Shown piece after piece: positions 1-64,000 of a DNA stretch of 64,000 bases. The notes below the pieces were generated by a model. The model had not been told where the DNA came from and ran no database searches. It saw nothing but the letters and a program-made list of their open reading frames with translations. Both the position numbers and the translations under genes were made by a program. How positions within the stretch are numbered: the stretch's first letter is position 1; each line of letters begins with the position of its first letter. Source of the DNA: Macrostomum lignano (lineage: Eukaryota); NCBI GenBank assembly GCA_002269645.1, contig NIVC01001101.1, forward strand, positions 310,001-374,000, written 5' to 3'.

Positions 1-886
1 CGTTAATCCACCAGTAAAGAGTCACCCTAATCCCTCGTTAATCCACCAGTAAGAATCTCCCTAATCCCTCGTTAATCCACCACTAAGAATCTCCCTAATC
101 CCTCGTTAATCCACCACTAAGAATCTCCCTAATCCCTCGTTAATCCACCAGTAAAGAGTCACCCTAATCCCTCGTTAATCCACCAGTAAGAATCTCCCTA
201 ATCCCTCGTTAATCCACCACTAAGACTCTCCCTAATCCCTCGTTAATCCACCACTAAGAATCTCCCTAATCCCTCGTTAATCCACCAGTAAAGAGTCACC
301 CTAATCCCTCGTTAATCCACCAGTAAGAATCTCCCTAATCCCTCGTTAATCCACCACTAAGAATCTCCCTAATCCCTCGTTAATCCACCACTAAGAATCT
401 CCCTAATCCCTCGTTAGTCCACCACTAAGAGTCACCCTAATCCTTCGTTAATCCACCACTAAGAATCTCCCTAATTCCTCGTTAATCCACCAGAAAGAGT
501 CACCCTAATCTTTCGTTAATCCACCAGTAAGAATCTCCCTAATCCCTCGTTAATCCACCACTAAGAATCTCCCTAATCCCTCGTTAATCCACCACTTAGA
601 GTCACCCTAATCTTTCGTTAATCCACCACGAAGAATCTCCCTAATCCTTCGTTAATCCACCACTAAGAATCTCCCTAATCCCTCGTTAGTCCACCACTAA
701 GAGTCACCCTAATCTTTCGTTAATCCACCACTAAGAATCTCCCTAATCCCTCGTTAATCCACCACTTAGAGTCACCCTAATCTTTCGTTAATCCACCACG
801 AAGAATCTCCCTAATCCTTCGTTAATCCACCACTAAGAATCTCCCTAATCCCTCGTTAGTCCACCACTAAGAGTCACCCTAATCCC
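1..886. repeat. 34-bp minisatellite (CGTTAATCCACCACTAAGAATCTCCCTAATCCCT), copy 1; also 10981-12029 and 22661-23709, remnants 35701-35769 and 55637-55680
   Basis: Unit read directly; two main variants (AATCTC / GTCAC). Confidence 0.97.
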
Positions 887-903
887 CTTTAAATCCTCCC
901 CAG

Positions 904-3248
904 GCCGAGGCGGCAGCTCAGGCCGCTCGGGAGCGCGAAGAAGCCGAGCGCCTTGAACGCCGTCGCAAACTCGAAGCCATCATGAATCGAGTCAAGACCA
1001 CTCCGGCCTCGTTGCCTAGCAACGATCCCACATCCGGAGACTCGGCAGACAGTCAAGCTCAGATGCCTCAGCTACCCATGCCAGCCGCTGACGAGACGCC
1101 TTCAACAGCTGCAAACCAGATGTCAGCCTCGATGCTGATCTCTTCAGCTGGCACCGCGGCATCTTTGTCGACGCCCAGCATGTCCGCTTCAATGATGTCC
1201 GCCTCCTCGTTGAGCACCAACGGCAACGGCAGCAACCCTGCCCTGGCTCGGCTGGTTGCTACTGGCCGGCTCAAAGGCACCAAGGCGGCCGAGATTCTGG
1301 CTAGGCACGCTGTGCCGTCGACACCGCGGGTGCCGCTGTCGCAGCAGCAGCAGCGGCAGGAAAAGGAGGAGGAGGGGGACACCTCCGTCAGCAGGTCTGC
1401 TGCCGCCGCCGCCGATGCAAGGTAAGATTTTAGACCCGTTTATTGACATTGCCTCATTCTTGAGTCACCCCATTCTATGAATCGCCCCCTTTTATGAATC
1501 GCCCCACTCTATGAATCGCCCCATTATATAAATCGTATCATTCTATGAATCGCCCCATTCTATGAATCGCCCCATTCTATGAATCGCCCCATTCTATGAA
1601 TCACCCCATTCTATGACTCATCCCATTTTAAGAATCGCCCCATTCTATGAATCGCCCCTTTTTATGAATCGCCCCACTCTATGAATCGTCCCATTATATG
1701 AATCGTATCATTCTATGATTCGCCCCATTCTTTGAATCGTCCCATTCTATGAATCACCCCATTCTATGACTCATCCCATTTTAAGAATCGCCACATTCTA
1801 TGAATCGCCCCATTCCATGAATCACCCCCATTCTATGACTCATCCCATTTTAAGAATCGCCACATTCTATGAATCGCCCCATTCCATGAATCACCCCATT
1901 CTATGACTCATCCCATTTTAAGAATCGCCACATTCTATGAATCGCCCCATTCTGTGAATCACCCCATTCTATGAGTCACCCCATTCTATGAATCACCTCA
2001 TTCTATGAATCACCTCATTCTATGAATCGCCCCATTCTATGAATCACTTCATTCTATGAATCACTTCATTCTATGAATCACTTCATTCTATGAATCACCC
2101 CATTCTATGAATCACTTCATTCTATGAATCACCCCATTCTATGAATCACCCCATTCTATAAATCACCCCATTCTATGAATCACTTCATTCTATGAATCGC
2201 CCCATTCCATGAATCACCCCCATTCTATGACTCATCCCATTTTAAGAATCGCCACATTCTATGAATCGCCCCATTCCATGAATCACCCCATTCTATGACT
2301 CATCCCATTTTAAGAATCGCCACATTCTATGAATCACCCCATTCTGTGAATCACCCCATTCTATGAGTCACCCCATTCTATGAATCACCTCATTCTATGA
2401 ATCGCCCCATTCTATGAATCGCCCCATTCTATGAATCACCCCATTCTGTGAATCACCCCATTCTGTGAATCACCCCATTCTATGAATCACCCCATTTTAA
2501 GAATCACCCCATTCTATGAATCGCCCCATTTTAAGAATCGCCCCATTTTAAAAATCGTCATCAGTAAAAATCGAACTTTCTTAAGAATTGCCTCAGCTGA
2601 AAAAATCGCCCTAATCTACTTTCTATGGAATTTTTTTTTACAGAATAAATTACCTGTGTAAAAATAGTTTACTTTTTTCAATACCCTACTTGTAGTAGAA
2701 ATATAAAGAAAAATACGTTAAAAATGATTCTCTACTATTAGTAAAAAATATCGTTTATAAACTCGAACGCATGCAGACTGAACGCCAATGCCAATCGATC
2801 GAATTCCGAGTCTCCAACAGTTGAATTTCAAGCCGAAGTTCGCGACCAGAACGACAATGACGACGACGATAGCAACAATGCTGCTGCTGCTGCTGCTGCT
2901 GCACAAGAAGACCAGGAAGTCGCCGAACAGGACGAAGACGTGGACCATCCGGCTTTAGTGGCCAGCAATGTTGAAACTCGCCTAGCCGAAGTTCGCGCCA
3001 GACTGGCGGCTTCGAGTACTCGAAGTCAAAAGCCTGACGGCCTGCTTGGCGAGACAATCTACTCAGTGAGAAGTTCAGCCGATGCTGTGCGGCAAGATGC
3101 AGGCCCGATAGCAGCTGCCTCTGTTGCAGACAATGCAGCAGACACTTCGGTTGCTAAGGATGAGAACACGGAGAGCGGGGTCAGCTCCCCGGGCGATGCA
3201 GGCCCGCACTCGCCATTGGCTGTCATGGCAACTGCAGGCAACAATTGA
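904..3248 (+). CDS. Last two exons (904-1421, 2777-3248) of a MAP7/ensconsin-like gene, copy 1
   Basis: CAG acceptor at 903, GTAAG donor at 1422, CAG acceptor at 2776; phases join (AG+A = Arg) and end at TGA 3246-3248. AAREREEAERLERRRKLEAIMNRVK resembles the MAP7 C-terminal ERKKRLEEIMKRTR motif; family call rests on this short motif. Confidence 0.65.
1461..2556. repeat. 17-bp intronic minisatellite (CCCCATTCTATGAATCG); also ~12604-13700 and ~24284-25380
   Basis: Unit read directly; fills the MAP7-like intron. Confidence 0.95.
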
Positions 3249-4538
3249 ATTATTATTGAGTGATTGTTATGTATATCATGCATATATTATGATATTGCCT
3301 ATTGCTCAATATATTACTCATTTAGTAGTATGCTATTATACTGTTAATATATTTGCGCTGTGAATTAGTGAAAGTAAATTGGTTATTAATAAATCTATCT
3401 ATTTGCCCTTTGCTAATTTGTTGTTTTGGTCGCAGAAACTAATTTGCTTTTATGTTGGTCTTCATTCGCAATCTACCCCTATTTGATAAAGTTTTTTTTA
3501 TGAATTTTATTTCTATTTTTAGTTGCTTTTATTGCCGTCTTTTTGTGTGTTTTTTGTTGGAAAATATAACAATTGCTCTGGTTACAAAAGCCATCCCAGA
3601 CTCTGTGTCGGCTTCCCATTGTTGGTTCTCCGTCATCTCCCATGAATATTTGTCATTCTTCATTGCCATTTAATCATTAAAAACCCCGAGTTTGATTCTG
3701 TGTTTTAGTCTGTTTATACTACTGCAGCAGCGTGAGCAGTAGCGTGATGCAAATATTAATGCGGATATAAATTTAACTTGAACTGCTATTTTTAAAAGAA
3801 CAACATAATCGACTTCTTAATTAATTGAATTGCTACTCAACTTGTCTTCAACCTAGCTACTAAAAGTAGTATTGATTCAATCTACAATGCAATGCAAATG
3901 AGCAACCGACTGCAATATACAATCGTAAATACAAGCATTATTTACGAGTGTATTAACTCTATTTTTTAGCTTTTATTTATTTTGACTTCACTCTTACGAG
4001 CGTGCAATTTCTGATATAAACAGAACCCGCTTGCTCTAGTTTCACCTGGATGAAGTGTGTTTGCGTTTATTTTTCTTCATTTAGACTGTATAATTTGCTT
4101 ATACGACCTACTAATCAGTAGTAATGAACGAATATTCGTATATATTTTTGGTGTGCTTTCCTAACTATAATCAAATTTTCTAATACACTTAACTGAAGCA
4201 TCATTGCTACTCAGTGGCCTGATTCGCTCTTTCGTCTATTGCTACTTTTTCAGTAGTACCTTGTGTACATCCGTTACAAACTTTGTCGAGTTGAAAGCAT
4301 CAATAAAACAAAATAAACTGACTGAAAAATGGGTTATTGTCCAAAAACTGCTTGACTAACGATCTGTGAGCTTTTCTACACTTGAACTGTGTACTTTGGC
4401 AGAACTAGCTCTAATTGATATTGCCTTGTGTTGTCATCTATTCATTTTTCCTCATTTTAGTTTACTAAGCCACATACAAACAACTCAGTTTTAGGATATA
4501 GGATTGAAGTATTTAAAGAGGGAAAGCCAACCACATTA

Positions 4539-4780
4539 CTCACCCGCAATGTACAATCGCTGCCAGACCAGACCCGCTACAACCCCACCCCTCACCCGCA
4601 ATGTACACTCGCTGCCAGACCAGACCCGCTCCAACCCCCACCCATCACCCGCAATGTACACTCGCTGCCAGGCTAGACCCGCTACAACCCCCCAGCTCTC
4701 ACCCGCAATGTACACTCGCTGCCAGGCTAGACCCGCTACAACCCCCCAGCCCTCACCCGCAATGTACACTCGCTGCTAGG
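4539..4780. repeat. ~53-bp C-rich minisatellite (CACCCGCAATGTACACTCGCTGCCAGACC...); also ~15680-16118 and ~27359-27797, remnant ~55690-55738
   Basis: Unit spacing 52-53 bp read directly. Confidence 0.93.
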
Positions 4781-6429
4781 CAAATCGCAATTCAGCAGCC
4801 GCTGAAGCCTCTGTCACCATCGCATGTTGCACCTGCAGTCGTTCTCAACTGCCTCATGCACATGACATACCGGATGCAAATTAGTCAACTGCTTGCTGTT
4901 CCTCTTCAACCCTGCTCATTTGCAATACAGGCAGATGGTGTAGACTCTACTAATGATTGATGAAGCAGATGCTGCAACTTTGCCTGATGGTGATGGCTCA
5001 TTCTCATCACCATCAAAGTCCATAATCGCACTGCTTGTGTGATTTCTTGTACGCCTGAAATAAAAGGTGAAAGAGAGAGAGGGTCCTGTCATGCAGTATA
5101 TAAGTTTTTTGCCAGTTTACCAAATACATATATGCTAGATAACAGCCAGAAAAAGTAGTCAAGCAAGGCTAATGCTACTACAGCCCCTTTCCTTATTTAA
5201 GCTGAGCTCTTTAGTTTTTTTAAAAGAACAAGATAGCAATTATTAATTTATAAAAGGATTACACATATTGTAAACAACATAAACAAACAACTATTTCTGA
5301 ATTAATTATAATAAAAGGAAAATGATAATATAGTACAATATAAATATCATAGTACCATCGAGATCTAACCTTTGCTTAAGTTGGCCAAAATAGTTATGAA
5401 TAGTTTCTTAAATATTTAAACCCTTTAGCATAGAGAAATTTCTTAGGAATGGCATATGTACCGTCACAGGAAAATTTCAAAGTGAACAGTGCAAGTCTCA
5501 TGAAAATTGGTTGATTCACATTTCACAGAAATAGAGACAACTCATTTCTAGTATATTGGATTTAGTTAGTCAGGAAGTCAGCATCAGTTTAATTCATTTA
5601 AATTGGTCATGGGTAAATGCTTTAATGCTTATAGAAAAGGCCCTTTTGTCAAAAGAATATAAGTTACGAAAGCTATAGTTAGTAGAGTTACTATTAATAC
5701 TAAACAGTGTTATGGAGATATATAGTTAATACAATGCTTATAGCCTTTCATAAATAATATATTTATAAATATATCTGGTATTAACCCTGATGATGATGGC
5801 ATATATGAGTATGCAAGCTACCATAATCGTGCAGATCTTACAAATGCAAATATACTTTGAATGCTTGTTACTCGTAAAGTTGAATACTATCAATACCATA
5901 ATCTATCAATATTATTGGTAATAATACCAATACTATCTTACACTACCAACTAGGCCCTTATCCGAAGGCCCTATCCAATGTAATTATTGCAATGTGTATT
6001 GTACCTGGATAAATTGCTAAAGGAAGTTTCTTTGAAAGATTTAAATTAGGATGGTTTTGCAGGGAAGTAATAGCTGAAAAAGGTATTTGGACGAGTCCGG
6101 GTCAGTTGAATATGTGCCATTTTATTATCGCAGACAGCAATACAATAATTATAAGAAAAATTATAACTCACATTGTAAGTTTTGTTCTGAAATTGTGTTG
6201 CATGAAAACTATTGCAATAATAATTATTTTTTCAATTTTTTTCGACTAGTGCTCAGCTTCATCGGAAATGACTGGCTCGACGCTGCGCCCCCGCGCTGCC
6301 ATCGCAACGCCGCCACCCCAAATGATGAGTTGGGAAGCTGCATAAAGCCCGCAGTCCTGCAGCTGGCGAGAGGCACAAAAGCGACAAGCACATCCCATCT
6401 CCGTAAGACTCCCCACAGCCGCTCTGACC

Positions 6430-7185
6430 ATGCAGACTTTGTCAATTCTGCCGCTGATTCTCTGCTGTTGCATCGCTCTCGGCCACTCGCTGGGCGCTGA
6501 ATTCGGCCACTTGGGCTGCTTCGTGGACGAAGGAACTCCAAACCGAGACCTCACCGGTCTTGTTGGCTTGTCCACCATCGGGCCCCACTCGAAGACGCCG
6601 GGTGAGGGCGACGTCGCACATAGCAGCATGACTTTGGAGCTTTGCAGCGAAATCTGCGCCTATGGAAAATTCCGCTACTTTGGTGTTCAAAATTCAGCTG
6701 GTTGCTTCTGCGGAAACTCGTACGGCAAACACGGCAAGGCAGCCGACAGCGACTGCAACATGGCCTGCGCTGGAAACTCCGCCCAAATCTGCGGAGGGTC
6801 GGGGCGAAACTCCGTGTACCGGCAGGTCTACAATCGTCCAGGTGAGCGTAGCGGAATTTACAATCAATGCTGTTCTACTTTTACATGTACATGCACTTCC
6901 CCACTTGCCCACCAGAGTAGCGGAGCAGTCGATATCTCTTCTGTCTTTTCAGATAGCGAATATTTTGCTTTGGCTGACCGAGACTACGTGAACGTGACCT
7001 CTACCCGCGGGCCCTTCTACCGCACCGAGCAGCCCGTCAGGAGTCTGACTGAATGCCTACTAGCTCGCTGCGTCACAGACTGCCAGGCCGTGCTGTTCCA
7101 CCTGGACGCCTGCCACCTGCTGAGATTCCCCGTTCTGCCGCACGAGCTGAAGAACGTCGCTGGGAAGTTCGCCACCCGCGTGTGA
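6430..7185 (+). CDS. Secreted WSC-domain + PAN/apple-like protein, copy 1 (probable intron 6842-6952)
   Basis: Hydrophobic signal peptide; WSC pattern LGCF...C..IC...YFGVQ...CFCG...C.M.C.GN..Q.CGG...SVY; C-terminal ECLLARC..DC.AV.F...CHL. Confidence 0.88.
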   Translation: MQTLSILPLILCCCIALGHSLGAEFGHLGCFVDEGTPNRDLTGLVGLSTIGPHSKTPGEGDVAHSSMTLELCSEICAYGKFRYFGVQNSAGCFCGNSYGKHGKAADSDCNMACAGNSAQICGGSGRNSVYRQVYNRPGERSGIYNQCCSTFTCTCTSPLAHQSSGAVDISSVFSDSEYFALADRDYVNVTSTRGPFYRTEQPVRSLTECLLARCVTDCQAVLFHLDACHLLRFPVLPHELKNVAGKFATRV

Positions 7186-8505
7186 GGGACCACCTGATTC
7201 GAAGCAAGGAGTCTCGGCTGCTTAAGCCTTCTGGTTGCTGAACTCTGATTTCTGACACCATCCGATTGCTGCAAGTCTAACCATAGGGCATAGTTAATTT
7301 ATACTCAAGACAAATCACCTGAGTTGAAATAAAATGACAATATTCACTGCCGAAAAGAAAGAACTTTAGCGGCTTCTGAGCAGTAGCTTATTGGCAAATA
7401 AATTCGTTTTTTATCCTGATCGATCGAGCCAGCTACAGCAGGCACAATGGCAGCAGTAGCAACCAAAGCATATTGCTGACACACTATTGACTCTAAGCAG
7501 TATCAGATTCACAAGAACGAATCAGATCCAGAAGCCACTCCACAACAGCTTCTGGTAGCTGACATCCCAGGTTCACAATATGCTAGCATATGGTTTAAAC
7601 GCCTTAAAACCTTTAGCACCTGCACATTTATAACTTCGTACTTATATAAATGGAAGTGAGAATAGGAATCGCAGCATTCGATGGATAGGATGGCAGAGTA
7701 CCGACTGACCGAAAGTACAAACTAGTCTGACGAAGCTTTTAATTAGTTTAACAGCAGTCAGTGAGCAGGCCAGATGCAGGTATAATATTTTTTGCTCACA
7801 GTGCTTTTCGATAATCACTCTAGCATGTGCAAATGTAGGTAACAATTGACTCGTCCTAGGGATTGCTTTCCACAAAAACAATTGCTGAATAATGCTGAAA
7901 ACAGAGGTGATTTTTGCACTAGTTTGTGGCCGAGTGTCAGTGGTAGGCGGGGGGGGGCCACCGCGGGGGGCAGGGGGGCATGTTCCTCCCAGTAAGCTAT
8001 AAAATTTGCGCATATTGGTTGCCATGGAAACGGGTAGGAGGCTTCTTCATTGATTTTTCAACTGCAGAAAAACCCACCAATTTATCCCATTAGCATGCAG
8101 GCACTTCGTCTGTGCATGCAGCGTTTGGTGTATGAGGCTGAGCTCATCCCCAACGCATCATCCGTTTTAACTGTAGCATTGAACTACGCGCTGCCGACTC
8201 TCCTGTGTGAGTCCGACAGATAAAGTTTTTTTTCTGGGTAGGGCGATCAGAAATAAACTTAATGCATGTGAAGTGACATGGAGTGAGGTGTGGAGTTGGG
8301 AAGAGGCAATAAACAACCTCTCTGTAATGCAGTTGACAACTGGAAAATAGCAGACTGCTCAATTGCTTTCAGTTAGCTTAGCTTGCATTGATCGCTTTAT
8401 ACGAGCTTACATACTCGTACTAACGAAGCGCTTTGTACATGTTTTCGTTATTCCACACTTTTGAATCATGCTTCAATTGGCTGTATTGAGTTAGTTTACC
8501 ATAAA

Positions 8506-10743
8506 GAACTGTGATGTGTCTTAGTTTGACCATAGACAACTGTGATGTGTCTTAGTTTGACCATAGACAACTGTGATGTGTGTCTTAGTTTGACTATAGA
8601 CAACTGTGATGTGTGTCTTTGTTTGACCATAGAAAACACTGTGATGTGTGTCTTAGTTTGACAATAGAAAACACTGTGATGTGTGTCTTAGTTTGACCAT
8701 AGACAACTGTTATGTGTGTCTTAGTTTGACCATAGACAACACTGTGATGTGTGCCTTAGTTTGACTATAGACAACTGTGATGTGTGTCTAATTAGTTTGA
8801 CTATAGACAACTGTGATGTTTGTCTTAGTTTGACCATAGAAAACACTGTGATGTGTGTCTTAGTTTGACCATAGACAACTGTGATGTGTGCCTTAGTTTG
8901 ACCAAAGACAACTGTTATGTGTGTCTTAGTTTGACCATAGACAACACTGTGATGTGTGTATTAGTTTGACCATAGACAACTGTGATGTGTGCCTTAGTTT
9001 GACTATAGACAACTGTGATGTGTGCCTTAGTTTGACCAAAGACAACTGTGATGTGTGTCTTAGTTTGACCATAGACAACTGTGATGTGTGTCTTTGTTTG
9101 ACCATGGACAGCACTGTGATGTGTGTCTTAGTTTGACAATAGAAAACACTGTGATGTGTGTCTTAGTTTGACCATAGACAACTGTTATGTGTGTCTTAGT
9201 TTGACCATAGACAACACTGTGATGTGTGCCTTAGTTTGACCGTAGACAACTGTGATGTGTGTCTTAGTTTGACCATAGACGACTGTGATGTGTGTCTTAG
9301 TTTGACCATAGAAAACACTGTGATGTGTGTCTTAGTTTGACCATAGACAACTGTGATGTGTGCCTTAGTTTGACCAAAGACAACTGTTATGTCTGTCTTA
9401 GTTTGACCATAGACAACACTGTGATGTGTGTATTAGTTTGACCATAGACAACTGTGATGTGTGCCTTAGTTTGACTATAGACAACTGTGATGTGTGCCTT
9501 AGTTTGACTATAGACAACACTGTGATGTGTGCCTTAGTTTGACCGTAGACAACACTGTGATGTGTGTCTTAGTTTGACCATAGACAACTGTTATGTGTGT
9601 CTTAGTTTGACCATAGACAACACTGTGATGTGTGCCTTAGTTTGACCGTAGACAACTGTGATGTGTGCCTTAGTTTGACCAAAGACAACTGTGATGTGTG
9701 CCTTAGTTTGACTATAGACAACTGTGATGTGTGTCTTAGTTTGACCATAGACAACTGTGATGTGTGTCTTTGTTTGACCATGGACAGCACTGTGATGTGT
9801 GTCTTAGTTTGACCATGGACAGCACTGTGATGTGTGTCTTAGTTTGACAATAGACAACACTGTGATGTGTGTCTTAGTTTGACCATAGACAACTGTTATG
9901 TGTGTCTTAGTTTGACCATAGACAACACTGTGATGTGTGCCTTAGTTTGACCGTAGACAACTGTGATGTGTGTCTTAGTTTGACCATAGAAAACACTGTG
10001 ATGTGTGCCTTAGTTTGACCATAGACAACTGTGATGTGTGTCTTAGTTTGTCCATAGAAAACACTGTGATGTGTGTCTTAGTTTGACCATAGACAACTGT
10101 GATGTGTGCCTTAGTTTGACCAAAGACAACTGTGATGTGTGTCTTAGTTTGACCATAGACAACTGTGATGTGTGTCTTTGTTTGACCATGGACAGCACTG
10201 TGATGTGTGTCTTAGTTTGACAATAGACAACACTGTGATGTGTGTCTTAGTTTGACCATAGACAACTGTTATGTGTGCCTTAGTTTGACCGTAGACAACT
10301 GTGATGTGTGTCTTAGTTTGACCATAGAAAACACTGTGATGTGTGCCTTAGTTTGACCATAGACAACTGTGATGTGTGTCTTAGTTTGACCATAGACAAC
10401 TGTGATGTGTGTCTTAGTTTGACCATAGAAAACACTGTGATGTGGGTCTTAGTTTGACCATAGACAACTGTGATGTGTGTCTTAGTTTGACCGTTGACAA
10501 CTGTGATGTGTGTCTTAGTTTGACAATAGACAACTGTGATGTGTGTCTTAGTTTGACCATAGAAAACACTGTGATGTGTGTCTTAGTTTGACCATAGAAA
10601 ACACTGTGATGTGGGTCTTAGTTTGACCATAGAAAACACTGTGATGTGTGTCTTAGTTTGATCATAGACAACATTGTGATGTGTGTCTTAGTTTGATCAT
10701 AGACAACATTGTGATGTGTCTTAGTTTGACCATAGACAACATT
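8506..10743. repeat. 33-bp minisatellite (TAGTTTGACCATAGACAACTGTGATGTGTGTCT); also ~19986-22423, and 31676-32226 plus 33836-34028
   Basis: Unit read directly; +2 bp variants; higher-order blocks. Confidence 0.97.
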
Positions 10744-12046
10744 TTGATGAATGCTGAATTCTTCTAAGAAAGCAGTAAGAAAGAAATTAAAAGCTGCTTG
10801 TGTGATTTCAAGCTACTATAGTGCTGGTGCCTCTCGTCAAACAGCTGTGCTTATTATAATTGGATTATTATTAATTAATCTTCCTTTCGACAGTCACAAT
10901 GATTTCCAGATTGGATACCGGTACATCAAGAAAGCTCATCAGGAGAAGCAGTCTCTGAAAGCCAAGAAGCGCTCGGTAATCCGCCACTAAGAGTCACCCT
11001 TATCCCTCGTTAGTCCATCCCTAAGAGTCACCCTAATCCCTCGTTAGTCCATCCCTAGGAGTCACCCTAATCCCTCGTTAATCCATCACTAAGAGTCACC
11101 CTAATCCCTCGTTAATCCACCAGTAAGAGTCACCCTAATCCCTCGTTAATCCACCAGTAAAGAGTCACCCTAATCCCTCGTTAATCCACCAGTAAGAATC
11201 TCCCTAATCCCTCGTTAATCCACCACTAAGAATCTCCCTAATCCCTCGTTAATCCACCACTAAGAATCTCCCTAATCCCTCGTTAATCCACCAGTAAAGA
11301 GTCACCCTAATCCCTCGTTAATCCACCAGTAAGAATCTCCCTAATCCCTCGTTAATCCACCACTAAGACTCTCCCTAATCCCTCGTTAATCCACCACTAA
11401 GAATCTCCCTAATCCCTCGTTAATCCACCAGTAAAGAGTCACCCTAATCCCTCGTTAATCCACCAGTAAGAATCTCCCTAATCCCTCGTTAATCCACCAC
11501 TAAGAATCTCCCTAATCCCTCGTTAATCCACCACTAAGAATCTCCCTAATCCCTCGTTAGTCCACCACTAAGAGTCACCCTAATCCTTCGTTAATCCACC
11601 ACTAAGAATCTCCCTAATTCCTCGTTAATCCACCAGAAAGAGTCACCCTAATCTTTCGTTAATCCACCAGTAAGAATCTCCCTAATCCCTCGTTAATCCA
11701 CCACTAAGAATCTCCCTAATCCCTCGTTAATCCACCACTTAGAGTCACCCTAATCTTTCGTTAATCCACCACGAAGAATCTCCCTAATCCTTCGTTAATC
11801 CACCACTAAGAATCTCCCTAATCCCTCGTTAGTCCACCACTAAGAGTCACCCTAATCTTTCGTTAATCCACCACTAAGAATCTCCCTAATCCCTCGTTAA
11901 TCCACCACTTAGAGTCACCCTAATCTTTCGTTAATCCACCACGAAGAATCTCCCTAATCCTTCGTTAATCCACCACTAAGAATCTCCCTAATCCCTCGTT
12001 AGTCCACCACTAAGAGTCACCCTAATCCCCTTTAAATCCTCCCCAG

Positions 12047-14391
12047 GCCGAGGCGGCAGCTCAGGCCGCTCGGGAGCGCGAAGAAGCCGAGCGCCTTGAA
12101 CGCCGTCGCAAACTCGAAGCCATCATGAATCGAGTCAAGACCACTCCGGCCTCGTTGCCTAGCAACGATCCCACATCCGGAGACTCGGCAGACAGTCAAG
12201 CTCAGATGCCTCAGCTACCCATGCCAGCCGCTGACGAGACGCCTTCAACAGCTGCAAACCAGATGTCAGCCTCGATGCTGATCTCTTCAGCTGGCACCGC
12301 GGCATCTTTGTCGACGCCCAGCATGTCCGCTTCAATGATGTCCGCCTCCTCGTTGAGCACCAACGGCAACGGCAGCAACCCTGCCCTGGCTCGGCTGGTT
12401 GCTACTGGCCGGCTCAAAGGCACCAAGGCGGCCGAGATTCTGGCTAGGCACGCTGTGCCGTCGACACCGCGGGTGCCGCTGTCGCAGCAGCAGCAGCGGC
12501 AGGAAAAGGAGGAGGAGGGGGACACCTCCGTCAGCAGGTCTGCTGCCGCCGCCGCCGATGCAAGGTAAGATTTTAGACCCGTTTATTGACATTGCCTCAT
12601 TCTTGAGTCACCCCATTCTATGAATCGCCCCCTTTTATGAATCGCCCCACTCTATGAATCGCCCCATTATATAAATCGTATCATTCTATGAATCGCCCCA
12701 TTCTATGAATCGCCCCATTCTATGAATCGCCCCATTCTATGAATCACCCCATTCTATGACTCATCCCATTTTAAGAATCGCCCCATTCTATGAATCGCCC
12801 CTTTTTATGAATCGCCCCACTCTATGAATCGTCCCATTATATGAATCGTATCATTCTATGATTCGCCCCATTCTTTGAATCGTCCCATTCTATGAATCAC
12901 CCCATTCTATGACTCATCCCATTTTAAGAATCGCCACATTCTATGAATCGCCCCATTCCATGAATCACCCCCATTCTATGACTCATCCCATTTTAAGAAT
13001 CGCCACATTCTATGAATCGCCCCATTCCATGAATCACCCCATTCTATGACTCATCCCATTTTAAGAATCGCCACATTCTATGAATCGCCCCATTCTGTGA
13101 ATCACCCCATTCTATGAGTCACCCCATTCTATGAATCACCTCATTCTATGAATCACCTCATTCTATGAATCGCCCCATTCTATGAATCACTTCATTCTAT
13201 GAATCACTTCATTCTATGAATCACTTCATTCTATGAATCACCCCATTCTATGAATCACTTCATTCTATGAATCACCCCATTCTATGAATCACCCCATTCT
13301 ATAAATCACCCCATTCTATGAATCACTTCATTCTATGAATCGCCCCATTCCATGAATCACCCCCATTCTATGACTCATCCCATTTTAAGAATCGCCACAT
13401 TCTATGAATCGCCCCATTCCATGAATCACCCTATTCTATGACTCATCCCATTTTAAGAATCGCCACATTCTATGAATCACCCCATTCTGTGAATCACCCC
13501 ATTCTATGAGTCACCCCATTCTATGAATCACCTCATTCTATGAATCGCCCCATTCTATGAATCGCCCCATTCTATGAATCACCCCATTCTGTGAATCACC
13601 CCATTCTGTGAATCACCCCATTCTATGAATCACCCCATTTTAAGAATCACCCCATTCTATGAATCGCCCCATTTTAAGAATCGCCCCATTTTAAAAATCG
13701 TCATCAGTAAAAATCGAACTTTCTTAAGAATTGCCTCAGCTGAAAAAATCGCCCTAATCTACTTTCTATGGAATTTTTTTTTACAGAATAAATTACCTGT
13801 GTAAAAATAGTTTACTTTTTTCAATACCCTACTTGTAGTAGAAATATAAAGAAAAATACGTTAAAAATGATTCTCTACTATTAGTAAAAAATATCGTTTA
13901 TAAACTCGAACGCATGCAGACTGAACGCCAATGCCAATCGATCGAATTCCGAGTCTCCAACAGTTGAATTTCAAGCCGAAGTTCGCGACCAGAACGACAA
14001 TGACGACGACGATAGCAACAATGCTGCTGCTGCTGCTGCTGCTGCACAAGAAGACCAGGAAGTCGCCGAACAGGACGAAGACGTGGACCATCCGGCTTTA
14101 GTGGCCAGCAATGTTGAAACTCGCCTAGCCGAAGTTCGCGCCAGACTGGCGGCTTCGAGTACTCGAAGTCAAAAGCCTGACGGCCTGCTTGGCGAGACAA
14201 TCTACTCAGTGAGAAGTTCAGCCGATGCTGTGCGGCAAGATGCAGGCCCGATAGCAGCTGCCTCTGTTGCAGACAATGCAGCAGACACTTCGGTTGCTAA
14301 GGATGAGAACACGGAGAGCGGGGTCAGCTCCCCGGGCGATGCAGGCCCGCACTCGCCATTGGCTGTCATGGCAACTGCAGGCAACAATTGA
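12047..14391 (+). CDS. MAP7-like 3' exons, copy 2 (12047-12564, 13920-14391)
   Basis: Same translation and splice sites as copy 1; no MAP7-like upstream exons inside the unit. Confidence 0.6.
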
Positions 14392-17300
14392 ATTATTATT
14401 GAGTGATTGTTATGTATATCATGCATATATTATGATATTGCCTATTGCTCAATATATTACTCATTTAGTAGTATGCTATTATACTGTTAATATATTTGCG
14501 CTGTGAATTAGTGAAAGTAAATTGGTTATTAATAAATCTATCTGTTTGCCCTTTGCTAATTTGTTGTTTTGGTCGCAGAAACTAATTTGCTTTTATGTTG
14601 GTCTTCATTCGCAATCTACCCCTATTTGATAAAGTTTTTTTTATGAATTTTATTTCTATTTTTAGTTGCTTTTATTGCCGTCTTTTTGTGTGTTTTTTGT
14701 TGGAAAATATAACAATTGCTCTGGTTACAAAAGCCATCCCAGACTCTGTGTCGGCTTCCCATTGTTGGTTCTCCGTCATCTCCCATGAGTATTTGTCATT
14801 CTTCATTGCCATTTAATCATTAAAAACCCCGAGTTTGATTCTGTGTTTTAGTCTGTTTATACTACTGCAGCAGCGTGAGCAGTAGCGTGATGCAAATATT
14901 AATGCGGATATAAATTTAACTTGAACTGCTATTTTTAAAAGAACAACATAATCGACTTCTTAATTAATTGAATTGCTACTCAACTTGTCTTCAACCTAGC
15001 TACTAAAAGTAGTATTGATTCAATCTACAATGCAATGCAAATGAGCAACCGACTGCAATATACAATCGTAAATACAAGCATTATTTACGAGTGTATTAAC
15101 TCTATTTTTTAGCTTTTATTTATTTTGACTTCACTCTTACGAGCGTGCAATTTCTGATATAAACAGAACCCGCTTGCTCTAGTTTCACCTGGATGAAGTG
15201 TGTTTGCGTTTATTTTTCTTCATTTAGACTGTATAATTTGCTTATACGACCTACTAATCAGTAGTAATGAACGAATATTCGTATATATTTTTGGTGTGCT
15301 TTCCTAATTATAATCAAATTTTCTAATACTTAACTGAAGCATCATTGCTACTCAGTGTCCTGATTCGCTCTTTCGACTATTGCTACTTTCTCAGTAGTAC
15401 CTTGTGTACATCCGTTACAAACTTTGTCGAGTTGAAAGCATCAATAAAACAAAATAAACTGACTGAAAAATGGGTTATTGTCCAAAAACTGCTTGACTAA
15501 CGATCTGTGAGCTTTTCTACACTTGAACTGTGTACTTTGGCAGAACTAGCTCTAATTGATATTGCCTTGTGTTGTCATCTATTCATTTTTCCTCATTTTA
15601 GTTTACTAAGCCACATACAAACAACTCAGTTTTAGGATATAGGATTGAAGTATTTAAAGAGGGAAAGCCAACCACATTACTCACCCGCAATGTACACTCG
15701 CTGCCAGACCAGACCCGCTACAACCCCCACCCCTCACCCGCAATGTACACTCGCTGCCAGGCCAAACCCGCCACAACCCCCACCCATCACCCGCAATGTA
15801 CACTCGCTGCCAGACCAGACCCGCTCCAACCCCCACCCATCACCCGCAATGTACACTCGCTGCCAGACCAGACCCGCTCCAACCCCCACCCATCACCCGC
15901 AATGTACAATCGCTGCCAGGCTAGACCCGCTACAACCCCCACCCATCACCCGCAATGTACACTCGCTGCCAGGCCAAACCCGCTCCAACCCCACACCTCA
16001 CCCGCAATGTACACTCGCTGCAAGCCCAGGCCCGCTCCAACTCCAACCCCTCACCCGCAATGTACACTCGCTGCTAGGCCAGACCCGCTCCAACTCCAAC
16101 CCCTCACCCGCAATGTAAATTTAATCACAGCAGCCGCCGTTTTCAATCGATTTATTATTATTTGCCATCTGTCAAACGGGATGGGATTTCAAATCGCGAA
16201 TTCGGTTTAGCAGCACGCTGAAGCCTCGTGGCTTTTACCATATGGCATGTCAGCCGTGCTACCTGCAGTTCATTCTCAACTGCCTCATGCACATGACATA
16301 CCGGATGCAAATTAGTCAACTGCTTGCTGTTCCTCTTCAACCCTGCTCATTTGCAATACAGGCAGATGGTGTAGACTCTACTAATGATTGATGAAGCAGA
16401 TACTGCAACTTTGCCTGATGGTGATGGCTCATTCTCATCACCATCAAAGTCCATAATCACACTGCTTGTGTGATTTTTTGTACGACTGAAATAAAAGGTG
16501 AAAGAGAGAGGGTCCTGTCATGCAGTATATAAGTTTTTTGCCAGTTTACCAAATACATATATGCTAGATAAAGCCAGAAAAAGTAGTCAAGCATGGCTAA
16601 TGCTACTACAGCCCCTTTCCTTATTTAAGCTGAGCTCTTTAGTTTTTTTAAAAGAACAAGATAGCAATTATTAATTTATAAAAGGATTACACATATTGTA
16701 AACAACATAAACAAACAACTATTTCTGAATTAATTATAATAAAAGGAAAATGATAATATAGTACAATATAAATATCATAGTACCATCGAGATCTAACCTT
16801 TGCTTAAGTTGGCCAAAATAGTTATGAATAGTTTCTTAAATATTTAAACCCTTTAGCATAGAGAAATTTCTTAGGAATGGCATATGTACCGTCACAGGAA
16901 AATTTCAAAGTGAACAGTGCAAGTCCCATGATAATTGGTTGATTCACATTTTAAAATTTATCACATAAATAGAGACAATAGAGTCAGCATCAGTTTAATT
17001 CATGTGAATATGCCATGGGTAAATGCTTTAATGCTTATTAAAAAAGCCCTTTTGTCAAAAGAATATAAGTTACGAAAGCTATAGCTAGTGAGCTACTATT
17101 TATACTAAACAGTGTTATGGAGATATATAGTTAATACAATGCTTATAGCCTGTCATAAATAATATATTTATAAATATTTATGGTATTAACTATTAACCCT
17201 GATGATGATGGCATATATGTATATGAGTATGCAAGCTACCATAATCGTGCAAATCTGACAAATGCATTTTTGGCCAATATATATATTGTGTTATATATTC

Positions 17301-17886
17301 ATATGCACATACCAACTGCAAATATACTTTGAATACTTGTTACTCGTAAAGTTGAATGAAAAAAATTACGAGCGTACACAACTAATGCTATCTTACACTA
17401 CCAGTACTAGGCCCTTATCCGAAGGCCCTATCCAATGTAATTATTGCAATGTGTATTGTACCTGGATAAATTGCTAAAGGAAGTTTCTTTGAAAGATTTA
17501 AATTAGGATGGTTTTGCAGGGAAGTAATAGCTGAAAAAGGTATTTGGACGAGTCCGGGTCAGTTGAATATGTGCCATTTTATTATCGCAGACAGCAATAC
17601 AATAATTATAAGAAAAATTATAACTCACATTGTGAGTTTTGTTCTAAAATTGTGTTGCATGAAAACTATTGCAATAATAATTATTTTTTCAATTTTTTTC
17701 GACTAGTGCTCAGCTTCATCGGAAATGACTGGCTCGACGCTGCGCCCCCGCGCTGCCATCGCAACGCCGCCACCCCAAATGATGAGTTGGGAAGCTGCAT
17801 AAAGCCCGCAGTCCTGCAGCAGGCGAGAGGCACAAAAGCGACAAGCACATCCCATCTCCGTAAGACTCCCCACAGCCGCTCTGACC

Positions 17887-18642
17887 ATGCAGACTTTGTC
17901 AATTCTGCCGCTGATTCTCTGCTGTTGCATCGCTCTCGGCCACTCGCTGGGCGCTGAATTCGGCCATTTGGGCTGCTTCGTGGACGAAGGAACTCCAAAC
18001 CGAGACCTCACCGGTCTTGTTGGCTTGTCCACCATCGGGCCCCACTCGAAGACGCCGGGCGCGGGCGACGTCGCACATAGCAGCATGACTTTGGAGCTTT
18101 GCAGCGAAATCTGCACGTATGGAAAATTCCGCTACTTTGGTGTTCAAAATTCAGCTGGTTGCTTCTGCGGAAACTCGTACGGCCGACACGGCAAGGCAGC
18201 CGACAGCGACTGCAACATGGCCTGCGCTGGAAACTCCGCCCAAATCTGCGGAGGGTCGGGGCGAAACTCCGTGTACCGGCAGGTCTACAATCGTCCAGGT
18301 GAGCGTAGCGGAATTTACAATCAATGCTGTTCTACTTTTACATGTACATGCACTTCCCCACTTGCCCACCAGAGTAGCGGAGCAGTCGATATCTCTTCTG
18401 TCTTTTCAGATAGCGAATATTTTGCTTTGGCTGACCGAGACTACGTGAACGTGACCTCTACCCGCGGGCCCTTCTACCGCACCGAGCAGCCCGTCAGGAG
18501 TCTGACTGAATGCCTACTAGCTCGCTGCGTCACAGACTGCCAGGCCGTGCTGTTCCACCTGGACGCCTGCCACCTGCTGAGATTCCCCGTTCTGCCACAC
18601 GAGCTGAAGAACGTCGCTGGGAAGTTCGCCACCCGCGTGTGA
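17887..18642 (+). CDS. Secreted WSC + PAN-like protein, copy 2 (probable intron 18299-18409)
   Basis: As copy 1, with 3 amino-acid differences. Confidence 0.88.
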   Translation: MQTLSILPLILCCCIALGHSLGAEFGHLGCFVDEGTPNRDLTGLVGLSTIGPHSKTPGAGDVAHSSMTLELCSEICTYGKFRYFGVQNSAGCFCGNSYGRHGKAADSDCNMACAGNSAQICGGSGRNSVYRQVYNRPGERSGIYNQCCSTFTCTCTSPLAHQSSGAVDISSVFSDSEYFALADRDYVNVTSTRGPFYRTEQPVRSLTECLLARCVTDCQAVLFHLDACHLLRFPVLPHELKNVAGKFATRV

Positions 18643-21600
18643 GGGACCACCTGATTCGAAGCAAGGAGTCTCGGCTGCTTAAGCCTTCTGGTTGCTGAAC
18701 TCTGATTTCTGACACCATCCGATTGCTGCAAGTCTAACCATAGGGCATAGTTAATTTATACTCAAGACAAATCACCTGAGTTCAAATAAAATGACAATAT
18801 TCACTGCCGAAAAGAAAGAACTTTAGCGGCTTCTGAGCAGTAGCTTATTGGCAAATAAATTCGTTTTTTATCCTGATCGATCGAGCCAGCTACAGCAGGC
18901 ACAATGGCAGCAGTAGCAACCAAAGCATATTGCTGACACACTATTGACTCTAAGCAGTATCAGATTCACAAGAACGAATCAGATCCAGAAGCCACTCAGT
19001 TCACTCACTCCTGTGTCAGCTCTTGCAACGCTCAATATTCACGCCAATTTCTCTGCATTGGAAAACTTTTCTGCCTCCATAAGGCGCGCTGGCACCTCAG
19101 AGGTTGCAGAATAAATTTAGAGTGTTATGCTCCGAAATACTACTTGCACAGCTGAAGCCACAACAGCTTCTGGTAGCTGACATCCCAGGTTCACAATATG
19201 CTAGCATATGGTTTAAACGCCTTAAAACCTTTAGCACCTGCACATTAATAACTTCGTACTCATATAAATGGAAGTGAGAATAGGAATCGCAGCATTCGAT
19301 GGATAGGATGGCCGAGTACCGACTGACCGAAAGTACAAACTAGTCTGACGAAGCTGTTAATTAGTTTAACAGCAGTCAGTGAGCAGGCCAGATACAGGTG
19401 AAATAATTAACAGTGGAGCTCCAAGTTTTTTCTGCCCGTCTCCACCGCGGGGGCAGGGGGCGTGTTCCTCCCAGTAAGCTATAAAATTTGCGCATATTGG
19501 TTGCCATGGAAACGGGTAGGAGGCTTCTTCATTGATTTTTCAACTGCAGAAAAACCCACCAATTTATCCCATTAGCATGCAGGCACTTCGTCTGTGCATG
19601 CAGCGTTTGGTGTATGAGGCTGAGCTCATCCCCAACGCATCATCCATTTTAACTGTAGCATTGAACTACGCGCTGCCGACTCTCCTGTGTGTCCGACAGA
19701 TAAAGTTTTTTTTCTGGGGTAGGGCGATCAGAAATAACTTAATGCATGTGAAGTGACATGGAGTGAGGTGTGGAGTTGGGAAGAGGCAATCAACAACCTC
19801 TCTGTAATGCAGTTGACAACTGGAAAATAGCAGACTGCTCAATTGCTTTCAGTTAGCTTAGCTTGCATTGATGGCTTTATACGAGCTTACATACTCGTAC
19901 TAACGAAGCGCTTTGTACATGTTTTCGTTATTCCACACTTTTGAATCATGCTTCAATTGGCTGTATTGAGTTAGTTTACCATAAAGAACTGTGATGTGTC
20001 TTAGTTTGACCATAGACAACTGTGATGTGTCTTAGTTTGACCATAGACAACTGTGATGTGTGTCTTAGTTTGACTATAGACAACTGTGATGTGTGTCTTT
20101 GTTTGACCATAGAAAACACTGTGATGTGTGTCTTAGTTTGACAATAGAAAACTGTGATGTGTGTCTTAGTTTGACCATAGACAACACTGTGATGTGTGCC
20201 TTAGTTTGACAATAGACAACTGTGATGTGTGTCTAATTAGTTTGACTATAGACAACTGTGATGTTTGTCTTAGTTTGACCATAGAAAACACTGTGATGTG
20301 TGTCTTAGTTTGACCATAGACAACTGTGATGTGTGCCTTAGTTTGACCAAAGACAACTGTTATGTGTGTCTTAGTTTGACCATAGACAACACTGTGATGT
20401 GTGTATTAGTTTGACCATAGACAACTGTGATGTGTGCCTTAGTTTGACTATAGACAACTGTGATGTGTGCCTTAGTTTGACCAAAGACAACTGTGATGTG
20501 TGTCTTAGTTTGACCATAGACAACTGTGATGTGTGTCTTTGTTTGACCATGGACAGCACTGTGATGTGTGTCTTAGTTTGACAATAGAAAACACTGTGAT
20601 GTGTGTCTTAGTTTGACCATAGACAACTGTTATGTGTGTCTTAGTTTGACCATAGACAACACTGTGATGTGTGCCTTAGTTTGACCGTAGACAACTGTGA
20701 TGTGTGTCTTAGTTTGACCATAGACGACTGTGATGTGTGTCTTAGTTTGACCATAGAAAACACTGTGATGTGTGTCTTAGTTTGACCATAGACAACTGTG
20801 ATGTGTGCCTTAGTTTGACCAAAGACAACTGTTATGTCTGTCTTAGTTTGACCATAGACAACACTGTGATGTGTGTATTAGTTTGACCATAGACAACTGT
20901 GATGTGTGCCTTAGTTTGACTATAGACAACTGTGATGTGTGCCTTAGTTTGACTATAGACAACACTGTGATGTGTGCCTTAGTTTGACCGTAGACAACAC
21001 TGTGATGTGTGTCTTAGTTTGACCATAGACAACTGTTATGTGTGTCTTAGTTTGACCATAGACAACACTGTGATGTGTGCTTTAGTTTGACCGTAGACAA
21101 CTGTGATGTGTGCCTTAGTTTGACCAAAGACAACTGTGATGTGTGCCTTAGTTTGACTATAGACAACTGTGATGTGTGTCTTAGTTTGACCATAGACAAC
21201 TGTGATGTGTGTCTTTGTTTGACCATGGACAGCACTGTGATGTGTGTCTTAGTTTGACCATGGACAGCACTGTGATGTGTGTCTTAGTTTGACAATAGAC
21301 AACACTGTGATGTGTGTCTTAGTTTGACCATAGACAACTGTTATGTGTGTCTTAGTTTGACCATAGACAACACTGTGATGTGTGTCTTAGTTTGACCGTA
21401 GACAACTGTGATGTGTGTCTTAGTTTGACCATAGAAAACACTGTGATGTGTGCCTTAGTTTGACCATAGACAACTGTGATGTGTGTCTTAGTTTGTCCAT
21501 AGAAAACACTGTGATGTGTGTCTTAGTTTGACCATAGACAACTGTGATGTGTGCCTTAGTTTGACCAAAGACAACTGTGATGTGTGTCTTAGTTTGACCA

Positions 21601-23726
21601 TAGACAACTGTGATGTGTGTCTTTGTTTGACCATGGACAGCACTGTGATGTGTGTCTTAGTTTGACAATAGACAACACTGTGATGTGTGTCTTAGTTTGA
21701 CCATAGACAACTGTTATGTGTGCCTTAGTTTGACCGTAGACAACTGTGATGTGTGTCTTAGTTTGACCATAGAAAACACTGTGATGTGTGCCTTAGTTTG
21801 ACCATAGACAACTGTGATGTGTGTCTTAGTTTGACCATAGACAACTGTGATGTGTGTCTTAGTTTGACCATAGAAAACACTGTGATGTGGGTCTTAGTTT
21901 GACCATAGACAACTGTGATGTGTGTCTTAGTTTGACCGTTGACAACTGTGATGTGTGTCTTAGTTTGACAATAGACAACTGTGATGTGTGTCTTAGTTTG
22001 ACCATAGAAAACACTGTGATGTGTGCCTTAGTTTGACCATAGACAACTGTGATGTGTGTCTTAGTTTGACCATAGACAACTGTGATGTGTGTCTTAGTTT
22101 GACCATAGAAAACACTGTGATGTGGGTCTTAGTTTGACCATAGACAACTGTGATGTGTGTCTTAGTTTGACCGTTGACAATTGTGATGTGTGTCTTAGTT
22201 TGACAATAGACAACTGTGATGTGTGTCTTAGTTTGACCATAGAAAACACTGTGATGTGTGTCTTAGTTTGACCATAGAAAACACTGTGATGTGGGTCTTA
22301 GTTTGACCATAGAAAACACTGTGATGTGTGTCTTAGTTTGATCATAGACAACATTGTGATGTGTGTCTTAGTTTGATCATAGACAACATTGTGATGTGTC
22401 TTAGTTTGACCATAGACAACATTTTGATGAATGCTGAATTCTTCTAAGAAAGCAGTAAGAAAGAAATTAAAAGCTGCTTGTGTGATTTCAAGCTACTATA
22501 GTGCTGGTGCCTCTCGTCAAACAGCTGTGCTTATTATAATTGGATTATTATTAATTAATCTTCCTTTCGACAGTCACAATGATTTCCAGATTGGATACCG
22601 GTACATCAAGAAAGCTCATCAGGAGAAGCAGTCTCTGAAAGCCAAGAAGCGCTCGGTAATCCGCCACTAAGAGTCACCCTTATCCCTCGTTAGTCCATCC
22701 CTAAGAGTCACCCTAATCCCTCGTTAGTCCATCCCTAGGAGTCACCCTAATCCCTCGTTAATCCATCACTAAGAGTCACCCTAATCCCTCGTTAATCCAC
22801 CAGTAAGAGTCACCCTAATCCCTCGTTAATCCACCAGTAAAGAGTCACCCTAATCCCTCGTTAATCCACCAGTAAGAATCTCCCTAATCCCTCGTTAATC
22901 CACCACTAAGAATCTCCCTAATCCCTCGTTAATCCACCACTAAGAATCTCCCTAATCCCTCGTTAATCCACCAGTAAAGAGTCACCCTAATCCCTCGTTA
23001 ATCCACCAGTAAGAATCTCCCTAATCCCTCGTTAATCCACCACTAAGACTCTCCCTAATCCCTCGTTAATCCACCACTAAGAATCTCCCTAATCCCTCGT
23101 TAATCCACCAGTAAAGAGTCACCCTAATCCCTCGTTAATCCACCAGTAAGAATCTCCCTAATCCCTCGTTAATCCACCACTAAGAATCTCCCTAATCCCT
23201 CGTTAATCCACCACTAAGAATCTCCCTAATCCCTCGTTAGTCCACCACTAAGAGTCACCCTAATCCTTCGTTAATCCACCACTAAGAATCTCCCTAATTC
23301 CTCGTTAATCCACCAGAAAGAGTCACCCTAATCTTTCGTTAATCCACCAGTAAGAATCTCCCTAATCCCTCGTTAATCCACCACTAAGAATCTCCCTAAT
23401 CCCTCGTTAATCCACCACTTAGAGTCACCCTAATCTTTCGTTAATCCACCACGAAGAATCTCCCTAATCCTTCGTTAATCCACCACTAAGAATCTCCCTA
23501 ATCCCTCGTTAGTCCACCACTAAGAGTCACCCTAATCTTTCGTTAATCCACCACTAAGAATCTCCCTAATCCCTCGTTAATCCACCACTTAGAGTCACCC
23601 TAATCTTTCGTTAATCCACCACGAAGAATCTCCCTAATCCTTCGTTAATCCACCACTAAGAATCTCCCTAATCCCTCGTTAGTCCACCACTAAGAGTCAC
23701 CCTAATCCCCTTTAAATCCTCCCCAG

Positions 23727-26071
23727 GCCGAGGCGGCAGCTCAGGCCGCTCGGGAGCGCGAAGAAGCCGAGCGCCTTGAACGCCGTCGCAAACTCGAAGC
23801 CATCATGAATCGAGTCAAGACCACTCCGGCCTCGTTGCCTAGCAACGATCCCACATCCGGAGACTCGGCAGACAGTCAAGCTCAGATGCCTCAGCTACCC
23901 ATGCCAGCCGCTGACGAGACGCCTTCAACAGCTGCAAACCAGATGTCAGCCTCGATGCTGATCTCTTCAGCTGGCACCGCGGCATCTTTGTCGACGCCCA
24001 GCATGTCCGCTTCAATGATGTCCGCCTCCTCGTTGAGCACCAACGGCAACGGCAGCAACCCTGCCCTGGCTCGGCTGGTTGCTACTGGCCGGCTCAAAGG
24101 CACCAAGGCGGCCGAGATTCTGGCTAGGCACGCTGTGCCGTCGACACCGCGGGTGCCGCTGTCGCAGCAGCAGCAGCGGCAGGAAAAGGAGGAGGAGGGG
24201 GACACCTCCGTCAGCAGGTCTGCTGCCGCCGCCGCCGATGCAAGGTAAGATTTTAGACCCGTTTATTGACATTGCCTCATTCTTGAGTCACCCCATTCTA
24301 TGAATCGCCCCCTTTTATGAATCGCCCCACTCTATGAATCGCCCCATTATATAAATCGTATCATTCTATGAATCGCCCCATTCTATGAATCGCCCCATTC
24401 TATGAATCGCCCCATTCTATGAATCACCCCATTCTATGACTCATCCCATTTTAAGAATCGCCCCATTCTATGAATCGCCCCTTTTTATGAATCGCCCCAC
24501 TCTATGAATCGTCCCATTATATGAATCGTATCATTCTATGATTCGCCCCATTCTTTGAATCGTCCCATTCTATGAATCACCCCATTCTATGACTCATCCC
24601 ATTTTAAGAATCGCCACATTCTATGAATCGCCCCATTCCATGAATCACCCCCATTCTATGACTCATCCCATTTTAAGAATCGCCACATTCTATGAATCGC
24701 CCCATTCCATGAATCACCCCATTCTATGACTCATCCCATTTTAAGAATCGCCACATTCTATGAATCGCCCCATTCTGTGAATCACCCCATTCTATGAGTC
24801 ACCCCATTCTATGAATCACCTCATTCTATGAATCACCTCATTCTATGAATCGCCCCATTCTATGAATCACTTCATTCTATGAATCACTTCATTCTATGAA
24901 TCACTTCATTCTATGAATCACCCCATTCTATGAATCACTTCATTCTATGAATCACCCCATTCTATGAATCACCCCATTCTATAAATCACCCCATTCTATG
25001 AATCACTTCATTCTATGAATCGCCCCATTCCATGAATCACCCCCATTCTATGACTCATCCCATTTTAAGAATCGCCACATTCTATGAATCGCCCCATTCC
25101 ATGAATCACCCCATTCTATGACTCATCCCATTTTAAGAATCGCCACATTCTATGAATCACCCCATTCTGTGAATCACCCCATTCTATGAGTCACCCCATT
25201 CTATGAATCACCTCATTCTATGAATCGCCCCATTCTATGAATCGCCCCATTCTATGAATCACCCCATTCTGTGAATCACCCCATTCTGTGAATCACCCCA
25301 TTCTATGAATCACCCCATTTTAAGAATCACCCCATTCTATGAATCGCCCCATTTTAAGAATCGCCCCATTTTAAAAATCGTCATCAGTAAAAATCGAACT
25401 TTCTTAAGAATTGCCTCAGCTGAAAAAATCGCCCTAATCTACTTTCTATGGAATTTTTTTTTACAGAATAAATTACCTGTGTAAAAATAGTTTACTTTTT
25501 TCAATACCCTACTTGTAGTAGAAATATAAAGAAAAATACGTTAAAAATGATTCTCTACTATTAGTAAAAAATATCGTTTATAAACTCGAACGCATGCAGA
25601 CTGAACGCCAATGCCAATCGATCGAATTCCGAGTCTCCAACAGTTGAATTTCAAGCCGAAGTTCGCGACCAGAACGACAATGACGACGACGATAGCAACA
25701 ATGCTGCTGCTGCTGCTGCTGCTGCACAAGAAGACCAGGAAGTCGCCGAACAGGACGAAGACGTGGACCATCCGGCTTTAGTGGCCAGCAATGTTGAAAC
25801 TCGCCTAGCCGAAGTTCGCGCCAGACTGGCGGCTTCGAGTACTCGAAGTCAAAAGCCTGACGGCCTGCTTGGCGAGACAATCTACTCAGTGAGAAGTTCA
25901 GCCGATGCTGTGCGGCAAGATGCAGGCCCGATAGCAGCTGCCTCTGTTGCAGACAATGCAGCAGACACTTCGGTTGCTAAGGATGAGAACACGGAGAGCG
26001 GGGTCAGCTCCCCGGGCGATGCAGGCCCGCACTCGCCATTGGCTGTCATGGCAACTGCAGGCAACAATTGA
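23727..26071 (+). CDS. MAP7-like 3' exons, copy 3 (23727-24244, 25600-26071)
   Basis: Same translation and splice sites as copies 1 and 2. Confidence 0.6.
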
Positions 26072-29000
26072 ATTATTATTGAGTGATTGTTATGTATATC
26101 ATGCATATATTATGATATTGCCTATTGCTCAATATATTACTCATTTAGTAGTATGCTATTATACTGTTAATATATTTGCGCTGTGAATTAGTGAAAGTAA
26201 ATTGGTTATTAATAAATCTATCTGTTTGCCCTTTGCTAATTTGTTGTTTTGGTCGCAGAAACTAATTTGCTTTTATGTTGGTCTTCATTCGCAATCTACC
26301 CCTATTTGATAAAGTTTTTTTATGAATTTTATTTCTATTTTTAGTTGCTTTTATTGCCGTCTTTTTGTGTGTTTTTTGTTGGAAAATATAACAATTGCTC
26401 TGGTTACAAAAGCCATCCCAGACTCTGTGTCGGCTTCCCATTGTTGGTTCTCCGTCATCTCCCATGAGTATTTGTCATTCTTCATTGCCATTTAATCATT
26501 AAAAACCCCGAGTTTGATTCTGTGTTTTAGTCTGTTTATACTACTGCAGCAGCGTGAGCAGTAGCGTGATGCAAATATTAATGCGGATATAAATTTAACT
26601 TGAACTGCTATTTTTAAAAGAACAACATAATCGACTTCTTAATTAATTGAATTGCTACTCAACTTGTCTTCAACCTAGCTACTAAAAGTAGTATTGATTC
26701 AATCTACAATGCAATGCAAATGAGCAACCGACTGCAATATACAATCGTAAATACAAGCATTATTTACGAGTGTATTAACTCTATTTTTTAGCTTTTATTT
26801 ATTTTGACTTCACTCTTACGAGCGTGCAATTTCTGATATAAACAGAACCCGCTTGCTCTAGTTTCACCTGGATGAAGTGTGTTTGCGTTTATTTTTCTTC
26901 ATTTAGACTGTATAATTTGCTTATACGACCTACTAATCAGTAGTAATGAACGAATATTCGTATATATTTTTGGTGTGCTTTCCTAATTATAATCAAATTT
27001 TCTAATACTTAACTGAAGCATCATTGCTACTCAGTGTCCTGATTCGCTCTTTCGACTATTGCTACTTTCTCAGTAGTACCTTGTGTACATCCGTTACAAA
27101 CTTTGTCGAGTTGAAAGCATCAATAAAACAAAATAAACTGACTGAAAAATGGGTTATTGTCCAAAAACTGCTTGACTAACGATCTGTGAGCTTTTCTACA
27201 CTTGAACTGTGTACTTTGGCAGAACTAGCTCTAATTGATATTGCCTTGTGTTGTCATCTATTCATTTTTCCTCATTTTAGTTTACTAAGCCACATACAAA
27301 CAACTCAGTTTTAGGATATAGGATTGAAGTATTTAAAGAGGGAAAGCCAACCACATTACTCACCCGCAATGTACACTCGCTGCCAGACCAGACCCGCTAC
27401 AACCCCCACCCCTCACCCGCAATGTACACTCGCTGCCAGGCCAAACCCGCCACAACCCCCACCCATCACCCGCAATGTACACTCGCTGCCAGACCAGACC
27501 CGCTCCAACCCCCACCCATCACCCGCAATGTACACTCGCTGCCAGACCAGACCCGCTCCAACCCCCACCCATCACCCGCAATGTACAATCGCTGCCAGGC
27601 TAGACCCGCTACAACCCCCACCCATCACCCGCAATGTACACTCGCTGCCAGGCCAAACCCGCTCCAACCCCCACACCTCACCCGCAATGTACACTCGCTG
27701 CAAGCCCAGGCCCGCTCCAACTCCAACCCCTCACCCGCAATGTACACTCGCTGCTAGGCCAGACCCGCTCCAACTCCAACCCCTCACCCGCAATGTAAAT
27801 TTAATCACAGCAGCCGCCGTTTTCAATCGATTTATTATTATTTGCCATCTGTCAAACGGGATGGGATTTCAAATCGCGAATTCGGTTTAGCAGCACGCTG
27901 AAGCCTCGTGGCTTTTACCATATGGCATGTCAGCCGTGCTACCTGCAGTTCATTCTCAACTGCCTCATGCACATGACATACCGGATGCAAATTAGTCAAC
28001 TGCTTGCTGTTCCTCTTCAACCCTGCTCATTTGCAATACAGGCAGATGGTGTAGACTCTACTAATGATTGATGAAGCAGATACTGCAACTTTGCCTGATG
28101 GTGATGGCTCATTCTCATCACCATCAAAGTCCATAATCACACTGCTTGTGTGATTTTTTGTACGACTGAAATAAAAGGTGAAAGAGAGAGGGTCCTGTCA
28201 TGCAGTATATAAGTTTTTTGCCAGTTTACCAAATACATATATGCTAGATAAAGCCAGAAAAAGTAGTCAAGCATGGCTAATGCTACTACAGCCCCTTTCC
28301 TTATTTAAGCTGAGCTCTTTAGTTTTTTTAAAAGAACAAGATAGCAATTATTAATTTATAAAAGGATTACACATATTGTAAACAACATAAACAAACAACT
28401 ATTTCTGAATTAATTATAATAAAAGGAAAATGATAATATAGTACAATATAAATATCATAGTACCATCGAGATCTAACCTTTGCTTAAGTTGGCCAAAATA
28501 GTTATGAATAGTTTCTTAAATATTTAAACCCTTTAGCATAGAGAAATTTCTTAGGAATGGCATATGTACCGTCACAGGAAAATTTCAAAGTGAACAGTGC
28601 AAGTCCCATGATAATTGGTTGATTCACATTTTAAAATTTATCACATAAATAGAGACAATAGAGTCAGCATCAGTTTAATTCATGTGAATATGCCATGGGT
28701 AAATGCTTTAATGCTTATTAAAAAAGCCCTTTTGTCAAAAGAATATAAGTTACGAAAGCTATAGCTAGTGAGCTACTATTTATACTAAACAGTGTTATGG
28801 AGATATATAGTTAATACAATGCTTATAGCCTGTCATAAATAATATATTTATAAATATTTATGGTATTAACTATTAACCCTGATGATGATGGCATATATGT
28901 ATATGAGTATGCAAGCTACCATAATCGTGCAAATCTGACAAATGCATTTTTGGCCAATATATATATTGTGTTATATATTCATATGCACATACCAACTGCA

Positions 29001-29566
29001 AATATACTTTGAATACTTGTTACTCGTAAAGTTGAATGAAAAAAATTACGAGCGTACACAACTAATGCTATCTTACACTACCAGTACTAGGCCCTTATCC
29101 GAAGGCCCTATCCAATGTAATTATTGCAATGTGTATTGTACCTGGATAAATTGCTAAAGGAAGTTTCTTTGAAAGATTTAAATTAGGATGGTTTTGCAGG
29201 GAAGTAATAGCTGAAAAAGGTATTTGGACGAGTCCGGGTCAGTTGAATATGTGCCATTTTATTATCGCAGACAGCAATACAATAATTATAAGAAAAATTA
29301 TAACTCACATTGTGAGTTTTGTTCTAAAATTGTGTTGCATGAAAACTATTGCAATAATAATTATTTTTTCAATTTTTTTCGACTAGTGCTCAGCTTCATC
29401 GGAAATGACTGGCTCGACGCTGCGCCCCCGCGCTGCCATCGCAACGCCGCCACCCCAAATGATGAGTTGGGAAGCTGCATAAAGCCCGCAGTCCTGCAGC
29501 AGGCGAGAGGCACAAAAGCGACAAGCACATCCCATCTCCGTAAGACTCCCCACAGCCGCTCTGACC

Positions 29567-30322
29567 ATGCAGACTTTGTCAATTCTGCCGCTGATTCTCT
29601 GCTGTTGCATCGCTCTCGGCCACTCGCTGGGCGCTGAATTCGGCCATTTGGGCTGCTTCGTGGACGAAGGAACTCCAAACCGAGACCTCACCGGTCTTGT
29701 TGGCTTGTCCACCATCGGGCCCCACTCGAAGACGCCGGGCGCGGGCGACGTCGCACATAGCAGCATGACTTTGGAGCTTTGCAGCGAAATCTGCACGTAT
29801 GGAAAATTCCGCTACTTTGGTGTTCAAAATTCAGCTGGTTGCTTCTGCGGAAACTCGTACGGCCGACACGGCAAGGCAGCCGACAGCGACTGCAACATGG
29901 CCTGCGCTGGAAACTCCGCCCAAATCTGCGGAGGGTCGGGGCGAAACTCCGTGTACCGGCAGGTCTACAATCGTCCAGGTGAGCGTAGCGGAATTTACAA
30001 TCAATGCTGTTCTACTTTTACATGTACATGCACTTCCCCACTTGCCCACCAGAGTAGCGGAGCAGTCGATATCTCTTCTGTCTTTTCAGATAGCGAATAT
30101 TTTGCTTTGGCTGACCGAGACTACGTGAACGTGACCTCTACCCGCGGGCCCTTCTACCGCACCGAGCAGCCCGTCAGGAGTCTGACTGAATGCCTACTAG
30201 CTCGCTGCGTCACAGACTGCCAGGCCGTGCTGTTCCACCTGGACGCCTGCCACCTGCTGAGATTCCCCGTTCTGCCACACGAGCTGAAGAACGTCGCTGG
30301 GAAGTTCGCCACCCGCGTGTGA
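29567..30322 (+). CDS. Secreted WSC + PAN-like protein, copy 3 (probable intron 29979-30089)
   Basis: Protein identical to copy 2. Confidence 0.88.
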   Translation: MQTLSILPLILCCCIALGHSLGAEFGHLGCFVDEGTPNRDLTGLVGLSTIGPHSKTPGAGDVAHSSMTLELCSEICTYGKFRYFGVQNSAGCFCGNSYGRHGKAADSDCNMACAGNSAQICGGSGRNSVYRQVYNRPGERSGIYNQCCSTFTCTCTSPLAHQSSGAVDISSVFSDSEYFALADRDYVNVTSTRGPFYRTEQPVRSLTECLLARCVTDCQAVLFHLDACHLLRFPVLPHELKNVAGKFATRV

Positions 30323-32226
30323 GGGACCACCTGATTCGAAGCAAGGAGTCTCGGCTGCTTAAGCCTTCTGGTTGCTGAACTCTGATTTCTGACACCATCC
30401 GATTGCTGCAAGTCTAACCATAGGGCATAGTTAATTTATACTCAAGACAAATCACCTGAGTTCAAATAAAATGACAATATTCACTGCCGAAAAGAAAGAA
30501 CTTTAGCGGCTTCTGAGCAGTAGCTTATTGGCAAATAAATTCGTTTTTTATCCTGATCGATCGAGCCAGCTACAGCAGGCACAATGGCAGCAGTAGCAAC
30601 CAAAGCATATTGCTGACACACTATTGACTCTAAGCAGTATCAGATTCACAAGAACGAATCAGATCCAGAAGCCACTCAGTTCACTCACTCCTGTGTCAGC
30701 TCTTGCAACGCTCAATATTCACGCCAATTTCTCTGCATTGGAAAACTTTTCTGCCTCCATAAGGCGCGCTGGCACCTCAGAGGTTGCAGAATAAATTTAG
30801 AGTGTTATGCTCCGAAATACTACTTGCACAGCTGAAGCCACAACAGCTTCTGGTAGCTGACATCCCAGGTTCACAATATGCTAGCATATGGTTTAAACGC
30901 CTTAAAACCTTTAGCACCTGCACATTTATAACTTCGTACTCATATAAATGGAAGTGAGAATAGGAATCGCAGCATTCGATGGATAGGATGGCCGAGTACC
31001 GACTGACCGAAAGTACAAACTAGTCTGACGAAGCTGTTAATTAGTTTAACAGCAGTCAGTGAGCAGGCCAGATACAGGTGAAATAATTAACAGTGGAGTT
31101 CCAAGTTTGTTCTGCCCGTCTCCACCGCGGGGGGCATGCAGGGGGGCATGTTCCTCCCAGTAAGCTATAAAATTTGCGCATATTGGTTGCCATGGAAACG
31201 GGTAGGAGGCTTCTTCATTGATTTTTCAACTGCAGAAAAACCCACCAATTTATCCCATTAGCATGCAGGCGCTTCGTCTGTGCATGCAGCGTTTGGTGTA
31301 TGAGGCTGAGCTCATCCCCAACGCATCATCCGTTTTAACTGTAGCATTGAACTACGCGCTGCCGACTCTCCTGTGTGAGTCCGACAGATAAAGTTTTTTT
31401 TCTGGGGTAGGGCGATCAGAAATAAACTTAATGCATGTGAAGTGACATGGAGTGAGGTGTGGAGTTGGGAAGAGGCAATCAACAACCTCTCTGTAATGCA
31501 GTTGACAACTGGAAAATAGCAGACTGCTCAATTGCTTTCAGTTAGCTTAGCTTGCATTGATGGCTTTATACGAGCTTACATACTCGTACTAACGAAGCGC
31601 TTTGTACATGTTTTCGTTATTCCACACTTTTGAATCATGCTTCAATTGGCTGTATTGAGTTAGTTTACCATAAAGAACTGTGATGTGTCTTAGTTTGACC
31701 AAAGACAACTGTGATGTGTCTTAGTTTGACCATAGAAAACTGTGATGTGTGTCTTAGTTTGACCATAGACAACTGTGATGTTTGTCTTAGTTTGACCATA
31801 GACAACTGTGATGTGTGTCTTAGTTTGACCATAGACAACTGTGATGTGTGTCTTAGTTTGACCATAGACAACTGTGATGTTTGTCTTAGTTTGACCATAG
31901 ACAACTGTGATGTTTGTCTTAGTTTGACCATAGACAACTGTGATGTGTGTCTTAGTTTGACCATAGACAACTGTGATGTGTGTCTTAGTTTGACCATAGA
32001 CAACTGTGATGTGTGCCTTAGTTTGACTATAGACAACTGTGATGTGTGCCTTAGTTTGACTATAGACAACTGTGATGTGTGCCTAATTAGTTTGACTATG
32101 GACAACTGTGATGTGTGTCTTAGTTTGACCATAGACAACTGTGATGTGTCTTAGTTTGACCATAGACAACTGTGATGTTTGTCTTGTTTGACCATAGACA
32201 ACTGTGATGTGTGTCTTAGTTTGACC

Positions 32227-33835
32227 CAAGGACTACTTAAGAACACAGGACGTTACACTTGCAAATATTGGCAGAATTCTAAAAGGCCGCTTTGAATGCA
32301 TGTGTCTATGGTTTTAGTGGCCTTTTTGCTTAGTAATTCGCATAGCAGCGTAGCATGATACTCATAACCCATAAGTCTACGTTAGAGCACCAAGCAGTCA
32401 AGATCGCAAACAGCTCACTTTATTGTGTTCTCTGGATCTTTTATTTCTTTCTTCAAATTAAATTATCAATTGAGTTATACAAGATGCCGACGAAGTGTTG
32501 CGTTCCAGGCTGCACAAGCAACTACAAAAGCGGTAAAAGGTGCACCGTATATACTTTTCCGAAACAAGAGGCTGAAATTGACTCCTGGATGAAGGCTTTG
32601 CCCATTGCAGCTAAGGTAAGATAACATTTTATGCATTCTGGTATTTCCCATTTCGTCTCGAAGCATAAATTAAATCGCTCGACTCGTATTACAGCAGGCT
32701 ACTGCGTACATGGGCGGATGCCGCAAGCATTGGCCGGAGGATGCTAGAATGAAGCAAGCCGGGCGTCACATGCGACCTATCGACCCTCCATCTGTCTTTC
32801 AAGGCTGGCCATCCAGTAGCTTAGGGCTTTCTGCTTCCAGTAGGTGTATTTAATAAAAGTGCATTTGAAATGTGAGTTATCTTTTCAATGTTCCAGACTG
32901 CCCAACAACAACATTTTGCATTGTAGAGCGCTCAAGGGATGCCAGCCAACGAGGCGTTCTGCTTGCTGATACGCTCGTAGAGCAGCTATTGCTGACGAGA
33001 TCGTTGCATTCAATGCCGTGACGTGCGTGACGTGATGGTTCCCGTCGCAGAGATGCTGGGATTTCAACGGCGACTTGAGCGGTACAGTCAACTAGAAGCT
33101 ATTGCCAACAGAGTAAAAAACTTCCAACTGCCAGCAACCACAGCTGCAGCCGCTCATATTGAGGCACTTGCGTCCATTTTAGAAAATTCTCCCGATCCAC
33201 GCCAACAGTTTCTATTGCGACAGCTTCAACTCAGTTTTGTGTCCCCTGGAGGTGCTCGCTATGATGGTAAGGACATCTTGATGGCTGCTAAAGTCTACTT
33301 TTCTGGCCGATTCGGCTATAGAATGGCAAGAGAAATAATGTGCCTTCCACATGCTAGCTTCTGCTACGTCTTCTTTCTCGGCTCCGGACAGCGTTGCGTT
33401 AACAGTTCAGTTAATGTGTTTCTGAGAATTTTCGATCTTTTTTGGATATTGCACTTGGCAACGAGCTACTTATAAGAATATCTCGCCGGTTTGCAAATTC
33501 CTTTTACAAGGGTTTAGTAAGAAAGGAATCTGAATCTGTGTAGTTCCTATCATTCAATATTGTCATTCTTGTTATTTTTGGGTATTTCTTCGTTTTTTGT
33601 TAAACTTCTACACCCTGTTCACGATCAATTTTTGGAGAAAATATAAATATTTTGTCGGTATACATGCATATAAAAAGCTTTATTCACTAGGCTTTAATTT
33701 CTATTCATGTATTATACACATTGCTTCAAATAGCAAAAAGGCCACTAAAACCATAGACACATGCATTCAAAGCGGCCTTTTAGAATTCTGCCAATATTTC
33801 CAAGTGTAACGTCCTGTGTTCTTAAGTAGTCCTTG
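32227..33835 (+). mobile_element. P-element superfamily DNA transposon, internally deleted (1609 bp)
   Basis: 104-bp TIRs (32227-32330 / 33732-33835, 1 mismatch, CAAGG...CCTTG); 8-bp TSD GTTTGACC (32219-32226 / 33836-33843); THAP domain. Confidence 0.92.
32484..33360 (+). pseudogene. Truncated THAP-domain P-element transposase (N-terminal part only)
   Basis: Exon 32484-32615 MPTKCCVPGC...FP...W, phase-0 intron, exon from 32698 with CRKHW...P.VF (C2CH THAP); later FLLRQLQL...RY...YRMAREIMCLP typical of the transposase N-terminal region; no catalytic core. Confidence 0.8.
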
Positions 33836-34099
33836 GTTTGACCATAGACAACACTGTGATGTGTGTTAGTTTGACTATAGACAACACTGTGATGTGTTTC
33901 TTAGTTTGACCATAGACAACATTGTGATGTGTGTCTTAGTTTGACCATAGACAACATTGTGATGTGTGTCTTAGTTTGATCATAGACAACATTGTGATGA
34001 GTGTCTTAGTTTGACCATAGACAACATTTTGATGAATGCTGAATTCTTCTAAGAAAGAAGGAAGAAAGAAATTAAAAGCCACTTGTGTGATTTCAAGCA

Positions 34100-35532
34100 T
34101 GAAGCGGGCAGTAGCTACTGCGTGCAGACTTGAAATTGTATTTGCGGAGAGCAAAAGGTTCTTACAAGCGTCTGCGCACAATCAGGTTAAATAGGCCAAC
34201 GCGCTAGTTAGTCAGTCAACCCCAACCCCCACGTAGCTCAGGCTGGGTGGGCGAACCCCCACCCCTAATCTCCGGGGTTGGTGGCGCATAGACGCGGCGT
34301 GATGAGCAGGGAGCGCGAGGGCATCTAAACTGCCGTCTTCAGGTGTGCTTGCACTTGTCCGCCACACGGCTCCCCCCCAGCGGTGGCCTCCGGTACTCGA
34401 CGGCAACGGCGGCGTGGCTGGCGGCGCCGCGGCGGGCGGCGGCGCAGCGGTTCGGCCGTCGCGGCGCCCGGGACGGTGGGCTCACGCGGTGGGCGCCCCC
34501 TTGGCCGAATTTGAGGCGTCGAAACCGGGCTCGCAGGGTCAAGCGCCGCTGGCTTGAGCCGGTCCACCGACACGAAGTCCCGCCTAGTGACGAGGTCGAG
34601 GAGGAAAGCCTTAGCGCCGCGCTCCAGCACCCTGAAGGGACCTAGATAAGGCGGTTGCAGCGCCGGTCGGTGCCCGTCGCGGCGGACGAAGACGTGCGTG
34701 CAGGTGTCCAAGACAGCAGGCAGGGCGGTGGGGCGGCGGCCATGCTGGGAGGTCGGTGGCGGGCGGAAAGCCTGCACGGCCTGGCGCAGGCGCGCGAGGA
34801 ACCCGTCATGGCCCGTAGGCGAGCTGGTCTGCAGACACTCGCCCGGCACCGCCAGTGGGACTCCGTACACCAACTCCGCCGATGACGTGCCGAGATCCTC
34901 CTTGGGAGCGGTGCGGATGCCGAGCAACACCCAGGGCAGCTCGGCAGTCCAGGACGGCCCCGTCAGCCGCGCCATCAGGGAAGCCTTGAGCTGCCGGTGG
35001 AACCGCTCCACAAGCCCGTTGGCCTGTGGGTGGAAGGCCGTCGTCTGGTGCAGCTGCGTGCCAAGCAAGCGGGACACGTTGGACCACAGCTCCGAGGTGA
35101 ACTGCGGGCCGCGGTCTGACGTGAGGTCGCTTGGCACACCGAAACGGACAATCCAGTGCGCGATGAATGCGGCCGCACAGGTAGCGGCGGACGTGTCTGC
35201 CAGCGGAATTGCTTCCGGCCAACGCGTGAACCGGTCGACAACGGTCAGCAGGTGCGAGCACCCTTGAGAGTGCGGAAGCGGGCCCACCAGGTCGATGTGC
35301 ACGTGCGCGAAGCGGTCGCGGGGCACCGGGATGCTGTCTGGCGGGCTGACAACATGCTGCTGGACCTTAGTCGTCTGGCAGGCGAGGCAGCTGCGAGCCC
35401 AACGGCCGACGTCGCGGTTGAGGCCGGGCCAGACGAAACGGTCTGCAACGAGGCGGCGGGAGCTGCGGATTGATGGGTGCGCGAGGCCATCTAAACGGCC
35501 GTCTTCAGGTGTGCTTGCACTTGTCCGCCACA
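34100..35532 (-). mobile_element. Gypsy/Ty3 LTR retrotransposon deletion derivative
   Basis: 4-bp TSD AGCA (34096-34099 / 35533-35536); full 3' LTR 34366-34100 (TGTGG...CTTCA); PPT GGGGGGGAGCCG 34378-34367; ~55-bp 5' LTR stub at 35532-35479; empty site present in copies 1 and 2. Confidence 0.9.
34367..35486 (-). pseudogene. Gypsy integrase (zinc-binding remnant, rve DDE core, GPY/F region), no start codon
   Basis: AHP...VWPGL..DV..W.RSC.AC; HIDLVG, TSDRGPQF, VERFHRQLK; PPYLGPF. Confidence 0.92.
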
Positions 35533-36513
35533 AGCAACTATAGTGCTGGTGCCTCTCGTCAAACAGCTGCGCTTATTATAATTGGATTATTATTAATTAA
35601 TCTTCCTTTCGACAGTCACAATGGTTTCCAGAATGGATACCGGTACACCAAGAAAGCTCATCAAGTGAAGCAGTCACTGGAAGCCAAGAAGCGCTCGGTA
35701 ATCCGCCACTAAGAGTCACCCTAATCCCTCGTTAATCCATCACTAAGAGTCACCCTAATCCCTCGTTAACCTTTTGGTAAACAAACCAGATAACACCACA
35801 AGATAACATTCACTCAAACAAGATAACATGCCCCATTCCGGTTATGCAAAATGTTCTCTTGTATGAATCCTGTTTGCGTGACGAAATCTTACGTTTCCTT
35901 TTTTCAAACAAGATTCAAATAGGATTCGCTGACCAGGTAACAGTCGGGTAATTCATGCGAATCCTGCAGGGAAACATCGTGTTATCCTGTTTGTTATCTT
36001 GTTTGTTATCTTGTTTGTTATCCTGTCTGACAAACAGGATTCGCTGACCAGGTAACAGTCGGGTAATTCATGCAAAAAAATCCGCCATTGACATCAAATT
36101 TCGCAGTAAAGAAGCGTATAAAAGGTTGGTGCTTCAAGATTTTGTGAGTAGCATCTATTTAACAGCGGGGTGTTATTTGTAAGCTCCTTATAGACGGTAG
36201 CTCAACAGGAACGAGAACTTCTGGAGAGCAGCGTGGCATACGTCTGAGTTTCGGGAGTTCAGTTACAAGTAGACCTACTTATACTGTGAATGCCAATGGA
36301 TACTACTGAATTGGTGATCTGCTGCGAGCTGGTGTACTCGCTGGCGAGGTCGGACCTGCTGTACTCGGACGCGACTCTGACGGCAGTCGACGCGTGAGCC
36401 AGACGTTTGTAAGATCGGGTCGCGCGCACGGAAGGCGATTAATGAGACCACTTGCATTATATGCCGGCGCAATGGAACGACTCTGCATTATAAAGTTAAA
36501 TTAAATGGTGATG

Positions 36514-36994
36514 AGTAGTAGGGCGAATTATGATACTGCCGCACTAGCACTGGCGAGATAGGCGGCAATGCAAATGTACAGGGAAAAATACACTGCGGAG
36601 ATATGAGCCCTATCTCTGTGCATTGGGGACGGCTAAGCACTGCAGAGATATGAGCCCTATCTCTGTGCATTGGGGACGGCTAAGCACTGCAGAGATATGA
36701 GCCCTATCTCTGTGCATTGGGGACGGCTAAGCACTGCAGAGATATGAGCTCTATCTCTGTGCATTGGGGACGGCTAAGCACTGCAGAGATATGAGCTCTA
36801 TCTCTGTGCATTGGGGACGGCTAAGCACTGCAGAGATATGAGCTCTATCTCTGTGCATTGGGGACGGCTAAGCACTGCAGAGATATGAGCTCTATCTCTG
36901 TGCATTGGGGACGGCTAAGCACTGCAGAGATATGAGCTCTATCTCTGTGCATTGGGGACGGCTAAGCACTGCAGAGATATGAGCTCTATCTCTG
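36514..36994 (+). repeat. Polinton left TIR with 47-bp hairpin-containing tandem array (~9 units)
   Basis: Unit GCACTGCAGAGATATGAGC(C/T)CTATCTCTGTGCATTGGGGACGGCTAA. Confidence 0.93.
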
Positions 36995-37242
36995 CTTAAC
37001 ACTGGAGTGATAGGAGGAGAGGCGGCCTATCTCTTTACACTGGAGATGGTTAACACTGCAGAGATAGGAGGAGAGGCGGCCTATCTCTTTGCATTGGGGG
37101 TGGTTAACACTGCAGAGATAGGATGGAGTGGGTTAGCTTAGCTGAATGAATGTTAATCTATGTAATTGGAAATAATGTTTGCGAAAGAGCCAATCACAGA
37201 GCCCGGAGTGGGATGGGTGGTTTGGGGTGGTTCGGTCGAGGG

Positions 37243-37250
37243 TATATAAG
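37243..37250 (+). promoter_or_regulatory. TATA box (TATATAAG) upstream of PC4-like ORF
   Basis: ~105 bp before ATG 37355; same octamer precedes two other element ORFs. Confidence 0.55.
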
Positions 37251-37354
37251 CCCCGAAATTGACAAGAAAGAATTCTCAATTTTTCAAATCCAAAATTTCA
37301 TCCGAACTTTTCCTCAGCTTTTAACTTTTGTGAGTTTTCAATTGCGAAAGGAAA

Positions 37355-38122
37355 ATGGACATCTGTGAAGGCTATAAAACACAAGTCCAGGAGTTTGAAG
37401 GACAAAAATTTATCGCTATTCGCAAGTTTTACCGACACGGCAGCACGGCAAGTCTGAAGCCAGGCGTCCCAGGATTCAACCTGAATGTTCACCAATGGAA
37501 GAAATTGAAGGAGGTGAAACGCTCACTTGTGATTTCTGCACGCAACAACGAGCCCAAGGTCGTGAAACTCGGCTTCGATAAGTTTGTGGAAGTCAAAGGC
37601 GGCATCATTTGGCTCAAACGGCTGCCGGAAGATTGCTGCGAGGAGTTTTTGAGACGAAACGCCGTACCACTGACTCCGCCGCTGTGGCAGAAGCTCTGGA
37701 AAATCGCCTCCTGGATCGACGGTCAGCTGGTGGCTCCCTTGAGGAACTCAATGCAGTACGAGCTGGAGTCTGATGAGGAAGAGGAGGAAGAGGACAAGAA
37801 GCTCAAGTTGGAGGCTGACCAGGACACGAAGCCCATAATGGAGACTGATGAGGGCGGAGAGCATGCTGATGACGAGGACGTTAGCTCGCCCACAAGGCCG
37901 CGCATTGTGACTGAGCCAATCACATCCACACCGATACCTTTGGTTGATTCTGATGCTGGACTGCTTCCGCAGCGGGACACCAACCTTGAGGAAGATCCGG
38001 TGTGGTATCAGTTCAGGGCGCATGCAGCGGCTTCGACGGTGAGCAGCAGGAAGCGAAAGCTGCCATTTCAACTTCGTCGGCAGGACGCGATGAGGCTGCC
38101 CAATGTTCGCTTTGATAACTGA
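37355..38122 (+). CDS. Tandem PC4/Sub1-like (ssDNA-binding/coactivator) domain protein with acidic tail
   Basis: VQEFEGQKFIAIRKFY...KPG..GFNLNVHQWKKLKE aligns to PC4 VRDFKGKVLIDIREYW...KPGRKGISLNPEQWSQLKE; second degenerate repeat KLGFDKFVEV...LTPPLWQKL...ID; RKRK NLS-like. Confidence 0.8.
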   Translation: MDICEGYKTQVQEFEGQKFIAIRKFYRHGSTASLKPGVPGFNLNVHQWKKLKEVKRSLVISARNNEPKVVKLGFDKFVEVKGGIIWLKRLPEDCCEEFLRRNAVPLTPPLWQKLWKIASWIDGQLVAPLRNSMQYELESDEEEEEEDKKLKLEADQDTKPIMETDEGGEHADDEDVSSPTRPRIVTEPITSTPIPLVDSDAGLLPQRDTNLEEDPVWYQFRAHAAASTVSSRKRKLPFQLRRQDAMRLPNVRFDN

Positions 38123-38448
38123 ACAGCTAGAATGCTTTGAATGCATTGGACTAACTAAATTACTTTTAGCTTGCACATGATTATCCAGCCTATATCTGAC
38201 GGCACTATGCTGTTTTTTATCTCTGCTATTTCTGAAATGCTGGTGTGCGAGTGTTTTAGTGTTCGTTTTTATGGATTGTTTGCTTTCGGAAAATACACCG
38301 ACTGTTACGATGTTAGAGGTTTCAATCTGACAGTAATAAATTAATTTGCCACTCGTTTCTCTATCATTTAATTGGAATATAAATTTCTACTTAAGAAAAA
38401 ATACTGTACAGCTAGAGCAGGTGGATAGGCACGTATCTTGATAAACCC

Positions 38449-39519
38449 ATGATGGAGAAAATTTATTTGAAACCTGAGCAACCGGCTAGTTTTTCTTGTG
38501 CCTCAAAGTTGCTGCATGAAGTGAGGCAAAGAGGTGATCGAATATCTGCAAAGAGCATTGAGCAGTGGCTCAGCGAGCAGCCAGTGCACACTCTGCACAA
38601 GCCAGCTAGGAGGCGATATCCAAGGGCCCCAATCATAGTGCGCGCAATCGATGATCAGTGGGAACTTGACTTAGTGGAAATGATTCCATTTGCAAAGCAT
38701 AATAAAGGCTACAAATATATTCTCACATGCATTGACGTGCTCTCAAAATGTGCTTGGGCCAAGGCACTGAAAAATAAATCTGCTGCAGAAGTGAAGTCAG
38801 CATTCGAGAGCATACTGAGAAGTTCAAAGCGACAGCCGCGCACAGTTCGCACAGATCAGGGGAAGGAATTTATCAACTCCACTTTCCGTCAATACTGCAT
38901 TGACAGAGGGATTCTGGCTTTCCCAACTAACAGCGAGCAGAAGGCGGCTGTCATTGAGCGATGGAATCGGACTCTGAAAAGTAGAATGTGGCGCTACTTC
39001 ACCTACAAGAGCACACTGCACTGGCTTGATGTGCTGCCTAAGCTGGTAAAATCCTACAACAATACCTACCACAGAAGCATCAAAATGGCACCCACTAGTG
39101 TCTGCAAAGAGAATGAATCTGAAGTGTGGATGAACCTGTACGACGGAAAAGCAGTCGAGACTCTAGAAAAATTAAGGAAGCCTAAATTCGCTGAAAACCA
39201 GTCAGTGAGAATTTCCAATGCTCCACGGCTATTCAAAAAGGGATACAAAGCGAGCTGGAGTGAGGAAGTGTACACCGTGGTGAGCAGAGCCCCAAAACAT
39301 TATCCCTACATGTACAAGATTAAAGACATGCGGGGGCAAGAGATTCGAGGACTCTTCCATGAGCACGAGCTGCAGGCTGTCCCGGACTCACAGCGGCTGT
39401 ATGTGATTGAGAAGATCCTGAAAACGGAGAAGCGGAAGGGAAAAATTCGCTATCTGGTGAAATGAGCGGGCTACGACTCGACTGGCTGGGTGGATGAAAA
39501 AGACTTAAGAAAGGTTTAG
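38449..39519 (+). CDS. Polinton retroviral-like integrase with C-terminal chromodomain (TGA at 39463-39465)
   Basis: WELDLVEM, RTDQGKEF, IERWNRTLK (DDE intact); YVIEKIL...YLVK*AGY...WV...DL continues past the stop to TAG 39517-39519. Confidence 0.93.
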
Positions 39520-39556
39520 CTTTGGCACATCCCTCATCTTGAAGTTTATCATTATA

Positions 39557-40361
39557 ATGCGAACTATTTTGATTAACAGTGAGCATGCTGAAGGTACTCC
39601 TAGTGACTTTAATTTTTACCTGCCTTCACCTATTTACTTGGATCGAAATGTGGACTATGAGGCAGGTCTGGCTGAAATCCATCTGCCTGCTGCATGGTTC
39701 AATGTTGACGAGCCTTACTGCTTCACTGTCTCAGATGGAAGAGAGCATGAGGCCCTGGTTCTTCAACCCGGACGCTTTGCTAGAGTGGAGGAGCTGGTGG
39801 AGCGCCTGAATGAGCTGCTGGCCAACTCTGATTCGCTGTTCTTTGATGCAATGAGTGACAGGGAGTCTGAGATGGAGGCTGATGAGTCCGGCCTGATGGG
39901 GCGTAGTGGCAACAGGGAATTCGGTATGAAGTTCGGACAACTCACGAACTGTGGTGCACAACAACACTGCGAGAGCAGAGCTGTTTCTTCCATCTAGTAA
40001 AATTCTGCATTGGCTGGGATTTGGAAACCAGGCTGTGAAAATCCAGCCAGGGAGCCGCGTGTCCGAGCATTGCATTGGCTGCCCGCGCACCAGCTTAATC
40101 AATGTGCACTGCAGTATCGTTGAGTCAACTAATTGCAACTGGAGCTCCTTGTTGAGAACAGTTGGAATGAAAGCCGGCATTGAATGGGGCAACTATCAAA
40201 CAAAAATATTTAAGAAAACAATATTCTTCCCGATTCAACGAATCAGTCTTCTTCACAGCATTCGAGTTCAGCTGCGTGACATCTATGGTTGCCCACTGAT
40301 TGCACAGACTCACAGCCCTGTTCTGCTTACAGTTCAACTTCAGGAGAAACGCATTCAATGA
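39557..40361 (+). CDS. Minor capsid (penton-like) protein, frameshifted near 39900-39960
   Basis: N-terminal PSDFNFYLPSPIYL...YEAGLAEIHLP and C-terminal VHCSIVE...LLRTV...IRVQLRD..G.P...VLLTVQL match the Polinton mCP pattern. Confidence 0.78.
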
Positions 40362-40708
40362 ACTACCAGCAGCTAATCCAGCAATATTCGGGGGTGAGGA
40401 CAGGACACGAAAAGCCTGCACTCTATGGCTGTGGGAGCTTCCCAGGGATCATGACATACCAGCCTCCGCCAGCGGCTATATCATCATCATCAGCCTCGAC
40501 GCTTAGCAACGTCAGGCGCAAAAGAAATACTGAAGCAAGTCCGAAACGATTGAAGAAAAAGAAGGGCACCCGAAAGGCAACTGGTGGAAATCGCAGTAAG
40601 AGGTCGAGCAAGGCTAGTGGGAAAAAGCTTAAGAATAGGAAGACGAAAGCAAAGAAGAATAGAGCAGGCGGAGGAAAGCGAAAGCAAAAGTCAGCAAGAA
40701 AACTGTGA
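40358..40708 (+). CDS. Small Lys/Arg-rich protein, candidate virion core protein
   Basis: ATGA overlap with mCP stop; LYGCG motif; strongly basic C-terminal half. Confidence 0.6.
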   Translation: MNYQQLIQQYSGVRTGHEKPALYGCGSFPGIMTYQPPPAAISSSSASTLSNVRRKRNTEASPKRLKKKKGTRKATGGNRSKRSSKASGKKLKNRKTKAKKNRAGGGKRKQKSARKL

Positions 40709-40736
40709 AACGCGTGCTCGACTCTCTGTCATAGAC

Positions 40737-42015
40737 ATGGCTTACGGATTCAATCCCAGACTTGATTTATTTAAGACGCCCGTTCTACAAACCTGCATTG
40801 AAAAAGCTACTTATGTTGATATTCACCCAGTTAATTCCATTGTTGCAAACTCTCCCATTGAATTTGACTGCCACCAATCTGCCGATGAATACACAGATCT
40901 GCTGAATTCTTTTCTTTATATTCGCTGCCGCCTTGTGAGACTGGATGGGGGTTTGCTGAGGGAGGATGTTCGAGATGGAGATGGCATCATCACCGAGCGC
41001 AGAGACAGTGACGTGCACCCAGAAAATTTTGTTCTGTCTACAGCCTTCTCAGATGTAATTGTGAGCATTAACCAGCGAGTGGTGTCTGGTGGAGACCAGC
41101 TCTATCCCTACCATGCGTACTTCAAAGCACTAATGAGCTCATCCGATGCCCAGCAACTAAAACTTTACCCTGCTGGCTTCCTGGAGCCGAACTCGGCAGC
41201 TGAAGAGCACACGGAGAGCCACAGGGAATCCCAATGGATGGAGTATGCGGGGCCGCTCTTCAGCGATGTTTTCCAGTGCCCAGTGTTTCTGCTAAGCAAT
41301 CTGCACCTGCACATCAAACTGGTCCCAGCGATGGGGCCTTTGCCATCAGAACCCGAATGCAAACAACGCGGCATACCGAATGGAAATCTCTCACAGCATT
41401 CTGCATCTTCGCCGAGTCAAAGTGATGCCCCACATCAGCCTGGCCCATGAGCAGGGGCTGACAAACCAAAATGCACTGTATCCCATCGAGCGAACTGAAA
41501 TGCAGAACTTCATCCTACCCCAGGGCATTCAGTCAAAAACATTGAAGGATTCACTCATGGAAAATTGCCGAAGTTTATCATGCTGGCCTTCGTGAGCCAC
41601 CGAGCATTCAACGGTCATCATCACGCGAGCCCGTTCCAGTTCCAGAGCTTCAACCTTAGCCGATTGGCTCTAAAGAAAGGTGGGGAAACCGTGTGCCACG
41701 GCGCCTTCACACCTGAAAACAATTCCTTTGTAAGAGAATACTTGCACTACCTGAAAAGCTGTCAATCTGCAAGCCACACAACTCGGTTCCGTGGATCCCC
41801 TACCAGCTCTTCTCCAACAAAAACACGGTGTTTGCATTCGATCTCACACCAGAGGGAGCGGCTCTGTGGTACGGACAGAAGGAGGGCAACCTGCGGCTGG
41901 AGATTCGCTTCCAACAGGCTCTGAATGAAGCGGTGTCCTGATTGCTATGTGCCTGTATGACTCACTGATTGAGGTCACCAAGCACCGAGAGCTTTTGCTG
42001 GACTATTCATCTTAA
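40737..42015 (+). CDS. Major capsid protein (double jelly-roll, PY-type), several frameshifts (~41331, ~41535, ~41790, ~41940)
   Basis: LDLFKTP.LQT.IEK..YV.I.P...PIEF...Y.DL.NS.LY; LRRVKV; LPKFIMLAFV...AFNG...PF.F; FAFDLTP...GNLRLEIRF. Confidence 0.86.
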
Positions 42016-42020
42016 TTGAC

Positions 42021-42533
42021 ATGGATGCAATTCAACTACTTAATCTCGCCAGAAAATTTTTGCCTTACCAAAAATTTCTCATAGTTACTTTACATTTGCG
42101 CTATAAAAATTCTCTGCCCTTGAATGTAAAAAGAAAATTTAGATCATCAATTTCCTTTGAAAACAAGTTTGTTTTTGTCCTACTTCAGCACAATGGCTCA
42201 TTTGGTCACTGGGTGGTGTGCTATGTTGGGCAAGGAAATCGCATTGAGTTGTTCAACTCCCTCGGCTGGGAACCTGAAATTTTATCTTTGGTTTATAATT
42301 TGTTTCGAGAGATTAAAACAACTGGCTTTTGGCTCCGAAGCAATATAAACAGAGTTCAATGTGCTAACTCTAATAAATGCGGAGTGTTTTGCATCTATTT
42401 TGCTTATCAAAAGTTTCTGTTCAATCGGTCATTTGAGGGGATTTTGAAGCATTTGCATGCTAATGAAAAAAATCATTTGAATGATAGAATCTTACAGAGG
42501 TTTGAAGCCAACTTAAGAAAAAGATGTCCGTGA
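42021..42533 (+). CDS. Adenain-like cysteine (maturation) protease
   Basis: GHW, LFNSLG, VQ....KCG.FC.YF motifs in clan CE order. Confidence 0.86.
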   Translation: MDAIQLLNLARKFLPYQKFLIVTLHLRYKNSLPLNVKRKFRSSISFENKFVFVLLQHNGSFGHWVVCYVGQGNRIELFNSLGWEPEILSLVYNLFREIKTTGFWLRSNINRVQCANSNKCGVFCIYFAYQKFLFNRSFEGILKHLHANEKNHLNDRILQRFEANLRKRCP

Positions 42534-43294
42534 TTTCTAATATTTATGCATTAAACATGGGAGAAAAGCAAGTTTGCTACGATATCCGCCTCAGGCAGGG
42601 AAGCTGCATGATTGTCTGCGGGCCCACCAATGCAGGAAAAACAACCTTTGTCAAACACCTGATCCAGTACAGAGACGTCATGTTTGATGTGAAGCCTGGC
42701 AGAGTTCTGTGGTACTATGGGATCTCACAGGCAGGCCATGCAGAACTGAGCAGCCTAGGTGTGCAGCTGCGCCAGGGATTTCCCACCAACATCGAGGCAG
42801 CACTTAGGCCCAATGACCTGGTTGTTTTCGATGACTTAATAGAGGAAACTTCAAACTCTGCTTCAATGCGAAATTTTTTCACAGGAATCGCACATCACTT
42901 GCCGTGCTTTTTGGTGATGCTGACTCAGAATATATTTTTCAAGGGAAAAGAGTCGCGAACAATGAGCTTGAATGTAATGTATTTAGCTATCTTGAAAAAC
43001 CCCAGAGACCAGCTGCAGATTGCAGCACTGGGCAGGCAGTGCTTTACAGAGAAGCCCGGCTTTCTGCTGTCAGTGTTCAAGCACGTGACCGCGCAGGGCA
43101 GGGGAGCTACCTGTTCCTGATTTCACCCATCAACTCCCGATGAGCTGCGAGTGCGGGCCAGAATTTTGCCCAACCAGCGACCCCATCTTGTATTTGAAAG
43201 TGAAAGTGAAGCTTGTTTTTATCAGCTATTGTTTTCATCGCTATGGAAGTGCTTGATTCACATGCAAGTTTTTTGCGGTTCTTGCGTCACCTAA
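42524..43294 (+). CDS. Packaging ATPase (A32/FtsK-like), C-terminus disrupted near 43100-43130 (end approximate)
   Basis: Walker A GPTNAGKT, Walker B LVVFDDL, AHH...LTQN, SRT.SLN..Y....NPRD; distal HPSTPDELRVR. Confidence 0.92.
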
Positions 43295-43580
43295 ATATAC
43301 CGTGCGCTTCAAGCGGCTGTTGATAAAAAATTGTCCAAAAGAAGTGCGTTATTTTCTTGTCGAGGCCTGCCATAATCTCTTACAAAACAATCTATCGTTT
43401 TCGCTCGATGAAAAAGCTGTTCTTGCAAAGTCAAAAGAGATAATTCGAAAAATTACTCACAAAAGAAGAAAGACAGACTTGTTGAAGGCTGGCTTCATCA
43501 AAATACTCCCGATTCTGCTTAAGCTGGTAAAGAAGAAGAAGCAAAATGAACAAATTTTCAGAAATGGTTCTGATTCCTAA
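43243..43580 (+). CDS. Small Polinton hypothetical protein, one frameshift near 43300
   Basis: ATG 43243 frame shifts into VRFKRLL..C...LVEACHNLL...IRKI...RK..L.KAGFIKILPILLKLV; located between ATPase and next ORF. Confidence 0.55.
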
Positions 43581-44166
43581 AGCAGAGTATGAGATGTTGA
43601 TGCAGAATTTGAAGCCAAATGAGACTACCACTGAAGCTGACTTGAAGCAGGCTCAGAAGAAATGCGATGACATCTTGTATGCCGAGGATTGTCCAGAAGA
43701 TGTGAAAACCGCCATGTACCAAAGTGCAATGCAAAGTTTGCTGGCCAAGCGCAAGCACGCTGGAAAAGAAGGAGCACGCAATACTGAAGCCAAGTTGATG
43801 AAAACAGAGACACCCCAGATGAACACCTGGGAAGAGAAGATCAGCAAGTCGGTGCCACAGAAATTCAAAACCAGGGCTCGCAGTCTGTGGACGATCCTGT
43901 CCACCAATCCAGAGCTGATTCGAGTTTGTGAAAACGGGGAGGTGGAAATCGCAGGCACGTCAATCCCTTCCTCAAACATACTGGACTTGATTCAGCACGC
44001 AGTGAGGGATTCGCCATGTGAGCGTGAACCAGTTGGGTGGAACGAGTTCATCGATTTTCTGCAGCAGAAAAAGCTTAATGTTCCGCTTTCCGCTATTGGT
44101 AAATCAGTTAAGAAGAAAATGGCAACCAGCAGAGGGGTGAACTGGAGAAAGAACAGGAGAGTCTAG
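43546..44166 (+). CDS. Conserved Polinton hypothetical protein (206 aa)
   Basis: Intact ORF; GEVEIAGTSIPSSNILDLI...PVGWNEF...NVP pattern recalled from animal Polinton ORFs. Confidence 0.7.
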   Translation: MNKFSEMVLIPKAEYEMLMQNLKPNETTTEADLKQAQKKCDDILYAEDCPEDVKTAMYQSAMQSLLAKRKHAGKEGARNTEAKLMKTETPQMNTWEEKISKSVPQKFKTRARSLWTILSTNPELIRVCENGEVEIAGTSIPSSNILDLIQHAVRDSPCEREPVGWNEFIDFLQQKKLNVPLSAIGKSVKKKMATSRGVNWRKNRRV

Positions 44167-44217
44167 TCAAGGGGTACGGGAGCAACACAGCCTGGCTGAA
44201 ACTGCCTGCCAGAAAAG

Positions 44218-44225
44218 TATATAAG
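44218..44225 (+). promoter_or_regulatory. TATA box (TATATAAG) upstream of nuclease-like/TBP-like pair
   Basis: ~42 bp before ATG 44267. Confidence 0.5.
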
Positions 44226-44266
44226 AAGGTGGACTGACTCCGAAATTTTCGAAGGAAAGCTGCATC

Positions 44267-44700
44267 ATGAACTACATTGACTTCCAAGGATTCCGTGCAA
44301 CAGCACAAGCAAAAAATTTGTTGTGAAGGAGTTGGCAGTTGTTCAAATCAGAGCGGGGAGCTACCGCATTGCTCACCATGTGTACGCACCTCCGTATCCA
44401 TGGGAGAGAGTCTCACCTGACATGCGAGTTTACTACAGACAGCTATCTAAGAGTCTGCACCAGTTTAAGTGGAATGATGGAACCCGTCCGTACATGGAAC
44501 TGGCGGAAGACATTCTGAGCATTGCCAGTGGTCCGATCTGGTCAAATGGGGAAAGGAAGTCGATTTTCTGACTGAGCTGCTTGGAAGACAGGTTTATAAC
44601 CTAGAAGATTTGGGAGCACCCTCGACTGAAGATTCAGATACTGGCTGTGCAGTGAGAAATTCGTTGCTGCACTACAGTTGGCTTAAGCCAAAGTTCTGCA
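44267..44700 (+). CDS. DEDD/DnaQ-fold-like protein, two frameshifts (~44315, ~44550)
   Basis: Reconstructed MNYIDFQGF...FVVKELAV...H..APPYPW...H.F.WNDG..PY...VYNLEDLGAP...CAVRN. Confidence 0.55.
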
Positions 44701-44784
44701 TCAACTTAAGAAGCGAGCAGTGTCCGTGGCACACGAGCAGTAAAGTTGGCAGAAGCAGATTTGGTGAAGAAGTTGACGATCGAA

Positions 44785-45357
44785 ATGAGCCCACCAGCTA
44801 CAGCCCTAAGAGTGACCAATCTGGTTGGCGGAGTAGATCTGAGACTGGATGGTGGCAGGGGCGCTCAGCTGCCTCTACGGGAACTGGCTCTCAGCATGGC
44901 TCATGTGATCTACCGGCCCGTCTGGCCCCGGGTGCTCATCAAGCGGATGCGAAGTCCCAGAGTGACTCTGCTACTCTACCCTACTGGGCAACTGAGCATC
45001 TGCGGTGCCAAGACCCACGCAGACGCCAAAAGGGCTGCCCGTCGCTTCGTGGCTATGCTGCATCGGAGAGTGCCGGCTCAACTGCTGCCTCATCAAACAA
45101 TTTGTGTTCGAATTAAAACTATTACTGCTCATGGACAGCTCCCAGTTCATTCCGCACTTTCCTTATTAATGTTAAAATCAATTATCCCAAACGCCGAATA
45201 TGAACCAGAATCCTTTTCTGCTTTAATTTTCAATTTAAACTTTTGTAAATGTCTGCTTTTTCACAGCGGCTCTTTTGTTCTCAGTAGAGCTCGGTCCTTG
45301 AATCAGTTGCATACCGATAGCATGCGTCTACTCAATGTAGTTCTTTCCATTGAATAA
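44785..45357 (+). CDS. TATA-binding protein (TBP)-like protein, 190 aa, intact (possible TTG start at 44746)
   Basis: Two TBP repeats: VTNLVG..L...YRP.WP.VLI.R.RSPRVTLLLYPTGQL.I.GAKT..DA..AARRF and YEPESFSALIF...KCLLFHSGSFVL..A. Confidence 0.9.
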   Translation: MSPPATALRVTNLVGGVDLRLDGGRGAQLPLRELALSMAHVIYRPVWPRVLIKRMRSPRVTLLLYPTGQLSICGAKTHADAKRAARRFVAMLHRRVPAQLLPHQTICVRIKTITAHGQLPVHSALSLLMLKSIIPNAEYEPESFSALIFNLNFCKCLLFHSGSFVLSRARSLNQLHTDSMRLLNVVLSIE

Positions 45358-45938
45358 AAATAAAAGTCAAGTCAAGCAATTTGCCGCAAATATTTCAATG
45401 ATTAGTGAAAAGTGAATAAAAGGATAAACTTAGTATTCTTTACATTCATTTTCCCAGGCAGACAGCTATGGAACACTTCAAAAACGTATTTAGCCCATCA
45501 CCAAAAGTATCGCAAAACGCATATCAAATCCGAAAGTAAACAATACTACCATCGTTATAACAAACGATGTGCACCGAGAGAAGAGAAATAGAAAAGTGAT
45601 AGAGAAAATATGATTAAAACGCTGATTGAATTTACAGGAACAATTTATGTCAGATAAAAACCAAAAACACATTTTAAACAAGTAGTACACAAAGCAAACA
45701 AAAATGAATTAATATTGTATGAGCGCACTTGCCACAGCTTTATAAAAAGTAAAACTTAAATTGATATCAATATTTCACGCCGCAAAAACAAATTGACAGC
45801 TAAATCTAGCGCAATTAGCCAAGCATACAAATTTGTAAAAGTTACTACATGCAAGTCACTACATTTAAAACAGAATTTGGCAATTTAAACAACTCTAAAA
45901 GCAAGAAAAAGTACTAAACAGTCTGTTAAACACCCGCA

Positions 45939-48900
45939 CTAGACCAGTCGGATGCGCTTCAGCTGATCGTGGGATGCGGGCGTCAGCGCATAGTGTCCGT
46001 AGGGCAGGCTTCGATTACTGCTAAGCCACACTCGCTTATCCTCCCACACCGATAGGCTTCTTTTCTCCATGACCGACGTGAAGATTTCGTGTTTCTTGGA
46101 AACAATCGCTGTCATGGCAACCATCTGCTCTTGCTTGGACTCGAACGCGTCGACATAGTTCGCATGCGAAATTTGCTGTCTTACTACTGACTGCTTCACG
46201 CCTTTGGCAGTTTTCTTGATCTTTGCACTCGAATTCTCGGCAGGGAGAAACGAATAAAGTTTTGGACGCAAAAGAATCCACTCCTGGTAAATTCCACCAG
46301 CAGATTCATCTTTAACGCAGCCCAAGCTTTCCTTTTAACTCTTCAGAGAAATGCGGATGGTCTCGAGAAATAGTTGGATGTGTCAAGTATTTTTCCTCTC
46401 TAAGCTTCGGGATTACCGTCCGATGTTAAATCACGATTCTTGAAAGCTAGAAAAATGAGTCAGTATCACCTCCGCAAAAGCATCATGTCTCTGGAACCGT
46501 CTGAATGACAGAACAGCGGTCGGAGCCTGTCATATAGTGGCTGTACATGGCCATCTTAGAGAGATCGAGAACTGCCTGGCCAACGAAAATGGCCTTGTCA
46601 GCGTGACTTTATCTTTTTTGAGCTGAAAAATGCTCACGACTCATTGATAATCGAGAATGCGGCACAGTTTGGTCGAGAGGCGCAAGTTTCTGCTTGAGTC
46701 TGGTTAGTGCAAATTCGAACATCGCATCTTTTTCGAACGTTCTCCATAGTTTTTCCAAAGAGAGAATTGTTTTTCAATTTGTAAAAATCCTTAGCAAACT
46801 CGGAAGTTGCCAAAGCTCTTTTTCATTGTTGCTGGCAATGTACGGCGCGAAAATATTTTCCTGCTTGAACGAAATCATTTTTTGACGCACTTGATCCGCA
46901 TTCCGTGTTGCAGGTAAAATCTTAAAACGGTGCTGTGAACTACGTAAGAAATCCTTGTCGGTACAGGTGAGTAGAAGCTTCTCCGTTGCTTGAAACTTAG
47001 CTTCAGCATTGCCAGTTCGCTGTTCAGCAATCTCTTTCCATAGTTCGGCCATGTACGGCGAGAATTGATCTGGCTGTGGTTTTGATTTTTCAGGTGCAAA
47101 CGGTAACTCCTGAGTCGAATCGTGAATCTCAGCTGGGTATTCTAGATCGAGTTGAACAAGGTAGGCGATCTCGGCTTCTGGATTGAGTGACAGAAACCGA
47201 TTGGAGTCCCAGAACTGGATTTTCCTGTTCCGGTACCCACCTGAATTCCCTGCATGGAAGCGGAAGGCGAAGGGCAAAGCCATACAAGTTGTTCATATCG
47301 ATCGGCATGAGGCTTACACTCTCTTGCTGATCATCATAACTGGCAAGCTAGGATTATTACTTTGACGCAAATGCACATTAATGAAGGACATGCCTCCTCG
47401 TATTCGCTTCTCAACAGATGATACATGTCAGCATCAGTCAGCTGCTCTAGAACCACTCCAGTCGACTTTAGAGCTGAGTCGTAAGACAAAACCAGGAGTA
47501 GTAAAGTAGTGTACCGGATCCAATCCGTCTCCTTTCAGACTGGCCTGTCGGAATGTCTCAAAAATGGTCAGCCAGCTGCCTTACATCCATTTCAAGATAG
47601 CGAGCATATAATCCTTCAAACTTTTGCATTGAAATGCCGCCCATGCCGCTCTTGCTCTATTGTAGTCGTCGTCGGAAATTCCCCTATCGGAAAGTCGATT
47701 AAAAAAAGCATCTTTAGGTGGCAAAACCGACTGCTCGAGAATCTCAAATCCTGTGAGGTAATCATATGGGAAAATCCCTTTTTTTCGAAGTAGCTCTCTT
47801 GAAAGATGTGGTCTTGACTCAAGCATTTGCATTGTCAGCTTGCATTCAGCTTCGGGAAGATTAGCAAACAAATTGGACAAACTTCCCTTCAAAAAGCAGA
47901 GCGAGTCGATGAACTGAATTGTAAACATGATTGGCACAACTTTTCCGTTCTTTACGTAACTTGCAACAGGGAATTCCGCCCTTAGTGACAAGTATCGCTC
48001 GGATGATTGCGGAACAACACTAAGTTTCCAATTTTTCATGCTCCCAAGCGCAGTGGAAAGTAGAAGATGAAGGTCGTAGCCGCCTAAGTTGTGAAAAACC
48101 AGGGGCAGAAACCGGCGTCGGAGCTGTGCTCGCAGGTTGCATTCTTGACATGCTGCACCTTTGTACTGTCCATTTAAATGATCGTGGTCAAAATGTTTAT
48201 CTGTAGAACTTTTAAAGTTCTTCTTGCAGTAGTGACATACCTCAGCAGAATTGAAATCATCCATGACGGTCGCGGATGATCGGTCAGCCGGCTGGTGGCT
48301 ATGCTTCTGGTTCCAGTGAAATATATCCTGAGCCAGGCTTTCAAGAGATTTGAGAAAACCAAGGATACACTCATCAGGGTCCGCATTGCAAAAGACCTTG
48401 TACATGTCTCCTTCTGGCCTAAGCGGAGGTCCTGTCATGCCTTCACGAGGCACTGCAAGAAAAGCTGCTGCACATGGTTCATGCTTTGAGATCAGGTTAG
48501 CAGGGTCTGTGTTCGCTCGCAAAATGGCTTCCAGGTCGGCATAGGCAACGAATGGTGGACTGACAGTGTTTTGACAGTTTCGGAACTTTATTTCATTCTG
48601 TCCTGGAACTGGAAGCGTTTCTTTGACAGGATTTTCTGCAGTAATGCTGCATTCGTTCCTGTGCTCTTGAAGCCTCTCGTTGCTATAAAATGATGTTAAA
48701 CATTTCGTGCACCACTTCCTCATGGCGGGACCATTACGACTGTTCATTAACCTGTCAAAATTAGTAATTGCACACCAGTGCTCCGATCCGTAGCTGTCTT
48801 TAACTAGCAAAAGCATGAGGTGTCTTCGGTCATCTGACTCATGCTTGCGGCGACGGAGAAGAGTCACACTGCCCTGCTGCCAAGAGAACGCAGAAATGCA

Positions 48901-49577
48901 AATTCCTGGATTGTTAGACTCGACGCGATCGATATCAGCGACACTCACTGGCATGGAGATTTCTGCAAAGTCCAGCTCACGCAACCATTCATCGTAAGAG
49001 GATATTCTGTTGGGCGATTTCTGAACTTTCGGATCGGCGCTGTGCAGTGCAGCGAGACAGGCGTACAGGAAACAGTCTTTGCCTGTGCTCGGTGGATTGA
49101 TAACAGCCTTTTTGTTCTTCAAACTGGCAGGAAGATTGAATCTAACGGCTCTGCCCTGGCGAAATCGAATTGGATTGTACCTGGCAAGGTTGATGTCTAG
49201 AAAATTAATTTGTTTAATTGTCCAGCCACTGCCGTTCGTATTAATCATACTACAGATCCTCTCCAACTCCTGCTCCTGCTCAATCAACCAGTTGTTTAAA
49301 CGGCCTGCTTCACCACCTAGGTCTAGGGCCTGCATTTTACAGCTTATCCATCTGTCCTCTTCGGCAAGCATCTCCCCATCTCTTATTCGGACCATTCGAA
49401 TATTCGCCTTTAGCTGAACTTTGTAATGATGTCTTGAAATTCTTTGCTGAACTGCCTCAATAATTTTGTCTCCAGCTTGGACAAAAAATTCTGACGGAAG
49501 CGTGTCTGGGTGACTCGATCTGAGCCTCAGTATTTCCAGTGATTGATCATAGGCTTGGGCAACTCTGCTGAAGCTGA
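45939..49577 (-). CDS. Protein-primed family B DNA polymerase (pPolB) with EndoVII-like insert, many frameshifts in 46330-47580
   Basis: GSGW; CF....AALH; YADLE; CHYC...DHDH.NG.Y.G..C..CN; FHNLGGYD; FIDS; KGIFPYDY; IRGG; DMNNLYG; KNNSLFGKTMENVRKR; GDTDS; RPKLY; AKGV; DKR...SLPYGHY. Confidence 0.93.
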
Positions 49578-49818
49578 CTGTTGAACCTGGTTTGTGGTTT
49601 TAGGATAATATTTTTGTTTTTTGCTGCCTATAGTTTCAAATATCAAAGATACTAAACTAAACGTCTGTACCCAAGCATACATGTACAACCCTACCGGTAT
49701 AAAGTCTTTTATCTCCCCTTCTCCCATTCTTTGGACTAAAATTTTAGACTGCATAATATACATCGCATTGATAAGAAAATTTTTAAGTAAGTTGAAAAGG
49801 ATAAATAAAGGCACTTAC

Positions 49819-50254
49819 CTTGGTGTGCATCAGTCACCGACTCGCTGTTGGCTGCTGACTCGCTGCTGGCTGCTGACTCGCTGCTGGCTGCTGACTCGCT
49901 GCTGGCTGCTGACTCGCTGCTGGCTGCTGACTCGCTGCTGGCTGCTGACTCGCTGCTGGCTGCTGACTCGCTGCTGGCTGCCGACTCGCTGCTGGCTGCC
50001 GACTCGCTGCTGGCTGCCGACTCGCTGCTGGCTGCTGACTCGCTGCTGACGTCATGGTCCACCCAAGGGTGGTCATACTCGATCCACGAGTGGTCATCCT
50101 CCATCCACGAGTGGCCATTCTCCATCCACGAGTGGTCATTCTCCATCCATGAGTGGTCATTCTCCATCCATGAGTGGTCATTCTCCATCCATGAGTGGTC
50201 ATTCTCCATCCATGAGTGGTCATTCTCCTGCTCCATCCAGGAGTGCTCAACCAT
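49819..50254 (-). CDS. Repeat-rich exon (MENDHSW and SSESAA repeats), probable 5' exon of pPolB
   Basis: AG|GTAAGT donor at 49818; phase-1 acceptors at 49578 or 49587 join in frame with pPolB. Confidence 0.5.
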
Positions 50255-51141
50255 AGAAAAGGCAAGCAGTTAAAAGCTGACAGTGTTTACTGGCTGCAAC
50301 TGAGTGTCATAAGCAACTGGGAGTGAATATTGGAAATCTTTTTCGTAAGTCTTTATTGCTGCAATACTGGTACAATATCCACACTTACAAGCTAGTAGAT
50401 GCTGGTTATATTTTTTTGGTTCTCCCTTAAGCTAGCTCTCTGCATGCATATTCTATTGATCCCTATTCGTAAAAGTTCGTTTCTATTTGCCTCCTACGCA
50501 GACTCAATCGGTAAAAAATGCAAAATGAAGCCAATAGTTAATTAACAAACCAATCACCGAGTGGAAAAATGCTGACATTATATATATATATATATTTTTT
50601 TAAAAATTATCGAATTCACATGGTGCAATCATAGTCAATAAACAATGCATGGAACAATGAATTACAAATACAGACGAGAGTTTAGAAGCAGAAATATAGC
50701 TGAAAAGTTCAATAATTAAAGAATGAGGAAACACCGCGTCAAAGCAGTAGAAAGAAAATTATACCTAATCAATCGCACCAAGCATACGAAACCATCACCA
50801 ATTTATTGAAAGTATGTTATGTTGATTTTAATTTGTTAAATTCAACTGTATAATGTTTCACCTACTTTTCAAATAATTTTTTTTACCTCGGATACCAAAA
50901 AAATATTGGTTGCCACTACGAGCTACGAGCTTTTTTTAAAACTAATTTGGAAATGAAAACTGAAAACTTATAAGCAAGATTCCTAGAAGCGAATACAGAG
51001 TTATGAGATGATCAAATCATTAATTAATGTACCTACTTCAACTTTAAAAAGCTAGTTGAAATAAAGTTTTAGCAATAATTGCAATAAATGGGTAGATTTC
51101 TCACTCCACACAGAAAGCAAAAAAGTACAAAAATTGCTTAG

Positions 51142-52464
51142 TCACAGCGGCACAATTCTAATACGATTTTCGAAAATCGTTACCTCGTACCCAGCCCCGC
51201 CGACAGGAGGCAGAAAGAAGGCAACTCCAGCTGGCACGGGTGGAGTTTCGGATTGAGAAGCTGGAATTGTAGAGGCTGCAGCTGGGGCGGCTGGAGCAGC
51301 TGGGGCAGCCAGAGCAGCTGGGGCGGCTGGAGCAGCTGGGGCGGCCAGAGCAGCTGGGGCGGCCAGAGCAGCTGGGGCGGCCAGAGCAGCTGGGGCGGCT
51401 GGAGCAGCTGGGGCGGCCAGAGCAGCTGGGGCGGACAGAGCAGCTGGGGCGGCCAGAGCAGCTGGGGCGGCCAGAGCAGCTGGGGCGGCTGGAGCAGCTG
51501 GGGCGGCCGGAGCAGCTGGGGCGGACAGAGCAGCTGGGGCGGCCAGAGCAGCTGGGGCGGCCAGAGCAGCTGGGGCGGCCAGAGCAGCTGGGGCGGCTGG
51601 AGCTGCAGGTGGCACAATTGCATTATGCGACTCATTGTCGCTGCCCTCCTCTTCTAGGATTTCCATTTCGTGGTCGTCTTCAATTAGATGAAGTTGTTTT
51701 CCAGCAATCACCGGAACCGAAGAGACAGGTTGCTGCTGCTGCTGACCAGCGTTGAATTCCCTGAGGAACTGATCCAGGACATCTTCCTCTATGAAGTTTA
51801 TGACAGCAGCAGCCTCGACTCCAGCAGCCTCGACTCCAGCAGCCTCGACTCCAGCAGCCTCGACTCCAGCAGCCTCGACTCCAGCAGCCTCGACTCCAGC
51901 AGCCTCGACTCCAGCAGCCTCGACTCCAGCAGCCTCGACTCCAGCAGCCTCGACTCCAGCAGCCTCGACTCCAGCAGCCTCGACTCCAGCAGCCTCGACT
52001 CCAGCAGCCTCGACTCCAGCAGCCTCGACTCCAGCAGCCTCGACTCCAGCAGACAGCTCAACTTCAAATTCTGCAGCTGCTGAAGACCCGCTTGGCCTCA
52101 TCCTCTTCAATGTAGAGTCAATTACTTGACTCAAGTGAGCTGATAGCAGACTCCTGCTGGCTCCCTTTTTCTGCTGGATCTTCTTTTCTCTCTCGTTGCT
52201 CTTTTTGATGGCGCGGATTACTTTCCAGCGGTTACTTTCTTGCTTTTTCTTGTCATCGCTGACGATCCTGTGTCCTCGATGATATGCTGGAATTTTTCCC
52301 TCCTGCAGAGCTTCGACGGTGCCGCACTGGTCGCATGCCAACCAGCATGAGACCAGACAGTTCTCATTCTCGTGGTGTCTTGGGGACACGCCTCCAAGCA
52401 GGCACACTTCGCAGCTTATACAGACCTCATAGAGGTCTCTATGACAACTTTTAAAAGTTTTCAT
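51142..52464 (-). CDS. 440-aa protein with Cys/His-rich N-terminus and AAGVE / AAPAAL repeat tracts
   Basis: Intact ORF with ATG; CxxCxxC, C...CxxC, H..H; TATATAAG on the same strand ~103 bp upstream. Confidence 0.65.
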   Translation of the reverse strand: MKTFKSCHRDLYEVCISCEVCLLGGVSPRHHENENCLVSCWLACDQCGTVEALQEGKIPAYHRGHRIVSDDKKKQESNRWKVIRAIKKSNEREKKIQQKKGASRSLLSAHLSQVIDSTLKRMRPSGSSAAAEFEVELSAGVEAAGVEAAGVEAAGVEAAGVEAAGVEAAGVEAAGVEAAGVEAAGVEAAGVEAAGVEAAGVEAAGVEAAGVEAAGVEAAAVINFIEEDVLDQFLREFNAGQQQQQPVSSVPVIAGKQLHLIEDDHEMEILEEEGSDNESHNAIVPPAAPAAPAALAAPAALAAPAALAAPAALSAPAAPAAPAAPAAPAALAAPAALAAPAALSAPAALAAPAAPAAPAALAAPAALAAPAALAAPAAPAAPAALAAPAAPAAPAAASTIPASQSETPPVPAGVAFFLPPVGGAGYEVTIFENRIRIVPL

Positions 52465-52566
52465 TTTGAAAGAGAAAGAGTTGTTTTTTAGAAGTAGTAA
52501 GGTTTTTAAAAATCCTTTTATACAATTTTGTTTTTGTCTATTTGTTTATTTGTACTTGCGTGGCTG

Positions 52567-52574
52567 CTTATATA
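52567..52574 (-). promoter_or_regulatory. TATA box (TATATAAG) upstream of 440-aa ORF
   Basis: CTTATATA on plus strand, mirror position to the left-end box. Confidence 0.5.
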
Positions 52575-52924
52575 GTAATTTGTACATGCATGCCCTCTCC
52601 TTATCATATCGTATATGAACATCCAGCCATGCTCAGGTAATAATTACTTTACCGTTATAGAGGCCACCGGCTGTAATTAGTGTATCCCCCCGTCCCCTTA
52701 TCCAGGTAAGCAACACCAGCCGTCCTCTGTGCAGTTGTAAAACTTTATAACCTTACCCTAACACAGAGCACAGAGATTGGCCACCCCTCTTATCTCTGCA
52801 ATGTTTAGCCGTTCCCAATGCACAGAGATAGGATCCTCTCCGCAGTGTATTTTTCCTATATCCTTTTTGCCGCCTATCTCGCCAGTGCTAGTGCGGCAGT
52901 ATCATGAATCGCCTCTATCTCCGC

Positions 52925-53287
52925 AGTGCTTAGCCGTCCCCAATGCACAGAGATAGAGCTCATATCTCTGCAGTGCCTAGCCGTCCCCAATGCACAGAGA
53001 TAGAGCTCATATCTCTGCAGTGCTTAGCCGTCCCCAATGCACAGAGATAGAGCTCATATCTCTGCAGTGCTTAGCCGTCCCCAATGCACAGAGATAGAGC
53101 TCATATCTCTGCAGTGCTTAGCCGTCCCCAATGCACAGAGATAGGGCTCATATCTCTGCAGTGCTTAGCCGTCCCCAATGCACAGAGATAGGGCTCATAT
53201 CTCCGCAGTGTATTTTTCCCTGTACATTTGCATTGCCGCCTATCTCGCCAGTGCTAGTGCGGCAGTATCATAATTCGCCCTACTACT
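52925..53287 (-). repeat. Polinton right TIR with 47-bp array (~6 units)
   Basis: Reverse complement of 36514-~36876, nearly identical. Confidence 0.93.
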
Positions 53288-56106
53288 GTGATGAAAGGCA
53301 GTTTCTGAGAAAAATACAAAATTATAAAGAAACAGTAATGTGCATACACATTCGATTGTCTCGCTCTAACAGACAGCGACGGTTCGCCGACAGGCAATGC
53401 CATATCATACGACTCACTAGTAATGTCAGCTGTGTCGATAGAATGTCATTCGTAGCATAGTCGTCATCCGGAAACAACTGGCTTTCGTTGATCGGCTGCT
53501 GGTAGACCAGAGACGAAGTGAATGGCGTGCCATCTGATGCGCCGGCTCGCGCGGCGATGGCTTTGTCGCGCTGTTGCGTCCACGAAATGCCGACTGCGCT
53601 GGAAACTCTTATCTGATTGTCTTCGCAATCCCGTGTGCCAACGGTAATATCCAACCGACTTGGCGTTGCAGATGTCGCTAGTGCGATGGACGATCGTCCA
53701 ACGGCGTCATCAACTGCGTCGTTCGAAGCAGTGACACCCTCCGAAAACAAGTGGCTGACAAGATTAAGATTACCGACACTCATGGCATGGTCTGTAACGA
53801 CTACTCTCTTGACTTGTTCGAGGATTTATTAACCCTCGGCAAGATTACCGACACTACTCTCTTGACTTGATCTGCTCACGGCTGGTGCAACTGCAAACGC
53901 CTTCGACAAACCAATGGAGCATGCACCGAAAAAAATCGGATTAGCGTCTATCTTAATAGGAAAGCTGCTTTGCATACTGGGCCAGTTGGAGCTATTTGGA
54001 ACCATGCCACAGTCTCCGTCTAGACACCTAGCTGTGCCAAACAATATGGCTGGCTGACTCATGCTTCTAAGCGTCAAAGCCCGTTGACACACTAAGCAGC
54101 TGTGATAGACTACATGCCAGTGGTAGTCAAACCTCTCGCACACAATCAGCGCGCAACAATTTTTCAACAGCCTCACATTACGGACGCTACAGTGCCTCCG
54201 AAAAGCAGATCAACTCACCTTGCAATTTCGAGGCTTTATTACCCCTCGGATTAGATTGACCCGCGTAGTCAAATAAAAGTGACTACTCTTAGCAGCTGCC
54301 TTGAGCCACAACAGACGCGAGGATTGATAACCCCTCGTAGGTCAGCATTTTCAGTCAACTGCTCAACTCTGATTCATCGGTTGAAGCGGGGTTCCATTAT
54401 CCCTCGCTGGTGGCCATACACCAACACTGCAGACGCTTTAGACAACCCAATGGAGCATGCTCTAGCAAGAGCTAGAATAACGTCTGTCGTAAAAAAGAAA
54501 CAGAAAGAAACAGAAAGAAAGAGACTACATGCCATTGGGAGTCAAACCTCTCCGGCACAATAAGAATGCAATAGTTATGGCACTTTATGGCACTTTAACA
54601 TATGACATTACCATATGGCACTTTATCCCTCGCAGGTCAGCATAGCAGCTGCCTTGAGCCACAACAGACGGAAGACCAGTCTTATCCGTAACTTCATCGA
54701 GATTCGGGTCAATGGGAGCTGATCCCTGTGGATTTGCCAGATCACTTGGTCTAGATCACAGAGGAATTCCGACTGAACCCCCAAAATCTCATCCAGAACA
54801 TTTTCAATTGGAAAACCTGAAATTTGGGTCTACAATCAGAACTTAGAAGTGTTCCGGGTGAAAAAATTTTGGAAAATGCAGCCGGAACAGCTTTCCTTTT
54901 TCCCGAACTTTTGCAGGATCACATTTTCCGGAAAAAAGGGACTATTCCGGGCCGAAAATGCTGATCGGGGCCTTCACTTGGAAATCAATTAATAAATCGG
55001 GCCCGGATCACGAAATTCTGGGTGAAAAGTACAACGGGTTCTTACAGACCGGATAACACAAAGGCATCTTGATTGAAATCTTTTTCCATTATCTGCTTTG
55101 CAAACCAGATTCGCATCATGTTATCCGGCAAATTTCAGATTCACACAGGTTTCTTACAAACCAGATAACACACAGTTATCTTTATTTAAATCTTGTACTG
55201 TTATCTGTTTTTCAAACAAAATTCGCACCATTTTATCCTGTAAAATTCCGATTCAAACAAGATTCGATCAACCAAGATAACAGAGAATTATCTGGTGGCG
55301 AATCTTGTACTGTTATCTGTTTTTCAAACAAGATTCGCGCCATGTTATCCTGTAAAATTCAGATAACTCACCAGATAACAGTCAAACAAGAAAACAAAAA
55401 ATTATCTGGTGGTGAATCTTGTCATGTAATCTGATTTCTAAGCAAGATTCGGGCCACTTTATCTGGTGAAATTCAGATAACTCACCAGATAACAGGCAAA
55501 CCAGATAACACTAAAATTACCTGGTGACGAATCTGATGGTTTCACCAGTTTCGCACCTCAAACAAGGAAATCGGTAGTGAATCTGACAAGATTCGAAAAT
55601 TATCTTGTGGTGTTATCTGTTTTATTTATCAGAAGGAATCCACCACTAAGTATCACCCTAATCCCTCGTTAGTCCACCAGCAATGTTTGCGCAATGCACA
55701 CTCGCTGCTAGGCCAGACCCGCTCCAACCCCCACCCACACGTAGCAGTAAATTTTGAGATTAGAAATGATAAATAAGCGAATAAGCAGTGAAATAGAAAT
55801 TATGTGACAGCGGAAGCTGCAGATGAGAAATAAAATAATCAAACAGTCCGTGGCAAGGCCGTGAAAGAAGCTTTCACTCATTTATTAATTATGACACAGA
55901 GCCGTCATCGGACACGAACTAAAAACGTCACCGACAAATATTTTATTGTCTGTTGAATATTTCAACTTGTTTTTTTCCTAGAAATTTATTATTATTATTT
56001 GTCACCTGTAAAACGGAATTTCACGAAATGGAACATAAAATGGAGCGGCAAAAGTCGCGAGTTCGTCATGCCGTACCGATACAGCGAGTTGCTAGTTTTG
56101 CCTCCG

Positions 56107-57252
56107 TCAGCCTTTCCAGAACAGATTGTCAAACGGCTTATTTGGCACAGGCTTCAGTACGTAGAAGGCCCCAGGTTTCCTGGGATTAATTTTGCCCTTC
56201 TCAATCTGCAGAACGGCTCCATTGTTGTCGTGGGTGCCGCTGTAGCCCGGGGCGCTGAAGACGGTGACGCAGTGCCGGTTTAGCAGCACGTGGAAGCCTT
56301 CTTTAGCTACCTGGTGGCCGCGGACAACGAAGCTGACCCCGAACTGTTGCAGCACCGAGTCCAGGGCCTCGCTAGAGAACAGAAACGAGCAACCGCGTTT
56401 CGTAGGCGCCCAGTTGATTTTGGTTTTCTCGCCGGTTATCTGGAAGTGGTCGTAGATGACATTGTGCTGCGGATCTGCCCAGAGCAGGTCGCAGTGCACG
56501 CCGAACTGAGGCGGCTCGTACGGTCGGTCCATGCTGTTCAGAGCTTCAACACAGGCGTCCTGATCGCAGTCCAGAAATGGTGGCAGAGAAAAACTTGGCG
56601 ATATGCCGCCGTGGCAGCAGAAGATCTGCCGGCCCACAACGGCACTCAGAGGCAGCCACTGGAAGCAGCGAAGGAAGCCGCGAAGCACCTGGATGCCTTT
56701 CTCCTCGCCGAAGCGCTGGTACAGCTCATCTTTGAAGCCGTACCGAAGGCAGACGTTGGCAGCTTCGTGATTTCCGCGCAGCAGGTAGACTGAGTCTGGA
56801 TACAGCATCATTAAGCAGAGCAGGAGCATCATCACCTCAATTGAGTACTTGCCACGATCGATGTAGTCGCCCAGGAACAGATAGCGAGTTGCGGGCGGCT
56901 GGCCCAGCCCGTCGAAGTAGCGCAGCAGGTCGTGAAATTGGCCGTGTATGTCGCCGACAATGTTGACGGGAGTGCTCACTCGCAGGCAGGGGTTCGTGTG
57001 CCTGCTCATGTACATCAGGGCAGCGTGGCACAGGACTAGGCACTCTTGGGCTGTCACCTTTGGGTGATTCACAAAGTCGTCAACTGGGAAGCTGAGCAGC
57101 CTCATCGCAAACTCTTTGAGGTTAAGTTCGTCTCTGATCACCAGATTGCTGGACGATTCGGTATTGTGATTCGAGCGCGGACCCTCGGTGACGTCAAGGC
57201 CACCGCCGTCGTCCTTATTTGGATCCGCCGTAGATGGCGCTTCTTGATCCAT
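56107..57252 (-). CDS. Intronless PP1-family Ser/Thr protein phosphatase catalytic subunit
   Basis: GDIHGQ, GDYIDRG, RGNHE, HGG, RGHQV, FSAPGY motifs. Confidence 0.95.
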   Translation of the reverse strand: MDQEAPSTADPNKDDGGGLDVTEGPRSNHNTESSSNLVIRDELNLKEFAMRLLSFPVDDFVNHPKVTAQECLVLCHAALMYMSRHTNPCLRVSTPVNIVGDIHGQFHDLLRYFDGLGQPPATRYLFLGDYIDRGKYSIEVMMLLLCLMMLYPDSVYLLRGNHEAANVCLRYGFKDELYQRFGEEKGIQVLRGFLRCFQWLPLSAVVGRQIFCCHGGISPSFSLPPFLDCDQDACVEALNSMDRPYEPPQFGVHCDLLWADPQHNVIYDHFQITGEKTKINWAPTKRGCSFLFSSEALDSVLQQFGVSFVVRGHQVAKEGFHVLLNRHCVTVFSAPGYSGTHDNNGAVLQIEKGKINPRKPGAFYVLKPVPNKPFDNLFWKG

Positions 57253-59127
57253 TGCTGCTCTTGACGCTTGCTGTGGTTCCGCTTCCTAATCGATCGAGCC
57301 GACTTAGAGGTAAAATAAATCCGTCTACTGCTCAAATTGAAATGCCTTGTACTCATATGCCCCCATGCAAAATTCTTTTCAAGCTTCAAGCGCCAATTCT
57401 CTGTTCCATATTCCGAATAATAATAGTCTATGTCCCAAACGAACCTGAGGTTTGCCACGCATTGAGTGTGACTGCCCGCGCCCCTGCTACATTAACTCAG
57501 CACTTTTAATTGCCTCTTTGAGAGTTTTATTAAACAGAACTTCATACTTTCACTGCGATCGATATGGATTTTGCACTCAATGCTCATCGCGGGTTCCTTG
57601 TGCAAGTGCAGCAAAGTAAATGTGCGTACGAGCTAATTCACGTGTACATGACTTAAACTGGGCAATATGTTCGTGTTTTCACTTATCATTACCCTTCCCA
57701 ATGCACTATAGCAAACTTGGTTAGTTTATTTATGCTGCTGAGCTATTTACTGCAGGCACAGCTTCATGAACTTCATTTGCGTTCGAAAGTTGGTTCTGTT
57801 TCAGGTAACTTGTAAATGTAAAAATGGAATCCAGAAAATTACATGTTACATGTACATTGTACATTACGAATGTCATTACGGATGTCATTTTGTAATGTCA
57901 TTACAAAATTACATTTACGGAAGACTAAGACTAATTCACTTAGCATTAAATACCATTTTATCGCATTTCAATCCAATTTACGGGCGTCTAATTATATCAA
58001 AAATGGATGGTTGGTTTAAGCAAACATGACTATGAAATAAACAGACATGCATTTTTGCGAAGTAAAATTATTCGTTCAATTACATGGGCTTATTTAAAAA
58101 ATCACAAGCTCTAAAAGTCACAAAAAGTAAAAAAAATTATAATCTCAAGCCTGAAATTCACAACCTGAGACAAACACCGGCGTTAATATTGGTAGAACTT
58201 AACAATCGATTTTTGTGTAGAAAGAAATAATTTCAATACGAAAGCTCTGCAATCACCTAGTTTAAAAAATCCGGAAGATTTTTTCGTATTAACAAATGAA
58301 TGTGCGCGCACAACAAAAACGTAACTCTAATTTTTGAAGCTAATCTAAGAATTATATTAAAATTACTTGGTTACACTCATATTTTCTGTCGAAAGTAATT
58401 TAATTTCTAAATATTGTTCGCCTATAAAGGTTTACAGTAACAACAACATTTAACATGTCTAATGCACGGTGTATCTTTTCGGAATTCACAGCTGTGGCAG
58501 TTTAGTGTTAGTGTAGTACTCAGATAGTTTGTTTGAAATGGTTTTTCTGTTGTCACTTAGGCCTAATTAAAATTTAAAAGCTATTTGAGTACAAAATATT
58601 GATAGTTGCCTTTAGTCTTTTTTCTGCTATTAATTCACAGACTTCTGATAATAGTAAAAATGCAAATCAACAATTTTTGTACATTCTTCACAATCTAATG
58701 TATTTAAAATACATTTTTGTCCCATTTAAATCATTATAAAGTATTTTTAGATTAAGTTTTCTGTGTTTTAAGTTTAAAATTATTTTTTGTAATGCATACT
58801 TGTATAACAGGTGTGGTTATAGTGAATTAATTTTGTATTTATTGTATGAAATTTTTAATGTGAAGCTCTGACAAGGATGCAAATAAAAAAATCTAATATT
58901 TTTTTGTAAAAAATTCTTATAGTTATTGCAAATTTGGCTCATATATTAAGACTAGATTTCTTGGTATAGTTCTGAATTCCTTCAAATAATAAATTAGAGT
59001 AAATATATTTACTGTATTTTATTTGTAGAATATTTTATTGATTGTAAAAAATATTAAGCCAATTTAAGGCAACAATAATTAAAAAAAACATTTCATTTGT
59101 TTCCATTACCAGCTGAAGCAATCAGTT

Positions 59128-63997
<4,870 letters not shown>

Positions 63998-64000
63998 GTG

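What the first reader, a model, noticed from the sequence alone, without database searches (positions are those of the whole stretch)
36514..53287. Complete, apparently young Polinton with full virion module
Seen: canonical termini, exact 6-bp TSD, TIRs identical over the outer part, and all core genes in compact overlapping order (ATGA overlap at 40358; 10-nt overlap at 42524). Established: these are Polinton/Maverick hallmarks and imply capacity for virions. The accessory set here is atypical.
Basis: partly seen in the sequence, partly recalled or inferred. Interest (0 to 1): 0.7.

Follow-up and report, generated by a model that had tools for sequence, protein, structure and literature searches.

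The report
Flatworm Polinton carrying TBP-like gene
A real, recently inserted virus-like element in a flatworm genome has all the usual capsid and replication genes, several of them broken in this sequence, and unusually carries its own copy of a basic transcription factor.

Summary
The element is real: 36,514-53,287 (16,774 bp), AGTAGT//ACTACT ends, exact 6-bp target duplication, 372-nt inverted repeats 99% alike, both gene overlaps as stated. The host is Macrostomum lignano or very close. All nine standard Maverick/Polinton genes are present, and the capsid family folds as a double jelly-roll.

'Complete' holds for gene content only. Six of nine core genes are interrupted here: polymerase 12-16 frameshifts, major capsid 4-5, penton 1, integrase one stop, ATPase and PM by inspection. 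The breaks are clustered, come with almost no stop codons and do not lower protein identity. Long-read consensus error is more likely than decay (about 0.65), but this is unproven, so virion capacity of this copy is not shown.

The unusual part is the accessory set: a divergent TBP-like gene (TBP fold, DNA-contact aromatics and TFIIB-binding glutamates kept, conserved in ~70%-identical relatives, present in a second M. lignano copy) and a PC4-like gene. Exact TATA boxes precede three accessory units but not the virion block. The best model is an endogenous polintovirus whose TBP-like protein helps transcribe its late genes. That step is inference.

The parts
36508..36513 (.). Left 6-bp target-site duplication (GTGATG)
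36514..36885 (+). Left TIR; starts (AGT)2; contains a 47-bp tandem array (36591-36994, 8.6 copies) that runs past the TIR
37243..37250 (+). TATA box (TATATAAG) 112 nt before the PC4-like ORF
37355..38122 (+). PC4-like protein (255 aa, open); ssDNA-binding/coactivator domain plus acidic tail
   Evidence: Pfam PC4 E 1.6e-7; human PC4 structures E 1e-4 to 6e-4
38449..39519 (+). Retroviral-type integrase, D-D-E motifs present; in-frame stop at 39463-65 cuts the last ~17 codons
   Evidence: Pfam rve E 2.8e-13
39557..40361 (+). Penton / minor capsid (PX)-like gene, one break near 39,940
   Evidence: 58% identity over all 269 aa of intact homologue P0171; motifs match the published PX alignment by eye; position one gene before MCP; no fold test
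40358..40708 (+). PW-like basic core protein (116 aa, 28% K+R, open)
   Evidence: synteny with vertebrate Mavericks; composition; no family hit
40737..42012 (+). Major capsid protein (PY), 4-5 frameshifts between ~41,330 and ~41,940
   Evidence: 59% to P0016; model of P0016 family pLDDT 92, double jelly-roll hits PBCV-1, Sputnik, mavirus
42021..42533 (+). Adenain/Ulp1-like maturation protease (170 aa, open); His and Cys motifs present, the third triad position looks substituted relative to homologue P0156
   Evidence: Pfam Peptidase_C5 E 9.6e-5; triad reading recalled
42524..43240 (+). Packaging ATPase (Walker A/B and downstream motifs), reading frame broken near 43,100-43,130
   Evidence: co-occurs with MCP in homologue P0106; A32/FtsK type by recalled motifs and synteny
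43243..43580 (+). PM-like small basic gene, one break near 43,280
   Evidence: synteny atp-pm-pz; three-frame reading; no family hit
43546..44166 (+). PZ-like conserved ORF (206 aa, open)
   Evidence: 40% to a region of moth Polinton gene model P0150, 64% to M. lignano P0168; synteny
44218..44225 (+). TATA box 49 nt before the exonuclease-like/TBP unit
44267..44800 (+). Exonuclease-like ORF (DEDD-type motif recalled, untested), two breaks
   Evidence: no Pfam or PHROG hit
44785..45357 (+). Divergent TBP-like protein (190 aa, open); poly(A) signal at its stop
   Evidence: Pfam TBP E 2e-24; Z 20, rmsd 2.0-2.1 to archaeal and human TBP at 24-27% identity; relatives
45939..49586 (-). Protein-primed PolB with vOTU Cys/His motifs, EndoVII/HNH insertion, exonuclease and polymerase motifs; 12-16 frameshifts, all in ~46,320-47,600
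49587..49818 (-). Predicted 232-nt intron (GTAAGT donor, CAG acceptor, 32% GC), phase-compatible with the pPolB frame
   Evidence: prediction only
49819..50254 (-). Repeat-rich acidic ORF (21- and 18-bp arrays), probable first coding exon of pPolB
51142..52464 (-). 440-aa accessory ORF: Cys-rich N-terminus, acidic stretch, 15- and 18-bp repeat arrays; no LxCxE motif
52567..52574 (-). TATA box 110 nt before the 440-aa ORF
52787..52917 (-). Inner, 86%-identical second copy of the terminal sequence next to the right TIR
52916..53287 (-). Right TIR with 47-bp array (6.3 copies), ends (ACT)2
53288..53293 (.). Right 6-bp target-site duplication (GTGATG)

Best explanation
This is a recently integrated endogenous polintovirus (Maverick/Polinton, animal 'adintovirus' type) of a multi-copy Macrostomum family, and most of its frameshifts are residual long-read consensus errors. 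SHOWN: boundaries, TSD, nine core genes, double jelly-roll capsid family, TBP fold. FROM ESTABLISHED KNOWLEDGE: the rve integrase inserts the linear genome leaving a 6-bp duplication; pPolB with its terminal-protein/vOTU N-terminus copies it from the TIR ends; MCP, penton, protease and ATPase are the capsid-building set. INFERRED: three TATA-box units (PC4-like; exonuclease-like plus TBP-like; 440-aa ORF and probably the spliced pPolB) are early genes read by host Pol II. The TBP-like protein then binds non-canonical promoters and, through its retained TFIIB-binding glutamates, brings host TFIIB/Pol II to the TATA-less integrase-to-PZ virion block. PC4 would act as coactivator or as ssDNA-binding protein during strand-displacement replication. 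Confidence by step: Polinton identity 0.99; young insertion 0.9; breaks mostly artefactual 0.65; TBP-like protein functional in element transcription 0.55; specifically a late-gene activator 0.3.
For: Termini, TSD and TIR. Core genes. Artefact reading: all pPolB breaks fall in 1.3 of 3.6 aligned kb (P about 5e-6 if uniform, computed for n=15); 0-1 in-frame stops against 4-9 expected if substitutions outnumbered indels 5-10 to 1 (P 0.1 to 0.001); identity to homologues is not lower among the breaks (pPolB 53.5% vs 53.0% after them; MCP 60.0% vs 56.3% before them); 8 of 21 breaks are next to a run of 4 or more bases vs 18% background (P 0.024); published M. lignano assemblies are PacBio-based with 64% and 32% REAPR error-free bases (PMC5730564). 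A relative has both a whole 1281-aa pPolB and a whole 269-aa penton-like protein, each listed with a 14,411-bp longest contig (same contig is inference). TBP: four DNA-contact aromatic positions and both TFIIB-binding glutamates are kept in all 6 full-length relatives aligned (residue roles from PMC7221094, and recall). M. lignano gene model P0168 joins a PZ-like start (64%) to the TBP-like gene (89%), so a second, diverged copy has the same neighbours. PAA46374.1 comes from an RNA-seq-based annotation whose shared name prefix marks transcripts at least 95% alike. Exact TATATAAG occurs 3 times in the element, each 49-112 nt before a unit's first ORF.
Against: Neighbouring host tandem units 2 and 3 differ by only 5 small indels in 8,570 columns, so this region is not generally noisy. 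The integrase stop is a substitution-type lesion. With a substitution:indel ratio of 3 the lack of stops is not significant (P 0.24-0.32). 13 of 21 breaks are not next to a long run. No shared late-promoter motif was found upstream of the 8 virion-block genes (null fraction at least 0.09 in all 8 tests). No TBP relative was listed with the 14,411-bp contig length, so the gene may not be needed family-wide. The window TBP differs from all 5 Logan relatives at one otherwise invariant second-lobe position, and the first aromatic aligns one residue off in the HMMER alignment. No expression, particle or read data were available.
Confidence: 0.6

Rival explanations
1. The copy is truly defective: a young insertion that is, or recombined with, a damaged element, mobilised in trans by intact siblings and unable to make particles itself.
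For: 6 of 9 core genes interrupted; clean neighbouring host repeats; integrase stop; odd positions in protease and TBP; 96% of vertebrate Maverick copies are defective (PMC8097293); no M. lignano-named full-length pPolB among 10 longer hits.
Against: Break clustering, near absence of stops, undiminished protein identity and 99% TIR identity do not fit ordinary neutral decay.
Confidence: 0.3
2. The assembled element is a mosaic of reads from several sibling copies, so the breaks (concentrated in the most conserved parts of pPolB and MCP) come from mis-correction among paralogues and no single genomic copy has this interior.
For: Breaks sit in the conserved polymerase core and the C-terminal half of MCP; a diverged sibling subfamily exists (P0168, P0005 at 64-90%); the host is a hidden polyploid with a repeat-rich genome.
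Against: Matching TSD and TIRs show that the two ends belong to one insertion; no direct sign of a switch point.
Confidence: 0.2
3. The TBP-like gene is a decoy or passenger: it binds TATA DNA or titrates TFIIB, NC2 or Mot1 to dampen host transcription, or is cargo with no role in element expression.
For: No late-promoter motif found; no relative listed with the 14.4-kb contig; the element encodes no TFIIB of its own; Polintons often carry host-derived cargo (PMC11131425).
Against: Conservation of 69-70% with invariant DNA-contact positions across relatives argues against neutral cargo; the early/late-like promoter layout; viral TBP mimics are late activators in herpesviruses (PMC12529657 abstract).
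Confidence: 0.35

Closest known systems
Vertebrate Mavericks (Barreat & Katzourakis 2021, PMC8097293)
   Same: (AGT)2//(ACT)2 ends, 6-bp TSD, size 16.8 kb (their mean 16.9 kb), TIR 372 nt (their mean 402), gene blocks int-penton-pw-MCP-pro and atp-pm-pz.
   Different: Here atp-pm-pz follows pro on the same strand and only pPolB faces it; pPolB seems to have an intron (theirs are intronless); TBP-like, PC4-like and exonuclease-like accessory genes; not 'intact' as assembled.
Adintoviruses (Starrett et al. 2021, PMC8502044)
   Same: Animal polintovirus with OTU-bearing PolB, rve integrase, hexon, penton, adenain and packaging ATPase; Cys-rich acidic accessory ORF upstream of PolB, where their 'Oncoid' genes lie.
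   Different: No LxCxE motif in the upstream ORF; Alpha or Beta class unresolved; TBP appears in that paper only in the legend of Fig. [quoted passage not shown]
Nematode/oomycete pPolB2 Polintons with HNH insertion (Jeong et al. 2023, PMC10748475)
   Same: HNH-type (Pfam Endonuclease_7) domain inside pPolB.
   Different: That paper calls the HNH a nematode/oomycete trait within pPolB2. Here it is in a flatworm element and in 6 of 10 longer homologues. pPolB1 vs pPolB2 was not tested.
Viral TBP mimics (KSHV ORF24; giant-virus and poxvirus TBP-like proteins; PMC12529657, PMC7221094)
   Same: Divergent TBP fold in a dsDNA virus with DNA-contact aromatics kept; structural hits to viral TBPs.
   Different: A minimal 190-aa core in a 17-kb element; TFIIB-binding glutamates kept, whereas viral TBPs generally lose them; no viral TFIIB or Pol II-binding domain; closer in fold to cellular TBP (Z 20) than to the vaccinia factor (Z 7.2).

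Membership tests
Polinton/Maverick (Polintoviricetes) | TIRs with (AGT)2//(ACT)2 or (AG)3//(CT)3 ends | tested here: met
   definition
Polinton/Maverick (Polintoviricetes) | 6-bp target-site duplication | tested here: met
Polinton/Maverick (Polintoviricetes) | Protein-primed PolB gene (TP-vOTU-exo-palm) | tested here: met
   48.5% over 1172 columns to P0006, which hits PF03175; motifs; TP domain itself not modelled; gene interrupted
Polinton/Maverick (Polintoviricetes) | Retroviral-type (rve) integrase | tested here: met
   Pfam rve above cut-off, D-D-E motifs
Polinton/Maverick (Polintoviricetes) | Double jelly-roll major capsid protein | tested here: met
   fold of the 59%-identical homologue P0016; gene interrupted in the window
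Polinton/Maverick (Polintoviricetes) | Single jelly-roll penton (PX) | tested here: inconclusive
   Position, length and motif match by eye; no Pfam, PHROG or PDB hit; not folded
Polinton/Maverick (Polintoviricetes) | Adenain/Ulp1-like protease | tested here: met
   Pfam Peptidase_C5 above cut-off
Polinton/Maverick (Polintoviricetes) | A32/FtsK-like packaging ATPase | tested here: inconclusive
   P-loop ATPase shown and linked to MCP in P0106; subfamily rests on recalled motifs and synteny
'Intact' Maverick (PMC8097293 criterion) | All conserved ORFs uninterrupted, plus TIRs and TSD | tested here: not met
   6 of 9 core genes interrupted as assembled
Polintovirus with virions | Particles or free linear DNA | not testable with these tools
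   no reads or proteomes available
Alpha vs Beta adintovirus; pPolB1 vs pPolB2 | PolB class by phylogeny with reference sequences | tested here: inconclusive
   PF03175 weak (63.6 bits) in P0006 and absent in P0007 and P0008, which leans to the divergent class as defined; no named references on hand, no pPolB tree built
TBP family | Two-lobed saddle fold with DNA-contact aromatics and C-lobe acidic pair | tested here: met
   first aromatic position ambiguous by one residue
Viral late-gene TBP mimic | Binds viral late promoters and is needed for late transcription | not testable with these tools
   motif search negative

The most novel reading that the evidence does not exclude
A 17-kb animal polintovirus family that encodes its own TBP-like factor plus a PC4-like coactivator and uses them, with host TFIIB and Pol II, to run an early/late transcription switch. 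This would be a minimal, independently evolved counterpart of the herpesvirus and poxvirus TBP mimics, active and multi-copy in a transgenesis- and RNAi-tractable animal, where Polinton gene regulation and particle formation could be watched directly.
Probability: 0.3. Interest if true: 0.78.

Novelty: new variant of a known kind. Interest (0 to 1): 0.45.

Why it matters
Full-length Polintons with capsid genes are common in animals, so the element as such is ordinary. Two things raise it. First, how animal Polintons control gene expression is essentially unstudied, and a conserved TBP-like plus PC4-like pair with an early/late-like promoter layout gives a concrete, testable mechanism. My searches found TBP near this virus class only as a label in one figure legend, and no paper on Polintons in Macrostomum (open-access library only, bioRxiv supplements closed). 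Second, whether animal Mavericks make particles is a long-standing open question (PMC8097293), and M. lignano is a lab model. The case also warns that perfect termini do not prove intact genes.

Tried and rejected
Exact look-up: 0 of 10 window proteins are in the collection. MCP profile vs PDB sequences: 0 hits. P0171 vs PDB: 1 non-significant hit; vs P0156: no significant match; the penton fold stayed untested. PHROGs: 1 of 9 proteins hit, Walker A only. Rfam on 36,000-54,000: 0 hits. The outer TIR does not fold better than shuffles (z -0.94). No shared upstream motif for the 8 virion-block genes. No LxCxE in 6 of 6 ORFs scanned. No second copy of the element elsewhere in the window. The MCP tree (27 homologues chosen from 150 hits plus the window's N-terminal stretch, bootstrap not converged) groups it with P0016 and P0017 (100/99) but leaves deeper placement open. 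Rejected: host TBP or TRF2 gene (24-27% identity to all solved TBPs, intronless, inside the element); programmed frameshifting (too many sites); ordinary old fossil (TIR and TSD intact, no nested insertions, few stops). No complex prediction was run, because TBP-TFIIB is a textbook pair and no host TFIIB was available. Supplement searches: PMC8502044 (1 file) and PMC5730564 (3 files) gave 0 hits; figures and the .doc capsid file could not be seen.
Full report
1. Observation. The element runs from 36,514 to 53,287 (16,774 bp, 46% GC). It starts AGTAGT, ends ACTACT and is flanked on both sides by GTGATG. A chance 6-bp match has probability 2.6e-4. The inverted repeats are 372 nt and 99% complementary; the first 189 nt are identical and there are 3 mismatches in all. 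Each arm holds a 47-bp array, 8.6 copies on the left and 6.3 on the right, and the first mismatch coincides with a unit variant. The ATGA overlap at 40,358 and the 10-nt overlap at 42,524 are as stated.

2. Host. The ORF at 44,785 is 99% identical to PAA46374.1 of Macrostomum lignano, so the window is from that flatworm or a very close relative. I did not determine the assembly.

3. Gene content. Plus strand: PC4-like (Pfam E 1.6e-7), integrase (rve E 2.8e-13), penton-like, PW-like, MCP, protease (Peptidase_C5 E 9.6e-5), ATPase, PM-like, PZ-like, exonuclease-like, TBP-like (E 2e-24). Minus strand: a 440-aa Cys-rich, repeat-rich ORF, a repeat-rich ORF and pPolB with an Endonuclease VII domain (E 6e-6) (26 pieces scanned). 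The N-terminal half of MCP found 1,266 relatives at E up to 0.001. A 70-sequence model of the nearest whole one, P0016 (59% identical), has pLDDT 92 and matches double jelly-roll capsids of PBCV-1, Sputnik and mavirus. One relative is named after F54H12.2, which I recall as the C. elegans Polinton MCP. The penton-like gene has one relative, P0171 (269 aa, 58% over its whole length). Its motifs match the published PX alignment by eye (PMC4028283, supplement 3 part 1) and it lies one gene before MCP, as described there, but its fold was not tested. PW, PM and PZ are named by synteny with vertebrate Mavericks (PMC8097293 section 7); PZ also matches a moth Polinton gene model at 40%. The exonuclease label is recalled. 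Catalytic motifs of integrase, ATPase, vOTU, exonuclease and polymerase are all present.

4. The genes are not intact as assembled. Against whole natural homologues, MCP has 5 frameshifts (P0016) or 4 (P0017, P0018). pPolB has 16 plus 1 stop (P0006) or 12 plus 3 stops (P0007), all between about 46,320 and 47,600. The penton-like gene has 1. The integrase stops about 17 codons early. ATPase, PM and the exonuclease-like ORF change frame by three-frame reading, without a reference. So 6 of 9 core genes are interrupted; PW, protease and PZ are open. This fails the 'intact' criterion of PMC8097293.

5. Artefact or decay? For artefact: clustering (P about 5e-6 if uniform); 0-1 stops where 4-9 are expected at substitution:indel ratios of 5-10 (P 0.1-0.001; the ratios are assumed, and at ratio 3 the test is not significant); no drop in protein identity among the breaks; 8 of 21 breaks next to runs of 4 or more bases against 18% background (P 0.024); 99% TIR identity; and published assemblies of this species built from PacBio reads with 64% and 32% error-free bases by REAPR (PMC5730564 passages). 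Against: host tandem units 2 and 3 in the same window differ by only 5 small indels and 7 mismatches in 8,570 columns (unit 1 differs by a rearranged stretch and is not counted); the integrase lesion is a stop; and 13 of 21 breaks are not at long runs. I put artefact, including mis-correction among sibling copies, at about 0.65. A relative with whole pPolB and penton-like proteins exists, so the lineage has coding-competent members, but no intact M. lignano pPolB was among the 10 longer hits.

6. The accessory set. The 190-aa TBP-like protein folds as TBP (pLDDT 85; Z 20, rmsd about 2 A to archaeal and human TBP at 24-27% identity; Atlas 0.97 for the homologue P0001). It also matches viral TBPs structurally at 7-20% identity. 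The homologue search gave 5 hits among 295 candidates: two M. lignano entries and three unnamed clusters at 72-75%. In all 6 full-length relatives aligned, the four aromatic DNA-contact positions and the two C-lobe glutamates are kept. PMC7221094 (passages) identifies those glutamates as the TFIIB contact and reports that viral TBPs generally lose them; the aromatic assignments are from alignment and recall, and the first is ambiguous by one residue. The M. lignano gene model P0168 joins a PZ-like start (64%) to the TBP-like gene (89%), showing a second, diverged copy with the same neighbourhood. The NCBI record comes from an RNA-seq-guided annotation in which a shared prefix marks transcripts at least 95% alike. 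Its 'g17' suffix suggests many loci and transcription, but that is inference and multi-mapping is possible. Against a family-wide need, no TBP hit was listed with the 14,411-bp contig length of P0006 and P0171.

7. Layout. Exact TATATAAG occurs 7 times in the window against 1.3 expected. The 3 inside the element lie 112, 49 and 110 nt before the PC4-like ORF, the exonuclease-like/TBP unit and the 440-aa ORF. None precedes the integrase-to-PZ block, and no shared motif was found for that block. pPolB lacks an in-frame ATG over the start of its homology. A 232-nt AT-rich GT-AG interval at 49,818-49,587 is phase-compatible with the upstream repeat-rich ORF, so the gene is probably spliced. Phase agreement alone has a 1-in-3 chance, so this remains a prediction.

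8. Mechanism. Integration by the rve integrase, terminal-protein-primed copying by pPolB and capsid assembly by MCP, penton, protease and ATPase follow from established Polinton biology (PMC4028283, PMC11071308 passages). The inferred addition is a two-stage programme: host TBP reads the TATA units early, and the element's TBP-like protein with host TFIIB then drives the virion block, as herpesvirus TBP mimics drive late genes (PMC12529657 abstract). Rivals are a decoy or passenger TBP, a truly defective copy, and a mosaic assembly.

9. Novelty. It is a member of Polinton/Maverick on all features that could be decided; penton and ATPase subfamily are inconclusive, and 'intact' is not met. 'Polinton' plus 'TATA-binding protein' gave 5 papers; I read the passage in one, where TBP sits on mirusvirus-like elements, and saw the other four as listings only. 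PMC8502044 and its preprint list TBP in legends for MELD viruses and related elements, so there is a precedent in the wider class, and I could not see which element. 'PC4' plus 'Polinton' gave 1 irrelevant paper. 'Macrostomum' plus 'Polinton' gave 1 unrelated listing and plus 'Maverick' 0. Two 2026 preprints have no TBP mention in their main text (supplements closed). Coral polintoviruses carry VLTF3 (PMC11131425 passages), so Polinton-borne transcription factors of another kind are known. The HNH insertion has precedent in nematode and oomycete pPolB2 (PMC10748475 section 8) and is in 6 of 10 longer homologues here. PMC10468722 (passages) does not mention Polintons.

10. Verdict. A genuine young Polinton, ordinary in its core and not shown to be intact, with an unusual conserved TBP-like and PC4-like pair. 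Interest 0.45; new variant of a known kind; the most novel reading has probability 0.3 and interest 0.78.

Noticed in passing
window 35770-36513 and 53294-55636: The Polinton sits inside a ~3.1-kb element with ~40-nt inverted ends and 112-114-bp subterminal repeats, which itself interrupts the 34-bp satellite. Nested insertion order: satellite, then this element, then the Polinton.
   Followed up: partly
window 32228-33835: 1.6-kb element with 119-nt inverted repeats and an apparent 8-bp target duplication, inserted in the 33-bp satellite; the start of a THAP-like ORF suggests a P-element derivative (label recalled).
   Followed up: no
window 1-35,000: Three tandem ~11.1-11.7-kb host units, each with 34-, 17-, 53- and 33-bp satellites and a WSC-domain ORF (6346, 17803, 29483); units 2 and 3 are over 99.8% alike in the stretches compared. 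Another WSC ORF lies at 62,058-62,564 (-).
   Followed up: partly
window 34325-35572 (-): GC-rich Gypsy-like integrase fragment (H2C2 + rve, 415 aa open) bracketed by ~50-bp direct repeats at ~34,320 and ~35,487, with no RT seen next to it.
   Followed up: no
window 56107-57285 (-): Uninterrupted 392-aa calcineurin-like phosphoesterase ORF, PP1-like by recall, possibly a retrocopy.
   Followed up: no
window 52787-52917: A degenerate second copy of the Polinton terminus (86% over 138 nt) lies just inside the right TIR, making the two ends asymmetric.
   Followed up: partly
window 36591-36994 and 52916-53210: Each 47-bp TIR unit contains a palindromic core, a candidate protein-binding site; the left array runs on into 54-bp variants up to 37,128.
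   Followed up: no
window 37355-37740: The PC4-like ORF looks like two tandem PC4-type repeats before its acidic tail; only the first scores in Pfam.
   Followed up: no
P0001 Atlas result: The nearest feature clusters are 188-206-aa divergent TBP-like families, mostly eukaryotic (commonest Nematoda, Chordata); some might be element-borne TBPs in other animals.
   Followed up: no

Follow-up and report, generated by a model that had tools for sequence, protein, structure and literature searches.

The 64,000-nucleotide stretch of Macrostomum lignano DNA analysed here (the window) contains a Polinton/Maverick element that carries genes for a TBP-like and a PC4-like protein, raising the question of what reads the promoters of such an element. 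The initial annotation proposed a self-contained transcription module in which the two proteins act together on promoters sharing the octamer TATATAAG. The element has no RNA polymerase or TFIIB gene of its own and is therefore not self-contained for transcription; the TBP-like and PC4-like genes named by the annotation are real, and they are under selection. The identity of the element follows from TIRs with (AGT)2 ends and a 6-bp target-site duplication, from a retroviral-type integrase in the window and a pPolB identified via related copies, and from a packaging ATPase and an adenain protease (criteria as given in the available text of PMC8097293). In addition, two ORFs have the size and place of jelly-roll capsid genes and conserved homologues, without a named match, and are presumed on those grounds to encode capsid proteins. 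Several ORFs are frameshifted or stop-interrupted in this copy, whose genes and landmarks are as follows.

36508..36513, plus strand: target-site duplication GTGATG, 6 bp (second copy 53288-53293)
36514..53287, no strand: Polinton/Maverick element, 16.8 kb, ends AGTAGT...ACTACT
36514..36994, plus strand: left TIR with 47-bp array (right arm 52916-53287)
37355..38122, plus strand: PC4-like gene; N-terminal 130 aa a predicted double PC4 domain, then an acidic tail; AATAAA at 38335
38449..39465, plus strand: retroviral-type integrase (Pfam rve, 2.8e-13)
ATG 39557, plus strand: presumed minor capsid ORF, from size and position; broken in the window
40358-40708, plus strand: basic ORF
ATG 40737, plus strand: presumed major capsid ORF; broken in the window, 427 aa in another copy
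42021..42533, plus strand: adenain-type protease (Pfam Peptidase_C5, 9.6e-5); no box
42557-43120, plus strand: packaging-type ATPase; P-loop, weak Pox_A32 match
43244..44166, plus strand: two conserved ORFs without assigned function
44268..44780, plus strand: conserved ORF under purifying selection; broken in the window
44785..45357, plus strand: divergent intronless TBP-like gene, 190 aa; AATAAA at 45353 and 45359
45939..49599, minus strand: protein-primed family B polymerase region; broken in the window, related copies match PF03175
49587..49818, minus strand: likely GT-AG intron, from a repeat-rich ORF (ATG 50254) to the polymerase frame
51142..52464, minus strand: 440-aa ORF; Cys-rich N-terminus, low-complexity middle, conserved C-terminus

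Family searches found no family for the 440-aa ORF, the two ORFs at 43244..44166 or the presumed capsids, of which the major one has unnamed homologues at 27-78%. Likewise, the ORF at 44268, initially labelled a nuclease, has no match in Pfam, PHROGs, NCBIfam or PDB. Its frame continues over the N-terminal half of the TBP gene without being under selection there, and dual coding of the overlapping frame was rejected, as selection tracks the TBP frame. Assembled contigs from seven runs span the promoters and are uninformative on start sites; no splice joint from this ORF to TBP occurs among them, and the likely intron at 49587..49818 is visible in a single contig, from one run, as a loose end.

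Upstream of these genes lie two classes of short motif, canonical TATA boxes (class 1) and a box with a TAAG core (class 2), distributed in the window as follows.

37243..37250, plus strand: class-1 box of the PC4-like gene, a canonical TATA preceded by CCAAT and reverse CACCC-type words
38378..38383, plus strand: TATAAA before the integrase; not conserved, probably chance
38390..38397, plus strand: CTTAAGAA box before the integrase, class 2
39504..39511, plus strand: CTTAAGAA box before the presumed minor capsid ORF
40209..40216, plus strand: TTTAAGAA, -149 of the basic ORF; weakest class-2 site
40628..40635, plus strand: CTTAAGAA box before the presumed major capsid ORF
42512..42519, plus strand: CTTAAGAA box before the packaging-type ATPase
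44218..44227, plus strand: composite middle box TATATAAGAA, a canonical TATA (44218) overlapping a class-2 word (44220)
44705..44712, plus strand: candidate feedback site, a CTTAAGAA box 80 nt upstream of the TBP ATG
52515..52522, minus strand: second canonical TATA, TATAAAAG, -58 of the 440-aa ORF
52567..52574, minus strand: canonical TATA box of the 440-aa ORF, class 1; conserved across copies

The octamer TATATAAG lies at 37243 (+), 44218 (+) and 52567-52574 (-), all inside the element and, as first described, before the PC4-like ORF, the pair formed by the middle ORF and TBP, and the 440-aa ORF; the distances from octamer end to ATG are 104, 42 and 102 nt (ATGs 37355, 44268 and 52464), close to the original ~105, ~42 and ~103. 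The mirrored placement of the end boxes is roughly right (they lie 729 and 713 nt in from the element ends and clear the 47-bp arrays by 249 and 342 nt), although both fall outside the inverted-repeat arms. The caveat of chance origin, raised because the octamer also occurs in host repeat units, does not hold up: three octamers compare with 0.16-0.74 expected under Markov models and with 1 per 92.8 kb of mostly flanking host DNA, and the end boxes are conserved across unalignable groups. The repeat-unit octamers do exist (5097, 16526 and 28206, with one more, unlisted by the annotation, at 7641-7648 on the minus strand), and none of the four has an ATG ORF longer than 37 aa within 200 nt.

Motif conservation, one of the checks that the annotation proposed, came out in favour of both end boxes. 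TATAWAWR is found at -70..-112 of the PC4 ATG in 9/10 copies and 6/6 upstream groups that cannot be aligned with one another; for the 440-aa ORF it occurs at -56..-115 in 8/10 copies and 4/5 such groups, the fifth carrying GATATAAG instead; the copies are recombinant mosaics and these groups are not fully independent. At the same two promoters YTTAAGAA is absent (0/20). In this comparison the end boxes look like Pol II promoters under selection. The middle box, which sits within the coding tail of the upstream ORF, is more variable: of 16 informative family-1 sequences, 8 have the exact octamer, 6 have TATTTAAG, and one each has TATAAAAG and TACATAAG. We note that TATTTAAG (6/16) is not canonical, which counts against the two-class explanation given below. 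In three of three families the TBP gene, or the gene block containing it, has a canonical TATA upstream, consistent with an early class. The window contains no TATAWAWR within 200 nt of the first exon of the polymerase.

The integrase had been placed among the TATA-driven genes on the strength of the TATAAA at 38378. This hexamer is present in the window and unconserved, occurring in only 4/10 copies (shuffle probabilities 0.06-0.28), and we reject it as a promoter signal. What is conserved instead is YTTAAGAA, at -39..-62 of the integrase in 10/10 copies, in non-coding, unalignable DNA that follows a polyadenylation signal. The initial annotation had overlooked this second class of box. In its general form, YHTAAGAA, the motif precedes 8/10 plus-strand cassette genes in each of four copies, whereas 1000 recoded controls averaged 0.8-1.0 and never exceeded 4; both motif and scoring window were defined on the same data they were scored on. 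Elsewhere in the 7.1 kb of cassette, the four copies contain 0 sense and 0-1 antisense sites; in host DNA the motif is frequent (23 in 92.8 kb). The window copy has the box before 7/10 genes, the first of the two ORFs at 43244..44166 having a CTTAAGAA box in other copies and none here. Genes without a box are the tightly coupled ones, namely the protease, which begins a few bases past the upstream stop, and the second conserved ORF of unknown function, which overlaps the stop of the first. Most class-2 boxes lie in coding tails, two of them at sites with recoding probabilities of 0.12-0.32; the TTTAAGAA site at 40209 (0.26-0.32) may be a coding by-product.

The same logic recurs in other families, with different flanks around the core. 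In family 2, whose TBP is 38% identical, YHTAAGAA precedes 4/8 genes (P=0.008). In family 3, whose TBP is recognised by NCBIfam (6.6e-8), the family-1 fixed pattern precedes 0/8 genes and bare TAAG 7/8 (P=0.044), and TATAAG[CT] is found before 5/8 genes and nowhere else (recoded maximum 3 in 500), with the protease and the overlapped ORF again without a box.

The TBP-like protein is a plausible reader of this second class. Profile match and predicted structure (pLDDT 87.5; TM about 0.8 to solved TBPs) agree on the two-repeat saddle of the TBP fold, and the gene is under purifying selection (dN/dS 0.07-0.18). The acidic C-terminal stirrup, which serves TFIIB, is retained, with E186 and E188 in 17/17 clade sequences and L189 variable. 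Across the same 17 sequences, which include two families 38% identical and metagenome proteins without genomic context, N69, V71, L114, F190 and F207 are also kept relative to host TBP, and F99, F116, V122, T124, N159, V161 and P191 are all changed (DNA-contact residues as in the available text of PMC12529657, Table 1; the V203 and L205 equivalents were left out, a two-residue gap making their alignment ambiguous). Among these changes are F99>P, F116>Y, N159>T and P191>S/T/N, so the full set for canonical TATA binding (four intercalating Phe, N69/N159, P191) is not present. Judged from these residues, the DNA-facing surface of the element TBP is rewired. The protein resembles cellular TBP/TRF2 (Pfam PF00352, with copies in the host genome) in its saddle, TM score, N69, F190, F207, E186 and E188; it differs in being only 26-30% identical to host TBP, in lacking an N-terminal extension and in its fixed DNA-facing changes, and it is not a recent capture from this host. 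The viral and metagenome contigs searched yielded no TBP-related loci for alignment.

We lean toward an explanation with two promoter classes, drawn by analogy to herpesvirus TBP mimics, as the probable one. Early in the cycle, host TBP would read the canonical TATA boxes of the PC4-like gene, the 440-aa ORF and the TBP-containing block; late, the altered element TBP would read YHTAAGAA before the integrase, packaging and presumed capsid genes, with both classes running on host RNA polymerase II as an early/late cascade. For genes without a box, stop-start coupling would allow translation from the message of the gene upstream. We infer here that the motifs act as start signals, which factor reads each class, and at what stage. 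The early regulon of the initial annotation survives in part, the TATA boxes upstream of TBP in three families being in keeping with it, whereas TATATAAG as a private target of element factors is unsupported. The element TBP may also act back on its own gene, given the CTTAAGAA box found 65-83 nt ahead of its ATG in family 1. More tentatively, we offer a specific form of the switch that falls a little short of being probable: as the minimal kit of a herpesvirus-like switch in animal Polintons, a single bare, respecified TBP might draw in TFIIB and Pol II from the host at a TAAG box specific to the family, amplify itself by way of the box ahead of its gene and co-evolve with its box (C at position 1 accompanying loss of Pro191), so that each family would have a private late-promoter code within a shared nucleus. 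Pro191 of TBP excludes non-T bases at box position 1 (PMC1636458); it is absent in families 1 and 2, whose boxes often begin with C, and family 3 appears to keep Phe-Pro and has five boxes beginning with T, a pattern of three families only, the third weakly aligned.

It is worth considering whether host TBP/TFIID reads both classes, the element TBP doing some other job, for example as a terminal DNA-binding protein or by decoying TFIIB or TBP inhibitors. Two of the four intercalating Phe and N159 are changed in the element protein, a pattern shared with TBP paralogues in which TATA binding has been lost. As wild-type TBP accepts G at positions 3 and 6 (PMC1636458), some of class 2 might be within reach of host TBP, and the TATAAG variants of families 2 and 3 are near TATA. 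However, Pro191 makes normal TBP disfavour an initial C (PMC1636458), with which CTTAAGAA and CCTAAGAA begin, the substituted positions are fixed in 17 clade sequences that span the two divergent families, and the box flanks vary by family; we regard this reading as unlikely. Still less credible, in our view very improbable, is that class 2 works at the level of RNA or coding (in translation re-initiation or processing, or as a Leu-Arg/Lys-Lys codon by-product near gene ends). Most sites do fall within the final codons of the preceding gene, one including its stop codon, all are on the sense strand, and a homologous family-2 site is merely 10-12 nt from the next ATG. Yet the integrase site lies in non-coding DNA downstream of a polyadenylation signal, a codon by-product is excluded by the recoding controls, amino acids and reading phase beneath the box vary between sites, and the tightly coupled genes are precisely those without one.

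The original proposal, an early regulon or feedback loop run jointly by element TBP and PC4 through the TATATAAG boxes, draws on the octamer ahead of PC4, the TBP block and the 440-aa ORF, on the co-occurrence of both genes in families 1 and 2, and on herpesvirus BcRF1, which binds TATA and TATT alike in vitro and shows that a viral TBP can bind canonical boxes (PMC4893493, available text). We consider it distinctly improbable. The octamer has the form of a canonical TATA, readable by host TBP, and it stands before PC4 in 4/4 polymerase-plus-PC4 elements without detectable TBP; in family 3, conversely, TBP is present and no PC4 match was detected. Each gene occurs without the other, and the two are therefore not one module. 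A predicted complex of element TBP and PC4 domain scored 0.02 (mark 0.34), which argues neither way. The PC4-like protein also differs from PC4/Sub1 in form: its first repeat matches PC4 by sequence (Pfam 1.6e-7), whereas PC4/Sub1 has a single homodimer-forming repeat and the model here has two per chain, best matching Pur-alpha as a whole domain (Z 10.4, rmsd 3.8, 117 aligned). The second repeat is visible in the model only, with no sequence signal for an internal repeat (P=0.46). The protein is thus predicted to be a Pur-alpha-like single-chain double domain with its acidic tail C-terminal and putative DNA binding, in a superfamily that includes PC4/Sub1, Pur-alpha, Whirly, MRP and a phage T5 PC4 homologue (PMC7549692, available text). 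PC4 accompanies a polymerase in elements without detectable TBP, and in family 2 one TIR promoter is common to both; it is likely a class-1, single-strand-DNA-binding helper of the polymerase and not a partner of the element TBP.

The preferred two-class explanation can be set beside known viral systems, as described in the available text of the sources. The beta/gamma-herpesvirus vTBPs (KSHV ORF24, EBV BcRF1, HCMV UL87), with their TATT late box, share with the element the TBP fold (PMC12529657, PMC4893493), substitutions at the V122, T124 and V161 equivalents (PMC12529657), an altered TATA-like box before structural genes (presumed here) with canonical TATA before others, and reliance on host Pol II (predicted for the Polinton). 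In contrast, the vTBPs are large and multidomain and work in a six-protein complex with five partners, whereas the element TBP is a bare 190-aa core without Pol II-binding or extra DNA-binding domains, and no such partners were identified in the Polinton. ORF24 keeps F99, F116, N159 and P191, all four of which are changed in the element TBP; the latter's retention of the TFIIB-side acidic pair is a further difference, and its predicted box is YHTAAGAA rather than TATT. The element TBP does not fall within the herpesvirus vTBP/vPIC group, which leaves the claim that it works like one unaffected.

Poxviruses belong to the same virus kingdom as the Polinton. Their TBP/TFIIB-like factor VITF-3 (PMC12917281) acts at stage-specific promoters together with an RNA polymerase and a TFIIB-like partner that are both viral; the Polinton encodes neither. 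Mavericks, Polintons and adintoviruses share pPolB, integrase, ATPase, protease, presumed capsids, (AGT)2 TIRs and the 6-bp duplication (PMC8097293, PMC8502044); vertebrate Mavericks are described as intronless, whereas the polymerase in this flatworm element appears spliced. In the available text of the Polinton literature, a search that reached few subscription papers found no description of promoter classes, TBP function or a PC4 gene, and one figure legend on MELD viruses uses the gene label 'TBP' (PMC8502044).

These findings bear on Maverick/Polinton gene expression and the virus-like cycle it may serve: a conserved two-class promoter grammar together with an own TBP argues for staged expression ending in the particle genes. 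If the explanation proposed here is true, these elements would represent an independent origin of viral TBP respecification beside those of herpesviruses and large DNA viruses, and would be a source of natural TBP variants with altered sequence preference.

The promoters considered here belong to one mobile element in the window:

36514-53287: Polinton/Maverick element with ends AGTAGT and ACTACT, a GTGATG target-site duplication, and inverted repeats with 47-bp arrays

Its products match PC4 (1.6e-7), integrase (2.8e-13), adenain protease (9.6e-5) and TBP (2e-24) in Pfam, and several of its ORFs are broken. The host genome has its own TBP, TRF-like gene and PC4, and contains at least 152 matches to the TBP-like protein, comprising family 1 (from 100% to about 72% identity, including the window element) and family 2 (a group at 38%). 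We compared stretches around 20 of these matches (16 of family 1, 4 of family 2) and reached a third family via polymerase matches; its TBP-like ORF is recognized by NCBIfam (6.6e-8), and hhalign against family 1 gives only 4%. The element lies just beyond a host tandem array (1-34034; units of about 11.4-11.7 kb made of 34-, 17-, 53- and 33-bp minisatellites), and a Gypsy-like integrase C-terminal fragment with a weak SH3_Tf2-1 match occupies 34325-34975 (-).

The initial annotation had placed one octamer before the PC4-like ORF, the nuclease/TBP pair and the 440-aa ORF, and a TATAAA before the integrase. All coordinates and distances are correct on sequence check, and the octamer is above chance (3 found, 0.16-0.74 expected); none of its four host-side copies precedes an ORF longer than 37 aa. 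Each promoter was tested in the window and nine family-1 copies retaining the gene, with near-duplicates excluded, as were copies cut short or interrupted at that place, and the 170-nt upstream regions were sorted into groups whose mutual identity is about the shuffled level. Both end boxes are kept as canonical TATA boxes (TATAWAWR, here Class 1): upstream of PC4 at -70..-112 in 9/10 copies and 6/6 groups, and upstream of the 440-aa ORF at -56..-115 in 8/10 copies and 4/5 groups. The octamer's places stood as described; the integrase TATAAA, present in only four of ten copies with unremarkable probabilities, did not hold as a signal. The middle octamer sits in a coding tail and is variable (among 16 informative sequences, 8 are exact, 6 read TATTTAAG, 1 TATAAAAG and 1 TACATAAG). 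A canonical TATA precedes TBP or its block in each family: the window's group has it upstream of the block, family 2 has it 53-55 nt from TBP, and in family 3 it lies within the left end, again ahead of the block. Separately, a CACCC-type word, which we take to resemble Sp/KLF sites, lies 10-40 nt 5′ of the PC4 TATA box in either orientation in 6/8 family-1 copies checked and also in short elements (window 37190-37230; L033, L039, L040, L045, L114).

A second box (Class 2, YHTAAGAA) marks the plus-strand gene run, or cassette, that includes the integrase and TBP. At the integrase it takes the form YTTAAGAA, at -39..-62 from the ATG in 10/10 copies, where the DNA is non-coding and unalignable; this form is absent from the PC4 and 440-aa upstream regions (0/20). 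YHTAAGAA precedes eight of ten plus-strand genes in each of four family-1 copies, with zero other sense sites in 7.1 kb; because the motif and its -160..-30 range were picked on the data that were scored, and host DNA is rich in the word, the evidence is the position of the boxes and not their count. Recoded controls keeping proteins and codon usage average 0.8-1.0, with a maximum of 4 in 1000. Both box-less genes begin at, or just past, the preceding gene's stop, and the window copy has the box before 7/10. Since 15 of the 16 middle boxes contain the word, the middle box is a composite site. Family 2 has YHTAAGAA at 4/8 genes (P=0.008; one site is too near its ATG). Family 3 has the family-1 pattern at 0/8 genes and bare TAAG at 7/8 (P=0.044); TATAAG[CT], a pattern picked after inspection, precedes 5/8 of its cassette genes and occurs nowhere else. 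In two of the ten copies the integrase 5′ end is duplicated (L037:1286-1464, L038:1824-2007, oriented), and there the box stands before the partial start but not before the full-length one.

Modeling gives the TBP-like protein a complete saddle fold, with a pLDDT of 87.5 and a TM score of about 0.8 against solved TBPs, and the gene's dN/dS is 0.07-0.18 where estimable, the copies being mosaics. In L031 compared with L035 and L038, the N-half of TBP is 98-99% identical and the C-half 53-62%, a contrast that points to recombinant copies with a switch inside the TBP gene. A profile search places the protein in a small clade of seven representatives scoring well above cellular TBPs. Across 17 clade sequences (yeast numbering, from PMC12529657 Table 1), N69, V71, L114, F190, F207 and the acidic pair E186/E188 are kept, and F99, F116, V122, T124, N159, V161 and P191 are altered. 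As described in PMC1636458, Pro191 bars non-T bases at box position 1. One family-1 copy without Pro191 has C first in 6/8 boxes, and family 3, with Phe-Pro apparently kept, has T first in 5/5, so that the first bases seem to fit this rule. In both family 1 and family 2, the reading frame of the ORF preceding TBP continues without a stop across the N-half of TBP, for about 110-130 codons (window 44785-45120; L042:9401-9732; L048:9392-9780, oriented), and shows no selection there.

The PC4-like 130-aa domain is under selection and is modeled as two repeats in one chain, with Pur-alpha its best match (Z 10.4, rmsd 3.8, 117 residues). There are also short elements (about 9 kb, AGTAGT ends) in which a PC4-like gene and a polymerase lie in divergent orientation (G000:C173:199365-208630, with L114, L126 and L115; also C24, C41 and C558); these gave no capsid or integrase match in the stretches tested. 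Such polymerase-PC4 elements have TATATAAG upstream of PC4 in 4/4 copies and yielded no TBP match in the stretches scanned, although a very divergent TBP could escape and a short element could rely on one supplied in trans. Family 3 yielded no PC4 match in the stretches scanned, PC4 and polymerase share one terminal-repeat promoter word, TATATAAT, in family 2, and PC4-like folds have roles in replication as well as transcription, according to PMC7549692. Together, these comparisons indicate that PC4 goes with polymerase more than with TBP. A further AT-rich Polinton-like family (L111 and L128; G000:C506, C4948) has another gene order, TATTTAA/TATAAA words before several genes and no TBP match in L110-L111 or L128.

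Across lineages the 440-aa ORF (51142-52464, -) retains a pattern of Cys residues and, at about 30% identity, a C-terminal stretch; a family search found no family, and we consider this ORF a candidate transcriptional activator. A likely GT-AG intron (49587-49818, -) would join a repeat-rich first exon, a place held by unrelated repeat-rich ORFs in other lineages, in frame by coordinates to the polymerase frame. In one run, a single contig terminates in sequence consistent with this intron ahead of the polymerase frame; this hints that Pol II transcribes the element and that the transcript is spliced.

We consider it most likely, and on balance probable, that Class 1 boxes are served by host TBP and Class 2 boxes by the element's TBP with host Pol II. 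Host TBP could instead read all boxes, the element's protein being a decoy; normal TBP accepts G at box positions 3 and 6 (PMC1636458), which could let it read some Class 2 sites, but we judge this reading rather unlikely. Less probable still is the regulon of the initial annotation, in which TBP and PC4 act on TATATAAG: the end boxes are kept and both genes are selected, as it would have them, but PC4 tracks the polymerase more than it pairs with TBP. That Class 2 is an RNA-level signal seems to us the most improbable reading.

In PMC8502044 (section 3.4), the legend of one figure on MELD viruses includes a TBP label, and term searches of PMC10748475, PMC12220804, PMC8097293 and bioRxiv 2026.06.19.733378 returned no account of promoters or TBP under the terms used. 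Under the division of labor between host and element TBP, host TBP would start the Class 1 genes and the element's TBP would then recruit host Pol II to Class 2 boxes; in family 1, the Class 2 box before the TBP gene itself would create feedback. The element may work like the herpesvirus late switch driven by a viral TBP, as presented in PMC4893493 and PMC12529657, yet it is not a member of that system.
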